A stretch of 62,036 nt of DNA, counting the filler, from Vannella sp. (taxonomy: Eukaryota): the NCBI GenBank assembly GCA_023345925.1. It is 7 parts of 7 records of this genome, joined end to end, with 100 filler letters (N's around TTAATTAATTAA, not from the genome) between each part and the next. Parts side by side here need not be neighbours in the genome. Positions count along the whole stretch, not along the records: positions 24,396 to 38,603 come from JAJQQN010001455.1; 6 more parts are not named here. One strand, given 5' to 3'. Position 1 is the stretch's first letter. Every line of letters starts with the position of its first letter. The notes beneath the pieces were generated by a model. That model saw nothing but the letters and a program-made list of their open reading frames with translations. It ran no database searches and was not told where the DNA came from. This document shows positions 1 through 62,036 of the stretch, in pieces. The position numbers were made by a program, and so were the translations under genes.

Positions 1-1712
1 CCTCTTCATCGATGGCTGTGTCGCTTCGAACGAAGTGAGTGACATCGGCAATGTGGACACCGACTTCGTAGTTGCCATTGTCCATCACGCGGATGTGCAA
101 GGCGTCGTCAATGTCTGTGCAACCGACTGGGTCAATGGATACGATGTTGATATGGCGCAGGTCAGTGCGAGATGCTCTGTCAGCTTCTGTGATCGTCCAT
201 GGCATCTGGGGAAGGCATGCAGTGACGCTCTCGGAGAAGGGATGATAGGGAATGTCGTATTGGATGAGGAGCGCTTCGCTCTCGGTCTGCTTGTCTCCAC
301 AAGCTCCCAGTTGCTTTACATAGTGTCCTATGGGATAGTTGGAGTTGGCTGGCCACTCGTCGATAGCCACAACCAGGAGCTTGTCGAGTAAGTTGGCCGC
401 TTGGCGTGTTCGGATGCGAATCTTGGGCATTCTGCGGTCAGAGGGCAGGAAGAGCATCATCTGCGCTTGTGAAGCATTACTTTGGAACTTGGGAGGTAGT
501 AGAGTACCTGTGCAGGGCTTCCACTTGCGTGTGATCACTGCAACCACTCTTCCAGTTGGTTTCAAAAGGTCCTTCAGCTCCTCTCGGAGCTTGCCAGCAA
601 CCGAAGACAGCGATTTGCTCTCCTCTTCGTTGATCTCATTGTCTACTAGAAGCTCAGATGGTGCCACCCACTCAGCCTCGGGTAAAATCTCGACAACTAC
701 AATGTCGCCATCGATTGCTCGATTGATGTTGTGTTTCCCGCTGATAAGCACATCCCTTTGATCTGTAGTACTTTCTGCCTCTGAGTTGCGACGAATGAAG
801 CCCTCAAAGCAGTTGGTAGGACTGCTAACGAAGGGTCCTTGAAGGAAACATCCCTCGCTAAGCCCCGCTCTGACTCGTTCGTTGCTGATATACTAGAATA
901 ACAGTTAGAAACATACCCAATGAGCGTTTGAGTGGATCATACCTCCGTGTAGACGTTCTCCTGTGCACCAGCGGAGGAAGTCATGCCAACCCGGACGACA
1001 AGGTCGACCAGCTCAGGGTGCTCTGCCTCACGGCTTGCCAGGTACTGGTCAAGAGTCTCATACGAAACTTCTGCAAAGAGAGAACCTTCTTCTGGCTCCT
1101 GATCAAGCAGCACGCGCGTGGTAAGACCTGTTGAAGCCAAATGCTCCGAATACCAACGTTGCGACTCACAGATGACTGCAGAGCGCAATCTATGAAGTGA
1201 GAAAGAGACACAACATTCCAGAGGATCTAACTCACGTCTTGTGGACCAGGACTCGAGGGAATCCGTCTCTGTTCGCGCGATGAAAGCCCCGCGATGGTGA
1301 TCGTTGGAGAAGAGGTACCAGGCGCGCTCCTTATCACCAAGGATCTTTTTGATACGATTATACAAGAATAGGTTCTGGCCCTTCACATCCTCCAACGCCG
1401 TCTGAAGGACGATCACGTTTCGGACTTTCTGTCAGCTTTGTGAGTCGTAATTCCCTCCGGAAGGTCGTAGGAGTTGCCAACCTGGTGCTCAAGGAAGTCT
1501 ACTTGATGGAGCATCAATGAGGGGTGGACAATGAGGTACACAGCTCCCTCTACGCTCTCTGCAGAAGGCAAAGTCGCTCGATCCCCGTCTTGCGCGCAGG
1601 TTTGGCAAGCCCGTGACCCACACCAGATATCATCCCGCAAGTAGTGCTCCCTTGTCACACGCAACACCTTCCCACCCTTCGTCTTCCGAAAGGCCGTGCG
1701 CGAGGACAACAT
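1..1712 (-). CDS. DIS3: Exosome catalytic subunit Dis3/Rrp44 (PIN + CSD + RNB); 3' end runs off the window; 2 introns seen
   Basis: N-terminus MLSSRTAFRKTKGGKVLRVTREHYLRDDIWCGS and PIN residues (VLQT, FSNDHH). Minus-strand translation of 1-170 gives the RNB motif SIDPVGCTDIDDALH...YEVGVHIADVTHF. GT-AG introns at about 885-945 and about 1430-1480. Confidence 0.95.
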
Positions 1713-1982
1713 CTCACCACCAAATGACCTTCAAATCACCATTCCTCCCACCAGCCCCACTTCTGGTCGATAAGAAGATGGAGGAAGGATCAGGTGTTCA
1801 TTGGCGAGGAAAGCAGTCCTAAACGGTGGCCACCTCCTCAAGAGGTCTCCAACCAGGACTTCCGACCTTTGCAAACCCTAAACCCTAAACCTACCAAAGA
1901 GTCATGGGAACCCTTCCACGAGAGCGTTCTGGGCAAGTCACGACCATCCCTCCGGATGATGAAGCTTCTGAAAATTGAATTA

Positions 1983-3075
1983 ATGAATGCCCTTTCCCCA
2001 TTCATTGGAATGCCTTTTGGCGAGCACACGCTCCTCCTCTCCCTCGAAGGGGCCCTTTTGGCTTTTGGAAACAACAGCGAAGGTCGACTCGGTCTCGATC
2101 ACAAGAACCCCCCAAAAACACCCATAGCGGTCCCCTGGAAGGGCCCGCAGCCGGTTCAGGTGGACTGGGGATGCGACCACTCTCTCGTCCTTGATGCGGA
2201 GGGCGGTGTGTGGCAGGCTGGCCCCACCAGCTTCTTTTCTCCTCCTCTCCCCTTCAAACGAGTTCCAGAAATACCTCCTATGACCCTGGTGGCTGCTGGC
2301 GATGATCACAGCGCTGCCATTGACACCGAAGGCGGCCTTTGGGTGTGGACGTGCGGGGAAGATCTCTCTTGGGCGTGTTCTCTTCCCCAACGAGTGGAAA
2401 GACTCCCTCCACTTATCAAGGTGGCTTGTGGTAACAGATTTCTTGTGGTAGAGGCTGAAGAAGGAGGACTCTGGGTGTTGGGCGACAACGAAGAAGGGCA
2501 ACTGGGACTCGGCCACACCAACGACGCTCTCCAACCAACTCAAGTCCAGGTAGAAGAGCTCTCTGAAGGGTCTCTTCGATGCCTGGCTGTCTTCTCCAAT
2601 GGAATGATTATCATCGACTCGCAAGGAGGCCTTCTCCTCTGGAGACAACTCTGATGACCAACTGGGGCGCTCTTCTGGGGATACAACAAAGCTCCAGCGA
2701 GTGAGTAACGTCCCTCCCATGCTTGATGTCTCGTGCGGATGGGCTCACACTCTCGCCCTGGACGAGAGTGGAAGCGTCTGGACCTGGGGACAAGGTTCCC
2801 ACGGACAACTGGGAATGGGCAACACTTCCAATCAGTCCCGGCCCGCTCTGGTCCCCTTGTTGAAAGGAATGAGCGCCCTGGTCGCTGGAAGACGCCATTC
2901 TTTGGCGTTTTCTCAGGAAGGCGGCCTGCTGGTCTTCGGATCCAACGACTGGGGACAACTCGGACCCAACCACACGGACAATCCCGTTACATGTCCCACA
3001 CTAACATCCATCCAGCCCGCTCTTCCTCATTCCTTCACCAGCAGGAGCAGAAAGAAGAGTGCCCGCTTCCTTTAA
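1983..3075 (+). pseudogene. Intronless RCC1/BLIP-II repeat protein with one frameshift near 2630 (pseudogene or sequencing error)
   Basis: Repeats FGNNSEGRLG, LGDNEEGQLGLG, WGQGSHGQLGMG, FGSNDWGQLG. The reading frame shifts at GGAGGCCTTCTCCTCTGGAGACAAC, where the alternative frame continues FSSGDNSDDQLGR with no GT-AG intron. Confidence 0.8.
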
Positions 3076-4099
3076 GGCACTTTTGCAGAAGTACTGGAAC
3101 AACGGACTTGCGACCTATTCAATCAGTTTGGAACGGCTCGCCAAAAAGAAGATCTTCTTTCATGAGGAAGGTAAACGCGCCTCATTTTTGGAAACTTGAA
3201 TTGCACCTGTATTAAAAGCAATTCAATTGCTTGAATGAGCCAACAAACCTTATCTCACAGAGGAGTGACGGATTGTGTGTCTCAAAGAAGGTTCTTTCTC
3301 GACCGACATCACGGTCAAGGAAGGGACGATGGCAGGAGGACCATCAAGAGAGCGTTAGTTACTGTTCTTCTTGAGCGTCGTGGAAAGGTTGCTGTTCTTC
3401 TTGAGGGTTGATTTCTGTTGCATCAAATCTTCAAAATTCCAGGAAGATGGATCCATTGGCTCTTTAAATGAGCCTTGATGCTGTTTCTTCCACTTTTTGT
3501 TCTGCTTTCTCGGAAGACCATGAAGTCTCATGCTAAATGGTGAGTCCTTCTCCTTCCTGGACAATGGATTCTGTTTGGTCTTACTTCCCAAAGGAAACGA
3601 ATCAGGTCAAGCTCACTGGAAGGAATTGGCCCTTCACTAAAACGACAAACAGGCGATGGTGAGAGCACGAAGAGATCAGAGGACTCTGCGTTCTTATCTT
3701 GTCGTCTCGTAGTCCCAATCCACACGCCTAGCTCCACAGATAAGGACCTTCAGGAGGACACAACTCTCCATGTTGATGGAGATGGAGAGGTCATGAAGGT
3801 GGTTGCCACCCTTTCCGCCATGGAATCATTCAGGTTCCTCTTACGCTTCCTCAAATCGGAAGGCTTATGTTGTGCGTATAACTGTGTGTATTGGAGTTCT
3901 CTTTAACCTGAAAAGCAAGGGCATCATTTCGACAGTTTAGGAGGGAAGAAAACGCCGTTTTTTCTGCATCTTGGCTTGGAGCCTGCCATGGATGTTATTA
4001 AAGGGTTGAAAAACAGGAAAGGTATGATATCTATCTACCGATCTTTCTATCCACGTATCTAACCAATATCTCGAGGCAATGCCATTTTCAGGTGTCAAA

Positions 4100-4419
4100 C
4101 AGGAAGGCTTCAATGGTATCTCGAGGACCCACGGAGATTCATTTCGGCGTTACAAGAGTCAAGAGCTTTTCGAAAAGATCGGGGCAAGCCCGAATCAGTG
4201 CTTGAGACCCCAATGGAGTTCATTGGCGATCGAGGCCGAACTTGTCTCTCACTAGTGAATAACTTCGCCATCCGCTCTAGTGGTGCCAATTCCAGGGCCG
4301 GAATCGCGACGATAGCAGGCCCAATTGGAATGAGCAAATCTCATTTTGTGATGATTGCCACAGATGGAGCAGAGCTGATCCGAGAAGCTGGTGGAGAAGA
4401 CTTTCTTATTGAAAGGATG
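4100..4419 (+). CDS. Truncated hypothetical ORF with a possible degenerate Walker A motif (IAGPIGMSKS)
   Basis: Open frame runs into the contig end. A hydrophobic strand is followed by GxxGxSKS. Confidence 0.3.
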
Positions 4420-4519
4420 NNNNNNNNNNNNNNNNNNNNNNNNNNNNNNNNNNNNNNNNNNNNTTAATTAATTAANNNNNNNNNNNNNNNNNNNNNNNNN
4501 NNNNNNNNNNNNNNNNNNN
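4420..4519. other. Artificial contig linker (N44-TTAATTAATTAA-N44)
   Basis: 100-nt spacer containing a six-frame stop palindrome, identical at all six junctions. Confidence 0.98.
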
Positions 4520-4586
4520 CTCACTTCTGCACAGCTCGGCTGCTTGCCCCCCGTTTTAACGTTCTTGAGGCACAGACGATTGGAGC

Positions 4587-6287
4587 ATGTCCGGTGATAA
4601 TGATCCCTTTGGTGACGGAGAGGACATGGGAAAGTACTATCCTATGATTGTCCTTTCCTCGAAGAAGATGCTCCTCGATGACACGTTCTCGGACCTTATC
4701 ATTAAGGTTGGTAACGAAACTGTACAAGCGCACGCTGCTGTGATTTGCTGTCGATGTGAAGAGTTGCTTGGTTTCCCCGTGGCAGATGACAAGAAGAAGG
4801 TCGCAAAGAAGAAGTTGGAAATCAAGATTAAGGACGGAGCCATCCCTCCTGGTGTTATCAACCGCGTGCTTGAGTTCCTCTACACAGGAATGGTTGACTT
4901 TCCCAAGATTACTGACAAGGAGATTCTGTCCTTGGTCAGCTCGGCTCGATACTTCAAGTTGGGCCGCCTTGCGTACCTCTGCGAGCGCTGGCTCCGTGAC
5001 CACATGACCATAGAGAGTGTCTTCCATCTTCTCAAAGTCGCAACTGACCTGAAGGAGGATCGAGTCAAGGGCTGGTGCCTCCAGTTCGCTCTTGGTCACT
5101 ACAACGAGTTCATTTCCAACAAGGACGGTATCTATATTCTGGGGATTGAGCTCTTCCAAGAGGTCGTAGCTGCGTTCCAAACCAACCCCACTCCTCCAAC
5201 GGAGATGCGCGCTGAGGACACCCCTGACACCCTCCTTCAAGACTACCAACGCATGTATGAGACCATGCCCTACTCAGATATTACCTTCCAAATTCGTGGA
5301 GAGACTATCCGATGCCACAGGGCTGTACTGGCCGCCCACTCAGACGCCTTTGTTAACACAATCTTCAAGGATGAAAGTGCGCTTCGTTTGACCCCAGAGG
5401 CCTTCCACAACATGCTCAAGTTCACTTACTATGGTGCGGATGAAATCAATCCCCTTCCTGCTTGCGAGTTGGTCGAGTTCTCCCGACGATACAAGCTCCC
5501 TTCCCTCCTTCGCATCTGCGAGGACAAGATTCGCTGCAGCGTCGCCTTGAACACTGTCCTTCCCATTCTTTCTATTGCTTATCTCCCTGCTGATGGCAAG
5601 CAAGATCTTGTGGATGAACTCAAAGCCAAGTGCTTCCCTTTCATCCTTCAGAACCTCTCGAAGACGGATCTCAGTCTCATCAAGACCTGCAGCCCTCTGC
5701 TCATCATTGAACTCCTCTTTGAACTGCAAACTGCTTGGAAGAACAACCAGTACGGACTTGGCTCCCTCCCTGCTAACTTCGCTGGGAGCCTGAAGGCTCC
5801 CGTTGGTGCCGTACCTCCTGGTGAGGCAAGTTCTCGTGAGCCAGTTTCCCAGCTTGCAACGCCCACGAGACCCTCTCGCGGCAACGAGCATGGCTCTGGT
5901 GGTTTGTTAGGTGCCCAACGTCGTGGCCCTGCCCCTCCTCCACCAAGGGGAGTGGATGCTCCCGCAGCTGCATCAGCACCTGTTGTAGCTCCACCATCCT
6001 CTCTGCCTGCCCCTCCCCCGCGAACTGCAGTTCCTCCACCACCGAGCCGCACCATTATTCCCCCTGCCGCTGTTGTAGGTGCGCCAGAACCCCCCTCGTC
6101 TCCTCATCACGGAGGAACAGACGAAGAGATCTCTGAGGACGGAAGTGGAACAGGCCCTGTCTCGAAGAAGGACAAGAAAGAAGAAGAGCGTCGCAAGAAG
6201 GAAGAAGCGAAGCGCGTCGCCAAGGAGAAGAAAGAACGCCTCAAGATGGAGAAGAAGTTCAAACCAAAGGGCAAGGAGATCTTCTAA
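4587..6287 (+). CDS. Tandem BTB/POZ(-BACK-like) domain protein with proline-rich and basic C-terminal tail
   Basis: Two BTB motifs (FSDLIIKVGNETVQAHAAVI...LEFLYTG; YSDITFQIRGETIRCHRAVLAAHS...LKFTYYG) followed by PPPPR motifs. Intronless 566-aa ORF. Confidence 0.9.
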   Translation: MSGDNDPFGDGEDMGKYYPMIVLSSKKMLLDDTFSDLIIKVGNETVQAHAAVICCRCEELLGFPVADDKKKVAKKKLEIKIKDGAIPPGVINRVLEFLYTGMVDFPKITDKEILSLVSSARYFKLGRLAYLCERWLRDHMTIESVFHLLKVATDLKEDRVKGWCLQFALGHYNEFISNKDGIYILGIELFQEVVAAFQTNPTPPTEMRAEDTPDTLLQDYQRMYETMPYSDITFQIRGETIRCHRAVLAAHSDAFVNTIFKDESALRLTPEAFHNMLKFTYYGADEINPLPACELVEFSRRYKLPSLLRICEDKIRCSVALNTVLPILSIAYLPADGKQDLVDELKAKCFPFILQNLSKTDLSLIKTCSPLLIIELLFELQTAWKNNQYGLGSLPANFAGSLKAPVGAVPPGEASSREPVSQLATPTRPSRGNEHGSGGLLGAQRRGPAPPPPRGVDAPAAASAPVVAPPSSLPAPPPRTAVPPPPSRTIIPPAAVVGAPEPPSSPHHGGTDEEISEDGSGTGPVSKKDKKEEERRKKEEAKRVAKEKKERLKMEKKFKPKGKEIF

Positions 6288-6343
6288 GCACTCCCAATAC
6301 ACCCTCCCCTCCGTTTCCTCCGCATTTCTTCGTGTCCTTGGTC

Positions 6344-7955
6344 ATGCAGCGGGTCGGGGCGGTCGCTAGCCGCTTCTTGGGTCGTCAAGTGACGCAGAGG
6401 AGCTTCCGTACAACGTCTTTCGTACGGAATGAATCGAGTGTAAAGGAAGAGGCCATCTCTCCTCCTGTAGAGGAAGAGAACCAGCCGAAGGATGGAGAGA
6501 AGGTAGCGATGACTCCAGAAGAGATCAAGGCCGAGAGGAAAGCCAGAAAGGAGCTTAAGAAGAAGAAGAAGGCTGTCAAGAAGGTGGATATCGAAGAGGA
6601 CGAGGTGGAGAAGAAGAAACGCGAGCGCAAAGAGAAGAACAACCGAGCGGTCTACTTGGGCGATGGCAGTGAGATCGATCCTAATGATGAGAACCTGGAT
6701 GACAATGTCATCATCAAGCGTATCCAGGAGATGTACGATGCTGATAACCATTGCGATCTCCTCAGTACGCTCTTGTCTCGTTCTCCTTGGCGTTCTGATA
6801 GATCTAACCACTCCCTTGGTGGGTAATAGAGATGAGACAACAACATCAGAAGGAACGCCGTGAACAGGGATCTTTCCTGCCCTCATACCGCTACTGGGGC
6901 CAGTACAACGTTGACCCCAACCCTTACTTCCGCGTGCGCTTCAACCGTACGTCGTAGAGACTCTTTCTTGAGATAGGAGCGTAACAGAGAGGGACAGAGG
7001 CCTTTTCCAAGTGGGGCAAGAGCGATCTGAGGCGATTATCCAATGAAGAGTACCAGGACAACAAGCACAACACGCTGGTGCGCATGTTCGCTTCTGAGAA
7101 GTACCACAACCTCTTCCCGGGCGTTATCAAGAAGTTCACGCCGACGATCAACCTTCTGGTCGAGTTCCAGCACCCGCTGGCTCGTGACATCCTCGTTTAC
7201 TTTGGCAACATCATTCACGCCGAGTTTGTACGTTTCCAAACCCTGTGAATCACTCTCCTAACCCTTGGTGTAGACGGAGAAGGCTCCCAAGATCAAGTTC
7301 CGCGCGAACCCGAAGGATTTGTACACTTTGATGATTGTAGATGCTAGTGCGTGTTTCTTGTACCTCTCTGTGGCTATGAACTGACCTTAGGTGTCTTCTA
7401 GAGACCCGTGAGCACCTGGAAACCTACTCCCCAACGATCCATTGGATGATGTGAGTCCCTTTTGAAGAAGCTCCTCTGTTTGAAGGCTCACTCTTGATGG
7501 TCACTAGTACGGACATCCCTGGAACTGGTGCCATAGACCAGGGCAACGAAGTAGTCCAGTATTTGGGCGGACTCCCTCTCAAAGGTGAACTTCCAAGCCG
7601 TATGGTGGCCCTGTTGTTCCGGCAGCGGTTCGGAAAGCTGGACTTGGACGTGGATCCGATCGCAGCCAATCAGTATCACGAGCGAGAACCGTTTGATGTG
7701 AACGAGTTCGCATTGCAGAATCACTTGCAACCCCGTGGCCTCTCGTTCTTCACCTGCGTGTACGATAGGACAGTAGCCCAACGATATGAGAAGCTCGGGT
7801 TCGGAGAACCTCAGTTCATCAGCGATCTTCACGTCCGCCGCAAGGCTGCCCGAAAGGACCGAAAGGATGCCACAAAGGAGGCCACTGCTAAGAAGTGGAC
7901 CTGGTCTAGCCCCACACCAAAGGATCAAGAGAGCATCTCCGCCATCAAAGAATAG
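6344..7955 (+). CDS. MRPL38: PEBP-domain mitochondrial ribosomal protein mL38-like; 5 introns
   Basis: Presequence-like N-terminus ([22 protein letters not shown]). The spliced product contains PEBP motifs [34 protein letters not shown]. Confidence 0.75.
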
Positions 7956-8042
7956 ACCAATACAAGCCACTCCACTCCCTACCAAGTGCCAAGCCAATCT
8001 GGTTCTGTGGCACTCGCACCGGGAACAAGTTAAGTTCGGTTT

Positions 8043-8890
8043 TCATTCCTTTTCGCCCAGTTTCTCTTCCAGTTGTTCGAACCGCTTCAGACCAGCTGCT
8101 TCCAACTACAAAGGGGTCAGAAGGAGGGAGATTGGGAGGAGGGGAGGGGATTCTTGCCTCTTCGTCTTCGACATGCATGACTGCGATCACTTCTGGGACG
8201 TAGTGGAGGAGTACTTTCTCTACTCCGTTCTTGAGAGTGACTCCTGATGAGGGGCAGCCACTACAAGCACCGGAAAGCTTGATGAGGACCACACCGTCGA
8301 CGAATCCCTGCTACTGGTGAGCTTTCACTGCCCCATTCCCGCTTGAATCGAACGAACCATGTACGTGATCTCCCCTCCATCACTCTGAACGAAGGGGCGG
8401 ACGCGTGTGTCGATGATCTCTTTGATCTGTTGGACTACTTCGCTGTCAGTCTCCTTGATGGAGACGTCTGTGATGGCAGCTTCATCAGAGATCAAAGGAT
8501 CCTCTGATTGGTAGTGTTCCATGATCTCTTGGAAGACTCGGGGCTTGAGGAGAGCCCAGTCTACCTCGGGATCCTTGTTTACAGTGATAAAGTCGGGCCC
8601 ATAGAAGACGTTCTTCACACCCTCCAGACGGAAGAGCTTCAGTGCAAGAGGTGATCGTTGTGCTTCCTTGTAGTTACGGAACTCTGCAGTACTACCGGGC
8701 AAGACTTCCCTTCCTGGGAGAAACTGCAAAGAATCCTGGTTGGGAGTCTGCTGCGTCTGCACGAACATACTCCTTGTTGTACCTACCACCCATGCCCGTC
8801 ATTTCACCTTCCTCACGACGCCCTTTCCCACTCACACCGGACAAACGAGGCCCGAGAACCCGACACCATCATCGCCCCTCGTCGCAACAT
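8043..8890 (-). CDS. NFU1: Mitochondrial Fe-S cluster scaffold Nfu1; 3 introns, the last GC-AG
   Basis: [43 protein letters not shown] (CxxC). The final exon [20 protein letters not shown] is reached through intron 8106-8157. Confidence 0.93.
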
Positions 8891-9101
8891 GCCTTCCTGA
8901 GCAAGCCCTCTTAAAATGATTGAGATCTCCCTATTGTAAGACGTATTGGATGACAGACGGGGCCAAAGAGGCCATTTCTTTGCGCTCTCTGGCAGTTGGC
9001 GGGAATGGACTTGAGTCGATGGCCTGCTGTGCCTGTGGTGCTCGCCTTGCGTCTGGCATTACCATGAGGAGAGAGTTTCGAAGATCGTGGGGTCACTGCT
9101 C

Positions 9102-10746
9102 ATGGTAGATCTGAAGAAGAGGAAGGATACGTTGGACAAGTTGAAGATTCAGCAGCTAAAGGACCTTCTTAAGCTCCATAACTCGATACACAACTGTCGT
9201 CCTCGCGATAAGAACTACCAACCTCTTAGTGGATGCAAGTCTGATCTTACTGAGCGCGTCTTGGCTGTGCTTTATCACTCTTTGGAGGTTTCCCAGGCGG
9301 CTGTGGCTTCAGGGGGGAGAGAGATCCTCCCCTTCCCCGACAGGCAACCAACACCATCTAAGATAGCAAGGTGAGAGAAGAGACCACTCAGAGAGGCCAA
9401 TGAGTGACGTGGGGCCAGGACAACTGCTTCTCCCTCCGTTCACGCGCAGGCCAAGGGCAACGCGATCGTGCCTGAGGGCAACTCTTGGAACGAGTGGTGG
9501 GAGAGTGATAAGGAAGGCTTCTACCATTGCCAAAGCCCCTTCTGGAAAGAGGAGGCTCAGTTAAGAGTCTTGCCCCTCGAGCCTCGGTGGGGCTTCCAAG
9601 AGCACTTTCCGACCATAGAGCGATCAGGGTACGTCTAGTATCATGTTAGCATACTTCCACGTCAACTGACCCATGAATCAAGGCACTTCGAGTTAACTGT
9701 GCCTCAGTTGGAGCTGATCAAGACAAGGAAGCACACGATACACTTGCGGCTCTATCAGAAGCAGCAGAAGACTGACTTGGAGTGGCTGCAAACGTTTGAT
9801 CTGCAAGTGAACCGCTCAGCGGTCCAGTTGATACGAAAGAAGACAAGAACGGCACCTGTTAGTGACCCTTTCGTGATCCCTCCACCGATCATCATGCCTC
9901 CCTTTGTCCCTCGTGCTCAGAACCAGTTCAACTTCCAATGCCCGAGGGAGTTTGTGGGTTATCTCGTCGTCCAGCTCGTCTCTCCCGTCTCTACAGCACA
10001 GGTGCGTCACGTTTGAAGGGGAATAGACACTCCCAGAGAGTTCTAATGAGCTTTGAAGATCATAGAGACGGTCCAGACGGTCAGCAAGGCCGGGAATCGG
10101 CACCAAGGAGATGACGACTTGGAGGAAGTCAGCCTGAAAGTGGGTGTTCGTTGCCCTTTGAGCTTCACTCGCATCGAAATACCCGCGAAAGGGTCTCTTT
10201 GCACACATGTACAATGCTTTGACCTGGAGGTAAGCTCTCTACTTCGAGGGGCGACGAAAGACTCATCATGAACAGAGTTTTCTGCAGTTCTGCCAGCAGC
10301 AGGCCATCTGGTACTGCCCAGTGTGTTATGGACCTTTACCACCGAGTGACTTGCGTCGAGACCAGTACTTCCAGGGGATCCTGGAGTACGTGGGGGACGA
10401 GGAGAGCGACGACGACATCAAAGTCGAGATTAACGAGGACGGGAGCTTCCAAAAGAGCCACCTGGTCCCCATACCTGATGCAAATGACGAAACCAAGCCA
10501 GAAAGCCAAAGCCAGGACCTCACCAACACACCTGGCCCCCCGACAGGAGGAAGTTTCATCAATCTGCTCGATTCCGACAGCGAAGGTGGCAACACACCTC
10601 CTGCTTCTCCACTCATATCTATGGTCCCTCCACCAGGACCTTTTGAGCTGTCCCGCCCCGCTCCTACAGGGCGAACGGAAGCAGAACATGTCCAGGCGTA
10701 CGTCCTCTTCTCAGATAGTGAAGAGGAGGAGTCCCCTTGGGCCTGA
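9102..10746 (+). CDS. Siz/PIAS-type SUMO E3 ligase (SAP-like + SP-RING/MIZ zinc finger), multi-exon
   Basis: SAP-like LKIQQLKDLLK...LSGCKSDLTERV; SP-RING RCPLSFTRIEIPAKGSLCTHVQCFDL...WYCPVC; SIM-like acidic motifs (FINLLDSDSE, YVLFSDSEEE). Start codon is tentative. Confidence 0.88.
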
Positions 10747-10792
10747 GGAATACATACGTGAGCTGAAAGTGTGCGGGCTGGGTCATTTCTTC

Positions 10793-11881
10793 ATGTTCCT
10801 GTCCCCGTGTGGCAGGCACTCGCTGGTTTTGGACCAAAAGGGCGTTCTTTGGGCCTTTGGGAAGAACGACAAGGGCCAATTAGGTGTACGGAACACGGTG
10901 GATCAACAGGTACCTACTAGAGTGCCTTGGACGGGTCCCCGGATCGTGCAGGTGGCTCTTGGCTTCTGCCACACTCTTCTCCTTGATCTGGAGGGAGATG
11001 TGTGGGCTGCTGGCGACTATCTACCATCGTGTCTTCAAGTTCAGACCTTTACACGTATCACAGGACTCTCCTCCATCCGGCAAATAGCTGCAGGATACTA
11101 CTTTTCCACCGTTCTTGACGAGAACGGCACCGTTTGGTCTTTTGCAGCGCGACTCCAGGGCACTTCGTCAGGCCAGTTAGGTCTAGGGCCTTTAGAGTCT
11201 CCACCAGTCACTCCCAAGAGGATCGAAGGCTTACCACCAATCCAAAGGGTCCGTTGTGGGGAGAACTTTGCCCTTGCCGAGGCCCGAAGCGGTGGATTGT
11301 GGGCTTGGGGAGACAACTATCACGGACAACTGGGTCTTGCTTCTGACCGTGCCAATCGCCTGCTCCCAGCACCCTTGGAGGATCTCACAATGTGCCTTCC
11401 AGCCGGCCCTTTGCGCTCGATTGGAGCTGGAGCGGACTATGTGATACTGGTGGATAGCTTAGGAGGTGCTTGGGCATGTGGAGGGAACGAATATGGACAG
11501 CTAGGACGCATGGGAGGACCCAGCGGAGGAGTTTTTGAGCGAATGAAGGGACTGCCGCCCGTCAGTAAGATCGCTACTGGATATTGGTTTGCCCTTGCCC
11601 AAGACAAGAACGGGCAAGTTTGGGGATGGGGCAGAGGCAGTGAGGGACAGCTTGGATTGGATCCTGCCTTGGAGAAGACGCCAATCACTCTAACTGGTGA
11701 ACATATGACTGGAACACTCGCCATTGCCGCGGGACTCCATCACAGCATGACGATATCCCACCGAGGAGAGCTTCACGTCTTTGGATTCAATGGGAACGGA
11801 GAATTGGGACTCCAAGACACCGCCACCCGCTTCCACCCCATTCGGCATTCCATTCCCGTAGAGACCTCCATTCCCCAATAA
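10793..11881 (+). CDS. Intronless RCC1 repeat beta-propeller protein
   Basis: Repeats FGKNDKGQLG, WGDNYHGQLG, CGGNEYGQLG, WGRGSEGQLG, FGFNGNGELG. Paralog-like to 1983-3075 (shared VPWxGP and C-G-x-H pattern). Confidence 0.9.
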   Translation: MFLSPCGRHSLVLDQKGVLWAFGKNDKGQLGVRNTVDQQVPTRVPWTGPRIVQVALGFCHTLLLDLEGDVWAAGDYLPSCLQVQTFTRITGLSSIRQIAAGYYFSTVLDENGTVWSFAARLQGTSSGQLGLGPLESPPVTPKRIEGLPPIQRVRCGENFALAEARSGGLWAWGDNYHGQLGLASDRANRLLPAPLEDLTMCLPAGPLRSIGAGADYVILVDSLGGAWACGGNEYGQLGRMGGPSGGVFERMKGLPPVSKIATGYWFALAQDKNGQVWGWGRGSEGQLGLDPALEKTPITLTGEHMTGTLAIAAGLHHSMTISHRGELHVFGFNGNGELGLQDTATRFHPIRHSIPVETSIPQ

Positions 11882-12062
11882 ACGCTTAGCAGGCATCTTC
11901 TCTTTGGCCACGAAGAGCCTTGGCATGTTTCAGACTTCTGTCAATGCCACAGCTCCCCAAGATCTCAGAGAAGGAAAGAGGTACCCCACTTGGATGTTCT
12001 CTCCTCATGTCAAGGATCTTCTGAGATGCTCGGAAAGTGTTCTTTATTGAAGTTCTATGGCC

Positions 12063-12126
12063 CTCGTTCATATGAGACAATCAACGCTCTTGTTCACATG
12101 AGACAATCAACGCTCTCGTTCACATG
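12063..12126. repeat. 26-bp tandem repeat, about 2.5 copies (GTTCACATGAGACAATCAACGCTCTY)
   Basis: GTTCA recurs at 12066, 12092 and 12118. Confidence 0.85.
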
Positions 12127-12146
12127 GAGCCAACGCATTTTAACAC

Positions 12147-12386
12147 TCATTTACCTTGGGCATGGATGATTTGAGAGTTTTCTAAGGAAGCCAACCATTC
12201 GGAGAGGAGATCTTCCGGATCACTTTGAAGCGGTCCGTTATTGGGAGAGAGGACCGACCTTTCTTGTTGGTTCGAGGAAGTTGTCGGATTGGCCGTTGAC
12301 GGGAATGTCTGGTTAGACTGAAAGTCTGTCATGCGGAACATGGAAGGGGAGATGGTGGACGAGAAGGATTGGGCCCAATCTTGAGG
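12147..12386 (-). CDS. C-terminal fragment of a hypothetical gene cut by the contig end
   Basis: Open frame with low-complexity Ser/Thr/Pro/Gln composition ending EDLLSEWLASLENSQIIHAQGK*. Confidence 0.35.
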   Translation of the reverse strand, partial: PQDWAQSFSSTISPSMFRMTDFQSNQTFPSTANPTTSSNQQERSVLSPNNGPLQSDPEDLLSEWLASLENSQIIHAQGK

Positions 12387-12486
12387 NNNNNNNNNNNNNN
12401 NNNNNNNNNNNNNNNNNNNNNNNNNNNNNNTTAATTAATTAANNNNNNNNNNNNNNNNNNNNNNNNNNNNNNNNNNNNNNNNNNNN
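12387..12486. other. Artificial contig linker
   Basis: N44-TTAATTAATTAA-N44. Confidence 0.98.
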
Positions 12487-13104
12487 GGTGCTCAAAGAGA
12501 ACGACAGGCAACTCTTCCCCACCCCCTCGCCTCCAAAAACCCCGCACGTGACCTCCGGCATGAGAGGACCAAAGAATCGTCGGTAAATCGTATTTGGTTT
12601 AAAGAAGCGAATGTATATCAGGGGTGGTTGTGGCTAGGTGATAAGAAGCCGATAGCAATCTTATTGCTCCCGCGAGATTTTTTCTTATTTTTTTTATTTT
12701 CTGGAGGGAATGGTCTGGGAAAAAATCTGCTTGTTTGGGTCTGTCAAAGAGCAAGAGTTCATCGACTCCAGAAAGGTACCATGTCTTTCGCAAGTGCCCA
12801 CCACAAATGGACCCAAATGATTTCATAAACCTCCTTCTCCGTCTCGTTCCTCCCGATCATCACTTTCAACACCTTCCCAGTGAGCACGGTTCCTTGGTAT
12901 TCATCTGATTGTGATTTTATTATTTATTGGCAAGGAGAGAAGCTCAGATCGATCAGGAATCCGTCTGGAAAGCTGGGAGACGCTCGTGAACAAGGCTCAG
13001 TCGCTCCACACTCCCCCTGTCATCACAGACTGTTAAAAGGAGTGGGTTTTGTCCTTGGTATACTCAAGCAAGGCGCGAAAGGGTGTCTTCTACGAAGACC
13101 CGAG

Positions 13105-13149
13105 GTCCCCCTTATGGCTAGTTATGGCATAACTTCTAGCCATAAGGAC
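13105..13149. repeat. Near-perfect inverted repeat / hairpin
   Basis: CCTTATGGCTAG-TTATG-G-CATAA-CTT-CTAGCCATAAGG. The arm TAGCCATAAGG recurs at 13181-13191. Confidence 0.75.
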
Positions 13150-13297
13150 TTAATAATTTAGCCAATTCGCCTAATCTCCGTAGCCATAAGGTTAATATTA
13201 TTAAGCCTTATTACTAGCTATAACCACCCCTGGCCTAAATGAAGAGGATGACCGATTTATTGTTGTTCAGGAAGTTCCCGATCCTCTTGAGTGCGAC

Positions 13298-14227
13298 ATG
13301 ACGCGGTCTCGCTTCCTCAGTGTTGGGCATTCTACAGCTCCCTCAATGGCAGGCTCGGAGCGGATATCTTCATCTCAGTGGGAGCCTATCCCAGTCATCA
13401 TTCCCGTTCGTCATGAGAATTCAGGTTCGGAGGATCCAAACAAGCGGGTCAAGTCCACACCTCCCAAGTCTCCTCAGGCCAAGTCTTCCACGAAAGAGTT
13501 GAAGACAGGGTTCCCAGCGACAAGAGCGACAAGAGCTCTCTCTGGTGGGAGTAACCAGGGAGCGGATACCATCTCTGAGGGAGGCTGGAACCCCGAGAGG
13601 ATCACGACTCCCCAGTGGGATCCAATCCCACTCCACATCCCCTTGCAACGTAGCAAGAGTAAACGATGGCTCTTCTCGACCCCCCAGAAGTCTCCCACAC
13701 CCCCAAGGTCCCCCACATCTCACAACTCATCCACACTTCCTTCAGAGGAACCAGCAACACAAGTAACACTACGAGGCAGGCTACAAAAGAACTCGAACTC
13801 CCGACCCTCCTCCATCAAAGACCTCCGCCTGTACCGCGCCCTCATGGAACGGAAGAAGGAGAATCCCCTCTCTTCAGGAGTGGTATGCTCCATGTCTGAC
13901 CCAAACGTTGCCAATCGGAAGCGTTGCACAAGTACGACCAGCCATCCCAAACGAAGGTCAAGGTGAGGAGACTTTCCCGTTCTGTTCGGCAAGGGCGCTC
14001 ACTCACGTCTTGCTGGCAGAACGTCACATTCAGATGGAGCTCTCAGAGAGGAAATAGCGCAAACGAAGGCAAGGCTCGAGCGTCAGCAGAAGAAGACCTC
14101 AGAGAAGTTCCCGGATCCGCTGAAAGACCTGACGTGGGTGGAGATAGTCCAGCTTCATATCGGTCTTCGCCTCCGCCTTCAAAGACTTGAGGAGAGAATG
14201 CTCCTCACCTCCAACAAACGAACTTGA
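13298..14227 (+). CDS. Orphan protein, paralog A (disordered basic region + C-terminal coiled coil); 1 intron
   Basis: Shares the MTRSR start, SSIKDLRLYR and the last exon EEIAQTKARLERQQKKTSEK..PLKDLTW..HIGLRLRL with the next gene. Confidence 0.75.
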
Positions 14228-14510
14228 AATGCTCATTTGATCAACATCAGACGAACGTTGGGCCTGTGAAGGAACACAAGAGAGCCCAACCGTCTTTTTC
14301 GTCTTATTCGGTGGAAGAACTCTCCTTTCAACCCTTTGTTTCTGGGAGTAAAGAACAATCCAACTGAGCCGCCCAGAGCGGGCCGGATCGCAGTTTTACT
14401 TGCAAATTATTCGAAAAGTCCCGTCTTGTGCTTCGCTCCATGTTGGGACGTAGCGCGGGACCCAAAAGAGAAAGCTCCACACCAAACTATTTTGGGGAGC
14501 GCGGAACTCA

Positions 14511-15229
14511 ATGACACGGTCCCGTTGCATGAGCGTGGATCATCGTGGTGCGGGCGCGGACTTCATCTCTAACACTGACTGGAGGAAAGAAAGAGTTTCT
14601 ACAGCTCTGCGGGAGCCCATTCCTCCTGTTCACTCTGCGACTGTCAGCCAGAGAGGAGATGCATCGAAACGCCTTGTCCCACTTGGGACTCCAAAGGCAA
14701 ACCCATCAGTGACGCCAGCAGCGATCAAGGAGGAACCACCAGTCGAAGTCCTGCTTCGGAAGGGTGTGCGGCTCCCTGAGAAGAAGTCACGCCACTCTTC
14801 AATCAAAGACTTTCGTTTGTACCGTTCCATTGTAGATCGGAGGAAGGTGGAACACCGCAGGTCCATGGGTGGTGCAACACTCACCTTGTCTGACACCCAT
14901 GTGGTCTCTGAACGCCGGATAGGGTATGACAAGAGCAGGCATAAAGCAACCATGAAGAAGCGCACGTCAAAGTGAGTACATCGCTCTCCTCCTTCCCTTT
15001 GCTCACTCAGGTGGGTGTCAGGTTGCCGACACAACCAGATGCAGGGGCATGCAGAGAGGACATAGTGCGCACAAAGGCGAGGATTGAACGACAACGGCGT
15101 AAGACCTCAGAGAAGATAGGCCCACTAAAAGATCTGCCATGGGAGGATCTGGTCCACCTTCACATCAGCCTCCGGTTACGTCTCAAAAGCCTGGAAGAGG
15201 TTTTACTCTCTTCAAACAAACCTAAATGA
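14511..15229 (+). CDS. Orphan protein, paralog B; 1 intron
   Basis: MTRSR start, SSIKDFRLYR, last exon EDIVRTKARIERQRRKTSEKIGPLKDLPW..HISLRLRL. Phase-2 intron at the same position as in paralog A. Confidence 0.75.
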
Positions 15230-15551
15230 ACTCTACTCATCGACACCAAACCACTCCAAAGAACAAGGAACCGTCATTTGGTCTTCCCAAACCCTTACCC
15301 CGCAATTGGCACCTTTTCAATTAAATTATTAATTATTATAATTACGATTCTATTCGTGCAGTTCAGAGTGGACCTCTTTTGTGGATAAACTCGGCACTTA
15401 GCTGAAAGACGGAGACTCTCGTGGCTCGTGGGTTTGGGTCTCACTTTTTCAGTGATGAGCAAGAAGGTATGTTCATCTCTCATTCAGCTTCGCTTTTCCT
15501 GACTCGCAGAAAGGAGGGAAAGAAGGAGGTGGGTACTGATGGGGTGGGGAA

Positions 15552-17060
15552 ATGGGCTCGCTCTTGTTGCTGACACCAGACAAGGAGGTAAAGAAGGAAA
15601 TCATTGAACCCAAGGCGGAGTTGGTGGGTACCAAGAGGAGTAGGTTCGCTCTGCGTACTAAATCCCGAGAAGGAGAACACTCCCCTGCAGAAGGCTTGCG
15701 AGAAGGGTGATTTGGAGGATGCCATCAAGCTGATTCAAAAGAAACGCACGGAAGTGGATGTCCGTATCTCCTACGGTGTCAAGCGACGCGTCCTCCATTG
15801 GGCTTGTGATGAGGGACATGTCGGAGTCGTGAAAGCTCTCATGGCCCGTGAGGATGTCAACATCAACCAGCAGGTGAGCTCTCTCCTCCTCTCTTTGTCC
15901 ACTCTCTCACACCTTTGAAGAACGGACAGGGTGTAAGTTCGTTCTCCCTTCGCCGCCCTTCTCTAAAGAGCAACAGAACACGCCCCTCCAGGTCGCCATC
16001 ATCAAAGGGAACCAACCTCTCTTCGACCTCCTTATCGCTAACCCTACCGTCAACGTCAACCTCGCCGCAGAGTACACCCGCGCAAGAGTAGGACTCTTCC
16101 CTTGTGCCATGAAGGCTTGTGGGAGCTCACAAAGGCGAAAGGCGGGTTGGGACATCAACTTTATCCCTCCTCTGGGCTTAGCTGCACATTACAAGCGTCT
16201 CTCTATGATGCAAGCGTTGATAGAAGCGCGCAAAGACTTGGACATCAACAGCAAGGTCAGTTCGGCCTCCAAACGAGTGATTGTCGCATCTCTGACTCGC
16301 TGTGTAGTACACCGTGAACGCCGTCGGTAGCGAAACACCTGTAAGTGTGAAACATAGTTGTCACGCTGCTCTAATCACTTGAGCAGTATTTCCCTCTCTA
16401 CCAAGCTACCAAAGCTGGTTTCGTCGAAGGGGTGGAGCTTCTGTTGGCTCAAGAGACGATTGACGTCAACCACGAGGTAAAGAAAGCAACAAGTTGACTC
16501 ACTTCACATGATTCACTGTGGAACAGGAACTGGGAGTGAGCATACAGACCAAAGGGGAGGGGAGTCCACTTTCTGACACACGAGCAGCGGAAGCTGGTCC
16601 AAGAAGCATTCACGAGAAACGAACCACCTATCATTCGACTCCTTCTCTCTCGTCCTGACATCGATCCCAACCCTGTCCCCCACACACGAGATGAAGTGAG
16701 TTCACCGTCCCGAAAGAGCAAACTAACGCCAGAAGGAACATGCGCTGTCTCATGCATACCACTGTGGCCTTCTTGACGAAGTCAGCATGCTGCTGGCCCA
16801 CGAACGTTTGGTTCCACTAGATCTGGAAAAGGTGGTACGTAGAAGGTCCCCTTGACCCGCCCTCCCCTCACCCCTTCCTACAGAAGAAGCTAGTTGCAGA
16901 GCCCATCCGAGGTGATGCCGCTGGCCTCGAGTCAGAGGTCCGCTTCCACTTTCTGGGAATTCTGTGCAACCAATTGAATCTCCCCGCTTCCGATCTCCTT
17001 CCAGAGACCGATCCGATCCTCCCTCAGCTTCTCAACAGGAAGAAGTCCGCTTACAAATAA
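15552..17060 (+). CDS. Multi-exon ankyrin-repeat protein, cluster copy 1
   Basis: TPLQKACEKGDLE, VLHWACDEGHVGVVKAL, TPLQVAIIKGN, PLYQATKAGFVEGVELL. Ends NRKKSAYK*. The start and some exon boundaries are tentative. Confidence 0.82.
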
Positions 17061-17137
17061 GCCTCTCGCACGGTGGCACCTCCAATGTACGACATGGCCT
17101 TGTTTCTGCCATTTTTGGGCGGGACGGGGAAGGCGAC

Positions 17138-20100
17138 ATGCCCTTGTGCTGGCCCGTTGCGTGTTTGGAGGACCGGGAGTGGAGGGAAGAGCGTCAATCA
17201 GACTTTCTAGTGTTGCAAGTGCGAGGAGAGGAGCGGCGCGTGCTGCTTTTGCACAATCACTTTGTTGTGGCCACAGCAATTGGGACGGAGGAGGCAGAGG
17301 AGCTTTGGAGCGCGTGTACGCACGTCACAGAGGTGGTGAGTAACCTCTGCTTTGTTCATCGTTCTCTCATACTTGTAGGCCAAATCAGGGGGTCGTCTGG
17401 TAGCTGCATTTGAGTCGTTGTGGGAAGAACAACGCGATGCGGATGATTCCGACGATGATCTCCCTCAGGACTGTGAGGAGGCCTCTCCTCCATCTTCTCC
17501 TGAAAGAGCAGGTTGGAAGACGGCAGAGGTTCCCTTGAAAGCCTCGGAAGAAGAGTGCACACAACCTCACAAGCCGAGAATAAGCACTTCCCGAGCTTCC
17601 TCTCCCTTACCAGGGCCTCCAGCCTCTATCATCTCACTCCCTTCTGAGCCAGTCGAGCTCTCTAGTGAGGAGCAAGAGCTGCTCTCTCAATTGCTTCTCT
17701 TACTTCGAGAGGAACGCCAGAGAGTGTCTCAACGCCTTCACGTGTTGGGAGGCCCTTCGAAAGGGCCCAGTCATCGGTTACTAGCAGGGCGGTCTTATCT
17801 AGCACGAGCAATCGAGGATTCCCCATTCGAGGGAGCAAGTTTTGCCCCCTTCCATGAGGGCGACTTGGTTGTCGTGGTTGACCACTCGCAGGCCGACCTC
17901 TTCTACGTCCAGACCTCCTCTTTCTTTGGTGTAGCTGCGCGTGTTTCTTTCAAGCTACTCAAATCACTGTCAAACGAGCAAGTCACTAAGAGAGTTCGGA
18001 ATGAGGATGTTTCTCCGCCTGGAGGACTACTTCCACAGACTTCTGGTGTAAAATGGAGTCAAAGTGAGGGTCACATGAAAGGGTGGCTCTTTAAGCAAGG
18101 CTATTGGGTCAATCGAGAGTGGAAACGGCGTTGGTTCTCTCTTGACCTCTCTATTGGGCGACTGTACTACTCAGTATCACCCGAAGATGAAGCCAAAGGC
18201 AATTACCGAGGTTTCATTCAACTCAGAGAAGTGACCACAGTTCACGAGAGTTTCACAGCTGCCATGAATCGTCACTTGCAGCGAGGGACTTGGCCGTTAG
18301 AGATTCACACCCCACAGCGCGTTTGGATTGTAAGCGCAGAGTCTAAAGAAGAAATGGAGGCTTGGATCCATCACATCAATCAGATTGCCCTTCTAATGGA
18401 CCACCGAAGTGGAGCACGTACTTCCTTCCATCTGGAGCACCGGTCAAAGGTACTCGTAGGTGATATATCCGTATCCACAGGAACTTTCACTCCAGGTCGA
18501 TCCAAACAAGTCACTCATACGATGCACCTTTCCACAAACAAGTCAGAAGCTGAGGAGCTGCGGAAAATCTCCTCTCATGCCACACAAAAGGATCCAAAGC
18601 AACTCAAAGAGTTCCCTTTGGATGATTTTTCAGCTTTTGGAGCGCCAGATGGGGAGGAAATCACGAACAAACAAACCATCTTTGCAGAGATTGACCGTTG
18701 GTTGGGGCATCGCAATCCTCCCGATGTGGAGTATATTTACGTGGAGCCTTATCTTAATTATGCATCTGGCAGCGTCATGCTCACTGCCAACCCATATGGA
18801 CACTCGGTAGTCCGCTACACCTTACCAGATACCAAAGAGCAGCTTCTGATGAACATTGTTGGACTAGCTGAGCATGAATTGGTCAATTTCCTCTCCCCAG
18901 AGGACTTTTTCTTCTCGACAAACTTCGACACGAAGATTGGAAATGAACAAGGAGGCATTTACAACCGTAACTTTGCGAGCGTGAGAGTGCAAAGAGTCCC
19001 TCCAGAAAAGATTCTAGCTATGCACCAATACTTCCTCGACCTTCACGCGCGCTCAAAAGGGAGCTGGGCAGACTATAACATTCTTTTGGGACCTATTCTG
19101 AACCGTATCAGCAGCACTCATTATGGTAATTGCGCTCACTGGTCATCTCAAGGACTCTTACAAGCAGGGGTCATGAAAAAGACATCCATGTACCCTAAAT
19201 CTATCTGGATTGAGATGTTTGAAGATCTTCTGCAAGATTCTCAACAGGAGAGGATTTCAAATAACGTTTCCGTTGTATATTACAAGCGGGCTCTACACGC
19301 CAAGCGCTTTTATGGAGAAGATGCCGACTGGACGGGATGGGGACGTGTCACAGATTACTTTAAGAGGGGTTATGATAACCTGGAAATCTTTGCCGACGCT
19401 ATTGTTCACGTTCCGGCGGGCACGAAGACTGCAGTGATTACTTCTGGACCAAAGAGCACTTTAGCTTTAAGAGAGAACCGAATCCGTCTGAAAAAGCAAC
19501 AGGGGCAGTCCATTGTTGATGTGCGATTTGATATTCATGTGGATCCTCGAACACTTTACAATGAGATCTTTTACAAACGTTTCAACATTACCACGTTTGA
19601 AGAGACTCCGATTAACAATCAACTGTTCACTCTCACGGAGAGACCGTACAAGTTGTTGGGGTGTGGATATCCAATCCAAAATAATTGTTGGCGTGTGGAC
19701 CATTCCGACCAACTATTTAAGACCTCAATGGATGAAGATGTGCTCACCTGGATTCCTATAGCGCCTCCAAATCCTGAGAGTGAGCTAATTGATGGTGCAG
19801 AATGTGTGTACTCAATCTTGGCTCCCGGAGAGGATGGCAGCTGTTGGATAGTGCGAGGGAAACGTCTTTACTTTCGCTCCTGTGACTCACTTGATTGGAC
19901 TTTCATTCCCTTACCTGCAACACTGGGCTCTATTCGACATGTTTCTACTGCCTCAGCAGAAGAGGGTGCGTTTATCTTAGATTATGAAAGTGTGCTCTTC
20001 TCTTGGAAGATGGGCAGCTCCTTCGATTCTCCTGATAACTGGAAACTCCTTTCTGAGACACCAAAGCAGTTGCGCTTTGTTTCTGCTGGAATGGGTCAAG

Positions 20101-21214
20101 AGCTCTGGGGACTGACAGAAGAGAATAGTGTTTTTCGTAGGGTCTGCTCTGAGCGCTTCCCTGATGGCAGATGGATCCAATTACATGGTGCCCTGCTCAA
20201 GTCATTATCTGTAGCATCTCCAGAAGAGGTGTGGGGAGTTGATACGCAAGGGCGAGCCTATGTTTGGAATCGGAATGAAGCCCACCAAGAGCTCTCAGAG
20301 GATGTTGAGCTCCAATCCAGTCAAGAAGCGACTCAGATGAGCTGGCAGAGTCTTGGTAATGTGCTGCCTCTTGATACGATTCATGTTAATAGCCACAAAA
20401 TTCCCTGGGGAATGAGTGAGAAGGACCACGGATTCATTTACAAGATAAGCTGTCGCCGCCTCTTGGTCGTCAGCGTTAAGTCTGCCAGAAAGATCTGGGA
20501 CGACCGAGGAACCAAATGTGGACCATATCGCGTTGGGTGAGTTAGGATGGCCTTTATTGGGATGTCTCTGTGCTCACAAAGATTTCAGGTTCTGGCGTCC
20601 CATCACACCGAGGAAATTCTACTCACTTGGGGATGTGGCGGAGAGGAGCCATTTGCAGAATCTTTCCAACGAAGCCATTGTAGTTTGTGAAGTTGGGCGA
20701 CGGCCAGGTGAGGAGCCTATTCTCATTGGTCCACGGTCATTCGACCTCGTTTGGGAGTATGAATCTTCAGAACAGCAATTTGGTGCGTTTGACATCGTCC
20801 AATATCGCTTTAGCTCTCCTGAAACTGATTCTCTTGACAGAAAACTGTTATATCTGGCGTCCTATTGCCCCGGAAGGATACGTCGCGTTGGGAGATGTGG
20901 TAACAACCAAGAAGGAACCACCAGAGAGAAACACTATTCGTTGCGTTAATCGCAGGTTCCTGCACCCTTCAAAACACTGTAGCATGTCCAAAGAACGAAA
21001 ATTTCTGTGGAGCAACGAAGGCTCTTCGAAGATTCGCTCGTCTTCAGCAGTGTCCATTTGGCTCACAAAACCTCGGCTGGACTCGCTCTGGTGCAATGTC
21101 TTTCGGTGCATCCCTGGCTACCACCCTCCGGACTCGGGAATGTTCTGCCTCAAGTTGGCTGTTGCCGGAACCCAAGGCAAGCTCTTGGAGAAGAAACCTC
21201 GTCCGGTTAATTAG
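17138..21214 (+). CDS. Large multidomain protein: SH3-like, PH, putative permuted papain-like peptidase, tectonin beta-propeller repeats, Vps62/DUF946; 3 introns
   Basis: PH MKGWLFKQG..WKRRWFSL..EMEAWIHHI; NPYGHS...GNCAHW; tectonin-like LRFVSAG..LWGL and LKSLSVAS..VWGVD; Vps62-like KIWDDRG, FWRP..LGDV, IWRPIAPEGYVALGDVV. GT-AG introns join the frames. Confidence 0.82.
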
Positions 21215-21360
21215 ATCAGGATGTCACATGAGGACTGCATATCCTCCTCAGACCATCCCTAATTGCGTGAATGTATTAAGGCTCCGAAAATCATTGGGGA
21301 GTGAAAAAGTGCCATTTCGGTGAAGCTGAGACAGTCTTCGGGACTTTGGAACATTTCTTT

Positions 21361-21850
21361 ATGGGACGATGAGAAAGGTGCACGCCATCTTTTCAGATCA
21401 ATCGAAGCACAGTCGTTAAGGGGCCAGAATGGTGGTGAGTGAGAGGATTCTTGTTCGTGGAAGACTGGGACTGAGGGATATACATACATCTCCACTCCTT
21501 CCGGCACCCCTTTGCAGCTACATTGAAGCTGGTGACTTCAAAAACGCGGTCAAACTCATCAAGGATCCGAATACAAATGTGGATGTGGGCATCTCTAATG
21601 GAGAATCTGCTCCCCTCGCATCGTTTGGGTGAGCGAAATGGGACATGCAGAGGTGCTCGAAGCTCTTATGGCTCGCAAGGACGCCAGAATCTGCAAAGGG
21701 GTGACAGTCCTTTGGACAAGCATCGACAAAGATTGAGTGATGCCTGGTTGGTGAGGTCCAGTGTTTGACCCCGCCTTTTGGTGAAAAGAACGAGCAGAGA
21801 GCTTTGAATACAGCATTCAAATTGGACTTTTTGGAAGGAGTGGAATAAGG
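21361..21850 (+). pseudogene. Degenerate ankyrin cluster copy 2
   Basis: Homologous to 22152-23497 (PLCSYIEAGDFKNAVKLIKDPNTNVDV), with a frameshift before PRIVW..GHAEVLEAL, missing internal exons and a premature stop after DFLEGVE. Confidence 0.75.
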
Positions 21851-22151
21851 CTGAGTCCAATCAGGGTCATCCTTCTGTGTTTGGCTTATCTAAAGTGTTC
21901 ATCTCATACTAGGACTTCGTCGCAACTCTCGAAACGTACGATGATCAAGTTTGGGCAGAGCCCTTTCGCTTTTTTCAGAAAGCGAATAAAAAAAAAAAAC
22001 ACCCCCGTCCACGAGTGACATGTTTGTAATCAGCTTCTGAGCCTTTCATTAGATTTTTTAACACTCCTCACGGCCCTGGAACAAAATATCTCACATTCCA
22101 TGTCCAAAAGCGAAAAAAGTCGTTCAAAGTCGGGCAGCTTTTGTGGGGATC

Positions 22152-23497
22152 ATGGGCAAGGCAAGTGCGGTGTTGCGCTTGGGTCGCTCTGGAAAGAAGG
22201 CGACAGAACCACTAAGGGGCCAGAAGTTGGTGGTGAGTGGACGGCTGCTCGATTCTCAAACACTCGGCTGAATCAAGGTGTAGGAAGGCACTCCTTTGCA
22301 GCTCTGCTGCGAAGCTGGTGACTTAGAAAAAGCTGTAAGGCTCATCAATGATCCGCACACTGATGTGGATGTGCGTATCTCCATTGGAGAAGCGGGGGCT
22401 TGCTTCCCTCGCATCGTTCACTGGGCGTGCGAAAACGGACATGTGGATGTACTCGAAGCCCTTTTAGCACGTCGTGTAGACTGCCAAAAGACGGTAAGAC
22501 AAACCTTCCCCTCCTGTTGGAGTCTGACCCTGATTGAAAGAATGGGATTGGAGTGAGTTCGTCTTAGCTTCCTCTCAATGGCCTTACCTGAGGATTGACT
22601 AGGAAACCCCCATCCAAGTAACAATTCGTTATGGGCATCTCAGAGTATTCAACCTTCTAGCGCCTTGCTGCAAGCCTGAAGATCTTTTAGACTTGGCAGT
22701 GAAGTACAAGCAAATCTCCATTCTGGAACAAGTGTTGGAACAGTACCGAGTTGTATTGGGAGATAACCAGTTGGTGAGTGATATTTGGCATTCAGAGATG
22801 CCCTTTTTGATCAAGAGGACGAGCAGGAGAGTGCCCTGTACGAAGCAGTCTATTTGGATTTTTTGGAAGGAGTGGAAGCTATTTGCAGGACCGTCGAGAG
22901 TCTGCTACAAGGGGTGAAGTTCACATCTCCCTACTCAACTCCACTGACGAAATAGGACAGGAGATGGGGGTAAAGGAGCCTGTCAATCGGTTAGAGTACT
23001 GACCTTTGAGAAGAGAGGTGTCGTAGAAAGAGCTTTCAATTACAGAAGGCCAAGTTCCATCAAGTTCCTGCTAGGACGTCCCGATATCGACCCCAACCCC
23101 AACCACCCCCAAGATTATTCAAAAGTGAAGCTCTTCTTTCACGTTTCCTCTGACTTGGACTGATCTGGATCAATAGCACGCGCTCTGTTTGGCATATCGA
23201 CACGAACTGTTGGATGAAGCAATGATGCTTGTTAGTCATGAACGATTTGAAGTACCAGACTTGGACATTCTGGTAAGGCTCACCGTCAATTCACTTACAA
23301 GCAGGTCACTTCCGGAACTCAACCACTTGCAGAGAGAAATATTCAAACAACCGGGCCAAAGGCCACCAGAGTTCCGGTTGAACTTTGCCAGAATGCTATG
23401 CCAACTCCTGAATGTTGTGGCGGGAGACATTGTGGGGGAGGACGATGCTATGTTTCCTCTTCTTCCTGCTAACAAGAAGAAGTCTGCGTACAAATAA
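22152..23497 (+). CDS. Multi-exon ankyrin-repeat protein, cluster copy 3
   Basis: MGKASAVLRLGRS, TPLQLCCEAGDLEKAV, IVHWACENGHVDVLEAL. Ends NKKKSAYK*. Intactness of all exons was not fully verified. Confidence 0.8.
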
Positions 23498-23843
23498 GGC
23501 CTCTGATTGCTCGAAACATCCCTCGCCGTTCCCTTGAGGCCAAGCTATTACAGTCAACCGCTCTAGCACTAGTTTAAACATTTCAGCACTCCATTCTGAT
23601 ATGTTGGCAACACCTCTCTAACAAAGAGGTGCAGTGGCAAGGAGAAGTCCGTCTTAGTGAGTCTCAGAAGAAAGGAGCTGGTTAGAAAACACCTTCTTCC
23701 ATGTCCGACCTTTTAGTCTTTGTCAGCCCGTCCTCAATGGGCAGACCAATTGTAAAGTGCCGGAAACTTCATCTGCAGAAGCGAGATCCAAGAAGGAGAA
23801 GTCGTTCAAAGTCGGGACTTGCGGGACAGCTTTTGTGGGGATC

Positions 23844-24125
23844 ATGGGCAAGGCGAGTGCGCTTTTGCGCTTGGGTCGCTCTGAGAAGAAGAAGGCAGAG
23901 GAGGTAGTTAGGAGGCCATTACGGGGGCTTAAGTGCGTGGTGAGGGAGCGTGCGTTCGTTTCTCGAACACTTTGTTGAATCATGGTGCAGGAGGGCACTC
24001 CTTTGCAGCGCTGTTGCGAAGCTGGTGACATCGAAGAAGCCGTCAGGCTCATCAATGATCCAGAGACTGACGTGGACGTGCGCATCTCCAATGGAGAAAC
24101 GGAGATATGCTTCCCTCGCATCTAA
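23844..24125 (+). pseudogene. 3'-truncated ankyrin cluster copy 4
   Basis: Exon 1, intron and start of exon 2 closely match copy 3. Homology stops abruptly at CFPRI-TAA. Confidence 0.78.
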
Positions 24126-24267
24126 CAAAGACTAAAAGGTGACCGAAGCCACCTTCTTACTTAGCCATGTTGGTGTATTGTTTTTGACACTCCCCCGTAC
24201 ACTAATCATGATGTTGTGCTGCTCTTGGCATGGGTAGTAGGGCTTACTTTTCCTGTGGACCGCCGGA

Positions 24268-24295
24268 TGTGCCTGCCGGGATTCGAACCGGTGAT
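24268..24295 (-). tRNA. 3' fragment of a tRNA(-like) gene at the contig end, possibly tRNA-His
   Basis: Minus strand GGTTCGAATCCCGGCAGGCACA gives a B-box/T-loop plus acceptor 3' strand. The anticodon is absent and the T-stem is imperfect. Confidence 0.5.
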
Positions 24296-24395
24296 NNNNN
24301 NNNNNNNNNNNNNNNNNNNNNNNNNNNNNNNNNNNNNNNTTAATTAATTAANNNNNNNNNNNNNNNNNNNNNNNNNNNNNNNNNNNNNNNNNNNN
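24296..24395. other. Artificial contig linker
   Basis: N44-TTAATTAATTAA-N44. Confidence 0.98.
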
Positions 24396-27300
24396 TGAGA
24401 TCAGCTTTTTGATGATCTTCTGACATTCAGGAGCATTTACCAACTCGTGGTTTACGAATCGGATGGTGACTGAAGATCCAGCGCCAATTCCAATTGCTCC
24501 AGGAATAGGAAGGGGAATCACCAGGGGGGAGCTTTCTTCGGCAGACCATTCGGGATTGGGTTCCCAATCTATCTTGCGCGGGAACTTTGTCTTATCGTTG
24601 ATCTGAACACGAGCCTGGAAGTCGATTGAGTAGTCTTGGCCCGATTGGTACTTGGGATTATCAATCTTAGTGGACCAAACCTGCTGGCCCTTTTCCAATG
24701 CCTTACTGAGGCTCAGGCAATCATTGATGTCGTAAGGCTTCATACTTTCATCGTCATCCTGCCAAGAAAAGATGAACTTCGGTACTTCCATGGTGGGAGC
24801 TTGCGTATCTCTGAGTTCCGACTCTAAGCTTCCAGTCGAAAGCCCAAACTCCGTTTCGAGGGAATCAATCAGATTCTTAAAGCGCCCTTGAGTTGACTCC
24901 ACCAGTCTTATCACCTTCAGGCTTCCTAGGTCGACATTGGTTGCTTTTTTAATCGCACCAGCGATGATTCCACAAATCCTTTCCTCGATCTCAGCTCCGG
25001 CTTTGTTGAAGATGCCTGAACTTATCAACGGGATAGCGATGGATCGGATGTTGAGCTTCTTTGCCGCATCCAGTACTTTGACAATCAGACTCTCAAGAAC
25101 AATCTCGGCAAGGTCAAGATCACTCGATTTCTCCCAAGTGGGACCAACCGCATGGATGATGTGTTTGACTCCTTGGTTCGCAAGATTTCCGGACTCACCA
25201 ATCCGGATTCCACCTTCTTGAACCGGACCGTTGACAGAAACATCCAGGTGGGAACTAGCTTGGATGTCAGCTACCCTCTGAATAGCTTTTGCGACACCCC
25301 CACTATGCTGAAGATTGCTGTTTGCCGCATTAACGATAGCGTCAACTTGTTGTCTTGCAATGTCTCCGCGGAGGGCTTCAATTGTTACTCCAAAGACTTT
25401 CTGGCGATAGCCAAGGCGGTGGGGCTTCTCCGAATGGGAAGAGTTGCCTAAATCCACCCATGTTCCAGTGCGATTCGCAAACTCGTTCAGTTTGGTCTTA
25501 TACTCTTCGAGTAAGAAGGCCTCCTCTTCTGCAACAGGGAAACTGATAACCTGGAAGTTCTCTTCCATCTTTTTCACATAAGCGGAAATCCGCTTCGATG
25601 CCTCAGAGACCATGGATGCCGGACCCTGGAGGGTGTAAATGTGCTTGCCTGCTGCTGCAGCTTTCAATGTTACCTGTGGGTAATGCCGCATTTCGTTGTC
25701 GAAGAACTTTTTTACGCCTTTTTTGCATGCTTGACGGCAAAGTGGGAAGCCTTTCATATCCACTTTAGCAGACTCTTGACGTTGTGAAGTAGTTCCAGTA
25801 AGTAATGCGGTGATTGCATCGATAGAGTTCTGTGGGCCGATGAGCTGCAGAGACAAGGCATCGTAATCGGAGATAAGCTCAGTGGAGTACTCTGTCATCA
25901 AGTACTCAAGTTCAACGTTCTTGTTGGCTTGAAGCTCCTTTAACTTCTTCGCAGTCATGGGCAATGTGACACTCTGAATGTTCAAAGCCTCAGCACGTTC
26001 CAGGGCGGCATCAACCTGGTCGACTTCCCCAATGAAGATCACTTTGTCTGGTCGGCGGATACCACACACAGATAAATCCTCCCATGCACTAGAGAGAAGT
26101 AGCTCCATCCTGTTCTGAGAGACTCTGACTTTGAAAGGCTTCGTAACTAGATCGATGTCTAGTCTCTCAAATGCAGCATCCACATTCTCTTTCAAGCCTT
26201 TGATACGGTATCCATAGCCACTTCCCTTTGCAGCGGCCTTCTTCTTTGGATTCGGTTTGAAGAGCTGAATCCGAACACTGCAGACCTCTTCTGTCTCGCG
26301 GCATAGTTGTTGCCCAGGTTCGCTCCACCAAGCAGGGAGCTCTTGTGAGAGATTGATGGTTGCGGATTTCTCCGCGTGTTCTTGGAGCCACTTCTCCACA
26401 AGTTCTACTTCCGAATCAAGCGAAGAGACAAAACCACTCAGGACGATTCCTCCTTCATCTGGATTCGGAATAGCTTCCACAGCTGGGTCAGTGAAACCGA
26501 AACGGTTCTTCCAATCAGTTTGTTTCTGCTCTGCAAGGCGCCTCACATCTGCTTTGCATTCAACAACTAGCTTTAGGTATTGTCGCTTACTGAGGTCACT
26601 AATGGCCCTCTGAAGTTCCATTCGGAGGCTGTCCGGAGCCAAGGCAATCACCTGAGTTCCTTCAAAACCAAAGAAGAAGTCAGGATACAGCTTTTTGCAC
26701 CAGCTGACAGTCTCTTTTGTTGACGAAGAGGCCCTGAATGACTTTTGGCAGACCGTCGTTTGCCAACCCTGGAGATTCACCTTGTCTTCGAAGAGCTTGA
26801 AACAGACAGTGCAGTTTTGTCCATTCCTCTTAACTTTGAGAACGTTCGTGGCTTCCCAGTCCTTGACTGTATCTGGTTCGCACTTGCGGAAGAAGTTCCA
26901 GTAGAGCAGAGTGATCGGAAAGTCAAAGGTTTCGTGTTCGTCATTCTCATCGTAATCGTCATCCTCCTCTTCCTCTTCCTCTTCCTCAAGCTTGATGGGC
27001 TTCACTTTCACTCTCTTCTTTGCTGAAGTCTTTGGTTGAGGTGTGCCTTGAATGGGAGGGGTCCCCGCTTTGTTCTTTTGATTGGGTCTTTTGGGAGTTC
27101 TCACTCCCCCTCCGTTCGTGGTACGAGGGCCCTTCTTAGTAGGAGGGGGAGGTGCGTGACGGAATCCGCATACTTTCGTACAGCTGTCTTTCATGAAGTG
27201 CATGCAGTTTCGCCCCAGCTTTGGTGGAGCAGCGGGCACCTGCTTTCCATGTGCATCGAGAATGGGGTGGTCGTCGAGGCACTTGCGGTCATTACAGCGA

Positions 27301-27578
27301 GACTTGAAGCGGCAAAGAGAACCAGTGTAATCCGGTCCTGCAGAGGAAGCCTGTCGAGGTGTTGGTGGTTGGGAGCCTCCATCTTCTCCACAGTGGCGGT
27401 TCCTGCAACCGGTTCCATATGAACACAAGTTGTTTAGATGGTACCTGCAGTTCAGTGCAGCCTCGGCGGTAGCAGCAGGTCGCTCCGCACCATTAACGAA
27501 GACGGTGTGGACCAAGTTGCAAGCTTTGTCCGCACAACGAGAGCGATTGGGGCACTTTCTCAGGGAGTGCGGCTCCAT
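24396..27578 (-). CDS. CCCH zinc finger x4 - KH-like repeats - macrodomain - WWE protein (PARP14/PARP9/ZAP-like); C-terminus cut by the contig end
   Basis: Four CCCH fingers; KH-like segments (YRIKGLKENVDAAF, LQLIGPQNSIDA, YTLQGPASMVSEA); macrodomain GDIARQQVDAIVNAANSNLQHSGGVAKAI..IIHAVGP..IAIPLISSGIF; WWE-like FSWQDDD..KPYD..YSIDFQARVQIN..RKI. Confidence 0.88.
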
Positions 27579-27898
27579 AGACCGGTTCCCAGAGGGCTCC
27601 AACAGGACCATGAAGGAGGGGGAAAGGTGAAAATGGCTCATCCAATGAGAGGAAGGGATGAATAAAAAAAGGGCCAGTGATTGGCTGGAAAAAATTGCTG
27701 CTCTCGGGTTAGTTAGCATTAACATAACTCTTGTAAAATTGATTAAAAGTCAGACACTGTTATCCTGCTGGCTATTGTTCTAATCGGAATCTTTCGAAGT
27801 TTTTTTTCCTTGAAATGGTCGTTTTGGTTTAGGTGCACCTCCTCTCCTGGGCATTTGTTTGTTGCGAGGCGTCTGGGGTCAGTAATCTGAGAGTGGAT

Positions 27899-30800
27899 AT
27901 GTCAGGTGACCTTTCAGCAACAAAGAAGGCGCACGCCCTTCTCAAGCAGAGGCAGTCTTCGGTTGTGTCTCTGCGCTCTTCTGCAAGGAGAAGCTCATCC
28001 GCTGGTGTCGAGTCTGTTGAAGGCAAAGAGGCAGCTTCTTTGGTTCCTAAGTCACCCGACAACATCCAAGAAGCCCCTTCCAAACCAAAGAAAGCCGTGA
28101 AAGGCATCCCTTTCCTGGCTGTTGAAGAACCACCGTCCTCTCCCGCAGCTTCTGATACATCAGAGAGCAAGATAGGAGCATCCACGGCCTCTTCCAATGG
28201 GGAGCAGCCGCCCAAGAAACCCAAGAAGCCGAAAAAGTCGACCAAAGGAGCTAACAAGGCTGCGGAGGAGCCCTGGTCCATCGCCCAACCCGCGTACCGT
28301 TCTACAAGCTCAGAGGAATCTCTAAAAGGAGGGTTCTTCGTCCATCCTTCCTCATCAAACGAGACACGCGGCCGAAGCGTCTCCGCCTCCTCTCGAGAGG
28401 AGACTTTCTTCAAGACCCCGCCTTCCACCGCCATCCTGTCACCTCCTGTGACAGGTGGTGGTGACCTAATTGTCCCTTTCACACGTGACCAAAGGAAGAG
28501 CCAAGCCCCAGCGGTTGAGCAACGAAAGGGAGCGCTTTCCTTCGATGTCGAGGAGTTAGACGAGAGCCCCGAAGCAGGTCACTCCAAGGACAAGCCAGTC
28601 ATGTCACGACGCAAGCGTATCAAGAGCTTCAGTGTCAACGCAGCTGGCTCGGCTGTGAACTCGCTGAGGTCGAAGAAGACAATCTCCCGCAAAGCCAAAG
28701 ATGACGCGTCCGGAGTGAGCCCTTCTGAGGGATCTCCTGCTCTAAGCCCTCGTGAGGAAGACAACCAGGCGTCAGAGGAATCCTGTGCCAAGAACTTCCA
28801 GCAAAACAGCTTGGCCGTCTCGCAATCCTTAGAGAAGCGGAATAAGTCTCCCAGGGTTGCTTCTGTAGTCGAGGAGGAGGCTCCCAAGGAGCCTGAGACG
28901 ACGCTTTTGAAGGTTGACAGTACTTTCAATAAGCCCCGCGTTGCGCGCGTTGAGTTCCGGCCAGAGAACATCATGAAGGCTTTTGAGATCACTCCCCGCA
29001 CTTCTCCTTTGGAGGCTTTCCATTCAATTATGGCCAAGATGAGCAAAGGACTTCCCCCAGAGAAGCGGGACACGTTGGTGGCCAAGTACGCCAAGTATGC
29101 CCTCTACCGACAATTGGGAGGTGACGAGATTCAAGAAATCTATGAGGATGAACCCTTACTGTCCCCTTTGCAGGTGGTAGGAGGCAATACGCCAATGTTC
29201 CTCTTCACTGACCAAGCAGTTCTCAAAGGGGATCGTCCAGAAGAGAGCGGTCGATGTTGTATTAACTTTGGCAGCTTATTGCAAGAAGCTCACATGAAGG
29301 AGGAGAAGAAAGCGGACAACGCAACGGACGAACTCGTCATCACCGAGAGGAAGTTCCTTTTTGACACAGACTTGCTCCTGCAAATGGTCCTCAAGCCACT
29401 GTGTGAGGAGGACATTATTCCTGCTAAGACCCGCAGCAAGATCTTCTTGAACATCAGACAAATCAACTCTTTCCACCGCGAGTTATATCGCCGTTTCCAG
29501 ATCGATAATACTGTTGCAGGCATCGCAGCAGTCTTTGATGAAGGGACGTTTGCAGATTTGGAGAAAGTGTATACAACCTTCCTGGGGAACTATGAGAGCG
29601 CTCTTGCTGTCTTCTATGAAACTCGAGACCACTCGGAGAAGTTTAGAAAATTCCTGGCTCGCCTCTCTGCCGAGAGTCCTGTCTTTAAGGACCGCTCACT
29701 CAACAACCTTTTAGTGACTCCCATGCAGCGTGTGTGCAAGTACGAGCTGCTTATCAAGAATCTCATATCCCAAGAGAAGAAACGTCCCAAACCGGATGAA
29801 GTTGCCGTCAAGAAGCTAAAACGCGTTATGGCCAAGCTCAACAGTACTTTGCAGATGATTGACCGCCGCCGTGTCGAAACAGATGAGTGGAGTCGAATCT
29901 TGCAGTTGGAAGAGAAGCTGGGACTGCCAGAACCTCTGCGAAAGCGTGGGCGAATCATCGTGGCTGAGGGCACCTTTAATACCTCCCGGCGTCAGTTTAC
30001 AGGCAATCTTACCTCTCGAGTCTGCACAGTCATCTTGTTCAATGATATTCTCCTCCGGGTGTACAAGTCCAACACGACAGCGCAGTATAAGGTGGAAGAT
30101 ACTTGCCAATTGAATCACCTGGTCTTGATTGACCCCTTCTCCATCTATGCAGCCGAACCTCACACGATTATCCTCTGTAGTAAGGATCCACGAGGAGCTA
30201 TCTTTACGCTCTACTTGGGCTCAAATGAGGAGCGGCAAGAATGGCACCAATATTTGGTGCGCTACACCATCCCGATGAATTTGTTCTGCCAAGAACTGCT
30301 TCATAATCCCTCTGGTGAAGCTTCTAGTCAAGAGATTATCTTCGCAGTGGACAACTGCTCTTGGGAGGAAGCGTTTGTTGAGCGGTGCCGGGTTATGGTG
30401 ACTACCAGCCGACTTGTTCTTCTCTGGGAAGCATTTGGGATGACTCAAAGCGAGATCATTCCTCTCCAAAGCATCACAGACATTGAAGGAAACAAAGATA
30501 CTGGCGAACATATCAGCACCAACCTCTGGACTGAGAATTACAATCTCAATAAGTTCAATAACTACTCCAACTTCTCGAGTGTCTTCCACAATGTTTGGCA
30601 ATCTTCCAGAAAACGGAAAAAGCTGGAAGAACCGAAGAGTGTGCCGTGCCCACTGCCTAAGGCTCCAACTCCATGGAGCAACTTTACTACCTTGAGCAAA
30701 GAGGAGTGGAAGAACATTTGGAAAGTCTCTCAGACCATCGAACTGAAAGCTGACGAAGTTCTACTTTCTCTGGGGAAGCCAAACGAATGTCTCTATATGG

Positions 30801-31063
30801 TATCCAAAGGGAGCGTTATTCGCAACACCGCCAATGAGGAATCCTGCACTCTCACGAAGGGCCGCATGTGCGGCGCTTCTTCGTTCCTCTTGGAAGGAAG
30901 TATGTCCACAGAAAGGGTCATTGGGGGAGGAGAGGGAGCGTCACTCCGCTGTAAGTCTCGAAAGGACATTCTCGACCATCTCGCCGCCAACCCTTCTCTA
31001 TTGGCGAAATTCTTTGCGACAATCTCTCGCAATCTCCTGGAGGAAGAACAAGCCTGCCAATGA
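27899..31063 (+). CDS. Dbl-family RhoGEF (DH-PH) with GRAM-like and degenerate cNMP-binding domains; intronless
   Basis: DH ELVITERKFLFD..LLVTPMQRVCKYELLIKNL; PH LFNDILL..ERQEW; GRAM-like RVMVTTSRLVL..IIPLQSITDI; cNMP-like IELKADEVLLSLGKPNECLYMVSKGSV. Confidence 0.88.
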   Translation: MSGDLSATKKAHALLKQRQSSVVSLRSSARRSSSAGVESVEGKEAASLVPKSPDNIQEAPSKPKKAVKGIPFLAVEEPPSSPAASDTSESKIGASTASSNGEQPPKKPKKPKKSTKGANKAAEEPWSIAQPAYRSTSSEESLKGGFFVHPSSSNETRGRSVSASSREETFFKTPPSTAILSPPVTGGGDLIVPFTRDQRKSQAPAVEQRKGALSFDVEELDESPEAGHSKDKPVMSRRKRIKSFSVNAAGSAVNSLRSKKTISRKAKDDASGVSPSEGSPALSPREEDNQASEESCAKNFQQNSLAVSQSLEKRNKSPRVASVVEEEAPKEPETTLLKVDSTFNKPRVARVEFRPENIMKAFEITPRTSPLEAFHSIMAKMSKGLPPEKRDTLVAKYAKYALYRQLGGDEIQEIYEDEPLLSPLQVVGGNTPMFLFTDQAVLKGDRPEESGRCCINFGSLLQEAHMKEEKKADNATDELVITERKFLFDTDLLLQMVLKPLCEEDIIPAKTRSKIFLNIRQINSFHRELYRRFQIDNTVAGIAAVFDEGTFADLEKVYTTFLGNYESALAVFYETRDHSEKFRKFLARLSAESPVFKDRSLNNLLVTPMQRVCKYELLIKNLISQEKKRPKPDEVAVKKLKRVMAKLNSTLQMIDRRRVETDEWSRILQLEEKLGLPEPLRKRGRIIVAEGTFNTSRRQFTGNLTSRVCTVILFNDILLRVYKSNTTAQYKVEDTCQLNHLVLIDPFSIYAAEPHTIILCSKDPRGAIFTLYLGSNEERQEWHQYLVRYTIPMNLFCQELLHNPSGEASSQEIIFAVDNCSWEEAFVERCRVMVTTSRLVLLWEAFGMTQSEIIPLQSITDIEGNKDTGEHISTNLWTENYNLNKFNNYSNFSSVFHNVWQSSRKRKKLEEPKSVPCPLPKAPTPWSNFTTLSKEEWKNIWKVSQTIELKADEVLLSLGKPNECLYMVSKGSVIRNTANEESCTLTKGRMCGASSFLLEGSMSTERVIGGGEGASLRCKSRKDILDHLAANPSLLAKFFATISRNLLEEEQACQ

Positions 31064-31137
31064 GTTAGTCTCTGATAGTGTCAAAGTTATTTAATAAGTG
31101 TCCTTCTTCCTGTGGAAAGACGGTCTTTTAAATCCAT

Positions 31138-33603
31138 CTATTTGTACTTGCGGCCTGATGATTGGGAATCTGACTTTCTCTTCTTTTTGTTCTTCAGTAG
31201 CGCTGATGATTGGGACTTGAGAGAGGATTCAATGCGTTGGTTGCAGATCTGTTGGAGAACTTGGGCGGCATCTCGGTCAAGGAAGGAAGAGAATCTCCAA
31301 GACAGCCAAAGATACAAGTCCAGTACAGCATATGCGTTCTCTACCATGTCCATGTCCCCGCTGCACATGTCCTCGTCGACACCGAGAGGGACCTTCTCTA
31401 CTTCTTCCTCCTCTTCTCCTAAGATAAGGGCACTTCTCGAGGGTCTGGTAGGGAGAATGTCTTTGCTTCCTTGCCGACTAGAAAGTTCAGAGAACTGCTG
31501 AGCGTATTGACGCAGAAAACGCATCACAAAGGGGTTCGAAGTTTGACAGGGGGAAAGACAGAAAATGTACCGATCTTTCAGTTGCAACGGAATGTCGTCA
31601 ATTGCCTTGGCAATCTGCAACAGACTGTCAAACCCACACAAGAAGAACTCATTGTCCACCGTAGCTAAAGCAGTAAACTCTTCCAGAATCTCTGAGAAAG
31701 GCATTTCAACTCCATCTTGTGCCGTCCCCAGCGCAAAGAGTTCGATTTGCTCATAAGCAGGAAGGATGCCAGCAAATGGAGACTGCTTCAGTGAAGCTGA
31801 GATGGATTGCTGAATGAGTTTTTGGTGATCATTATCGAAACTTGTGGCAAAGCCAACAGGGTAGATACTCTTGAACCGACCGGCGCGTCCTGCAATCTGC
31901 TTGAGCTCGGCAGGAGCGAGTGGCCGGTCTGATTTGCCATCGAACTTGACCACGTCAGAGAAGACAACGCGTTTGATGTTCAGATTGAGTCCCATTCCGA
32001 TGGCGTCAGTGGCGACCAGAAACGGATAATCGTTCTCTGGTTCATTGAAGAGCTTCGCTTGCTGAGAGCGAGTCTCTGGTGGAAGTCTTCCATAAACAAC
32101 GCAGCATTTCTGCTTCAGCTCTCGTTCAATCTGGTTCTTGATGGCGAAGATCTTCGAGCGCGAAAAGGTAATAATACAATCACCCCGTTTGAGATCGTAG
32201 ATAGTCTCTAGGGGCTCTTGTGGCACCTTCAATGGAGATAGCCTTGTGTATTCCTTGATCTCCAACTCATCCCCACAAGCATTGACGATCTCCTTGATGA
32301 CATCAATAACCGTCTCATTCCCGCAAAGATGAATTTCTCGCGCAGGGATGCCCAGAAGTACTCTGGTCCAGGCCCAACCACGATCAGGATCACTAATCAT
32401 CTGAATCTCATCAATCACAGCGCAGTGATAGAGAGTGTCGGTTGGCGCCATCTCGACGGTGCACGATAAATGAGTTGATTCCTCTTCCAGGTGGCGCAGC
32501 TGCCCCGTCAACAGGTTAATTGGAACGCCTTCCACCTGAAACTTCTCATAAATCTCCTGTGCTAACAGTCGCAGAGGCCCACAGTAGACACCCGAAGCGG
32601 CTTTCTTGAGGGCAACCAGACCTGCGTGGGTCTTCCCTGAGTTGGTGGGGCCCACGTGAAGGATAACCTTCCGTTTCATCTGTCTAGCTAAAGGGTACCA
32701 AAGGTGGGGGTTGCACAGGTTCGCCAGACGCTCAGGAACCTCATTCAATAAAGTGTCTTTCTCTCTTCGGTTGGATTTTGAGGGCTTTGGGGATCGTAGC
32801 TTAGTGTAGGAGAGGTTGTCGCTGCGAGAGAAGAAGGCTACGAAGATGGGAGTGAGGATTTGGGAAACCTGCGGCTCAGGAAGTTTGGAGTCAATGCCCA
32901 ATTCATCGAATTCAGCAGAGGAGAGCAGGGAATGAGCGCTACACTGGAACCTAAGTAGATTAGGGTATATCATCTTCATGCTCCTTCTCATATACGCTGT
33001 CTCCAGCTCTTCCACAGTGATATCCGGTACAATCTGTCTCATAACATCTCGTAGTGTCTGCGGGCGGAGGCAGTATGAAGCGAGGTGTTCGCTTATTACA
33101 GCACTGAAGTCTGATCGACGTGAGGAGGAGTGATAGATGCTCTCGTAGTCTTGGGGGACTCGAAGCTCGAGGAAAGGCTGATAAATCTCTGGGTGGTCAT
33201 CGAGCAGCTCTGTCATAGCACGATTTTGCGAGATATGCATATCAAGTACTGCCTGAGTTAGGTTTGGATGAGCTCCGTGGATGATCTGAAGAGAACCAGC
33301 CGTTTCTTCAAGCTGAAAGTGATTGGAAGCTTCCTTGTACAGTTGAGAGAGTGTGTAACTGGTGTCCTTGATCATAAACGATGCCGTAAGCTTTCCATAC
33401 TTGACTATGACCTCCTGGGGTGCGGGTTGTGAGCAAAAGCGCATCCTTTGAGTGTGGGCAGCCTCCCTTGAAGTGTTTAGCGTTGCGTACACACTCTGAT
33501 TACCCGTACGGAGAAGGTTTCTCGAAGGTTTGTTAGCTCTCAAGAGCTGGGAGCCTACCCTGCGCCAAGCAAGCAAAGAGGAGCTTCCAAGATGCCGCAG
33601 CAT
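31138..33603 (-). CDS. SUPV3L1: Mitochondrial ATP-dependent RNA helicase SUV3
   Basis: GPTNSGKT, YCGPLRLLA, DEIQ, RGWAWTR, ATDAIGMGLNLNI, QIAGRAGR, and a presequence-like N-terminus. Confidence 0.96.
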   Translation of the reverse strand: MLRHLGSSSLLAWRRVGSQLLRANKPSRNLLRTGNQSVYATLNTSREAAHTQRMRFCSQPAPQEVIVKYGKLTASFMIKDTSYTLSQLYKEASNHFQLEETAGSLQIIHGAHPNLTQAVLDMHISQNRAMTELLDDHPEIYQPFLELRVPQDYESIYHSSSRRSDFSAVISEHLASYCLRPQTLRDVMRQIVPDITVEELETAYMRRSMKMIYPNLLRFQCSAHSLLSSAEFDELGIDSKLPEPQVSQILTPIFVAFFSRSDNLSYTKLRSPKPSKSNRREKDTLLNEVPERLANLCNPHLWYPLARQMKRKVILHVGPTNSGKTHAGLVALKKAASGVYCGPLRLLAQEIYEKFQVEGVPINLLTGQLRHLEEESTHLSCTVEMAPTDTLYHCAVIDEIQMISDPDRGWAWTRVLLGIPAREIHLCGNETVIDVIKEIVNACGDELEIKEYTRLSPLKVPQEPLETIYDLKRGDCIITFSRSKIFAIKNQIERELKQKCCVVYGRLPPETRSQQAKLFNEPENDYPFLVATDAIGMGLNLNIKRVVFSDVVKFDGKSDRPLAPAELKQIAGRAGRFKSIYPVGFATSFDNDHQKLIQQSISASLKQSPFAGILPAYEQIELFALGTAQDGVEMPFSEILEEFTALATVDNEFFLCGFDSLLQIAKAIDDIPLQLKDRYIFCLSPCQTSNPFVMRFLRQYAQQFSELSSRQGSKDILPTRPSRSALILGEEEEEVEKVPLGVDEDMCSGDMDMVENAYAVLDLYLWLSWRFSSFLDRDAAQVLQQICNQRIESSLKSQSSALLKNKKKRKSDSQSSGRKYK

Positions 33604-33720
33604 GGAGAACGCGAAGGGGAGCTGGAGAATGAGGAGAAGGACCAGTTTAGAAGAGAGGTGAGATGAAGTTTATGAGTGATCAAGCGCATCTGGGTGCTGT
33701 ACAGGGAGGAGGGGAGGTCA

Positions 33721-34307
33721 CTACTCTGCTTGTGAGGCAAACTGCTTGGGATTGGCATTCTTGGCCGTGTTCGACGTGTCCAAGTTCTTGTGGAACCATG
33801 TGGTATCATTGAATAGGCGATTATCCTCTGGGTCGCGCTCCTCGAAGTACATGGGGCGATCGCCATAAGAGTTCGCCTTGACGTGAAGCTTGTGAGAAAC
33901 CTTCACCAGAGTCCCTTCCATCTCCCCTAGGAGAGCCTCATAAGGGTTACGGTGGTATCCGTTCATCTCGTAGTTATGGGCTGGGGTCATCGTGCCTTTG
34001 AAAGAGATGTTCTTTTGCCTTGCGTAGAAGTCTAGTCGCTTGAAGTATCGGTAAAAGCTACCCACCCCGCATTAGTCCCTACCACGGCTATACCACCCGC
34101 GCTTGCTTACTAGTCATCTCGGGCTACAAAAGCAGCGCGCACGTAATAGATGGAGTTGCGCTTGACCTGCTGCATGTACGAGTGCGAGAGAGAAGCTCTC
34201 CACGCTTCATACTGGGCGTCCGAGCTGTGCTCTTTGTAAACCTCGGGCCGGTACGCTCTCGACTGGCCTCCGCCCATCAAGTCGTTCCAAACAATGCCAA
34301 AATTCAT
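33721..34307 (-). CDS. Hypothetical protein; 1 intron
   Basis: A phase-2 GTAAGC...GGTAG intron (about 34060-34110) joins the two ORFs in frame (ARDDY-FYRYFKRL). Confidence 0.65.
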
Positions 34308-34382
34308 TGATTTAATTCAGTCTCCGACAAAATTAATACTCGACCAATAATGGAGCATTTCCTTGGTGTCTGGTTGCGAGTG

Positions 34383-35102
34383 ATGTCTTTGGACGAGCAG
34401 AAGAGGTGTTCGGCTTATCGAGCTGTGGAGGAGGAGGCGCGTTCGTGTATGCGGATTGGAGTGGGAAGTGGGAGCACAGTGGTGTTTGCTGCAGAGCGTC
34501 TGGGTCAGCTCTATCAAGAGGGGACTTTGGTCGACATTATCTGTGTTCCCACCTCGTTCCAAGCTCGTCAGTTGATACAAAAGTACAAGCTCCCTCTGGG
34601 AGACTTAGAAACGAGCCCTCAGTTGGACGTGACCTTTGACGGGGCAGATTCCATCGATCCTCATCTCAACCTCATTAAGGGAGGGGGCGGAGCGTGCGTC
34701 CAAGAGAAGATTGTGGCTATGTGTAGCAAGAGGCTTGTAGTCATCAGTGACGAGTCCAAGAAAGCGCCTATCCTAGGGAGCAACTGGAAGAAAGGTCTCC
34801 CAGTCGAGGTCATTCCGATGGGCTATGCGCCAACTATCCTTCTTCTAAAGGAGAAGTTTGGTGTAGAAGCAGAACTGCGCATGGCTGAGAAGAAGGCCGG
34901 GCCTGTCGTCACAGATAACGGCAACTTCCTCTTGGACATCCACTTCCAGTGGGCTTCCATCAAGCCAGAAGAGTTGGACGCCTTAGACATCTCTCTCTTA
35001 CGTATGGCCAGTGTGGTACACACGGGATTCTTCATACAAATGGCCCAGGTAGCCTACGTGGGACTGGCAAATGGGAGTGTGGAGAAGTTAACTCCGCTGT
35101 AA
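34383..35102 (+). CDS. RPIA: Ribose-5-phosphate isomerase A
   Basis: IGVGSGSTV, DGAD, LIKGGG..QEKIVA, LPVEV, GPVVTDNGNF. Confidence 0.96.
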   Translation: MSLDEQKRCSAYRAVEEEARSCMRIGVGSGSTVVFAAERLGQLYQEGTLVDIICVPTSFQARQLIQKYKLPLGDLETSPQLDVTFDGADSIDPHLNLIKGGGGACVQEKIVAMCSKRLVVISDESKKAPILGSNWKKGLPVEVIPMGYAPTILLLKEKFGVEAELRMAEKKAGPVVTDNGNFLLDIHFQWASIKPEELDALDISLLRMASVVHTGFFIQMAQVAYVGLANGSVEKLTPL

Positions 35103-35182
35103 TTCTCCTGGAGGACATTCTGAGACTTCTTAACGATGTCAAGTCTCTTAATGAAGAAGTTCTTTATCGAGGAAGCGTCTCC

Positions 35183-37626
35183 TCATGCCTCACTCTGCTG
35201 GAGTTCGGATTGGATGGGCTCTTTGGTCTCACAGATAGTCCGGAACTCCTTCAGCAACTCCAATTGAGTGCCAGGGGATTGCAGAACGAAGGAGAAGTTG
35301 ATCAGTCGTGATGCAGTGCTCAAGTGGCGCAAAAACTTCTTGGTTTCGAGAGGGTCCATGTCGTTCCAATGCAAAGACTGGAGAGAAGGGTTCGAGGCAA
35401 TCGTCAGATGCATGGAATAGAGCCCTTTAGGGGGACTCTCAAGGTTAACGATATCTCTGATAACATGGTTATGCTCAAAGAACATGTCCAACTCTCGCAC
35501 ACAAAGAATAGGACCAGAAAACTCCAATCGTTCAATACTCTTATTCTTTGTGAGAGCATCCATCAGTTGCACAGCAGCATCTGACTCTTCCAACCAAGGG
35601 ACACCAAACGACTTGAGAAATTTGTCCTCCTTCAACTGCTTCGCCCATGGGAAAGCCTTGTCACAGGAAGGGGAGACAAGGTCATTGTGACTTAGATCAA
35701 GATCCGTCACGGATTGGTTATGAAGGAAGAACTTTTGCATGAAGTTGGATGTGACTAATCGGTTCTCTCGTAGACGGAGCTTAGTCATGGACGGGGTTCC
35801 CACCAAAGCATCAGCAATTAGTGAGCAGTGGTCTCCGAGATACTGGCGAGTGAGATCCAGCTCCCTTAGAGTGCTGTTGTTGTTCATCATCATTGAGATT
35901 TCTTCAACGACAGAAAGGGAGCTAGGACTACCCACTGCCAATGTAGAGGGACGATCTGTGAGGTAAAGACATTCCAAAAGCTTCTTCTGGGCAATCCCCT
36001 TGCACAATGCGATGATACCTGACGGACCTATCTTACAGTTCCGTAGAGAAAGAGTCTTCAACGAAGCGTTTTCGGCCAACGCCTCTGCAAGTTGCTCAGC
36101 ACCTCGATTGCCGATGTGGTTTTCGTTCAAATAGAGCTCCCGCAGGTTCTGGTGAGATTTCAAATGTGGCGTCAAGTTGATAATAGCCTGAGCAGCTTTG
36201 GGATGCTTGCGGAAGCAGCGGGAGAGATCTAAAGTTACCAAAGTGGGAATTCTAGAAACCAGACCCAAAAGTGGCTCGTCTATGGAGATAGAGATGCCTC
36301 CTGTCACATAAATGCTTTGCAGGGTGCGGTTGTTGGTAGAGAACACCTCAATGTCTTCGTTATCACAGTTATGGCCTTGATAGGCACCCAAGTAGAGATC
36401 CTGAAGGCTCCCAAGATTCTGTGCAAGAGTCTGCAAGAGACTGCGGAACCCATTGTTACGGAGGGATCCTCCTGAAGCAGAGGAGAGATCAACCATGCGG
36501 ATGTGACGGTTCTGCTCCAAGAGAACGCTCAGTACTTCGCAGTTTAGCGTGCTGTGACCGGCGTAGATGTCTGGAATGTCATTGCTTCTGAGAACGTGTG
36601 TAAACCAACCAGTACTGAAGCGGTTAGAGGAGAAGGACTTGTCGTTCTTGCCCGAAGGCTTCCGATCCAGTTGGGAAACCTCCAAGAACTCGTCCAGGGC
36701 CTGAATGACCTTGGCTAGAGTCTCGTCCATTGATGCCAAAGCAGAACCCGAGTCATTAGAGTCTGAACTGCGGCTGAGGGTGGCTGGAGAAGGCAAGAGA
36801 ACAAGCTTTTGCTTGACCCACGCCATCACCCGTTGCATAAACTCATCAAAGATCGCGATGCGCTCCTCAATCACAGGCTGGCAGGTAGCACGGCCTGGTA
36901 AGAAGGTACGGGCAGGGAATGGGTAGCTTTCGAAGTCAGGATGGAGCTTCTTCAAGCGCTGGTAGAAGTTGCGGAGGTCCCGGTAACGTTTGGGGACTGC
37001 CCACGAGTTCTCCAGCCCAACTTGCTCTTCGTTCTCTGTCTCAAGTTCACATATGATCGCATACTCCTATCAGGAGGTGAGTAAGACGTGAGGGGGAGGA
37101 GGAAGAGGGCGGCGTACAATGAACTCCTTCTGGTTGTCTTCGTAGCAGCGATAGAACTTGCAGACGGTCACTTCAAGTACATTCCAGCAACGGTGCTCAG
37201 TCCATGCGCGCTGTTCAGACAAGGGAAGGGCCACAGGAGCAGGAAGAGCCAGAAAGTCTAAGAAGCGAGCTGGATTCCTTCAGAAGCCGTCAATCCCCAT
37301 ATCGTGGCACAACAGAGGCTCCCTCACCTCCCTAGAAGTACCTCTGCATAGGCTACAAAGACAGGATACCGCAAAAGGCGCCGAACCTGACCTTTCGGTT
37401 GCAAAAGAGCAGTTTCCACCATCTGCCCCAGCTGGGCGTTCAGCCTCTCACGTTCAGGCGTGGGATACACAGGTAGCAGCGCCCTTCCTTCCCCAAACAA
37501 GCGCTCCAAGCGGGCCACATCCTCTTCCGGAAAGGGCAAAGGCGCGCCGGGGACGGCGTATGGGCGGCTCATCCCCTTTGGAAATGAGTTCGTTGCGATC
37601 ACAAGCGCACCCTCCAAAGGGCTCAT
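35183..37626 (-). CDS. PX domain + RNI-like leucine-rich repeat protein; both ends tentative
   Basis: PX WAVPKRYRDLRNFYQRLKK..FPARTF..IEER; LRRs LRELYLNENHIGNRGAEQLAEAL, LKTLSLRNCKIGPSG. Two introns join the upstream exons in frame. Confidence 0.8.
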
Positions 37627-37876
37627 TATTCATTCAGATGGTGCGCTAGGGTGGGAGATGATCCGAGCTTCTCCTCCGTTCCGTCCTCAATCCCTGTCTG
37701 AGGCTGTTTGGTACAGCTACTGAGAGGTTCCTGCAAGTCAGCATGGCAAGCAAGAAGGAGGGGTACACCCCGCCTTCACTGTTCCTCGTTCTTGCTCGAA
37801 CTGTGAACGAGAAGAGATCGAAGAACACCCACCTGGCCCTCCCAATAGCCACTTATCGGAGATAGTAGAGTGAGCT

Positions 37877-38452
37877 TCATTGTGCAGAGCAATCACGCTT
37901 GCTCCTAGCTGTGGTGTCGGATCCGCTCTTGATCCTCGCTGGGTTGTCTTTCTGGATCTCACGAACCAGCTCGAAGAAGGCCTCTTTGACGTTGATGCCA
38001 GTCTTGGAAGAGGTCTCGTAGAAAGGGCAGCCCAAGGACTCGCTCAGGCTCTGGCCTTCTAAAGCAGACACTTGTCGTTCGTCCTCCAGGTCACACCTGT
38101 TCCCCACAAGGACCATGGGCACCTTGTCTGTACCCTTCACGCAGAGGATGAGATCACACAAGGTGGTTATCTCGTCAAAGGAGCTTCGGGAGGTGATGGT
38201 GTATGTGCAAAGGAAGCCTTGTCCTGTGCTTGTGCGCTGCTCGTGGGTGTGGAAGCTCTCTCCTTGGCCAGCTATGTCAAGAACATCAAGCAGACATGAC
38301 TCATCGCCGATGGTTTCCTGTTTGCGGAAAGTATCTTCCTGGATCTCCAGACAAACATAATCGCCCGTAAACTGACCGTGCACAAACTGGTGGGTCAAGG
38401 CAGTCTTGCCAACACCCACTCCTCCAACAACTACAAGCTTGTACTCCGTCAT
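37877..38452 (-). CDS. Divergent Ras-subfamily small GTPase with CaaX (CSAQ); intronless
   Basis: MTEYKLVVVGGVGVGKT, DIAGQ, TGQGFL, LVGNRCDL, ETSSK. Confidence 0.93.
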   Translation of the reverse strand: MTEYKLVVVGGVGVGKTALTHQFVHGQFTGDYVCLEIQEDTFRKQETIGDESCLLDVLDIAGQGESFHTHEQRTSTGQGFLCTYTITSRSSFDEITTLCDLILCVKGTDKVPMVLVGNRCDLEDERQVSALEGQSLSESLGCPFYETSSKTGINVKEAFFELVREIQKDNPARIKSGSDTTARSKRDCSAQ

Positions 38453-38603
38453 TGGTGTCACAGCCCCAATGTCCACGACCAAGACCTTCGAAAGAGTTCA
38501 CGGCCCCAGTAAACCACGCCCGCTGCACGGTTGAAAAATACCTCTTAATTCGATCGGGACCTTTACCAATGAACTTTTTATGTGTTTTGGTTGAGGTACT
38601 TTT

Positions 38604-38703
38604 NNNNNNNNNNNNNNNNNNNNNNNNNNNNNNNNNNNNNNNNNNNNTTAATTAATTAANNNNNNNNNNNNNNNNNNNNNNNNNNNNNNNNNNNNNNNNN
38701 NNN
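38604..38703. other. Artificial contig linker
   Basis: N44-TTAATTAATTAA-N44. Confidence 0.98.
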
Positions 38704-38760
38704 TGGTAGAGCGGTCGACTGCAGATCGACAGGTCACCGGTTCAAATCCGGTTGGGTCCT
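38704..38760 (+). tRNA. tRNA-Cys(GCA), 5' end cut by the contig start
   Basis: D-loop TGGTAGAGC; anticodon arm GTCGA-CTGCAGA-TCGAC; T arm ACCGG-TTCAAAT-CCGGT; U discriminator; downstream T-runs as Pol III terminator. Confidence 0.93.
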
Positions 38761-38814
38761 CTTTCTCTTTTGTGAGTTTTTTGAGCGGGAAAATCATGTG
38801 TCCATCAGTTTCTC

Positions 38815-39634
38815 ATGTCCATCTACACTAAGACGGGAGACAAAGGATCATCCTCGCTCTATTCTGGAGAGCGAAGATCGAAGGCAGATAAGATCTTCTA
38901 TGCTCTTGGAGCCATCGATGAGCTTTCGGCTCAATTGGGGTGAGCGCAACTTTCGTTTGATCGCTCCTGTCTCATCCTTTCACCAGTGTCGCACAGGTTC
39001 ACTGCCAGAACGACAAAAACGTCGAATTGGTAGATCTCATCACGGAGGTAGGTGACCTACCAACGGGAGAACCTCCTGTTCACCATAACTGAACTGATCC
39101 CTCGCAGATCCAGTCCCGCCTCTTTGATGTGATGTCCAACGTGGCCACTCCAGTGGAGTCTGCGTCAGAGACCAAAGTCAACCGAACCTCCTTTCCTTCA
39201 GCAGAGGCTGAGATGCTGGAGAAGCGAATTGACGACTTTGACAAAGTGTTGCCCAAGCTGACAAAGTTCATCCTCCCAGTGAGTGTTTTCCTCCACTGTC
39301 TCCGTGCTCTGAGGGCCAGTACTCACGTGTCATTCTCAAGAGTGGAGGTTTGTCGAGCACTCAACTCCACGCAGCTCGCTCTGTTTGCCGGAGGGCTGAA
39401 CGTGAGATCGTGAACTTGTGGGAAGGTGAGCTCGAGGATCACTCGTCCGTTCTGTGTTACATGAACCGCCTCTCCGACCTTCTTTTCATGATGGCCCGAA
39501 GTGCCTGCTTCCACTTGGGAGCCGAAGAGATCACCTACCAGAAAGGCAAAGGCTTGCAAGTGAGCGAATCCAAGCCTGAGGTCATCCAAGCTGATGATGA
39601 TGATGACGATGATGATGATGAAGAGGACCTTTAA
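38815..39634 (+). CDS. MMAB: ATP:cob(I)alamin adenosyltransferase (PduO/MMAB type); 3 introns; acidic tail
   Basis: [69 protein letters not shown]. Confidence 0.93.
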
Positions 39635-39714
39635 GTAGGATCCCTGGCAATCGCCTGTTCACTGACTAAACTACCCAAACACTCGATCCACGCGGGGGAC
39701 TCTCGCCAGAAGGT

Positions 39715-40102
39715 TTACTCCGAAGTTGAGCTGGGCTCAGACTGGGAGACAGTAGTTATGGTTGCACTCGTAGCTGTTTGGTACTGAGCAGGAAGGGGAA
39801 TCCCAGCCTCTTGAAAGACGCGCCTGCGCATGTCGTTTTGCCGTGTCATGCTGTCCGAGTACCACTGTTTGGACACAGGGTCGGACAGATACTGCTTCTA
39901 TTCATCTCCGTCAGTCTTTAGCCAGGGGAACAGGAGAGCGCCCTCCTACTCGGATGTCCTCCTCGGTGGGAGTGTAGTTACGGAAGAGGAACCAGCCCGC
40001 TCCCACGGACGTTCCCATTATCGCGATGTACTTTCCCAACCGCATGAAGGTCCGGAAGATCTGGACCAGCTCAGAGTTCTGGCTGCGGTAGCTCCGGTCC
40101 AT
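39715..40102 (-). CDS. Small single-TM hypothetical protein; 1 intron
   Basis: Hydrophobic YIAIMGTSVGAGWFLF; the downstream exon YLSDPVSKQWYSDS.. is joined by a GTAGGA intron. Confidence 0.5.
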
Positions 40103-40172
40103 GATCGAGAGAGTGACGGGAAAGAATGAGGAAGGGAAGGGTTTTAGGTGAAGTGTGGGTGTTTGTGGGTCA

Positions 40173-40555
40173 CTATACGGCCACTGCTTCTTTAGGGAGG
40201 CTCTCTGAAGGGGTTGTGGCCTTGGAGAAGTCCAGATTCTTGTAGTTGTAGGGGTTCAGGGGATATCCTCTTTGGGGGTGCTTCTCGGAGTAGACGTAGC
40301 GCGAACCTCGGCTGGGCTTGGCTTTCACCTTATCAAAGCGTACGAGAAAGTCAATCATCTTGCCGCAATGTGTGTTGCTCGTTGCTGTCCGTGTCTGAGT
40401 CAGTCCCGTTCGATCATCCCTCTTCCTGTCCTACCCAGTCCCTGTTCCGAAGCTCTGCGATAGATCTCCTGACGAGTCAGTGGCCCAAAGGTACGAATGA
40501 TTTGCATAATCTGCAGCGAGGGACGGAACGAGGCCACCAAAGGAGCACCAGGCAT
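40173..40555 (-). CDS. Small basic winged-helix-like protein, possibly mitoribosomal mL80-like; 1 intron
   Basis: IIRTFGPLTRQEIYRRASEQGL..SNTHCGKMIDFL resembles, from memory, the plant IIKEHGPLT..SKTHMKIML family. Confidence 0.4.
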
Positions 40556-40665
40556 CTCCCCAAGCAGAAGCCAACTGAAAATGGTCTTTGGAAACGGAAA
40601 TAGGTTCCAAGCCCAAGCCCAGCCATCTTGTCCGGACCTTGCCATTCATTGGAAGGCTTCTCTTG

Positions 40666-42541
40666 ATGGACGAGGGTGGTGTTCCTCACAGTCACAGTGA
40701 TCCCAGCTTCCTTGAACGAGACGAGGAGTTGAATGAGAAGAAACTCCTTAGTAGGTCAAAGGGAGAGCTCGAGGACGAGTCATTCCCGGAGGATGAGGAA
40801 GAGGCGAACTTGGTGGCGGAAGTTCGAGGCGAACACGTCTTCTATAGGAGTACTTTTAGGCTTCAGATGTACTGTGAGCACTGCCAAGAAGCTCTACGAG
40901 GTTATCGGAAGCAGGGCTTCAAGTGTGAGGGTAAGGAAGCGGGCGCGACTGGCAGTTGGCTGAATCATCATCTAACTGGAGTAGTCTGCCGCGCCGTTGT
41001 ACATAAACAGTGCATGGAGTTAGTCAATACTCCTTGCTACCACGCGACACTCTACCAAGGAGAGAACAAGGAGGAGGAGACAGAAGAACCTCCTCCGGTC
41101 AGATTCAATCACTTCTGGAACCCAGGAAACGTCCGTGCTGGGAGATGTAGTGCTTGCTACAGGCCGATATCATCCAAATCAGGTGCTTTCGACTGTAGCC
41201 GATGCCCGGCGTGTCACGTTCAAGTGCACAACAAATGCAAGGAGAGAGCTGGCTGTTGTGTGCCTCCTCATGGGAACCAGCTCTTCTGTGAGGAGCTTAT
41301 GCTCAAGGATAGCAACCCCCCATCTTCGTATCAGCCCCTCTTGGTCTTTGTGAATGCGAAGAGTGGAGGACAGCAAGGACTTCGGGTCCTACGGCAGATG
41401 CGGAAGCTTCTTTCGAACGAACAGGTTATCAGCTTGATGGATGAAACCCCAGGTATGTTCTGCCTTCGCCCCTGCGTCCCTCTACTGACCCAGGCACAGT
41501 TGGGCCCCGACGTGCTTTGAATGCATTTGGAAACTCTCCAAACCTTCGTATTCTGGTCTGCGGAGGTGATGGTACTGTAGGTTGGGTACTACAAGAGCTC
41601 CTCGATAAGAGAGATGACCTACGGGAGGCTGACTACACTCCGCCACTCGCTATTCTTCCTCTGGGCACAGGAAATGACTTGGCTCGGGTACTCCAGTGGG
41701 GTGGCGGGTAAGCAGGTCTCTTTGGTCTAGAGGGTGTCTCAAGTATAGATTAGATACGTTGGAGAGAGCATTCCACCGATTTTAGTGAGCGTGGAGCAAT
41801 CCAAACCTCAAATGCTGGACCGTTGGTTGGTTCTCATCAAGTCCACAGAGGAAGAAAAGGAGCAGCAGCTCGTTATGAACAACTACTTTAGGTAATGGGC
41901 TGGATGGAGTGGAGGGGCCTTTAATTGACCCATTGGGGTAGTATTGGAATGGATGCGCAGATTGCTCTTCAGTTCCACCACTCTCGAGAGGCCAATCCTG
42001 GGTTCTTCAAGAGTAGGACCATCAACAAAGGAGTTTACGGAGTGTATGGAGTCCAAAAGCTCATCGATGCACCTCCGATTCTGGGCAAATTTGGATTAAC
42101 CGTCTCTCACGAAGGCGAATCTCTCTCAGAGGAAGTGGTCAGCCGACTACAGTGCCTCATTTGGATGAATATTCCTTCGTACGGAGGTGGTGTGTCCCTT
42201 TGGGGCGCACCCAGTGAAAAGTCTGATTTTGTGGCTTGCCAAGTCAACGACGGGATTGTTGAGGTGGTTGGTCTTCGACACATTCGCCACGCTCTAGGAC
42301 TTCAAACCAAGATACAAAGCGGCACCAAAGTCTGTCAGGGCAAAAGCTTCCATTTGGTAACCACTTTAGAAAGCCCAATTCAGGTCAGCTCCGCTTTTCT
42401 GTGCCAACGGCTCGGTTCGTTTCGTTTCTGACTCCTTTGTAGGTGGACGGAGAGCCCCTGTTGATCGGGCCTAGTGAAATAACGATATCACCCTGGCATT
42501 CAGCCCACATGCTGGTCAAGCCACGAAAGGGCAACAAATAA
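40666..42541 (+). CDS. Diacylglycerol kinase with two C1 domains; multi-exon
   Basis: C1 motifs (CEHC..QGFKC..VHKQC); [64 protein letters not shown]. Confidence 0.94.
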
Positions 42542-42579
42542 TGTGAGCGGTTTTGGAGTCTTCTATGGCCTGGAGCCGT

Positions 42580-43420
42580 TTAGTAATGAATGCTTTGGGC
42601 CCAATTGCGGTCGAGATTGATTCCACAGTCGTCATCGTCACCAGAGTATTGCTTCATCGCTGGCTTTGTCCATCCTGCAAACGGCACAAAGTCGGCAAAG
42701 GACGCGACACCGTCATAGTGAGCGTACCACAGAGGGTACTGGCTGCCCTTTGTGTAGGAGTCGCCCATGATCACGCTCCACTGGGACTCGCTAGTGTAGA
42801 TGCCCACGGTTTGGTTGAGTTTGAGAGCCTGGCTGACCAAACCTTCAAAGAATCGCTGGTTGGAGGTCTTGGAGGAGCTCCACTTGCCCTCTACGTCAAG
42901 CCAAAAGGTAGTGTACTCGCTGCCATAAGATCTGAGGTAGTCTACGGCTTCTTGCACTTGAGATTGGGGCGTGTCGCCGGTGACATCAGGAAACTGCGAT
43001 AAGGACGACGTGAGAAGGGCCGATCAAGTGCACATACTATGGGTATCAAAGGATCTCACCATGTAAACGTCTATGCGAGAGATGTTGGCCACCTGAGCGT
43101 TGGCAATGGTGTCTGAATGATTGTGAGAGGGCGATTCGGGTTCTCCTTGGACTACCTACGAGGAGCAGTCTCATCAGGGGCACCGTAGCTATGATAGCAC
43201 TTCTAAGGGGTAAGGAAGAGCGCAAGTCTTGAGAGAGAGAACTAACGCGGACGACAGCGAAGGTTGTCCTCAACGAGCTCTGCAAGCATCTGAAGGCGCT
43301 GGGGAGAACCTCGTCAGCGACGTCCACTCCAAACACAGGCTGAGTCGGGGCAGAGAAGCTTAACCCCAAAAGCAGGAGGATCGCCGATACCATCAAGACA
43401 GGAGCAGGGACCATCACCAT
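42580..43420 (-). CDS. Secreted GH25 lysozyme (amoeba/nematode lys-type); 3 introns
   Basis: Signal peptide; GVDV, FAVVR, FWLDVE, GIYTSESQW, PLWYAHYDG, FAGWTKPAMKQY. Confidence 0.9.
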
Positions 43421-43593
43421 GATGGAAGAGAAAATGAGAGAAAGGCTTGAAGGAACTTCTCCCCGCTTGTTTCACGCGTTCGCACGAACACATCGGCAAC
43501 CGCCCGAAGCAGTTTCCATCGTCTCGAGATCGAACCCAAAGCTTCGCGAGCGGGTGCGTTAACAGTTCAGTTTAGTCATTCGTGAACGATCAT

Positions 43594-44250
43594 TCATGAG
43601 AGAGAAAAGTTGAAGCTGGAAGAGACCTCTGGGAGGGGCCAATCGATTGAATACGAATGGGGCTCAGAGGAACTGAAGAGGATCTCGTTCAGATCGGGTC
43701 CCTCGAGAGGACCACAACCAGGAAGACTTTCTGGAAGGGGGAAGATACTGCAGAGGGGTCCACCTGGGGAAGAGGCACTGCCTTCAAGTGTCCAGCCGCT
43801 TTCGCACCAAAGTACGGTGAAGTCGGGGAAGTTAGGCTGGACCAGTTCGAAGACCCAAAGCTTGAAGGAAGGAACTGGTCCATCTAATGAAGAGAAGTCT
43901 GGAGATCGAGATGTGACCCTTTTGCGACGAGGACGAAGCTTGGAGATGGAGATGGCACTTTCATCTTCGTTTGTGAGTTGAATGCGACAGCGAGTCTGGT
44001 TCCATCTCCAAGAGATGCCGCTGGGAATCTCTTTGGCTGCTATCTTCTTCGAGAAAGATGTCACAGCGCCTTGATCCCAACAAGACTCGGTGATGCGGTT
44101 GGAGAGTTGGCGTCCTTGCCAGTGAGAGCTTTGTTCATAGAGGACCTTAAGAGCTCTTCGGTAGTCTGCACTTAGGTTGTGGCGGGTGTGGTACGTCCAG
44201 ATGGGCCGCATGGTTGAAAAAAAGACTGGAGTTGCCAACCTCGCATCCAA
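43594..44250 (-). CDS. Hypothetical protein with an unrecognised Trp-rich basic domain; 5' part interrupted by a duplication
   Basis: 218-codon ORF with WRWNQT, KLRPRRK, KLWVFEL and LWCESG, followed by a Ser/Pro-rich tail. Confidence 0.55.
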   Translation of the reverse strand: MDARLATPVFFSTMRPIWTYHTRHNLSADYRRALKVLYEQSSHWQGRQLSNRITESCWDQGAVTSFSKKIAAKEIPSGISWRWNQTRCRIQLTNEDESAISISKLRPRRKRVTSRSPDFSSLDGPVPSFKLWVFELVQPNFPDFTVLWCESGWTLEGSASSPGGPLCSIFPLPESLPGCGPLEGPDLNEILFSSSEPHSYSIDWPLPEVSSSFNFSLS

Positions 44251-44839
44251 TCGAGATCAAAATTGATTCTCAGAAAGCCAGCGATCATCGTCCTCACAAA
44301 AGGAAATTTCCTAAACACGTCTTTCGGTCCTTTTCTGGGCGTTTCAATGGTCGCACCATCAAACTCCAAGAGGTCAGTCTTTGCTTTGAAGCGTTTCTGC
44401 TGGCATAGCAACAGCTCTGGTAGGAGCTTTCCGGCACTGTCCACCACCTCAGCAGTGGCCTTCTTTCGCTTAGAAGCACGCTTAGACGGTTCGGGAAGCA
44501 CTTGAATCGCTGAAGCTCATCCCTCGTTGCGATCCCTCCTCGAACACTATTCTCACGCAGCGCTTGATAAGTCTGTTCCTTTGCAAACAGCCCCTTTACG
44601 AAGTGCGCTGTTTGTTCAAAGCGCTGCTGTTCTTTGAGCAAGAATCAGATCTCGAACATTCATACCCCGATCGCGAAGTGGCTTGGATGATCGCAAACTG
44701 TGCGGCATCCTATAAAGTGACTTAGGTTGTGGCGGGTGTGGTACGTCCAGATGGGCCGCATGGTTGAAATAAAGACTGGAGTTGCAACCGCAAGATTCAC
44801 CAAATCAATCGAGATCATTTGATTCTCAGAAAGCCAGCG
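44170..44839. repeat. Direct repeat of about 115-120 bp (44170-44283 and 44720-44839)
   Basis: ACTTAGGTTGTGGCGGGTGTGGTACGTCCAGATGGGCCGCATGGTTGAAA.AAAGACTGGAGTTGC is nearly identical in both copies, followed by an indel-diverged segment ending GATTCTCAGAAAGCCAGCG. Confidence 0.92.
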
Positions 44840-45331
44840 GAACACAACGTGTAACCTACTAAACTGTGCGTTTGGTCTCAAATCTTGTTTATCCAGACTC
44901 AACCAGCCGCTTGCAGTCGTCAAAGACGCTCCAGGAGGGCCAGACACTCACAGCAGAGGCAGATCTAGAAAATGATACGAATTCCATTGGCCGCTCGTTC
45001 TGTACTCGCATGAGGGGTTCAGTCACCCGCAGTGACAAGGATGAAGACCGCTTCCTGATGATGTTTGACGCGACGGTAACCATGAACCTATAAACCCTAA
45101 ACCCAAGGGTACGTTGACCCAAAAGCCGTTTTTCGCCTCGGTCGTCTTCCTTCGCTCGTGGATTTTCTCAGGACTTGGTCACTGCCTAACTTCTTAAGAG
45201 ATTCAAAAGCCCCAAAAGGTTGGCGAGAGAGAGAGAGAGAGAGACTTTTTTTCTTGGTTGTCCGACGCAGGCCACGCTCTCGCTGCGTCGGATCAAGACT
45301 CAAGCCCGCTTTGGGATCGGAGCTGATTCTC

Positions 45332-45431
45332 NNNNNNNNNNNNNNNNNNNNNNNNNNNNNNNNNNNNNNNNNNNNTTAATTAATTAANNNNNNNNNNNNN
45401 NNNNNNNNNNNNNNNNNNNNNNNNNNNNNNN
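45332..45431. other. Artificial contig linker
   Basis: N44-TTAATTAATTAA-N44. Confidence 0.98.
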
Positions 45432-48187
45432 GAGAAGAGAAGCAAATCCGCGAGAACACAAACCTTTGCATTCATCCCGACAGGTTCAAAGCATCTCCAG
45501 GAAGTAGACTCGGAAACATCGTCCAACATCCTTTCGAGGAGACGCTCTTGATCAAAGTGGAGCGACTCGAGGACTATGCGCATGTAAGAAGTGTCAACCT
45601 GCATTTGCTGGTATCCATATTTGTTGAACGTGCAAAGTCGCACACATTCCACAAAGGATTTGAGGACTATTTTCGTGACTCCGCTCAATACCGAGTTGGC
45701 GTCCTCTTCAATAATGCCGCCGATGATGGGAGTTCTCTTCGGTCCTCCAGTTAGATGCTGGATAGTAGAAAGTGAGTAACGGCTAAGATCGGATCCGATG
45801 TGGGAATATTGCTTGTGTCCGCTTCCTTCAAGGGAAAGACCTGGGAAACCTCTCGGAGGAAAGAATAGAACTCTTTTGCAACCAGCTCGACGGCCGATCG
45901 AACATCAGAGGGCTCTTTCATTACGCTCCAGTCAGGTGTTTCAACCCCCCTTCTTATCATCATGGAGATATGTGTCCCTTGGTCCCGCACCAGCTCGCTC
46001 AGAAGCTTTTGGGCAGCAGATTGCATTGCACTTTGCAAGGATTCTGTGTCAAAGCTAGTGACTCGTCTCGATTGGGCTGGCGGTAAACTCTTCTTCAGAG
46101 AAGTGGCAATTTGCTCCAGTTTTTTGTCAATAAAGGGAACCACACTCTTTGCAAAGCTGCTAAACAAACGGGATAACACTGACCAAGCATTAGTTAAGGC
46201 CTATGAATGATCGAGATATCTTACTTCCAAGGAAGATAGGAGGAGCAGAGGAATGGGTGGAGTCTTCGGGACGCTTCCCTTTCCTTTCACCTGCCTGACG
46301 TTCGATGTAGCTTGCAGCTTCTGTACTCATAAAGGGGCCTAAGGAGATGATAGATTGAGCTAGTGTCCTCCATACACGAAGAGCATGTTGGGCAAGGAAG
46401 CATTTGGAGTCACCCACCGCCAGCATGATAGAAGCATTCTTGATCAGCTGATCGATGTCTCCTTTCATCTCCACTGCAATACGATCACAATGAGATCCTG
46501 CAGAGCTGGCTGCTAAAGCAGGAACAAACAAAGAGGCAGAAGGAACAAAGCGTTGGAGAACCGAAATCTTCACGCGCATGTTTTGCAAGCACTCCTGCTG
46601 CTGATGAACCATAAATGCACTAATGATATCACCCAGGATGTTCGAAAGTCGAGATCCGACCCCCATTTCACCTTCCAACTCGTTTTCTGACACTATTTGC
46701 TGGAAACTCTCCCCGAGAAGCTCCAGACATTGCAAGACAAATGAGATGTTGTGCTGAGTGAGGAGATGATTGTTCACCAATTGAACGTACTGAGAGAAGA
46801 GTTTGGTAGTGTGTCCTTCAAAGAGCTTCTGCAAATCATTCTGGTGACATTCCTCGGCGTTCTTGACAAACAAGTCAAAGTAGGTGCTACCAAACTCTAG
46901 CAGCTCCCTCAAGAAGCCATGATTGAGTTGCAGCAGGAAAATGGAGGTGCGCTGGTAATGAACCTCCTCATCTGTCAAAGGCTCCTCTTTCAACATTCCC
47001 TCCTGGCTTTCGTCATCTTCAAGATCTGCCAAATCATCCTTTTCCAAGGAAAAAAGCTGTTCTGCCTCGCTCATTTTCTTCTTTGGAGCGCTCTTCTTCT
47101 CTTTGTTCTTCTTCTGCTCCCTGGGAGGGAGCGGAGGCAAAGCCAGCTGACTGAATTTTCCCAATTGCTTTTTCAAGTCCTCACTCCGCCTATAAAACAC
47201 TTATTAGTGCTCTAGAGCTTGACAATGTGGTACGTACCAGTCCAAAAAGAACTCTCTCAGCTTCTGGGATTCTTCTCCAAGATCCATTAAGAGACCAACA
47301 CACTCTGTCACAACATTGGGGAGTGCCTGGGATCACAATAAGTCTTTCAGCCCTCTCAATAGGATTGCCTCTTTCTGACGTACGTTTGTGCTGCTCATCC
47401 GATCTCGGAGGATGTCTTTGAGGTTCTCAATGATCTCTAAACTCTCCTTATCGATGGAGTCGAAGGATGGCAAGTGGCAGTACTTGTCCAGTATCTCCCT
47501 ATATGAAAAGGTTACGACTTGGAATGGGTTAGAGAAGCCCTGCTTACTTGCTTTTGTTGTAGTACTTGACTGCCTGTTGGTAAGCTTGCAGCTCGATGCA
47601 CTTGTGCAGGCGAGAGGGCAGCTCGAAGAGAAACTGGCGCTTCTTCAGAAGAGAAGATATGCCAGAGTACTGCTCCACGGCCTCGCGGTTCTCTGAGAAC
47701 TTCCCATTGATCTGAACCGTAGCGCGGGTGATTGACTCGATCTTAGTCTGTAGCTCGCTCATCTTAGCATCCATATCAATGATGTGTGTTTTCATCTATC
47801 TACTGTGAGTCTTTGTAGCGGTTGGGAAGGAGTAACAGTGGAGGAACACCCACCTGTTGGATAGTGTCGGTGGCGCTGATGAATTTGTTGTAGTTCTCGT
47901 ACACGAGCGTCTTCATCTCCCCATCCAATCTCTCACACTCTAAACAAAGGTTAGAATCGCCCCTTTCATGGCCAGAACTACGCGCCCTTCTTGAGCTTGA
48001 CCTCGGTGGCGACCAAAGGGGAGAGTTTCTTCTCCCTCAGCTGCTTCTGGATGAAGCGATCCTTATCAAAAGCTGTGGAATCCAACGACATGGGGTCTAT
48101 GTTCTCTGACTTGGCTTCATCGGAGATCCCGTAGAACATACGCAGCAAACTTCGCGTTCGACTGTGCGAAGGGCGCTCGTCCTCCAT
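45432..48187 (-). CDS. VPS51: GARP/EARP subunit Vps51; multi-exon; last exon cut by the contig edge
   Basis: LLRMFYG, LDSTAFD, LDGEMKTLVYENYNKFISATDTI, QFLFELPSRL, LKSFVECVRLCTFNKYGYQQMQVD. Confidence 0.92.
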
Positions 48188-48348
48188 CCCCCGCCTCCAA
48201 CAAATGACCCAAAAGCAAGCCTCCTCACACACAAATACTTCTACTAGTTCCATCTACCTCAGGGACTGCATTTGAGTGCTCTGTGAGTGCGCTTTGGTCG
48301 GTGATGGCGGATGTCGATGGAATACGGTTCACTTGGTCATATATTACA

Positions 48349-50419
48349 TCAAAACTGAGTGTCCAGAGAGCCCTGGGCGCTGGAATACTTGCGGAGAGTG
48401 TCCCGGGCTTTTTGAATGACACTTGTGGCTTGGGACCGGCTGTTAGAGACTTTCACTCTTTTGGGCTTGGAAGTGGGAATAAAGGGTTTGTCAGGCACTT
48501 CTTCGTACCAAGGTTTGCAGAATATCATGGCTTTCATCCATTGAGTCATTATCGGGTGCGTTGCAGCGCAGAAGCGGAAAGATTTACCGGAAGATACCAC
48601 TGTGAAAGAAGAGTCCTTTCGATGGTCCGTATTAATGGAAACATTGTCTAAACGCACTATTATCTGTGGGCTATCTTGAGAAACAGGGCGGTACATGAAT
48701 AGGAAGTTATCAAGAAGTATAACATGCCGCTTTTTCCATTTTCCTCGTTGGTATACCTTTAGGACGCCCCTTCGTGCTGTGTCTGGGAACTGGGACCAAG
48801 ACAAGTCACCTCCATAAATGACGTATGCTAATTGGGTGTCGCTCATGTTGATATTGCCTTCCAAGAAGCGGATCTTCTCGCGCAAATAATGGTTTTCCCG
48901 CTCTAATTTCTCATTGACTTCCGCTGCTTTGGTCCAGTTTTCTCCTAGTTGTGCAGTTTCTGTGTTTGCCATTCGTAACTCCTCCTCCAGGTGGTTTTTG
49001 GAAACAAGTAAAGTGTCAAGTTTTCGGCTGATGTTCAAGCAGGTGCTGCCAAGATCAGGAGGGTTGGTGACAAGAGTAGCTAACAATTCTTTGATCTCTT
49101 GCCCCGTCGCTGATTCGAAGTGAACCAGAGAGCTGGACTCAGACTCTTCTGGTTCCTTCTTTTTCTCCACAATCTCCTTTTTGAAGACATTCGCAACGTT
49201 TCTTCGCGGTATCTTTCCTTTGTAGCGACGAGTAGCCTCCTTGATGAGACCACAACTATTGTGGCTGATTGATACATTCCTATTCTCTCCACTGGATCGA
49301 AACTGGCTCACCGCAGCGACAAGTGTGCCGTAATTTCCCGTCATCTAATGTTCAAGTTGAGAGTCAATCCATGTTAATCTAACAACCTACCTTCATGGTC
49401 CCTGGGGTTATAGATCCCGTGAGCCAAGGATGCTGTAAAAGCTCCTCTGCAGTCATTCTGTGAAGAGGATTTCGAGTGAAGCAACCATCCAAGAAGGACG
49501 CCAATTCGTCCGAAATGTTGTCGGGGATTGGTGAAGTATCTCCTTCTACAACCTGATAGATCGCCGCTAAGTTCCCAAGCGCTTGGAAAGGAGGCATTCC
49601 TGTGATTATCTCAACAATTGTAGCTCCAAGGCTCCAAATGTCACTTGGAGGGCCAATCCTCCCCAAATCTGGATTGAACGACTCAGGAGACACTAGAGGT
49701 GTGATTAGTATTGATAGCAATGCTCTATTGACGTACTCCAATAAGTTGTGCCAGCAGGAGCCAATGTTGCTGCATAGTTTCCGCGCTGGCTGGCGAGTCC
49801 AAAGTCAGCAAGCTTACATAAACCATCCTTTGTGATTAATATGTTTCCTCCTTTGATATCACGATGAATAATCTCCTTAGAATGAAGGTAGAGGAGCCCT
49901 TCTAGTATCTGCTTGACGTAAACTGCCTAAAGGTGTCCTATTCATGAGCACATGGTAATGATTGACGCTCTACATACTGCCAGAGGCTCTGGAAAGTGAC
50001 CAAACTTGCGCACAATGTCTTTGATGGAGCCACTTTCGATAAACTCGAAGATGATGTAGAGGCTGTTCCTTTTCTTGATGGAATCGAGGTATGAGATGAT
50101 GTTGGGATGCTGTAGCTTTGAGAGAATGGATAGCTCCTCCTCAAGTGCCTCAAGAGCGCGCTCATGCTCGCCCACATCGATAGAAATCCGTTTGATTGCC
50201 ACAAACTTGCCTGTTACAATATGTAGCGCTTTGTACACCTTTCCTTGGGTACCCTCGCCGAGAACCTGTCCTAAGAGCTTGAAAGGCGTGAGAAGTCACT
50301 CAAAACAATGCCCGAGACCATACATAGTCACCAATTGTGTCCGAGAGGTCACCTTCATCCACTTCCTCCGACTCCACGTCCGGTAGCAGCTTCCAAAGAG
50401 CCTCCTCAGCCTGAAGCAT
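48349..50419 (-). CDS. Ser/Thr kinase (Cdc15/SepA/STE11-like catalytic domain) + coiled coil + PH domain; 4 introns
   Basis: [69 protein letters not shown]. Confidence 0.88.
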
Positions 50420-50677
50420 GTCACTCTCCCTGATGTCCTGATCCTTTGGTCGACTGGGAGACCCTTTCTTTCGAGTGGGGCGCTTGCCAGTCCGTCCCTC
50501 CATCCCACCAAATGCCAATCCCCAACGGTCTTCGGATTGGCAGCCACAATTGAGACTCTTAAATTCAAGTTTTTAACGTTTATGTTTTGGGTGGAGTGAG
50601 GGACTTTTGTGGGTCTCCTAAACCCTAAACCCTAACTCCGTTTGTGGAGTGAGAAGTTGCAGGAAGAGAGGCTCTGC

Positions 50678-50944
50678 TCAGGAGTATGTCCCAGAGGTTT
50701 GTTCTTCGGAGTGGATGATGCGGCTGTAGGGCGTTTGGTAGTGCTCTGCGATCTCCATGCGGTTGTGGCCTTCTTTGATCTTCGCTTCGATGACCAAAGG
50801 ATCCTCCAGGCCCTGGTTCAACCGAAAGATCCTCCGCGCTTCCTTCTGAATGTACTCTTTGTGTTCTGGATGCTCCCACCTCGTCCTACCAGACCGCATG
50901 ATCGCCCGATAGAGCGAAAGTGCCTCCCCTCGTGCCGCACTCAT
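50678..50944 (-). CDS. LYRM1: LYR-motif protein (LYRM1-like)
   Basis: ALSLYRAIMR..W..KEYIQKEARRIFR..EIAEHYQTPYSR. Confidence 0.8.
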   Translation of the reverse strand: MSAARGEALSLYRAIMRSGRTRWEHPEHKEYIQKEARRIFRLNQGLEDPLVIEAKIKEGHNRMEIAEHYQTPYSRIIHSEEQTSGTYS

Positions 50945-51020
50945 CACCTTCACAATAAAATGATTCTAATTCACATGCCAGACAGGACATACCTGCCGAC
51001 CCATTCTCTTGGGGGCTGGC

Positions 51021-51581
51021 ATGGTGCTGAACTATCCGAGACCTCCGCGGGCCGTGTGGTACAAGAGGCCTTTGCCTTTGTGTATGATTGTGTTCTGTGT
51101 GTTGATGTTGGCTGCGGTGGTGACTACATCGCTCTTTGGATCAGGGAGGAAGATGTCGAGGCGGGATCAGAAGTTGTGGGACTTGGGGCTTTATGAGGAG
51201 TATGTCGAACTGAATCAAGACATAGAAGAGCTCTCAATACAGGCTACGGCTGTGACGAGAACAACTGAGAAGTACCAGGCCAAGATTGCGGAAGCGAAGC
51301 GCAATCTCGTTTCCCAGGGTCAGTTAGTCGACCCTGCCAACCCCCATGGGGACTGCCAAGAGATGGAAGAGGCCGTTAAGAGATGCCAGGAAGATGTAAA
51401 GCTTGCTGAAGATGAGTACCAGTCCCTCCGAGAGATTGTCGAGGAGAAGGGTGGCGTCGACCTTGCCCTCCTCGTGGAGATCAAGGAGGGTCGAGTTGAC
51501 CCCAACGCTGAAAGGATTAACCAACAGCTACAAAGAAAGCTGAAACCTGTCCTTCCACGCCTCCCCACCAGAGAGGGATGA
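51021..51581 (+). CDS. Type II single-pass membrane protein with coiled coil, unknown function
   Basis: Hydrophobic LCMIVFCVLMLAAVV followed by heptad-rich helical sequence. Confidence 0.6.
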   Translation: MVLNYPRPPRAVWYKRPLPLCMIVFCVLMLAAVVTTSLFGSGRKMSRRDQKLWDLGLYEEYVELNQDIEELSIQATAVTRTTEKYQAKIAEAKRNLVSQGQLVDPANPHGDCQEMEEAVKRCQEDVKLAEDEYQSLREIVEEKGGVDLALLVEIKEGRVDPNAERINQQLQRKLKPVLPRLPTREG

Positions 51582-51706
51582 CAGGAAGAAGGTCCACCCT
51601 CTATCCTATCCAATGTTGTCATAGAACGTCCAATTGTATAAATAAAATTTACAGTTTATGTATTTACCAAGGAGGAGAAAAGGAGAAGGGGAAGAGCGCC
51701 TTCCTT

Positions 51707-52072
51707 TCAGAATGCGCGTTTGCGGAACTGCTTCTTCCTCTGGAAGTCGTACATGGAGAAGGTATCGTCTTCTCTCCGCCGAAGCAAATGAGGAGGAATG
51801 AAAGGTTCGAGTTCTTGAGAGCCGATCTCTCTGTCAGAGATTTCTCGAGGGGAGGGACCTTGTGGGACGGAGATGGGACACGAGGAGGCAAATTGAGTGA
51901 AGTGGTCTAGTGTGATATCATCCTCTCTCGTAATGGAGTCGTCGGATGAGGCAAGGGGAATGGGGATAGGGGAACTCGGGCTCAGCTCGTCTTTGCTGGG
52001 TTTCGCATTCAAGTTGAGCGCGTTGAAGTAGCGCCTTTTTACCATGTTGTAATCGCTTCTGGAGACGGTCAT
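51707..52072 (-). CDS. Small Ser-rich hypothetical protein with a C-terminal FIPPH motif
   Basis: 121-aa ORF with SSPIPIP, SCPISVP and EPFIPPHLL, reminiscent of PPH-motif small regulatory proteins. Confidence 0.55.
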   Translation of the reverse strand: MTVSRSDYNMVKRRYFNALNLNAKPSKDELSPSSPIPIPLASSDDSITREDDITLDHFTQFASSCPISVPQGPSPREISDREIGSQELEPFIPPHLLRRREDDTFSMYDFQRKKQFRKRAF

Positions 52073-52313
52073 GACTCGAGACTGTGTGCGATGGCGGGAA
52101 GCTGCAGAATGACGTTGGACTCCGGAGCTACATTTGGCAATGTTCTTGGAATTTTCTGACTGCGCGCGGGAAACCTGCTGATTGGTCAGGTAGGAACCAA
52201 GTTAACCAACCCACTTTGGCTGATGGGCGCCCTAAGAAAAATGATTTCATAGGGCGATAAGAAATTGAGCATTCTTTGTAAACAACCTCAAGAGGATCGC
52301 CACTTTCGCACAG

Positions 52314-53291
52314 ATGAACGAGTTCCTGTCGCTTCTGAGCGCGTTCTGTGGGATCACGTACTTTCTTGCATGGTCGGCTTCCTTCTATCCTCAAGTGTGG
52401 CTGAACTACAAGCGCAAGAGCGTGGTGGGACTCTCCTTTGACTACTTGAACTACAATATCCTCGGGTTCACCTGCTACTCCATCTACAACGTCTCTCTCT
52501 ACTGGGTTCCTGTGGTCATAGCTCAGTATGAAGATAAGTACGGCGTGGATCACACTCCTGTCCAACTTAGCGACGTTTTGTTCGCGGTCCACGCTCTGGC
52601 GCTCTGTTCCGTCCAGTGTGTTCAGTGCTTCATCTTTGAGAGAGGAACACAACATATCAGTCCTGTGGCAGCGGTATTGGCTGTCCTAGGGTGGGTTTCT
52701 GTGTACGTGTATGCCCTTTTGGGTGGGTTCCACATCGTTACGTGGCTCTCCTTCGTCTACTGGCTGTCTTACGTGAAGCTCTTTGTCACTTTTGTTAAGT
52801 ATATCCCACAGGTGAGATCCATAAGCGCTCATTGGAGCCTCCATGGCCTAAAACAGTCGTCTAGGCATTCATCAACTACAAAAGGAAGAGTACCGTTGGA
52901 TGGCACATTGGCAATGTGCTTCTTGATCTCACAGGTGGTATCTTCTCTCTCTTACAGATGGTGGTGGACAGCCTTAACGAAGGTATGGCCCTCATGCGCG
53001 CAAACCGCGCTCTTTCTCACATCCTGTAAAGGGGACTGGACCGCCTTTACCAACTACTCCAAGCTAGGGCTTTCCTTCTTTTCCATTGGCTTCGATCTCC
53101 TCTTCATCGTGCAGCATTACGTGTGCTACCCCCAACCCAAGACCAGCCCCACCCCTGAACCCCCAGCAGACCGAGAGATCTCCTGGGATACCGACTCAGA
53201 GAACAGCCAACCCCTCAAATATGGTAGCAAAGCCTCTGTCAACAGCAAGACCTCCATCAACAGCGAACCCGAAGTCAAGTACACTGTCTAA
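52314..53291 (+). CDS. CTNS: Cystinosin (PQ-loop lysosomal cystine transporter); 2 introns
   Basis: [54 protein letters not shown]. Confidence 0.94.
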
Positions 53292-53371
53292 GTCGTTCTC
53301 TGCTTGTTTGTACAGTAAAGGGAGGTTTGATCGTATGAGGGTCAATTGAGGGAGCCACTTTTGCTTGGGTT

Positions 53372-55298
53372 TGATGGATGTCCAACTCCCGCCAGCTTCT
53401 CCTTTGGGGACCTTCTTCTCGTGGCTGCTGCAGACGAAGCCATTGATCTACCCGAATAAGAGGAAGGCGGTGGTGTGTCTTCTGTTCTTGTGCACTTTCT
53501 CGCTCTTGTCACAGTCGAGTACGAGGATGGGGCGCTTCTTCTTGCTGGTGTTGATGATTGGGGGGCTCTAGTTAGGTGGTCCATACCTTCTCTTCAGGTT
53601 GCCGGTATGCAGTGTTCTTCTTGTGGTGCTCTGGACCAAGAGGATACAGCCAACTGTTTGGAACACTGCCTGGATCTTTCAGACATCCAAATGGGAGTTC
53701 TCTCTGGCCCTTCCTTCACGTAGGTACCCCTTACAGTGATCGACTTGTTGATCTGATCAATATAGAATCCCAATGGCCCTCGCAGCCCTCCCAGCAGGCT
53801 TCCTTGCTGACAAAATGTCCCGCGTTCGTCTCATTTGGATGGTCTCCTTGGCGTGGTCGTTGGCTACCCTTGCTATTGCTGTCTCTGATGGGTTTACTGA
53901 GCTCTTAATCACGTGTGTCATGATTGGAATCTCCATTGCAGTGGTGAACCCGTGCGCCTTCTCGCTCCTCTCTGATTACTTCCCTCCAGAGCACCGTGCG
54001 CTTGTCATCTCTGCGTTTAGCGCTGTCATATTCGTGGGGTATGATGCAGGACTAGCCACTGGTGTTCTGGGACAGTATCTCACATGGAGATGGGCCTATG
54101 CCCTTCTGGGATTGCCTGGACTTCTCTTCTTCCTTCCTGCTCTTCTAGTCCGCGAACCTACCCGAGGACTTAGCGAGCAGAACGATGAATACGCTTTCCA
54201 GGTGCGCGGGAGGCAAATGCTGGATACCATTGTGTACTGATGTGGAGCAGCCACTCACCGACCAGTTCCTTCATGGGCCTGAGGACGACGGGGAGAACCT
54301 TGCGATGCGCCAGTTCTCTCTCGTACAAAGTCTTCAAAAGATTCTGAGCTCTCTTCCCTTCTTGCTGTGAGTGAATGTCCCTTTCATGAGACACTCTCTG
54401 ACTGCCTGGCAAGTATTTGGATGAGTGCAACTCTTCGACTTCTTGCAGGATTCGCTGTTGGGGGTTGGCTTCCTGTTTTCTATCGCCGAGTTCATGGCAT
54501 GGAACCTTGGGAGATCTCGATTTACCTTTCTGTGGCCCTCACAATAGGTCAGTCACTCCTTCATCATGCGGCATTGCGCTCACTTATTTAGGCGGCCTTA
54601 GTGGCTCGTATACTGGCGGTTTTGTTGCCGACCGTTGGTACAGGGTGAGCTTTGAACTCGCTTGATATACTATTTGGAGAACTCAGCTCAGGTGCTTCAG
54701 AGATCCAAAGGAGGGAAGGTTTGGACTGTATTGGTGTCCACAATCGCTTCAATTCCATTCATGGCGGGAACACTTCTCTGCTCTAATGTTTATGTTTCTG
54801 TTGGATGCCTTTTGGTTTCGTCCTTCTTTGGCGAAATGTGGTTCGGGGCCTCTGCAGCTGCAGTTCAAGTGAGTTGCACCCATTCATCAAAAGAAACTGA
54901 CTCGCCCTACAGGACATTATTATTCCACAACTTCGTTCATTCGCCACCTCCATTTATCTGTCCGGAATTGGAATAGGTGGTCTTTCGACGGTTTTGGTGA
55001 GAATCTCCACACTTGGAAGAGAACTCTCTAACTTGGGAAGGTGGGAGCATTGAACGAGTTGATGGCCAATGAAGCACCATTCAGTTCTTCTGGGGGAACA
55101 GCGTATGATCCTACCTACCCAATGCTTATCGTAATCGTCTCCGGATATGCGTTGTCTTGCGTTGGCTACACCCTCACCGGGTTACTGCTTGTGTCTCAAA
55201 AGAATGAAAACCCATACATGGATGATAGCGAATCACTCAGCCACACACTTCGCGTCGAAGACTCCATCTGGAACTCGAACTATGACGACAGAAATTGA
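53372..55298 (+). CDS. MFS transporter, Spinster-like; about 8 introns
   Basis: MFS motif A GFLADKMSR; SLLSDYFPPEHRA; WRWAY..REPTRG; GGFVADRW. Confidence 0.85.
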
Positions 55299-55466
55299 CC
55301 CAAACGCACTCTTCCCAAATAAGATAAACCCTGAAATGGGAGAAAAGTCACGAGCAGGCGATGAGGGCATTGCCCCTCGTTTGGGTCCTTTGGATGAGCT
55401 CAACCCAACTCAAAAAATGAAATCAGCGCAAAAGCTTATCCTTCGGCCATTTCCTGTTGGGGTGAA

Positions 55467-55545
55467 ATGGGGCGCGTGGCCAAGTACAAGAAGGTCAAGA
55501 AGTTTGACCTTCACGATCAGAAGATTGATGACGCTGTGAACAAGC
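55467..55545 (+). CDS. N-terminal fragment of a basic protein cut by the contig end (MGRVAKYKKVKKFD...)
   Basis: ATG-initiated open frame runs into the linker. Confidence 0.4.
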
Positions 55546-55645
55546 NNNNNNNNNNNNNNNNNNNNNNNNNNNNNNNNNNNNNNNNNNNNTTAATTAATTA
55601 ANNNNNNNNNNNNNNNNNNNNNNNNNNNNNNNNNNNNNNNNNNNN
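55546..55645. other. Artificial contig linker
   Basis: N44-TTAATTAATTAA-N44. Confidence 0.98.
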
Positions 55646-56444
55646 AAAACGCTGCCCTCAAAGCGAGCAGTAGGGACACTGGATCTCGTTGGTACCGGCG
55701 TTGCTCTCCACCAGAAGGTATCGCGTGCGCAAGGTCATCAGGGGTGTCCATCATGTTGGCGTGGGCCTCAAGGAATGGACTCAAAGGGGTCTTCCTGGGC
55801 ACTAGAAAGGTCAAAAGCTAACGAGGCCATCCTCACGATGTTTTATCAAAATCACGCATTTTTCGTTCAAAATCGTCTAAAATTGCAAAATTCTAGAGAA
55901 ATTCTCGAATTTTGACGAATTTTTCGAGAATTCTCCTGATTTCACACAACTTCGCAAAATTTCGCAAAATTTCGATCGTTTCACCTTTTCCTGGGAATAT
56001 CTCGGGAACAAGTTTTCGCAGGATAAGAGATCTGAACCTAAAATTTCACAGGAAGTCTCTTTTGATGTCCTCTTCGCTGGCAGTCGTTCAAGTCAGTCCG
56101 TTCCCTTCGATTTGCCATGGGGAAAGAGGAAGCGTCGATTGCCTGCTACAAGAAAAGAAGCTTCCCCAGAGTGGTTCAAAGGTAAGGAGCACAGGGCCGG
56201 CTGCGTTATGATCCCTTCACGTGTCCCGCACGGTTTGTAGCGCCAACTAGTACATTCATAAATAGGCAACATGTCTCCCTTTGTCCCCTCGCATCGTTGA
56301 TCCACAACGAACTGAAGGAAGCCCCTCTCGCAACTAAGCGCTGGATCCTTCAAACCAACTCCTCCTCCAGGTCACTGGAAGTACCAGGTGGGGTTTGCCA
56401 TTAAGGAACAACGAAAAGGTCATTAATTCGTGGGATTGGGGATC

Positions 56445-58057
56445 ATGGAGTGCGAGTACGAGAGGTTCGACCTTCTCCCCGCCACTGGTTCGGAGGGGAC
56501 GTATCGATTCGTAGTCAAGATGACGACTGAGCTGATGGAGAAGTTCCATGCGAATCCACATCAGATCTCCTTCCGTTTGGAAGAGAAAGCGGGCGTGCGT
56601 ATCCTTCTTCAGGGCGGCGAAGGGAAACTTTCTTACTTGTTGCTCCACAGTTCTTTACAGGGCCTGGTTACGAACAAGAGGCGTCCATTACTAACTGTTC
56701 TGAAGTGAACATGCCCTACGAGTGTCTGGTTAAAGAGGGGAACGCCTTCCAAGAGGTCGGGGAGATCTTTAAGAAGATCACCGTCCTCCCAGACGCTCGC
56801 TGCGACACTGTACGCAACCAACTATCAAGTATCAGCGAGAATGAGCGCAAAGAGAAGGAGCAGCGCAAAACGGAAACTCGCAAGCGCCCAGGACAACCTC
56901 TCGCCAAGGAGCCCCCACGCAAGAGGGCAGCTATGGCTACCACTACTTCTCTCACTCAGGTTGTGCCTCAGCCAATCCAGCACATGTCCGAGGCGGAGCT
57001 TCGCATTCGCATCATCAAGATCCTGGCTCAGAAGCAGACCAGCCTCCCGGATGTCTACAAGGATCTCCAGGGTGTCCCTTCACCTCTCATACTGAAGGGA
57101 TTGTCTGCAGTAAGGATGGAAGCTGCGGGGGAGAGGAGAGACTAAACGGCAAGCAGGTTGGGATACCACAAGGGAGTATCTGGCGGCTAGCAGTGAACAA
57201 ACTCACAGAAGAGGACCTCTCTAGTGATAGGCTTGATGAAAAGGACTCAGATAACATCGCCAGGTGCCGAAAGGAGGACTCCCAGAAGCAGAAGCCTACT
57301 CCTGCCACCCAATACGCCCAGAAACAGCCTGTGGGAGCCTCAGCAGCTCCTCCCAAAGCTTCTTCAACAAAGTCAAGTCGACGATCGGACAGCCGTGCAG
57401 AGGGAGAGCCACAACAGAGTAAACCCAAACGCAAAAGCAGCCTCAAGGGATCGGGAGGCTCTGACACAGGCTTCATTCCTCCTTATAGCCCAGAGACGAA
57501 GATGAAGCGCTCTCAGGAACCAAAGAAAGCATCCGAGCCTCTCCCAGCTCCCCGCATTCGCCCAACAAAGGAAGAGGGACCGGCACAGAGGGAGGCAGAA
57601 CTTCGGGAGGCGCTCAGTAAGCTATAACGCTCCTCTATAGAAGACGTCTCACCCATGTACTCCAGAGAGCGTTATCCAACTCTACGAAACCAAAAAGAAA
57701 GAGTTTGAGGCGGACTACCCCACCTACGAGCGCTACTTTGCGTACCTCCAAGAAAGCAACAAACAGGTCAAGAGCTTGGGTCAAAAATGGGAGTCTGCCA
57801 GTGATCCCAAGGAGAGGGAAGCTTTGGAACAACAAATCAAACTTTTCAGCAAAGAGAAGAAGCTTGTACGTTTCCCCGAGTGTATTCTTGATGGCAGAGT
57901 ACTTATAGGATGATAGGAAGTACAATCCGCCGACCACAAATGCTCCCAGCTCGCGCAGAAGCTGAATGCACTTCGAAGTGAATTGGAGAATCTCTCGAAG
58001 CAGATTCGGGAGAATCATCGGCAACTCTCCTTGATACAGCGCCCTGCTTATAAGTAG
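56445..58057 (+). CDS. ELL: RNA polymerase II elongation factor ELL-like (winged helix + Occludin/ELL domain); multi-exon
   Basis: N-terminal FVVKMTTELM; WH-like LRIRIIKILAQK; C-terminal KKEFEADYPTYERY...CSQLAQKLNALR. Confidence 0.68.
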
Positions 58058-58098
58058 CTGTGATGCCAACTGTAAATAGTCTCTTCTGTCATTGTCAG

Positions 58099-59325
58099 AT
58101 GGCTCCAGGGTGGGCTGTGGGCGGAGTCCTCCTTTTTGTGAGCTTGATTGGGTACGTCTGGTTGCAGGAGAGCACGTTGGTCGTGGAATCTGTTGTGTTC
58201 CAATCAAAAGAACAGATTTGGAGGGAGATACAACGGCGCCAAGTGCCCTTTCTCATCGAATATGAAGGGGCGCGCTCTTCTCCTTCTCTTCAGTGGAGCC
58301 AGGAGCGATTAGAGCGCGCCTTGGAGGGAGATGAAAGAGGATGGATGTTTAGGAACTGCAAAAATGGGTCCTCTCCTCTCTTTACCCTCCGCAACGACGC
58401 CAAAGGACCAAACCAACTCTCCAAATCTTCATATTTCCTGCAAGACACTCCAGCAGCGGAGCTTTTCCATGGCATTTGGGGCCTTACGTTACGTTATCTC
58501 TACCACTCTGGTCCCCTATCGGACTGGCCAAAGCAGCTACAAGAGGAACTGCCCAAGGGACTGGAGCAGTTCCATTTTCATAGCACCGATCTCCCAGACT
58601 CCCTTGGACCAGGCAAACAGAAGTATCAGTCCGTTAGCTCCATGTGGATTGGGTCTCCAGGGGTCATTGCCAACTGCCACTACGACAAATCACACAATGT
58701 CTTCCTCCAAGTGCTTGGGGAGAAGAGATGGACTCTCTATCCCCCTTCTGATGCTCTGAACTTCTACCTCTATCCTCCTTTTCACCCTTCCTATCACCAA
58801 GGGAGGATAGGAGACATTCACAGGGTTGATAGTCTCAAGTTCCCTCTATTTGACCGTTGTTCTCGTCCTTACAGCGTCCTTCTGCATCCAGGTGATGTGC
58901 TTTACATTCCTCGTAAGTTCTTGATGTCAAAGAACTCATTCAACTGACTCCAATCAGCTTATTGGCTTCACCAAGTGGATGCCCTCGGTCACCCTTCGGT
59001 CTCTCTGAGCATTGTGACTCCCTCTCGACTTGAGTACGACGTTTCACAAGTACACTGGTCTTCCAAAGCCCTGTTCGCTCCCCTTAGAGCTCCAAAGAGG
59101 GAGCAAATGCTTCTTTCCCTCATCAATCTCTTCCACCCCGCTGAACCATGGCTGCATCGCCTGCTCCACACTAGAGCACCACATCTGCACTTCCCTGATA
59201 TCCATTCTATGCCTCTCCTTACCGCCCCTCTCCAGCAGCTCTCACAATCCCTTCTCTCTCTTCCTCCTTCCGTCCAACAGCTCGTCCTTGAGGACATCGT
59301 ACTAGACACACTCAAGGACACTTAG
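58099..59325 (+). CDS. JmjC (Cupin_8) 2-oxoglutarate hydroxylase with N-terminal signal/anchor; 1 intron
   Basis: MWIG..HYDKSHN..QVLGEKRWTLYPP..LHPGDVLYIPPYWLHQV (HxD...H triad). Confidence 0.9.
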
Positions 59326-59453
59326 CTATCACTCAACGGGTGCTCCCCTCCTTGAACAAGAGCCAATGTTAACTCAATATTGTCTGAAGTTGGTCTCCTT
59401 CGTTTCGGAGGCTAAGGGACACGTGATTGATCAGCTTGCATACGATCTCTCTT

Positions 59454-60098
59454 CTACTGAATGGACAGCAGCTCAATGTCGAAGGTGAGGGTGGCGTTGG
59501 GGGGGATGGTGGGAGGACTGCCCTTCGCTCCATAAGCCCATTCAGGCTCGATGACCACTCGTGCTAGCTCACCCAAAGACATCTCCAGGACTGCTTCATC
59601 CCAGCCACGAATGACTTTGCCCACACCGAGGGTGAAGGTTAAAGGTTTGCCCTTCTTGGTGGTGTTCGTGTCGAAGATCATTCCGTCGTCCAGCATGCCA
59701 GAGTAGTAGACACGTACGCTCGATCCCTTCTTTGGAAAGTTCATCTTGTCGCCTTGCCTCTTGATCTGTCTGGTAAAGCGCTTCCGCTCCTTGGGCGCCG
59801 CAGTTTCCTCTACAACAGCTCCCTTGCTGGCTGTCTCCTTCTCCTGCTGTTCTATGAGCTTGGTAGCAGCGAACTGGGCCTCCTTCAAGTCATCTTCTTC
59901 CGTACGGAAGTCGCCTGTGGCGAACAAGTCGTGATACGCCGCGTCGAGTTCAGGCTTCTTCCTGGTCTTAGCGATACTCGCCACTTTACCCTTCAATCGA
60001 TGCCTCAAGATGAACGCAGTGTTCCCTTGCGCTTGCAGAAGCTCGATCAAGTCCTTCTTCGTTGCTGCCTCCAACACCGCATCCGACCACTTTTCCAT
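59454..60098 (-). CDS. FKBP3: FKBP25/FKBP3 peptidyl-prolyl isomerase (basic helical bundle + FKBP)
   Basis: KKDLIELLQ..F..H.LKG..IAKT.KK..L..AY..LF; GDKMNFPKKG, GKVIRGWDEA, IEPEWAYG. Confidence 0.92.
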   Translation of the reverse strand: MEKWSDAVLEAATKKDLIELLQAQGNTAFILRHRLKGKVASIAKTRKKPELDAAYHDLFATGDFRTEEDDLKEAQFAATKLIEQQEKETASKGAVVEETAAPKERKRFTRQIKRQGDKMNFPKKGSSVRVYYSGMLDDGMIFDTNTTKKGKPLTFTLGVGKVIRGWDEAVLEMSLGELARVVIEPEWAYGAKGSPPTIPPNATLTFDIELLSIQ

Positions 60099-60372
60099 CT
60101 GAACCAAACAGAGTTCACGAAAGAATGGAACTTCCTTAGGACGAATGAGCTCTTCCCCTGCTCCATGGACTTGGTGATTCTCTCCATGGACTTGGTCCGT
60201 GCTCGATCACACCTCCCCCAGGTCAAGTCCAGGTCCAGGGTGAGTTAGAACGCTCAGAATCGATCCAGAATGGTGGACTTCTGGCATCGTAAGATGGATA
60301 AAGGTTTAGATGGAAGACTGGACGCCTGAAACACCGTCCGCGGTGGACTTGAGTTAGTGAATGGAAGATCGT

Positions 60373-61527
60373 CTATATTGAGGCGCAGAAGTAGGGGGAA
60401 TAGCATCTGTGAGACAGAGAGGGACCATCTGTATCGTACTGATCCTTGGAGATCCATTTCTCCTGGAAGGTCGAGAGCGAGGCGAGAATGCTTCCTCCTA
60501 TCCAGGCAGAGTACTTGCGTTCTGGTGGTGCCACGACGTGGACTTTCGTTGTAATAGGAGTCAACTCATCGAGCTCCTTGTACAGTCTCTCTGGAAAGCC
60601 TGGGAACATGGTAGATCCGCCACAGAGGAGAACATTGTGGAACAAATGGTTCCGCACATCAATGGCACAGCTCATGATGGCATTGTAGATCAAAAGATGG
60701 ATCCCTCCCGCTTCCTTGGCTATCAGAGAAGGCCTGAAAAGAACTTCCGGACAGAGAAAGCGCTCCTCGTTCAAGGTAATCACCTTCCCATCAGGAAGTT
60801 CGTACTCCCGTGCACTTGCAGAGGAACACGTCGACTCTGACAGCTCTTGGTCAAAGTCTAAGGCCACAAAGCACAGTTTCTCTTTGATCTCTCGTACGAT
60901 CTCCCACTCTGCTGTGGTGGTGAAGGCGTAGCCTTGAGCCCGGAGGATCTTGGCCAAGTAATCCGTCACATCCCGCCCCGCCAGGTCCAATCGAGCGACT
61001 CCGTGTGGTAGGGCAAAGCCATCGGTGATGGGGATGACGTGGGAGACCCCTTCTCCTGAGTCTATGACCATGGCGGTGTTGCGCCCTGATGCGTAGGCGG
61101 CCAGGATGGAGGAAGTGGCTATGTAGACGGCTGGGACCTTGAAGACTTCGAACATAATCGTCATCATCTTCTCTCGATTGGCTTTGGGCTGAAGGATGGG
61201 CTCTGTAAGGAGAACGGGATGCTCCTCGGGGGAGATGCGGAGCTCGTTGTAGAAGATGTGGTGCCAGAGCTTCTCCATAGCTTCCCAGTCACGAATGATT
61301 CCGCGGGTTATCGGATACTGCAAAGCCAAGGCGAACCGCTGGACGGACGCCTCCTCCCCGTATCGGGTTCTCTCACCCGCCCCAATCATCACAGGCTCGT
61401 GCAAAGGCCGACCTACAAGGGTAGGTAGGACAACTCTTGGTGCATCTTCACCTGCAAACCCCCCTTTCGTGACGCCACTGCCACAGTCCAACACCAGAGG
61501 CAGAGCAGTCTGGTCCGTACAGCTCAT
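60373..61527 (-). CDS. Divergent actin / actin-like protein; intronless
   Basis: [71 protein letters not shown]. Confidence 0.95.
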
Positions 61528-62036
61528 CGAAGAGGGAACCCAATAAATGAGCAGAACGCATCAAAGTGGCGGATAAATACCTTTTTCACTAAACATCAGA
61601 CGGGAGCCAAATATGGAATGTGGGAGCGTTCTCCCCATGCGTTATCTCCCGTCATGGGTGCTGCGTACTGCGAAATGGGCAGATTAGATGGCATCATCAA
61701 TCTGACTGTTGACGCTCGTATGACCAATCTGGGTGACATTCAGTCAATAGGTGCCGGGCTGTGAGCCCCCACGGACAAGTTCCTCCTTTCTTGGTGGCAG
61801 CACTTTCGAAATCTGCTGTAGTCCACGAAACTTTATCCTTATGCCACTTTCTTCCTTAGGAATGAGCCAGTTATCTTTTTTGAAATCTCTGGACCCATAA
61901 ACGAACTCGAAAGTCTCATTTCTTTTCCTGCATGTTTTTGCGCGCTTGTCTGGACTCTCGAAGAGTCCTATTGAGCGGCCCGTTCCAGCATTCAGTCATG
62001 CAGACAGGAGGTTTCCATCGCACAAATCTTCAGTGT

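Follow-up and report, generated by a model that had tools for sequence, protein, structure and literature searches.

The gene and its modules

The window, i.e., the whole stretch of 62,036 nucleotides that was analysed, encodes a four-exon gene whose features are collected in Table 1. The spliced product comprises 1,307 amino acids with zero internal stops, all three introns are canonical GT-AG introns, and the boundaries proposed by an earlier, sequence-only reading of this DNA coincide exactly with the start codon and the stop codon. Sequence comparison with a full-length ortholog, P0034, supports the splice model. P0034 is a continuous open reading frame of 1,285 amino acids (a transcript or an intronless gene) on a contig of 3,948 nt; its first four residues are identical to those of the window protein, and no gaps occur at any of the three junctions. 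The two proteins are 77% identical in the core domain and 21–54% in the remaining domains. A further ortholog is found at locus L065 of a eukaryote with 60% GC; it agrees with the window protein in its domains and their order, and it contains introns. Together with the gene model, both orthologs bear out the earlier proposal of one protein in which a central domain carries NPYGHS before GNCAHW. It is very improbable, and by now largely refuted, that this architecture arose through misassembly or through the joining of separate genes: although none of the public contig pieces matching the gene covers its full length and the gene is known here from DNA, the core, the PH domain and the tectonin repeats all lie within one exon of 1,052 codons, the domain order recurs in the single reading frame of P0034 and in the intron-containing L065, and a transcriptome protein of Luapelamoeba links core, tectonin and tripod.

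The window consists of eukaryotic DNA with short introns, and the 22 reading frames scanned include BTB, RCC1, Macro-WWE, RhoGEF, SUV3, Ras-family and actin-like neighbours. Window DNA is present in biofilm metagenome runs of one study, and runs of three further studies contain short pieces of it, mostly at 98–100% identity. In another gene call of the family, P0042, the similarity to the window protein stops at the position of intron 3.

Table 1. Features of the gene, numbered from the first letter of the window; residue counts refer to 171 family proteins, with the best 150 of 653 clusters covered.
Feature	Position	Strand	Details
Four-exon gene	17138–21214	+	Exons 17138–17335, 17379–20536, 20589–20782, 20841–21214
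Exon 1, start codon and conserved N-terminal domain	17138–17335	+	About 70 amino acids
Intron 1, 43 nt, phase 0	17336–17378	+	GTGAGT...TAG; gapless alignment with P0034 across junction
Probable SH3 domain, degenerate	17790–17969	+	Without the tryptophan pair that the L065 ortholog keeps
PH domain	18072–18386	+	Pfam PF00169, E 2e-12, above curated cut-off; 54% identical to P0034
Core domain, predicted circularly permuted NlpC/P60 papain-like fold	18633–19457	+	Model pLDDT 87, pTM 0.88
His541 (core His57), predicted catalytic base	18801–18803	+	Opens core strand E57-63; 153/153
Asn558 (core Asn74), predicted third triad residue	18852–18854	+	Next strand; N 161, D 3, S 1 of 165
Cys651 (core Cys167), predicted nucleophile	19131–19133	+	First residue of helix H167-177; 167/167
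Tectonin-type beta-propeller repeats	19680–20450 (approximate)	+	Pfam PF19193
Beta-tripod ("Vps62"/DUF946-type)	20460–21150 (approximate)	+	Split by introns 2 and 3
Intron 2, 52 nt, phase 2	20537–20588	+	GTGAGT...CAG; L065 intron at identical codon position
Intron 3, 58 nt, phase 1	20783–20840	+	GTGCGT...CAG; gapless alignment with P0034 across junction
Exon 4 and stop codon	20841–21214	+	Gene model

The domain encoded by exon 1, which is absent from the domain list of the sequence-only reading, is 41% identical to its counterpart in P0034 and scores 30.2 bits against a profile of P0034 and L065, compared to 7.3 bits for the best shuffled sequence (910 scored of 1000). Searches of Pfam and PDB with this domain gave no match. 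A PX-like atlas match (score 0.86) serves as a lead only, and the domain may resemble the N-terminus of TBC1D8/9. The SH3 domain appears genuine but degenerate in the window protein. L065 passes the Pfam SH3_2 model at the equivalent position (23.7 bits; cut-off 21.8) and the window segment aligns with it (hhalign E 6e-5), which speaks for the SH3-like part suggested earlier; the window copy itself, however, has no Pfam match and is devoid of the tryptophan of the peptide groove. Models of the segment show five short strands, with a pLDDT of 85 for the best and of 51–55 for three of the five, and PDB searches gave weak matches to chains of myosin VII, Crk and Grb2 (E 0.24–1.8).

Of the other flanking modules named in the sequence-only reading, PH and tectonin are confirmed by Pfam. 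PF19193 matches over approximately 19926–20282 with an E-value of 1.3e-10, above the curated cut-off, and five blade-like tectonin motifs are located at 19686–20229. The C-terminal repeats do match the Pfam family PF06101 (Vps62), above the curated cut-off in the window protein (E 4.5e-10) and with an E-value of 1.1e-15 over residues 1084–1281 in P0034, but the unit is better called a beta-tripod. The available text of Levine (2022; PMC7613979) traces the link between these repeats and Vps62 to a spurious alignment and suggests protein binding, so that "Vps62" repeats are no evidence for vacuolar sorting; the beta-tripod is elsewhere presented as a target-recognition domain (PMC8624791, available part). 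The tripod signature DxG(S/T)GxxxD is strictly present in 0/6 long forms of the family, i.e., those discussed in the tree below, and partially in 2/6.

The core family, its predicted fold and its history

A search with the core as single sequence resulted in two matches, and a two-sequence profile in 33. Of these relatives, 32 were aligned with the window protein for the next profile, leaving out the fragment P0001, and this profile of the aligned family identified 653 clusters at E ≤ 0.001, of which 477 pass 1e-10 and 260 pass 1e-30. Conservation was counted in 171 proteins (median length 338); with the best 150 of the 653 clusters covered, the counts lean to close relatives. Histidine and cysteine are both present in all 149 proteins spanning both positions, in agreement with the conservation expected by the sequence-only reading. 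The motifs start at 18789 (NPYGHS, with His541) and 19125 (GNCAHW, with Cys651). All aligned core domains (142/142) carry His57 as well as Cys167, the other eight histidines of the window core are kept in only 2–88 of 130–142 rows, and Cys167 is its sole cysteine; judged from these sequences, the conservation of the His and Cys motifs exceeds chance. The median spacing is 114 residues from His to Cys and 16 from His to Asn. The family moreover has its own motifs, QxGxYxR (109/142) and GNCxxW (125/142), and Gln106 and Arg112 of the core are invariant polar residues.

Neither Pfam nor NCBIfam has a family that the core matches. Among the 33 relatives, none matches a catalytic Pfam family and NCBIfam gave a single stray match (E 0.052 in 1/33), whereas in 77 scanned of 134 further proteins only four had a Pfam match, all to PH, Tectonin or Vps62; PADLOC gave 0/94. 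Members with a named source occur in Balamuthia, Luapelamoeba, Phalansterium, Vermistella, Naegleria, Acrasis, Entosiphon and Elusimicrobia, and most relatives are standalone protist or bacterial proteins. Close relatives in bacteria show 41–43% identity, and further bacterial clusters, about 230 amino acids in length, come from the atlas (score 0.95). Four Elusimicrobia loci have neighbourhoods without any common gene. In this phylum the core is also fused to unrelated enzymes (M3 peptidase, starch synthase), so that the fusion partners of the family need not indicate the substrate. Viral homologs, which the sequence-only reading had thought worth surveying, did not appear in three pattern scans of viral contigs or in tblastn of phages, scans of limited sensitivity that giant-virus copies could escape; tblastn of plasmids, likewise of limited sensitivity, gave no relatives either.

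The AlphaFold2 model of the core is confident and places Asn74 on strand E70-75, next to the strand opened by His57, with Cys167 starting its helix (Table 1). A wide structural search of 48,161 chains yielded only three matches at Z ≥ 8, namely TseH (PDB 6v98; Z 10.3, rmsd 3.6, 150 aligned residues, 9% identity), BcPPNE (Z 8.5, rmsd 4.0, 159 aligned) and YiiX (Z 8.4, rmsd 3.1, 139 aligned). These were followed by RID (6.8), a chain of a Euglena supercomplex (5.7), DeSI (4.9), PLAAT4 (4.4), CLN5 (4.1) and Aichivirus 2A (4.0), with Z down to 3.1 at rank 10; matches at Z < 8 may reflect just a common arrangement. Eight of the nine top matches, the Euglena chain excepted, are NlpC/P60-type or permuted papain-like proteins, which we take to hold for RID and Aichivirus 2A as well. 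Five of the nine are classed in this way in the available text of PMC12994826, PMC3142127 and PMC10102619, and CLN5 in an abstract. A Foldseek search with the model gave nothing at E ≤ 0.001, with TseH at rank 17, and PDB sequence searches gave non-significant rows only for the core and no sequence at E ≤ 10 for the family profile. The core is predicted to adopt a permuted papain-like NlpC/P60 fold, in which Cys651, His541 and Asn558 are predicted to form a triad. With the confident model and the three permuted enzymes on top, the fold suggested in the sequence-only reading is upheld at the level of modelling, although Foldseek, one of the tools it had named, did not add to this.

A FastTree tree (midpoint root) was built from the 142 core domains after removal of 30 partial or duplicate proteins; in it, the six long forms fall together with a support of 0.88: the window protein, P0034, P0042, P0057 (Balamuthia KAL6069790.1), P0077 (Luapelamoeba transcriptome) and P0067. 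As the long forms group together, tectonin repeats and tripod were likely gained once, with moderate tree support. The three PH-bearing long forms constitute a subclade (support 1.0), in which the N-terminal domain, SH3 and PH were likely gained later. Both Balamuthia and Luapelamoeba possess a short paralog beside the long one. This history hints, short of proof, at an amoebozoan as the source of the window. A hydrophobic C-terminal segment is present in 27/131 short forms and absent in 104/131. The window protein reaches a hydropathy peak of 1.13 (19-residue Kyte-Doolittle) and has neither a hydrophobic segment nor a C-terminal anchor.

Proposed function and its alternatives

There is in our view about an even chance (roughly 0.5) that the window protein is a cytosolic phospholipase A/acyltransferase that is recruited to membranes through its PH, SH3, tectonin and beta-tripod modules. 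By analogy to the structural neighbours, Cys651 would attack the acyl ester of a membrane lipid, an acyl-thioester would form, and the acyl group would then pass to water, releasing a lysolipid, or to another lipid. Since it has no hydrophobic segment, the protein is probably cytosolic, and its anatomy suggests that the added modules stand in for a membrane anchor: phosphoinositides would be recognised by the PH domain, and glycans or proteins of the target by the tectonin repeats and the tripod. The weakest step is the site of action, for which the endo-phagosomal membrane of a bacteria-eating cell is the leading, though rather doubtful, candidate.

The nearest characterised structural neighbours act, as we analyse them, on acyl groups. 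According to the available text of PMC12994826, Tox-Act1 is a phospholipase, TseH was a phospholipase in one of two assays and inactive in a mass-spectrometry lipid assay, and DUF4105/Lnb is an acyltransferase. Of micelle and liposome formats, TseH and Tox-Act1 each worked in just one. For the permuted enzymes, hydrophobic S1 pockets were described, YiiX holds a fatty acid and BcPPNE bound lysine (PMC3142127, available part). PLAAT3, as reviewed in PMC10102619 (available part), moves from the cytosol to damaged organelles via its hydrophobic tail. The evenly balanced estimate for a lipid enzyme draws on the fold, the chemistry of these neighbours, the register of the core histidine with Lnb_N, the 77% identity of the core, the invariant His and Cys and the exchange of the anchor for binding modules. 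Against it stand that a common fold is no proof of function, that most members have Phe in the candidate column of the signature Tyr, the profile probabilities of 22% for Lnb and 1% for YiiX, the Elusimicrobia fusions, the null result of TseH in mass spectrometry, the lysine in BcPPNE, the 104 of 131 short forms without tail and the strict tripod signature in none of the six long forms. The options listed in the sequence-only reading can be narrowed accordingly: lipid acyl chemistry is favoured, and deubiquitinase or deSUMOylase activity is a weaker reading.

Of the alternatives, an action on protein acyl chains ranks first, though we regard it as unlikely; the core would deacylate lipoproteins of engulfed bacteria, or acylate or deacylate the cell's own membrane proteins. 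Both RID and IcsB transfer fatty acyl chains to lysine. RID ranks fourth (Z 6.8) and CLN5 eighth in the structural search, one atlas cluster has IcsB_M in 12% of its members (score 0.90; a lead only), and the profile match to Lnb is better than the one to YiiX. CLN5 is reported, in title and abstract, to be an S-depalmitoylase. However, these matches are all weaker than those to TseH/YiiX, and the Lnb-type tyrosine 5–8 residues before NC occurs in just 11/142.

Less probable is amidase or peptidase activity on a small amide, such as an N-acyl amino acid or a peptidoglycan fragment, with the propeller holding the bacterial surface. TseH was originally proposed to be an endopeptidase (PMC12994826, available text), BcPPNE/YiiX were proposed to cleave amides of fatty acids and amino acids (PMC3142127, available part), a human tectonin binds LPS according to the title of a paper, and the invariant Gln106 and Arg112 suggest a polar subsite. 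Yet the permuted members are described as lipid-directed in the available text of both publications, and because the window protein has no hydrophobic signal-like segment and carries cytosolic PH and SH3 domains, it would rarely meet cell walls.

Lowest among the functions considered, and improbable, is isopeptidase activity against ubiquitin, SUMO or ATG8, with the accessory domains directing the enzyme to tagged membranes. DeSI is among the structural matches, and the combination of PH and tectonin recalls TECPR1, an autophagy protein that has both. Against this, DeSI ranges 5 Z units under TseH, the PPPDE/DeSI motif YxLxxxNC occurs in 0/142 core domains, Peptidase_C97 is matched by none of 33 + 77 proteins, and relatives with 41–43% identity exist in bacteria, which do not have ubiquitin, SUMO or ATG8 tags.

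The phospholipase/acyltransferase, which ranks above these three, might be extended to a single-chain sensor-enzyme, in which recognition of exposed glycans, be it on a phagosome that is damaged or on a bacterium that has escaped, would be followed by digestion or remodelling of the membrane concerned. One polypeptide would thereby unite sensing of the galectin kind with an action like that of PLAAT3, and it would have arisen in an amoebal branch when the core was fused to a lectin propeller and to a beta-tripod; this extension is speculative and probably does not apply.

In the literature searched, which covered few subscription papers, no description was found of Vps62 together with tectonin or of TseH-like permuted enzymes in eukaryotic amoebae, nor, as the sequence-only reading had sensed, of the architecture itself. 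The main text of a classification of papain-like proteins from 2023 (PMC10318531) does not contain Naegleria, amoebae or TseH, and its supplements could list a member. The core family is undescribed within a known superfamily and the architecture is undescribed, with a function that we infer. With at least 653 sequence clusters and no Pfam or NCBIfam model, the family defined by the core adds a eukaryote-rich branch (amoebae, heteroloboseans, a euglenid, plus bacteria) to the permuted NlpC/P60 enzymes, members of which repeatedly prove to act on lipids. How soluble binding modules could aim such an enzyme is illustrated by the long form, which also gives access to the poorly understood beta-tripod and to cytosolic tectonin propellers. 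If active at phagosomes, it would be a new element of amoebal antibacterial defence, and if the sensor-enzyme reading were true, phagotrophic protists would possess a large family of lipid enzymes, permuted, papain-like and so far undescribed, that also occurs in bacteria.

Comparison with known families

With regard to the modules, the window protein shares PH and tectonin with TECPR1. It shares the beta-tripod with plant VPS13M and GNIP1Aa (PMC7613979, PMC8624791, available parts). The descriptions at hand mention a papain-like core in none of the three, and the comparison covers the shared modules.

With regard to the core, membership in PPPDE/DeSI or LRAT/PLAAT, the kinship put forward in the sequence-only reading, was rejected: the motifs of both are absent from all 142 core domains, there are no Pfam matches, and structurally the core is closer to TseH/YiiX. 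PPPDE/DeSI (Peptidase_C97) has the permuted His-Cys order in common with it (Z 4.9). LRAT/PLAAT (PF04970) is alike in fold order (PLAAT4 Z 4.4), its chemistry is likely similar by analogy, and its C-terminal hydrophobic tail also occurs in some short core relatives; the core, however, is twice as long, and the window protein has soluble modules and no hydrophobic tail. NCEHFV is given as the LRAT/PLAAT motif in the available text of PMC10102619, and NCEHF is found in 0/142 core domains.

In Lnb/DUF4105 (PF13387), a GH..R motif is in register with the core histidine (E 0.001). The hhalign probability is 22% against 26 members of one phylum, the alignment ends before the cysteine, there is no Pfam match, and the tyrosine 5–8 residues before NC that is typical of the Lnb set is rare in the core family. 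The YaeF/YiiX family (Peptidase_C92, PF05708; PDB 3kw0, 2if6) is structurally closer (Z 8.4–8.5), and the His49/Glu64 spacing of BcPPNE is 15 (PMC3142127, available part) compared to 16 in the core family. Its third residue is Glu, whereas the core family has Asn, and its signature tyrosine corresponds mostly to Phe in the core family (F 111, Y 30, W 1 of 142 in the candidate column, Tyr148 of the core by our assignment). PF05708 has no match in the core family, and hhalign gave a probability of 1% against 12 YiiX members.

The TseH/Tox-Act1 clade provides the best structural match to the core, and in both the histidine precedes the cysteine. TseH and Tox-Act1 are secreted bacterial effectors, whereas the window protein is eukaryotic and multidomain and has a longer core, which the family-specific motifs QxGxYxR and GNCxxW set apart.

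The N-terminal domain and the ankyrin genes around it

The gene at 17138-21214 starts with an N-terminal domain that is conserved in the ortholog locus L065 and the full-length ortholog P0034, and for which Pfam has no model. Its PX-like match in the protein-cluster atlas is a weak lead, and the domain may resemble the N-terminus of TBC1D8/9 proteins. The gene sits inside a local array of ankyrin genes, being flanked by no fewer than four starts of ankyrin-repeat genes that are related to one another.

Positions of the features discussed
Feature	Source	Position	Strand	Remark
Ankyrin-repeat gene start	window	15604-15876	+	reference for identity comparison
Ankyrin-repeat gene start	window	21507-21703	+	46-58% identity range to reference
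Ankyrin-repeat gene start	window	22284-22472	+	46-58% identity range to reference
Ankyrin-repeat gene start	window	23988-24095	+	46-58% identity range to reference
N-terminal domain	window	17138-17335
N-terminal domain	L065	920-1144
N-terminal domain	P0034	1-78
Fusion of peptidase M3 with C-terminal core	L001	2790-5831		Elusimicrobia
Fusion of starch synthase with C-terminal core	L004	3036-5828		Elusimicrobia
Fusion of unnamed domain with C-terminal core	P0016			Elusimicrobia
First tandem ORF	window	13298-13966	+
Second tandem ORF	window	14511-14975	+
Macro/WWE ORF	window	24396-27725	-
Actin	window	60373-61527	-

Core-domain relatives

In Elusimicrobia, the core domain forms the C-terminal part of fusions with unrelated enzymes. 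Several eukaryotic short forms, i.e., standalone core proteins (P0002, P0004, P0018, P0025 and others), start with basic, acid-poor leaders that resemble mitochondrial targeting peptides; a crude rule counts such leaders in 15 of 40 proteins, some bacterial ones among the 15. Moreover, the Euglena respiratory supercomplex chain 8iuf_E7 matches the fold of the core in a structural search (Z 5.7). Pieces of the core domain are also encoded on the intron-rich eukaryotic contigs L066, L067, L069 and L070 (41-74% identity to P0034).

Other genes of the window

Neither of the tandem ORFs has an intron, and the pair is paralogous, with 35% identity across 131 aa (E 2e-15). Both encode basic, Ser/Pro-rich products, the first being without match in the Pfam scan of window ORFs. 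The divergent, intronless actin (384 aa) scores ~530 bits against every conventional actin alike. Furthermore, a Macro and a WWE domain are encoded in the long ORF at 24396-27725, which also has Cys/His-rich N-terminal repeats and resembles a PARP14-like ADP-ribose protein.

What the first reader, a model, noticed from the sequence alone, without database searches (positions are those of the whole stretch)
24396..27578. ZAP/PARP14-like antiviral ADP-ribosylation protein in a protist
Seen: an intronless >3 kb ORF with two pairs of CCCH fingers (Cx5Cx4Cx3H + Cx7Cx5Cx3H; Cx5Cx4Cx3H + Cx7Cx3Cx3H), a run of KH-like repeats, a macrodomain with intact NAAN/GGV/SSGIF motifs and a WWE-like domain. The Macro-WWE block appears to sit inside a split KH unit (LNEFANRTGTWVDL ... 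SSVTIRFV). Known: ZAP/PARP13 and PARP12 use CCCH fingers plus WWE to bind viral RNA and ADP-ribose; PARP9/PARP14 carry macrodomains inserted in a KH array, and those motifs mark hydrolase-type macrodomains. Inference: a single-chain RNA sensor/ADP-ribose reader-eraser, probably followed by a PARP or RING/Deltex effector lost at the contig break. This is a candidate unicellular innate immune system and the best lead in the window.
Basis: partly seen in the sequence, partly recalled or inferred. Interest (0 to 1): 0.85.

Follow-up and report, generated by a model that had tools for sequence, protein, structure and literature searches.

The report
Zinc-finger-capped PARP14 relative in a protist
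A microbial eukaryote, likely an amoeba, carries a relative of the animal antiviral enzyme PARP14 that is predicted to add and remove ADP-ribose tags and starts with four zinc-finger motifs that likely bind RNA; a role in virus defence is plausible but untested.

Summary
The window has an open frame of 1060 codons, cut by the contig end, with four CCCH-type motifs, KH-like repeats, a macrodomain and a WWE domain. A 97%-identical full-length copy (P0003, 1317 aa) supplies the missing end: one more KH and a PARP domain with an H-Y-V triad, predicting mono-ADP-ribosylation. The macrodomain groups with PARP14 MD1 and keeps its hydrolase residues. Profile tests support Macro-WWE sitting inside a split KH.

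It is not a ZAP member. It belongs to a single-macrodomain branch of PARP14-like proteins (KH array, split KH holding Macro-WWE, KH, ART). That order occurs in 96 of 228 proteins examined, including three amoebozoans and Diphylleia; their ART domains separate cleanly from animal PARP14. The branch is known in outline (Dictyostelium U-box macroPARP), but I found its KH scaffold undescribed. The CCCH cap occurred in 0 of 225 other proteins, so it looks like a lineage-specific, ZAP-convergent addition.

The gene region shows about four times the variant density of its neighbours, but pN/pS is below 1. Antiviral function is inferred only. Verdict: new variant of a known kind.

The parts
24396..27578 (-). 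Open frame, 1060 aa, cut by the contig end. The last ~260 aa (KH8 + ART) are not in the window and come from the 97%-identical P0003
   Evidence: tblastn finds no ART-coding DNA elsewhere in the window
27507..27554 (-). CCCH-type motif 1 (Cx5Cx4Cx3H, aa 9-24)
27393..27449 (-). CCCH-type motif 2 (Cx7Cx5Cx3H, aa 44-62); weak Pfam zf_CCCH_4
27267..27314 (-). CCCH-type motif 3 (Cx5Cx4Cx3H, aa 89-104)
27156..27206 (-). CCCH-type motif 4 (Cx7Cx3Cx3H, aa 125-141)
26934..27155 (-). Pro/Lys-rich then poly-acidic linker (aa 142-215), likely disordered
   Evidence: sequence directly; coordinates
26583..26930 (-). Alpha/beta region (aa 217-332), low model confidence; possibly one more diverged KH-like unit, not supported by profiles
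   Evidence: U0 and U1 do not beat shuffles
25557..26582 (-). Five tandem KH-like units (aa 333-674), without GxxG loops
25443..25556 (-). First half of the split KH (aa 675-712, ending at WVDL)
24855..25427 (-). Macrodomain of PARP14-MD1 type (D739, N753, G760/G761, I856-F857), predicted hydrolase
   Evidence: Z 29.9, rmsd 1.2 A over 188 residues to PARP9 MD1
24549..24785 (-). WWE domain with W939, Y983, Q992, N994, T997, R1001; predicted ADP-ribose reader; polymorphic at 998-1000
24399..24482 (-). Second half of the split KH (aa 1033-1060, SSVTIRFV strand + helix), running into the contig end
24296..24395 (.). Artificial contig linker (N44-TTAATTAATTAA-N44); not biological

Best explanation
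The window holds the first 1060 codons of a PARP14-like protein whose full-length form (4 CCCH motifs, KH-like array, split KH enclosing Macro and WWE, KH, PARP domain) is predicted to write, read and erase mono-ADP-ribose, and likely does so on RNA-protein targets picked by its zinc-finger cap as part of a stress or anti-parasite response. Shown: domain content and order, the H-Y-V triad in the 97%-identical copy, hydrolase-type macrodomain residues, and placement in a single-macrodomain branch beside animal PARP14. Inferred: (1) the CCCH cap binds single-stranded RNA; (2) the GxxG-less KH array is a rod-like scaffold for RNA tracking or partner binding; (3) the ART adds single ADP-ribose units; (4) the WWE holds ADP-ribosylated product next to the macrodomain, which removes the mark and keeps resting levels low; (5) the trigger is foreign or stalled RNA. 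I put the enzyme identity at about 0.85 and a defence role at about 0.45.
For: P0003 is 97% identical over 1060 aa and carries Macro, WWE and PARP. H1199-Y1230-V1298 aligns with the H-Y-L of the mammalian PARP14 P0014; aliphatic third residues mark likely mono-ARTs (PMC2964712). Best PDB sequence hits are PARP14 macrodomains, then PARP15/14 ART at 69-76 bits, against PARP12 at 58. The four residue criteria taken from PMC10221186 are met here, in 76 of 96 single-macro proteins and in 57 of 65 MD1, but in 0 of 65 MD2 and 0 of 65 MD3. The macro tree joins them with MD1, SH-aLRT 98. KH: family profile of P0003 530-735 matches PARP14 KH5-6-7a at 97% over 129 columns, and 1030-1120 matches KH7b-KH8 at 96% over 88 columns. 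The two halves joined match intact KH6 over 62 columns (96.8%, E 3e-10), against 33 and 23 columns alone; wrong-partner and reversed joins do not extend. AF2 model: mean pLDDT 78. The WWE's nearest solved relative is the nucleotide-bound TRIP12 WWE, with Q-N-T-R aligned. Variants: 56 sites in 3805 bp against 31 in 8760 flanking bp. Of the 29 substitutions between the two copies, 11 fall in aa 38-163, 7 in aa 944-1014, and 2 in the macrodomain.
Against: No activity, binding or expression data. The window's own DNA for the ART is missing. The CCCH motifs pass no Pfam cut-off and have no clear PDB relative (best E 0.75). No GxxG loop lies in the KH region apart from one GFEG at 301; GxxG-less KH-like domains of PARP14/PARP9/DTX3L were tied to protein binding (PMC11080071). 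With the query alone, the joined split KH is weak (9 and 32 of 200 shuffles score as high), and single-sequence hhalign probabilities reach at most 60%, so the KH call leans on the family profile. pTM is 0.46 and the fold searches tested only Macro and ART. pN/pS is 0.38, below 1, and 16 of 56 sites were not listed; relaxed constraint or a collapsed duplicate would also raise diversity. The host is only weakly placed.
Confidence: 0.6

Rival explanations
1. Same enzyme, housekeeping job: a regulator of the cell's own mRNA (stress granules, translation, encystment or development), with the CCCH fingers reading host transcripts.
For: PMC4245714 suggests stress-granule function for the ancestral clade-3 PARP. 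The family is kept across amoebozoans, Diphylleia and a fungus. The neighbours are housekeeping genes (RhoGEF, SUV3, RpiA, LRR). pN/pS is below 1.
Against: Diversity is about fourfold higher than in flanking genes, with a larger non-synonymous share (18:16 against 7:22 after merging double-hit codons, Fisher p 0.023). The N-terminal cap differs between family members (U-box/CAP-Gly/RRM, RRM, cold-shock, SAM-like, CCCH), a pattern typical of conflict genes (inference).
Confidence: 0.25
2. The KH array and fingers are mainly a protein scaffold that couples ADP-ribosylation to a ubiquitin ligase, as in PARP9/PARP14-DTX3L, with RNA binding secondary.
For: No GxxG loops; KH-like domains mediate PARP14/PARP9-DTX3L contacts (PMC11080071); the Luapelamoeba relative carries a U-box; the only other hit of the first homolog search was a Macro-KH-RING-DTC protein.
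Against: No E3 domain in P0003 at a meaningful E-value and no partner gene seen on the contig. PARP14 KH1-2 and KH8 fragments do bind ssRNA (PMC10450202).
Confidence: 0.1
3. P0003 is a recent paralogue, not an allele, and the window's copy ends differently or is broken beyond the contig end.
For: The contig breaks inside the gene, and 3% protein difference is high against an identical SUV3 neighbour. No laid contig spans the stretch.
Against: 14 of the 29 P0003 substitutions appear as alternative letters in the same runs, and variant contigs run on into the upstream region (to 27765-27769) with few differences and no joint. The frame is open to the last base and matches P0003 there. Either way the architecture exists in P0003.
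Confidence: 0.08
4. It descends from a common ancestor of ZAP/PARP12 and PARP14 that had both CCCH fingers and a macrodomain.
For: Four N-terminal CCCH motifs, a WWE and an ART are shared with ZAP/PARP12 (PMC8102003).
Against: 0 of 225 other proteins, including 95 with the same domain order, have the motif. No ZAP finger structure was hit. There is no fifth finger or second WWE. The ART nests among single-macro proteins (no ZAP/PARP12 sequence was in that tree).
Confidence: 0.04

Closest known systems
Animal PARP14 (clade 3 macroPARP; RRM1-3, KH1-6, split KH7 with MD1-3, KH8, WWE, ART)
   Same: KH array ending in a split KH that encloses the macrodomain, then one more KH and a mono-ART; MD1-type hydrolase residues.
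   Different: One macrodomain, not three. The WWE lies inside the split KH, 46 aa after Macro and 122 aa before the ART; in PARP14-type proteins it lies just before the ART (8-31 aa in 71 of 73). CCCH cap instead of RRMs. The WWE keeps Q-N-T-R pocket residues, whereas PARP14's is reported to lack PAR binding. The ART falls on the other side of a branch with support 100.
Dictyostelium U-box macroPARP (pARTg / DDB0232928) and other amoebozoan and choanoflagellate PARP14-like proteins
   Same: Single Macro plus PARP in Amoebozoa (PMC2964712; PMC4245714; PMC5087659). The Polysphondylium, Cochliopodium and Luapelamoeba proteins share the Macro-WWE-gap-ART order and ART group.
   Different: CCCH cap instead of U-box or RRM. 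The passages I read mention no KH array and no WWE inside a split KH. The Dictyostelium sequence itself was not compared; P0222's N-terminus looks U-box-like by eye only (not called by Pfam at 1e-3).
ZAP/PARP13 and PARP12
   Same: Four N-terminal CCCH-type fingers, WWE and C-terminal PARP domain (PMC8102003).
   Different: No fifth finger, one WWE, plus about 700 aa of KH and Macro that ZAP lacks; no sequence hit to ZAP finger structures; ART scores lower to PARP12; H-Y-V suggests an active enzyme, while human PARP13 is reported inactive.
PARP9 / DTX3L
   Same: Split KH with an MD1-type macrodomain; best structural match is PARP9 MD1 (Z 29.9).
   Different: Triad predicted active; no RING-DTC.

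Membership tests
Clade-3 PARP14-like macroPARP (broad sense, PMC4245714) | C-terminal PARP ART domain | tested here: met
   In P0003 (Pfam PARP E 6.8e-12; Z 25.1 to PARP15); beyond the contig end in the window
Clade-3 PARP14-like macroPARP (broad sense, PMC4245714) | H-Y-aliphatic triad (mono-ART type) | tested here: met
   H1199-Y1230-V1298
Clade-3 PARP14-like macroPARP (broad sense, PMC4245714) | At least one macrodomain N-terminal to the ART | tested here: met
Clade-3 PARP14-like macroPARP (broad sense, PMC4245714) | KH array with macrodomain inserted in a split KH, one more KH before the ART | tested here: met
   Family-level profile tests and AF2 secondary structure; weak for the query alone
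Clade-3 PARP14-like macroPARP (broad sense, PMC4245714) | Mono-ADP-ribosyltransferase and hydrolase activity | not testable with these tools
   Residues only
Animal PARP14 proper | Three tandem macrodomains | tested here: not met
   One Macro
Animal PARP14 proper | WWE between KH8 and ART | tested here: not met
   WWE precedes KH7b-KH8
Animal PARP14 proper | N-terminal RRMs | tested here: not met
   No RRM by Pfam or a local profile; the N-terminus holds the CCCH motifs; aa 217-332 remain unassigned
Animal PARP14 proper | ART groups with animal PARP14 | tested here: not met
   87 single-macro rows against 55 PARP14-type rows, split with support 100 (FastTree)
ZAP/PARP12 (PMC8102003) | Four N-terminal CCCH fingers | tested here: inconclusive
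   Four motifs present but homology to ZAP fingers not detected; aa 1-213 were not in the good model
ZAP/PARP12 (PMC8102003) | Fifth CCCH finger plus two WWE as central domain | tested here: not met
   Four motifs only, one WWE
ZAP/PARP12 (PMC8102003) | Binding of CpG-rich viral RNA and antiviral activity | not testable with these tools
   Window CpG observed/expected is 0.70, mild depletion only
Deltex/DTX3L | C-terminal RING-DTC | tested here: not met
   P0003 ends in the ART

The most novel reading that the evidence does not exclude
The PARP14 machine (KH rod, split KH, self-erasing MD1, mono-ART) predates animals as a single-macrodomain, WWE-in-KH enzyme shared by amoebozoans, a CRuMs flagellate and a fungus. 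It takes swappable RNA-sensing caps, and this lineage independently built a ZAP-like CCCH sensor onto it, giving a one-chain, fast-diversifying RNA-triggered antiviral switch in a unicellular eukaryote.
Probability: 0.3. Interest if true: 0.8.

Novelty: new variant of a known kind. Interest (0 to 1): 0.52.

Why it matters
Reviews date PARP14 to about 700 million years and call the three-macrodomain form the ancestral macroPARP of animals. A KH-scaffolded, MD1-bearing form in Amoebozoa and Diphylleia would push the writer-eraser design much further back. It would also make tractable amoebae a place to ask whether reversible mono-ADP-ribosylation began as antiviral defence, without interferon. 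The CCCH cap joins in one chain the two clade-3 designs that animals keep apart (ZAP-type fingers and PARP14-type Macro/KH); I did not find this in print in ten full-text searches. The general existence of protist macroPARPs is already known, which caps the surprise.

Tried and rejected
No whole genome is held for the window, so paralogues could not be counted. The ART-coding DNA was not found elsewhere in the window or in JGI metagenome contigs (protein scan, 64 pattern matches, none confirmed; exact 30-base pattern, 0 matches). Laid contigs gave no extension past the break. No RNA holder was listed, which is no evidence on expression. The single-sequence AF2 model was unusable (pLDDT 37). 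Foldseek and VIA-align lists were filled by Macro and ART, so the KH region was not tested by fold. The viral-contig scan gave one 18-residue match (L001, E 5e-4), which I rejected. Alignment A1 was too diverse for locus scans. The window's actin is divergent and gave no host placement. The careful SUV3 tree did not finish and the quick tree was used. P0204's high score comes from five tandem ART repeats, not close kinship. Units U0 and U1 (aa 217-332) failed the shuffle test as KH. Three look-ups of earlier findings returned nothing. RING-DTC as the missing end was rejected. No complex prediction was run.
Full report
Observation. The window is seven contigs joined by N44-TTAATTAATTAA-N44 linkers. 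The contig at 24396-38603 begins inside a minus-strand frame that is open from 27725; taking the ATG at 27578, it gives 1060 residues with no stop before the break. Pfam gives Macro at 749-858 (E 1.6e-21) and WWE at 937-1003 (E 1.2e-7). None of 20,000 shuffles of the first 145 residues gave four motifs, and 225 other proteins (323,962 aa) had none. They are divergent: best Pfam E 0.017, below cut-off; best relevant PDB hit E 0.75; Atlas neighbours mostly zf-CCCH clusters at 0.83-0.88, lead level.

The missing end. A full-length search returned 2 proteins among 7992 scored candidates. One, P0003, is 1317 aa and 97% identical over all 1060 residues. It continues through about 60 residues into a PARP domain with the triad H1199-Y1230-V1298, aligned to H-Y-L of a mammalian PARP14. 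Such triads mark likely mono-ARTs (PMC2964712, passages and the Clade 3 section). In the PDB its ART scores 69-76 bits to PARP15/PARP14, 58 to PARP12 and 37 to PARP10. Fourteen of the 29 substitutions between the copies appear as alternative letters in runs X1-X3, so P0003 is most simply a second allele; a recent duplicate is not excluded.

KH array and split KH. An AF2 model of P0003 214-1317 on an 87-row alignment (mean pLDDT 78, pTM 0.46) shows five repeating alpha/beta units at about 332-671, a less certain one before them, a half unit at 672-707, then Macro, WWE, a half unit at 1032-1060, a full unit at 1062-1119 and the ART. Family profiles match PARP14 KH5-KH6-KH7a (97%, 129 columns) and KH7b-KH8 (96%, 88 columns). 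The first half alone aligns to intact KH6 over 33 columns and the second over 23. Joined, they align over 62 columns (96.8%, E 3e-10); wrong-partner and reversed joins stay at 23-33 columns. With the query alone the evidence is thinner. Units U3-U6 and U8 beat all 200 shuffles against other KH units of the family, U2 is reached by 2 of 200 against PARP14 KH, and U0, U1 and the joined split unit do not stand out. The fold searches tested only Macro and ART. No GxxG loop is present apart from GFEG at 301. GxxG-less KH-like domains of PARP14/PARP9/DTX3L were linked to protein binding (PMC11080071, passages), while PARP14 KH1-2 and KH8 fragments bind ssRNA (PMC10450202, passages and the PARP9/10/14/15 section).

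Macro and WWE. PMC10221186 (passages) lists Asn/Ser and Gly at loop 1 and a hydrophobic-aromatic pair at loop 2 as hydrolase features. This protein has N753, G761, I856 and F857. The test is met by 76 of 96 single-macro proteins and 57 of 65 PARP14 MD1, but by 0 of 65 MD2 and 0 of 65 MD3. A tree of 90 chosen macrodomains (of 291) joins the single macrodomains with MD1, SH-aLRT 98. The best structural match is PARP9 MD1 (Z 29.9, rmsd 1.2 A, 188 residues). PARP14 MD1 is a shown hydrolase (PMC10499325, passages). The WWE's nearest solved relative is TRIP12 WWE (E 1.8e-4), with the Q-N-T-R stretch aligned. A conserved Gln, Trp, Tyr and Arg bind the nucleotide in such domains (PMC11269756, passages and structure section); assigning them to W939, Y983, Q992 and R1001 is my inference from the alignment. 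Q and R are kept in 78 and 77 of 86 relatives.

The family. Among 228 proteins gathered (the representative search listed only the best 150 of 8285 hits), local profiles found 96 with the order Macro, one to three WWE, a gap of 103-224 aa, ART. These include P0003 and 10 near-duplicate cluster members. Another 71-73 had the PARP14 order, with several Macros and the WWE next to the ART. An ART tree of 142 rows, with 10 near-duplicates and 16 bird sequences dropped and Endogone added, separates the two sets with one change and support 100 (FastTree, midpoint root only). Of 20 single-macro relatives looked up, four have species names: Cochliopodium minus, Luapelamoeba hula, Polysphondylium violaceum and Diphylleia rotans. 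An Endogone protein has Macro, a weak WWE and PARP. Most others are unnamed. N-terminal caps vary among the 22 scanned: CAP-Gly/U-box/RRM in one, RRM in four more, cold-shock in one, a weak SAM in one. The closest relative, P0205, starts 145 residues before its macrodomain, so its cap is unknown.

Host. The SUV3 helicase on the same contig has no close named relative. Its best named hits are a record flagged as contamination, then Balamuthia (45%), Polysphondylium, a glomeromycete and Heterostelium. A quick tree of 41 of the 120 listed hits puts it outside the animal-fungal group and on the amoebozoan side with SH-aLRT 89. An amoebozoan host is likely, not shown. The best-holding runs are three biofilm metagenomes of one study.

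Diversity. Laying four runs gave 56 variant sites in 3805 bp over the gene (40 listed, 16 not shown) against 31 in the next 8760 bp (binomial p 6e-11). The runs were found with this gene, depth is about 2-6 and single-contig variants may be errors. Listed coding sites are 21 non-synonymous to 16 synonymous against 8 to 22 in four neighbours, or 18:16 against 7:22 after merging double-hit codons (Fisher p 0.023). pN/pS is 0.38 against 0.08-0.30. Differences between the two protein copies cluster in the finger region (11 of 29) and WWE region (7 of 29) and spare the macrodomain (2 of 29). This fits old balanced alleles in sensor parts but does not show positive selection.

Mechanism. Shown: parts, order, catalytic residues and family placement. 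Inferred: the fingers bind RNA, the KH rod scaffolds, the ART writes mono-ADP-ribose, the WWE reads it and the adjacent MD1-type macrodomain erases it, as in the PARP14 writer-eraser cycle. A defence role is inferred from analogy with interferon-induced PARPs (PMC13224862, passages and the Evolution section), the variable caps and the diversity; I put it at about 0.45, against about 0.25 for host mRNA or stress control.

Comparison with print. PMC4245714 (passages and section 3.1.5) already states that the macrodomain PARP ancestor arose early in unikonts, and that amoebozoan and choanoflagellate clade-3 proteins carry Macro, RRM, WWE and PARP. PMC2964712 and PMC5087659 (passages) describe the Dictyostelium U-box macroPARP. 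I did not see their figures or supplements. PMC8102003 (passages) defines ZAP/PARP12 by five fingers and WWE in a configuration that this protein does not meet. The passages of bioRxiv 10.64898/2026.04.23.720386 cover metazoans only. In ten full-text searches (listings only for papers not named here) I found no report of a KH array in non-animal macroPARPs, of a WWE inside the split KH, or of CCCH fingers on a macroPARP. The library lacks most subscription journals.

Verdict. Real, well read by the first stage, and completed here by the PARP end. It works like PARP14, is a member of the broad PARP14-like clade-3 group, and is neither animal PARP14 proper nor ZAP. New variant of a known kind; interest 0.52.

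Noticed in passing
window 17418-20540 (+): 1040-aa ORF with a PH domain, about 400 aa of unannotated centre and a C-terminal Tectonin domain.
   Followed up: no
window 60373-61527 (-): Divergent actin-family protein, about 530 bits to all PDB actins with no clear nearest.
   Followed up: partly
window 27833-31063 (+): RhoGEF-PH protein with a weak C-terminal cNMP-binding domain, head-to-head with the PARP gene (ATGs about 320 bp apart), so a shared promoter is possible.
   Followed up: no
window 37877-38482 (-): Ras-family ORF in one open frame with GGVGVGKT in the P-loop; possibly a divergent paralogue.
   Followed up: no
protein P0204: One KH followed by five near-identical tandem ART domains; real repeat or assembly artefact not tested.
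   Followed up: no
protein P0027 (Endogone sp.): Fungal Macro-WWE(weak)-PARP protein, whereas bioRxiv 10.64898/2026.07.25.740670 says no macrodomain was detected in fungal PARPs (passages). Contamination or transfer not tested.
   Followed up: partly
proteins P0007-P0012, P0015 and relatives: A large unnamed group with two or three WWE domains between Macro and KH, on contigs up to 6.3 Mb; organism not known.
   Followed up: partly
whole window: CpG observed/expected 0.70 and TpA 0.51.
   Followed up: no

Follow-up and report, generated by a model that had tools for sequence, protein, structure and literature searches.

The window, a stretch of 62,036 nucleotides of Vannella sp. DNA, encodes a divergent Ras protein of the RasG type (P0001; 37877..38452, minus strand). 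We conclude, with a probability of roughly 0.55, that P0001 is an atypical Ras paralog, likely GTP-loaded and GAP-resistant, which has become uncoupled from the classical Ras partners. By sequence and fold, it is a Ras family small GTPase. The ORF extends from ATG to TGA (191 amino acids, no intron needed) with no stop codon or frameshift, and its sole indel is in frame. The match to the Pfam Ras family (PF00071) had an E-value of 1.5e-42 (145 bits against a cut-off of 21.6). The best sequence matches in PDB were Ras, KRAS and HRAS, and the best Foldseek matches of the predicted structure were Rap1B, Ras and KRAS (E 1e-17).

Changes in the nucleotide-binding motifs and switches

The P-loop (G1) of P0001, GGVGVGKT (38402..38425, minus strand, as are all features of the gene), carries G12V (codon 38417-38419) and S17T, with G10, G15 and K16 retained. 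The G3 motif DIAGQ (38264..38278) has T58I and keeps D57, A59, G60 and the catalytic Q61; the G4 motif NRCD (38090..38101) has K117R and keeps N116 and D119; and the G5 motif ETSSK (38003..38017) has A146S and keeps S145 and K147. An earlier note on this DNA had listed equivalents of G12V, T58I, K117R and A146S; an alignment with KRAS located all four, and S17T in addition. The same alignment, which has a two-residue gap at switch I, and comparison with homologues confirmed the rewriting of the switches that had also been described. Switch I (38333..38359) reads YVCLEIQED in place of YDPTIED as a result of a 6-nt in-frame insertion. E37 and D38 are retained there, followed by S39T and Y40F, and T35 is lost in any register, with no Thr between Y32 and D38 in YVCLEIQEDTF (canonical YDPTIEDSY). 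Switch II (38225..38263) contains E62G, Y64S, S65F, A66H, M67T, R68H, D69E, Y71R, M72T and R73S.

Among the best 120 of 508 homologues, G12, S17, T35, T58, K117 and A146 were each present in 120 of 120, so the changes in P0001 are real departures; the named relatives in this set are mostly amoebozoan (dictyostelids, Balamuthia). When the motifs of a canonical Ras switch were considered, P0001 had the G3 DxxGQ with Gln61 and failed the other three of four: G1 with Gly12, G2 with Thr35, and G4 NKxD with G5 SAK. Overall, 57 of 168 G-domain sites differed between P0001 and the nearest canonical Ras, P0004.

C-terminal prenylation motif

It had been claimed that both the ORF and the CaaX box were intact. 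This held for the ORF and for the Cys at position -4, but the box itself is a non-canonical CSAQ (37880..37891), predicted to be farnesylated but uncleaved. Among 111 homologues ending in Cxxx, a2 was never Ala and X was never Gln, with Leu at X in 96; besides, the net charge ahead of the CaaX Cys was +3 in P0001 versus a homologue median of +5. In a yeast Ydj1 CXXX screen, which reports on yeast rather than host enzymes, CSAQ had an EF of 1.40, similar to the farnesyl-only CASQ (1.61), with canonical CVIA at 0.41; its score with a Ras reporter was 4.2 versus 16.8 for CVIA, and the family-type CALL also scored 3.8 (PMC10320760). Summary predictors called CSAQ prenylated in 2 of 4 cases and cleaved in 0 of 2 (PMC9231725). 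A prenylation-only motif is known to alter the localisation of yeast Ras2 (PMC9927470).

Nucleotide state and the activating-type substitutions

With G12V, hydrolysis is impaired whether intrinsic or GAP-driven; the effects of K117R are increased nucleotide exchange and lower nucleotide affinity (PMC8295990); both hydrolysis routes are also impaired by T58I (PMC7710308). From these mutants we infer that P0001 is likely GTP-loaded. Its hydrolysis would be impaired as with G12V and T58I, though Q61 is kept and, for this reason, some intrinsic hydrolysis may remain. Nine retained nucleotide-contact residues are suggestive of GTP binding. P0001 also shows degraded G motifs on a GTPase fold (G2 lost, and G1, G4 and G5 altered), a feature by which class ii pseudoGTPases are defined, and it would be such a pseudoGTPase if it binds GTP without hydrolysing it (PMC5593906).

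On the other hand, the description of P0001 in the earlier note as a Ras with several activating mutations over-reads these changes. Of 16 hotspot positions, 5 were changed, versus 57 of 168 sites overall (hypergeometric P=0.69), and enrichment at hotspots was rejected. G12V, T58I, K117R and A146S are each one nucleotide away from a canonical codon. In fly Ras, G12V was suppressed by K117R, and the G12V,K117R combination was weaker than G12V (PMC10627255), and MRAS hotspot mutants, e.g. G22V, remain GDP-loaded (PMC11733253). As these examples illustrate, the effects of single mutants need not add. Furthermore, the activating alleles described in the available text of PMC8295990 include A146T and not A146S.

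We also analysed 149 diverse Ras-like representatives, chosen by similarity to P0001 as query, of which 129 cover G1, G3, G4 and G5 (20 were dropped). G12 was absent in 32 of the 129, T35 in 10, T58 in 14, K117 in 7 and A146 in 6. Departures at two or more of these five positions were found in 20 representatives, at four in 3 and at all five in none; K117R occurred in 0 and A146S in 2 of 129. Atypical Ras-like proteins are common, and the exact combination of P0001 is absent among these 129 representatives. Among the papers listed in literature searches, none described a natural protist Ras carrying G12V or this combination. P0001 is a known sort of oddity, not a natural cancer gene.

Predicted structure and partner binding

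AlphaFold2 modelled P0001 with a Ras fold (pLDDT 64.5, pTM 0.60), with runs below 50 at residues 30-38 and 64-79. A canonical control built from the same 40 sequences had a pLDDT of 76.3 and no such run before the tail, its switch II block being the weakest (54). The low values in the switches of P0001 may reflect a lack of matching alignment rows rather than disorder.

A mutational scan of KRAS (PMC10866706, Table S5) has rows for 29 of the 57 changes and for one alternative T35 register. Folding ddG, a descriptive figure here, exceeded 1 kcal/mol for 1 of 30 (T35I, 1.5), followed by R102C with 0.93. Binding losses of at least 0.8 in KRAS were listed for S17T, T35I/E, I36Q, Y40F, T58I and Y64S with PI3K-gamma, for T35I/E and I36Q with RAF1, for T35I/E, I36Q and Y40F with RALGDS, and for T35I/E, I36Q, V44E, Y71R and A146S with SOS1. 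Several of these rows carry a low-confidence flag. A few changes had the opposite direction, including R68H (-0.96) and Y64S (-0.38) for SOS1, and R97C, which improves binding to RAF1 and PI3K. RAF1 tolerates Y40F, and the switch II changes mostly have small effects on their own (PMC10866706); moreover, E37 and D38 are kept in P0001. By analogy with KRAS, we predict that P0001 has lost binding to PI3K, RAF, RalGDS and SOS. The Ras effectors named for Dictyostelium in PMC6304742 are PI3Ks and TORC2, so the classical output of P0001 is likely lost.

Constraint on the fold and divergence of the switches

Neutral decay was simulated from the P0004 protein as a proxy ancestor, with sampled codons and no indels. 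The probability of having no stop codon was 0.02-0.08 at the observed divergence and 0.07-0.12 at the non-switch rate. Given no stop, several features of P0001 outside the switches still departed from neutral expectation. None of 37 core hydrophobic sites had turned polar (neutral 4.3-4.8, P 0.005-0.01). Family-conserved sites, in classes derived from representatives similar to the query, were changed in 14 of 85 cases (neutral 21.8, P<=0.003). The mean BLOSUM62 score was +0.14 (neutral -0.38 to -0.53, P 0.01-0.03). All nine of the G-box residues G10, G15, K16, D57, G60, N116, D119, S145 and K147 were kept (P 0.05-0.06, given no stop). These neutral-model tests show that the fold of P0001 is under constraint.

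Changes were more frequent in the switches (residues 25-40 and 60-76), 22 of 33 versus 35 of 135 elsewhere (Fisher P=2e-5), and narrower bounds gave P=0.003 and P=0.056. The difference between effector and allosteric lobes was not significant (P=0.14), and the most conserved non-switch class was not significantly spared (6 of 37 versus 29 of 97, P=0.13). Fast switches are equally expected from lapsed partner constraint, which these tests do not separate from positive selection on the switches. Viral and genome scans with P0004 yielded only distant Ras genes; the best DNA match, 68% over 246 nt, was too far for dN/dS.

The alternative that survives best, though we regard it as rather unlikely, is a redundant duplicate under relaxed selection, whose partner surfaces drift while the core merely reflects past function or a weak selection against misfolded protein, with no present use. 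It would account for hotspot changes without enrichment, each of which takes a single base change, for the eroded polybasic tail and CaaX box, and for the lack of any orthologue with the new switch sequence among metagenome contigs, representatives and the hits of an effector-lobe search. Amino-acid differences among near-identical copies also fit and hint at weak constraint: compared with the window, each of three database copies has 1-3 substitutions (F67V, D124E, D187G). Two 79-aa database records beginning at Met113 could represent disrupted alleles; however, Met113 is the sole internal Met of P0001, so these records are explained equally well by short contigs (980-1012 nt). Knockouts of Dictyostelium RasX, RasY and RasZ are described as having no obvious phenotype (PMC6304742). 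In contrast, departures from neutral decay are seen in the core, the conserved sites, the chemistry of substitutions, the G boxes and the open frame, and the terminal Cys is kept together with a usable predicted farnesylation signal. We rank the atypical paralog ahead of the relaxed duplicate. Of the options raised in the earlier note, the first fits best in the form of a hydrolysis-poor atypical GTPase with non-classical partners, given that core and nucleotide contacts are kept beyond neutral expectation, the switches are rewritten and the KRAS equivalents lose binding.

Relatives and origin

The closest relatives of P0001 were unnamed environmental proteins; among its closest canonical relatives, P0004 had the highest identity (65% over 170 aa). 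No orthologue carrying the rewritten switch sequence was identified in searches of metagenome contigs, viral contigs and representatives or in an effector-lobe search. The metagenome contigs yielded 3 loci from 98 stretches, none of them the variant (L001 was Rap-like), and the effector-lobe search (residues 9-80) yielded 4 candidates, none passing. Viral contigs had no match for P0001 and none for a second divergent Ras, P0312. A viral origin was rejected, as there was no viral match and the giant-virus Ras L005 grouped elsewhere. The latter, found in a giant-virus genome bin (L005:2001-2540), is a Ras that is near-canonical apart from a short deletion right after switch I. Eukaryote-like Ras genes were also observed in contigs of bacterial genome bins (L006, L007 and L008, two of them with spliceosomal introns), and these are probably binning contamination.

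P0312, from a public contig of 1223 nt, is 52% identical to P0001 and has G12V, K16R, T35I, no DxxG and an intact CaaX box. With K16 and DxxG lost it is further gone than P0001, and its sequence makes it the stronger pseudoGTPase candidate. Of the 57 derived states of P0001, it has 14, among them G12V, S17T, L23F, D30G, T35I, Y40F, V44E, M72T, R149G and E153K; the mean over 149 representatives was 6.7 (SD 2.6), and the more distant P0411 shares 15. Phylogenetic analyses placed P0001 and P0312 as sisters with support of 100/99 (LG+G4, 44 rows, with a long-branch warning) and 96/90 (mixture model, 22 rows). A robust sisterhood was nevertheless set aside, as the C-terminal lobe alone leaves the grouping unsettled and AU tests keep the alternatives (P 0.44 and 0.20).

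The switch I insertion starts at the D33 codon, which is an intron site in the more distant Ras genes L008 (2095-2155) and L006, and one possibility is that the insertion is an intron remnant. The suggestion that P0001 is a retro-duplicate agrees with its intronless gene, but its close canonical relatives P0002 and P0012 are also whole ORFs (on contigs of 23.4 kb and 9.8 kb), so the lack of introns may be inherited; no poly(A) run was found in the 276 nt downstream. It is conceivable, though doubtful, that P0001 and P0312 represent a fast-evolving amoebal Ras subfamily in which G12V was fixed early and the effector loop was shed, with permanent signalling via new partners from a farnesyl-only anchor. 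An "oncogenic" Ras would then be tolerated as it is unplugged from PI3K/RBD effectors, and the new switch I may have started from a D33 intron that was lost imprecisely.

Inhibitory or normally cycling Ras

Without T35, the active state of switch I is likely not stabilised. This loss, together with the poorly modelled switches, would suit a low-affinity or inactive-state Ras that acts as an inhibitor or decoy, either as a GEF/GAP sink or as a nucleotide-independent scaffold. The lower nucleotide affinity conferred by K117R (PMC8295990) and the weakness of G12V,K117R relative to G12V in flies (PMC10627255) point in the same direction. We consider such a role improbable: P0001 keeps K16, D57, N116 and D119, the classical dominant-negative S17N is absent, and the substitutions that reduce SOS1 binding in KRAS make a GEF sink unlikely. 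The decoy proposed in the earlier note is doubtful, since the GEF and effector contact residues that a decoy needs are those lost.

It is very improbable that P0001 cycles normally with a dedicated GEF, GAP and effector that evolved together with it. Q61, G60, A59, E37 and D38 are kept, and since 32 of the 129 representatives lack G12, its loss alone is no proof of lost cycling; however, G12V impairs intrinsic and GAP-driven hydrolysis, T58I does likewise, and T35 is gone.

Genomic context and authenticity of the gene

The window consists of seven pieces of compact eukaryotic DNA with introns, separated by 100-base gaps. The Ras gene is located on the piece at 24396-38603. Upstream of its ATG, at a distance of 151 nt, is the gap at 38604..38703 (a run of N with a stop-codon spacer), past which the Ras promoter is unreadable. 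Other ORFs on this piece match the Macro/WWE, RhoGEF, Suv3 and LRR families, and an RpiA-like gene neighbours the Ras ORF. No second Ras was found when the whole window was scanned. GC3 of the Ras gene (0.63) was within the range of five other ORFs (0.54-0.64) and was uninformative.

The exact P0001 protein had no match in the protein collection or Atlas, and its Atlas feature matched only generic Ras-family clusters. A search of representatives returned a 99% identical fragment whose cluster contains P0453, an independent full-length copy on another contig. P0453 is 98% identical to P0001, differs at F67V, D124E and D187G, and keeps every motif change, so the ORF is intact in two assemblies. 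That the gene is an artefact of sequencing or assembly, or that its switch I insertion is really a mini-intron left unspliced, can practically be dismissed. The gene is close to a contig end (151 nt) and switch I contains an 18-nt GT...AG stretch, but the independent copy argues against an artefact. The mini-intron was rejected as the two introns of the gene at 38816-39634 are 47 and 62 nt long and excision of the 18-nt stretch would take out four conserved positions of switch I while all other changes remain. We conclude that P0001 is real, intact and probably constrained.

Several other features of the window were observed. At 24348-27725 (minus strand), a long ORF encodes Macro and WWE domains and runs into a gap; a PARP-like architecture is a guess. 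The gene with the two introns at 38816-39634 (plus strand), probably with a third, is presumably a cob(I)alamin adenosyltransferase, judging by its N-terminal motif. Just past the gap, a partial tRNA match (38707-38752, plus strand; Rfam RF00005, 24.6 bits) was below the gathering score; its anticodon was read by eye as GCA (Cys), and ARAGORN found none. RCC1-repeat genes on two pieces (1956-3075, plus strand, by eye; 10268-11881, plus strand, by Pfam) suggest expansion of this family. Local direct duplications of 70-86% identity were found at 21503-24122, 14044-15199 and 44170-44839. An intronless actin-like ORF (60373-61527, minus strand, 384 aa) has many changes versus conventional actin and a C-terminal extension. 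Its GC3 is 0.64, similar to that of Ras, and it is a second divergent intronless copy of a normally near-invariant gene. Together with the Ras gene, this ORF suggests that several fast-evolving duplicates are kept by this genome.

Proposed mode of action and comparison with known GTPases

In the atypical-paralog reading, a RasG-type amoebozoan gene would have been duplicated, and the fold core and most nucleotide contacts would have stayed while both switches were rewritten. If human Ras is a guide, G12V and T58I would impair hydrolysis and GAP action, and K117R, perhaps with A146S, would speed up spontaneous exchange and thus make a GEF dispensable. With T35 lost and I36, Y40, T58 and Y64 changed, binding of the PI3K/RBD type would be gone. 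CSAQ would provide a farnesyl-only, weaker membrane anchor. P0001 would then signal via a putative new partner, at a strength dictated by its expression level, as in Rnd and RhoH.

The parent family is canonical amoebozoan Ras (Dictyostelium RasG type; P0004, P0098), with which P0001 shares the Ras fold, N-terminus and allosteric lobe. It differs from this family at G12, S17, T35, T58, K117, A146 and most switch residues, and its CaaX box is CSAQ instead of one ending in Leu, with a weaker polybasic tail ahead of it. P0001 resembles Rnd1-3 and RhoH in the non-Gly residue at 12, the altered switch II, the predicted retention of nucleotide binding and the presumed expression-set output (PMC13236570, PMC5593906), and in its presumed action it is most like the always-on Rnd and RhoH (PMC13236570). 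Unlike them, it belongs to the Ras rather than the Rho family, keeps Q61, and has the effector loop itself rewritten. Rnd and ERas keep T35; ERas is another atypical constitutively GTP-bound GTPase. A pseudo-Rab has been reported from Entamoeba. Dictyostelium RasX, RasY and RasZ, in an amoebozoan family of 14, appear from their description to be similar lineage-specific divergent duplicates (PMC6304742). The human alleles G12V, T58I and K117R are identical residue changes at homologous sites, but they act with an intact effector loop, which P0001 has lost, and P0001 has A146S instead of A146T. The four changes of human-allele type represent 4 of the 57, without hotspot enrichment.

P0001 is a rare combination in a common sort of protein, and the understanding of the Ras family is unchanged. 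If the preferred reading is true, P0001 would be a natural Ras that joins G12V, T58I and K117R with a lost T35, i.e., a ready-made test of how these changes interact and of the route by which a duplicated Ras drops out of the PI3K/GAP/GEF circuit behind amoeboid feeding and movement.
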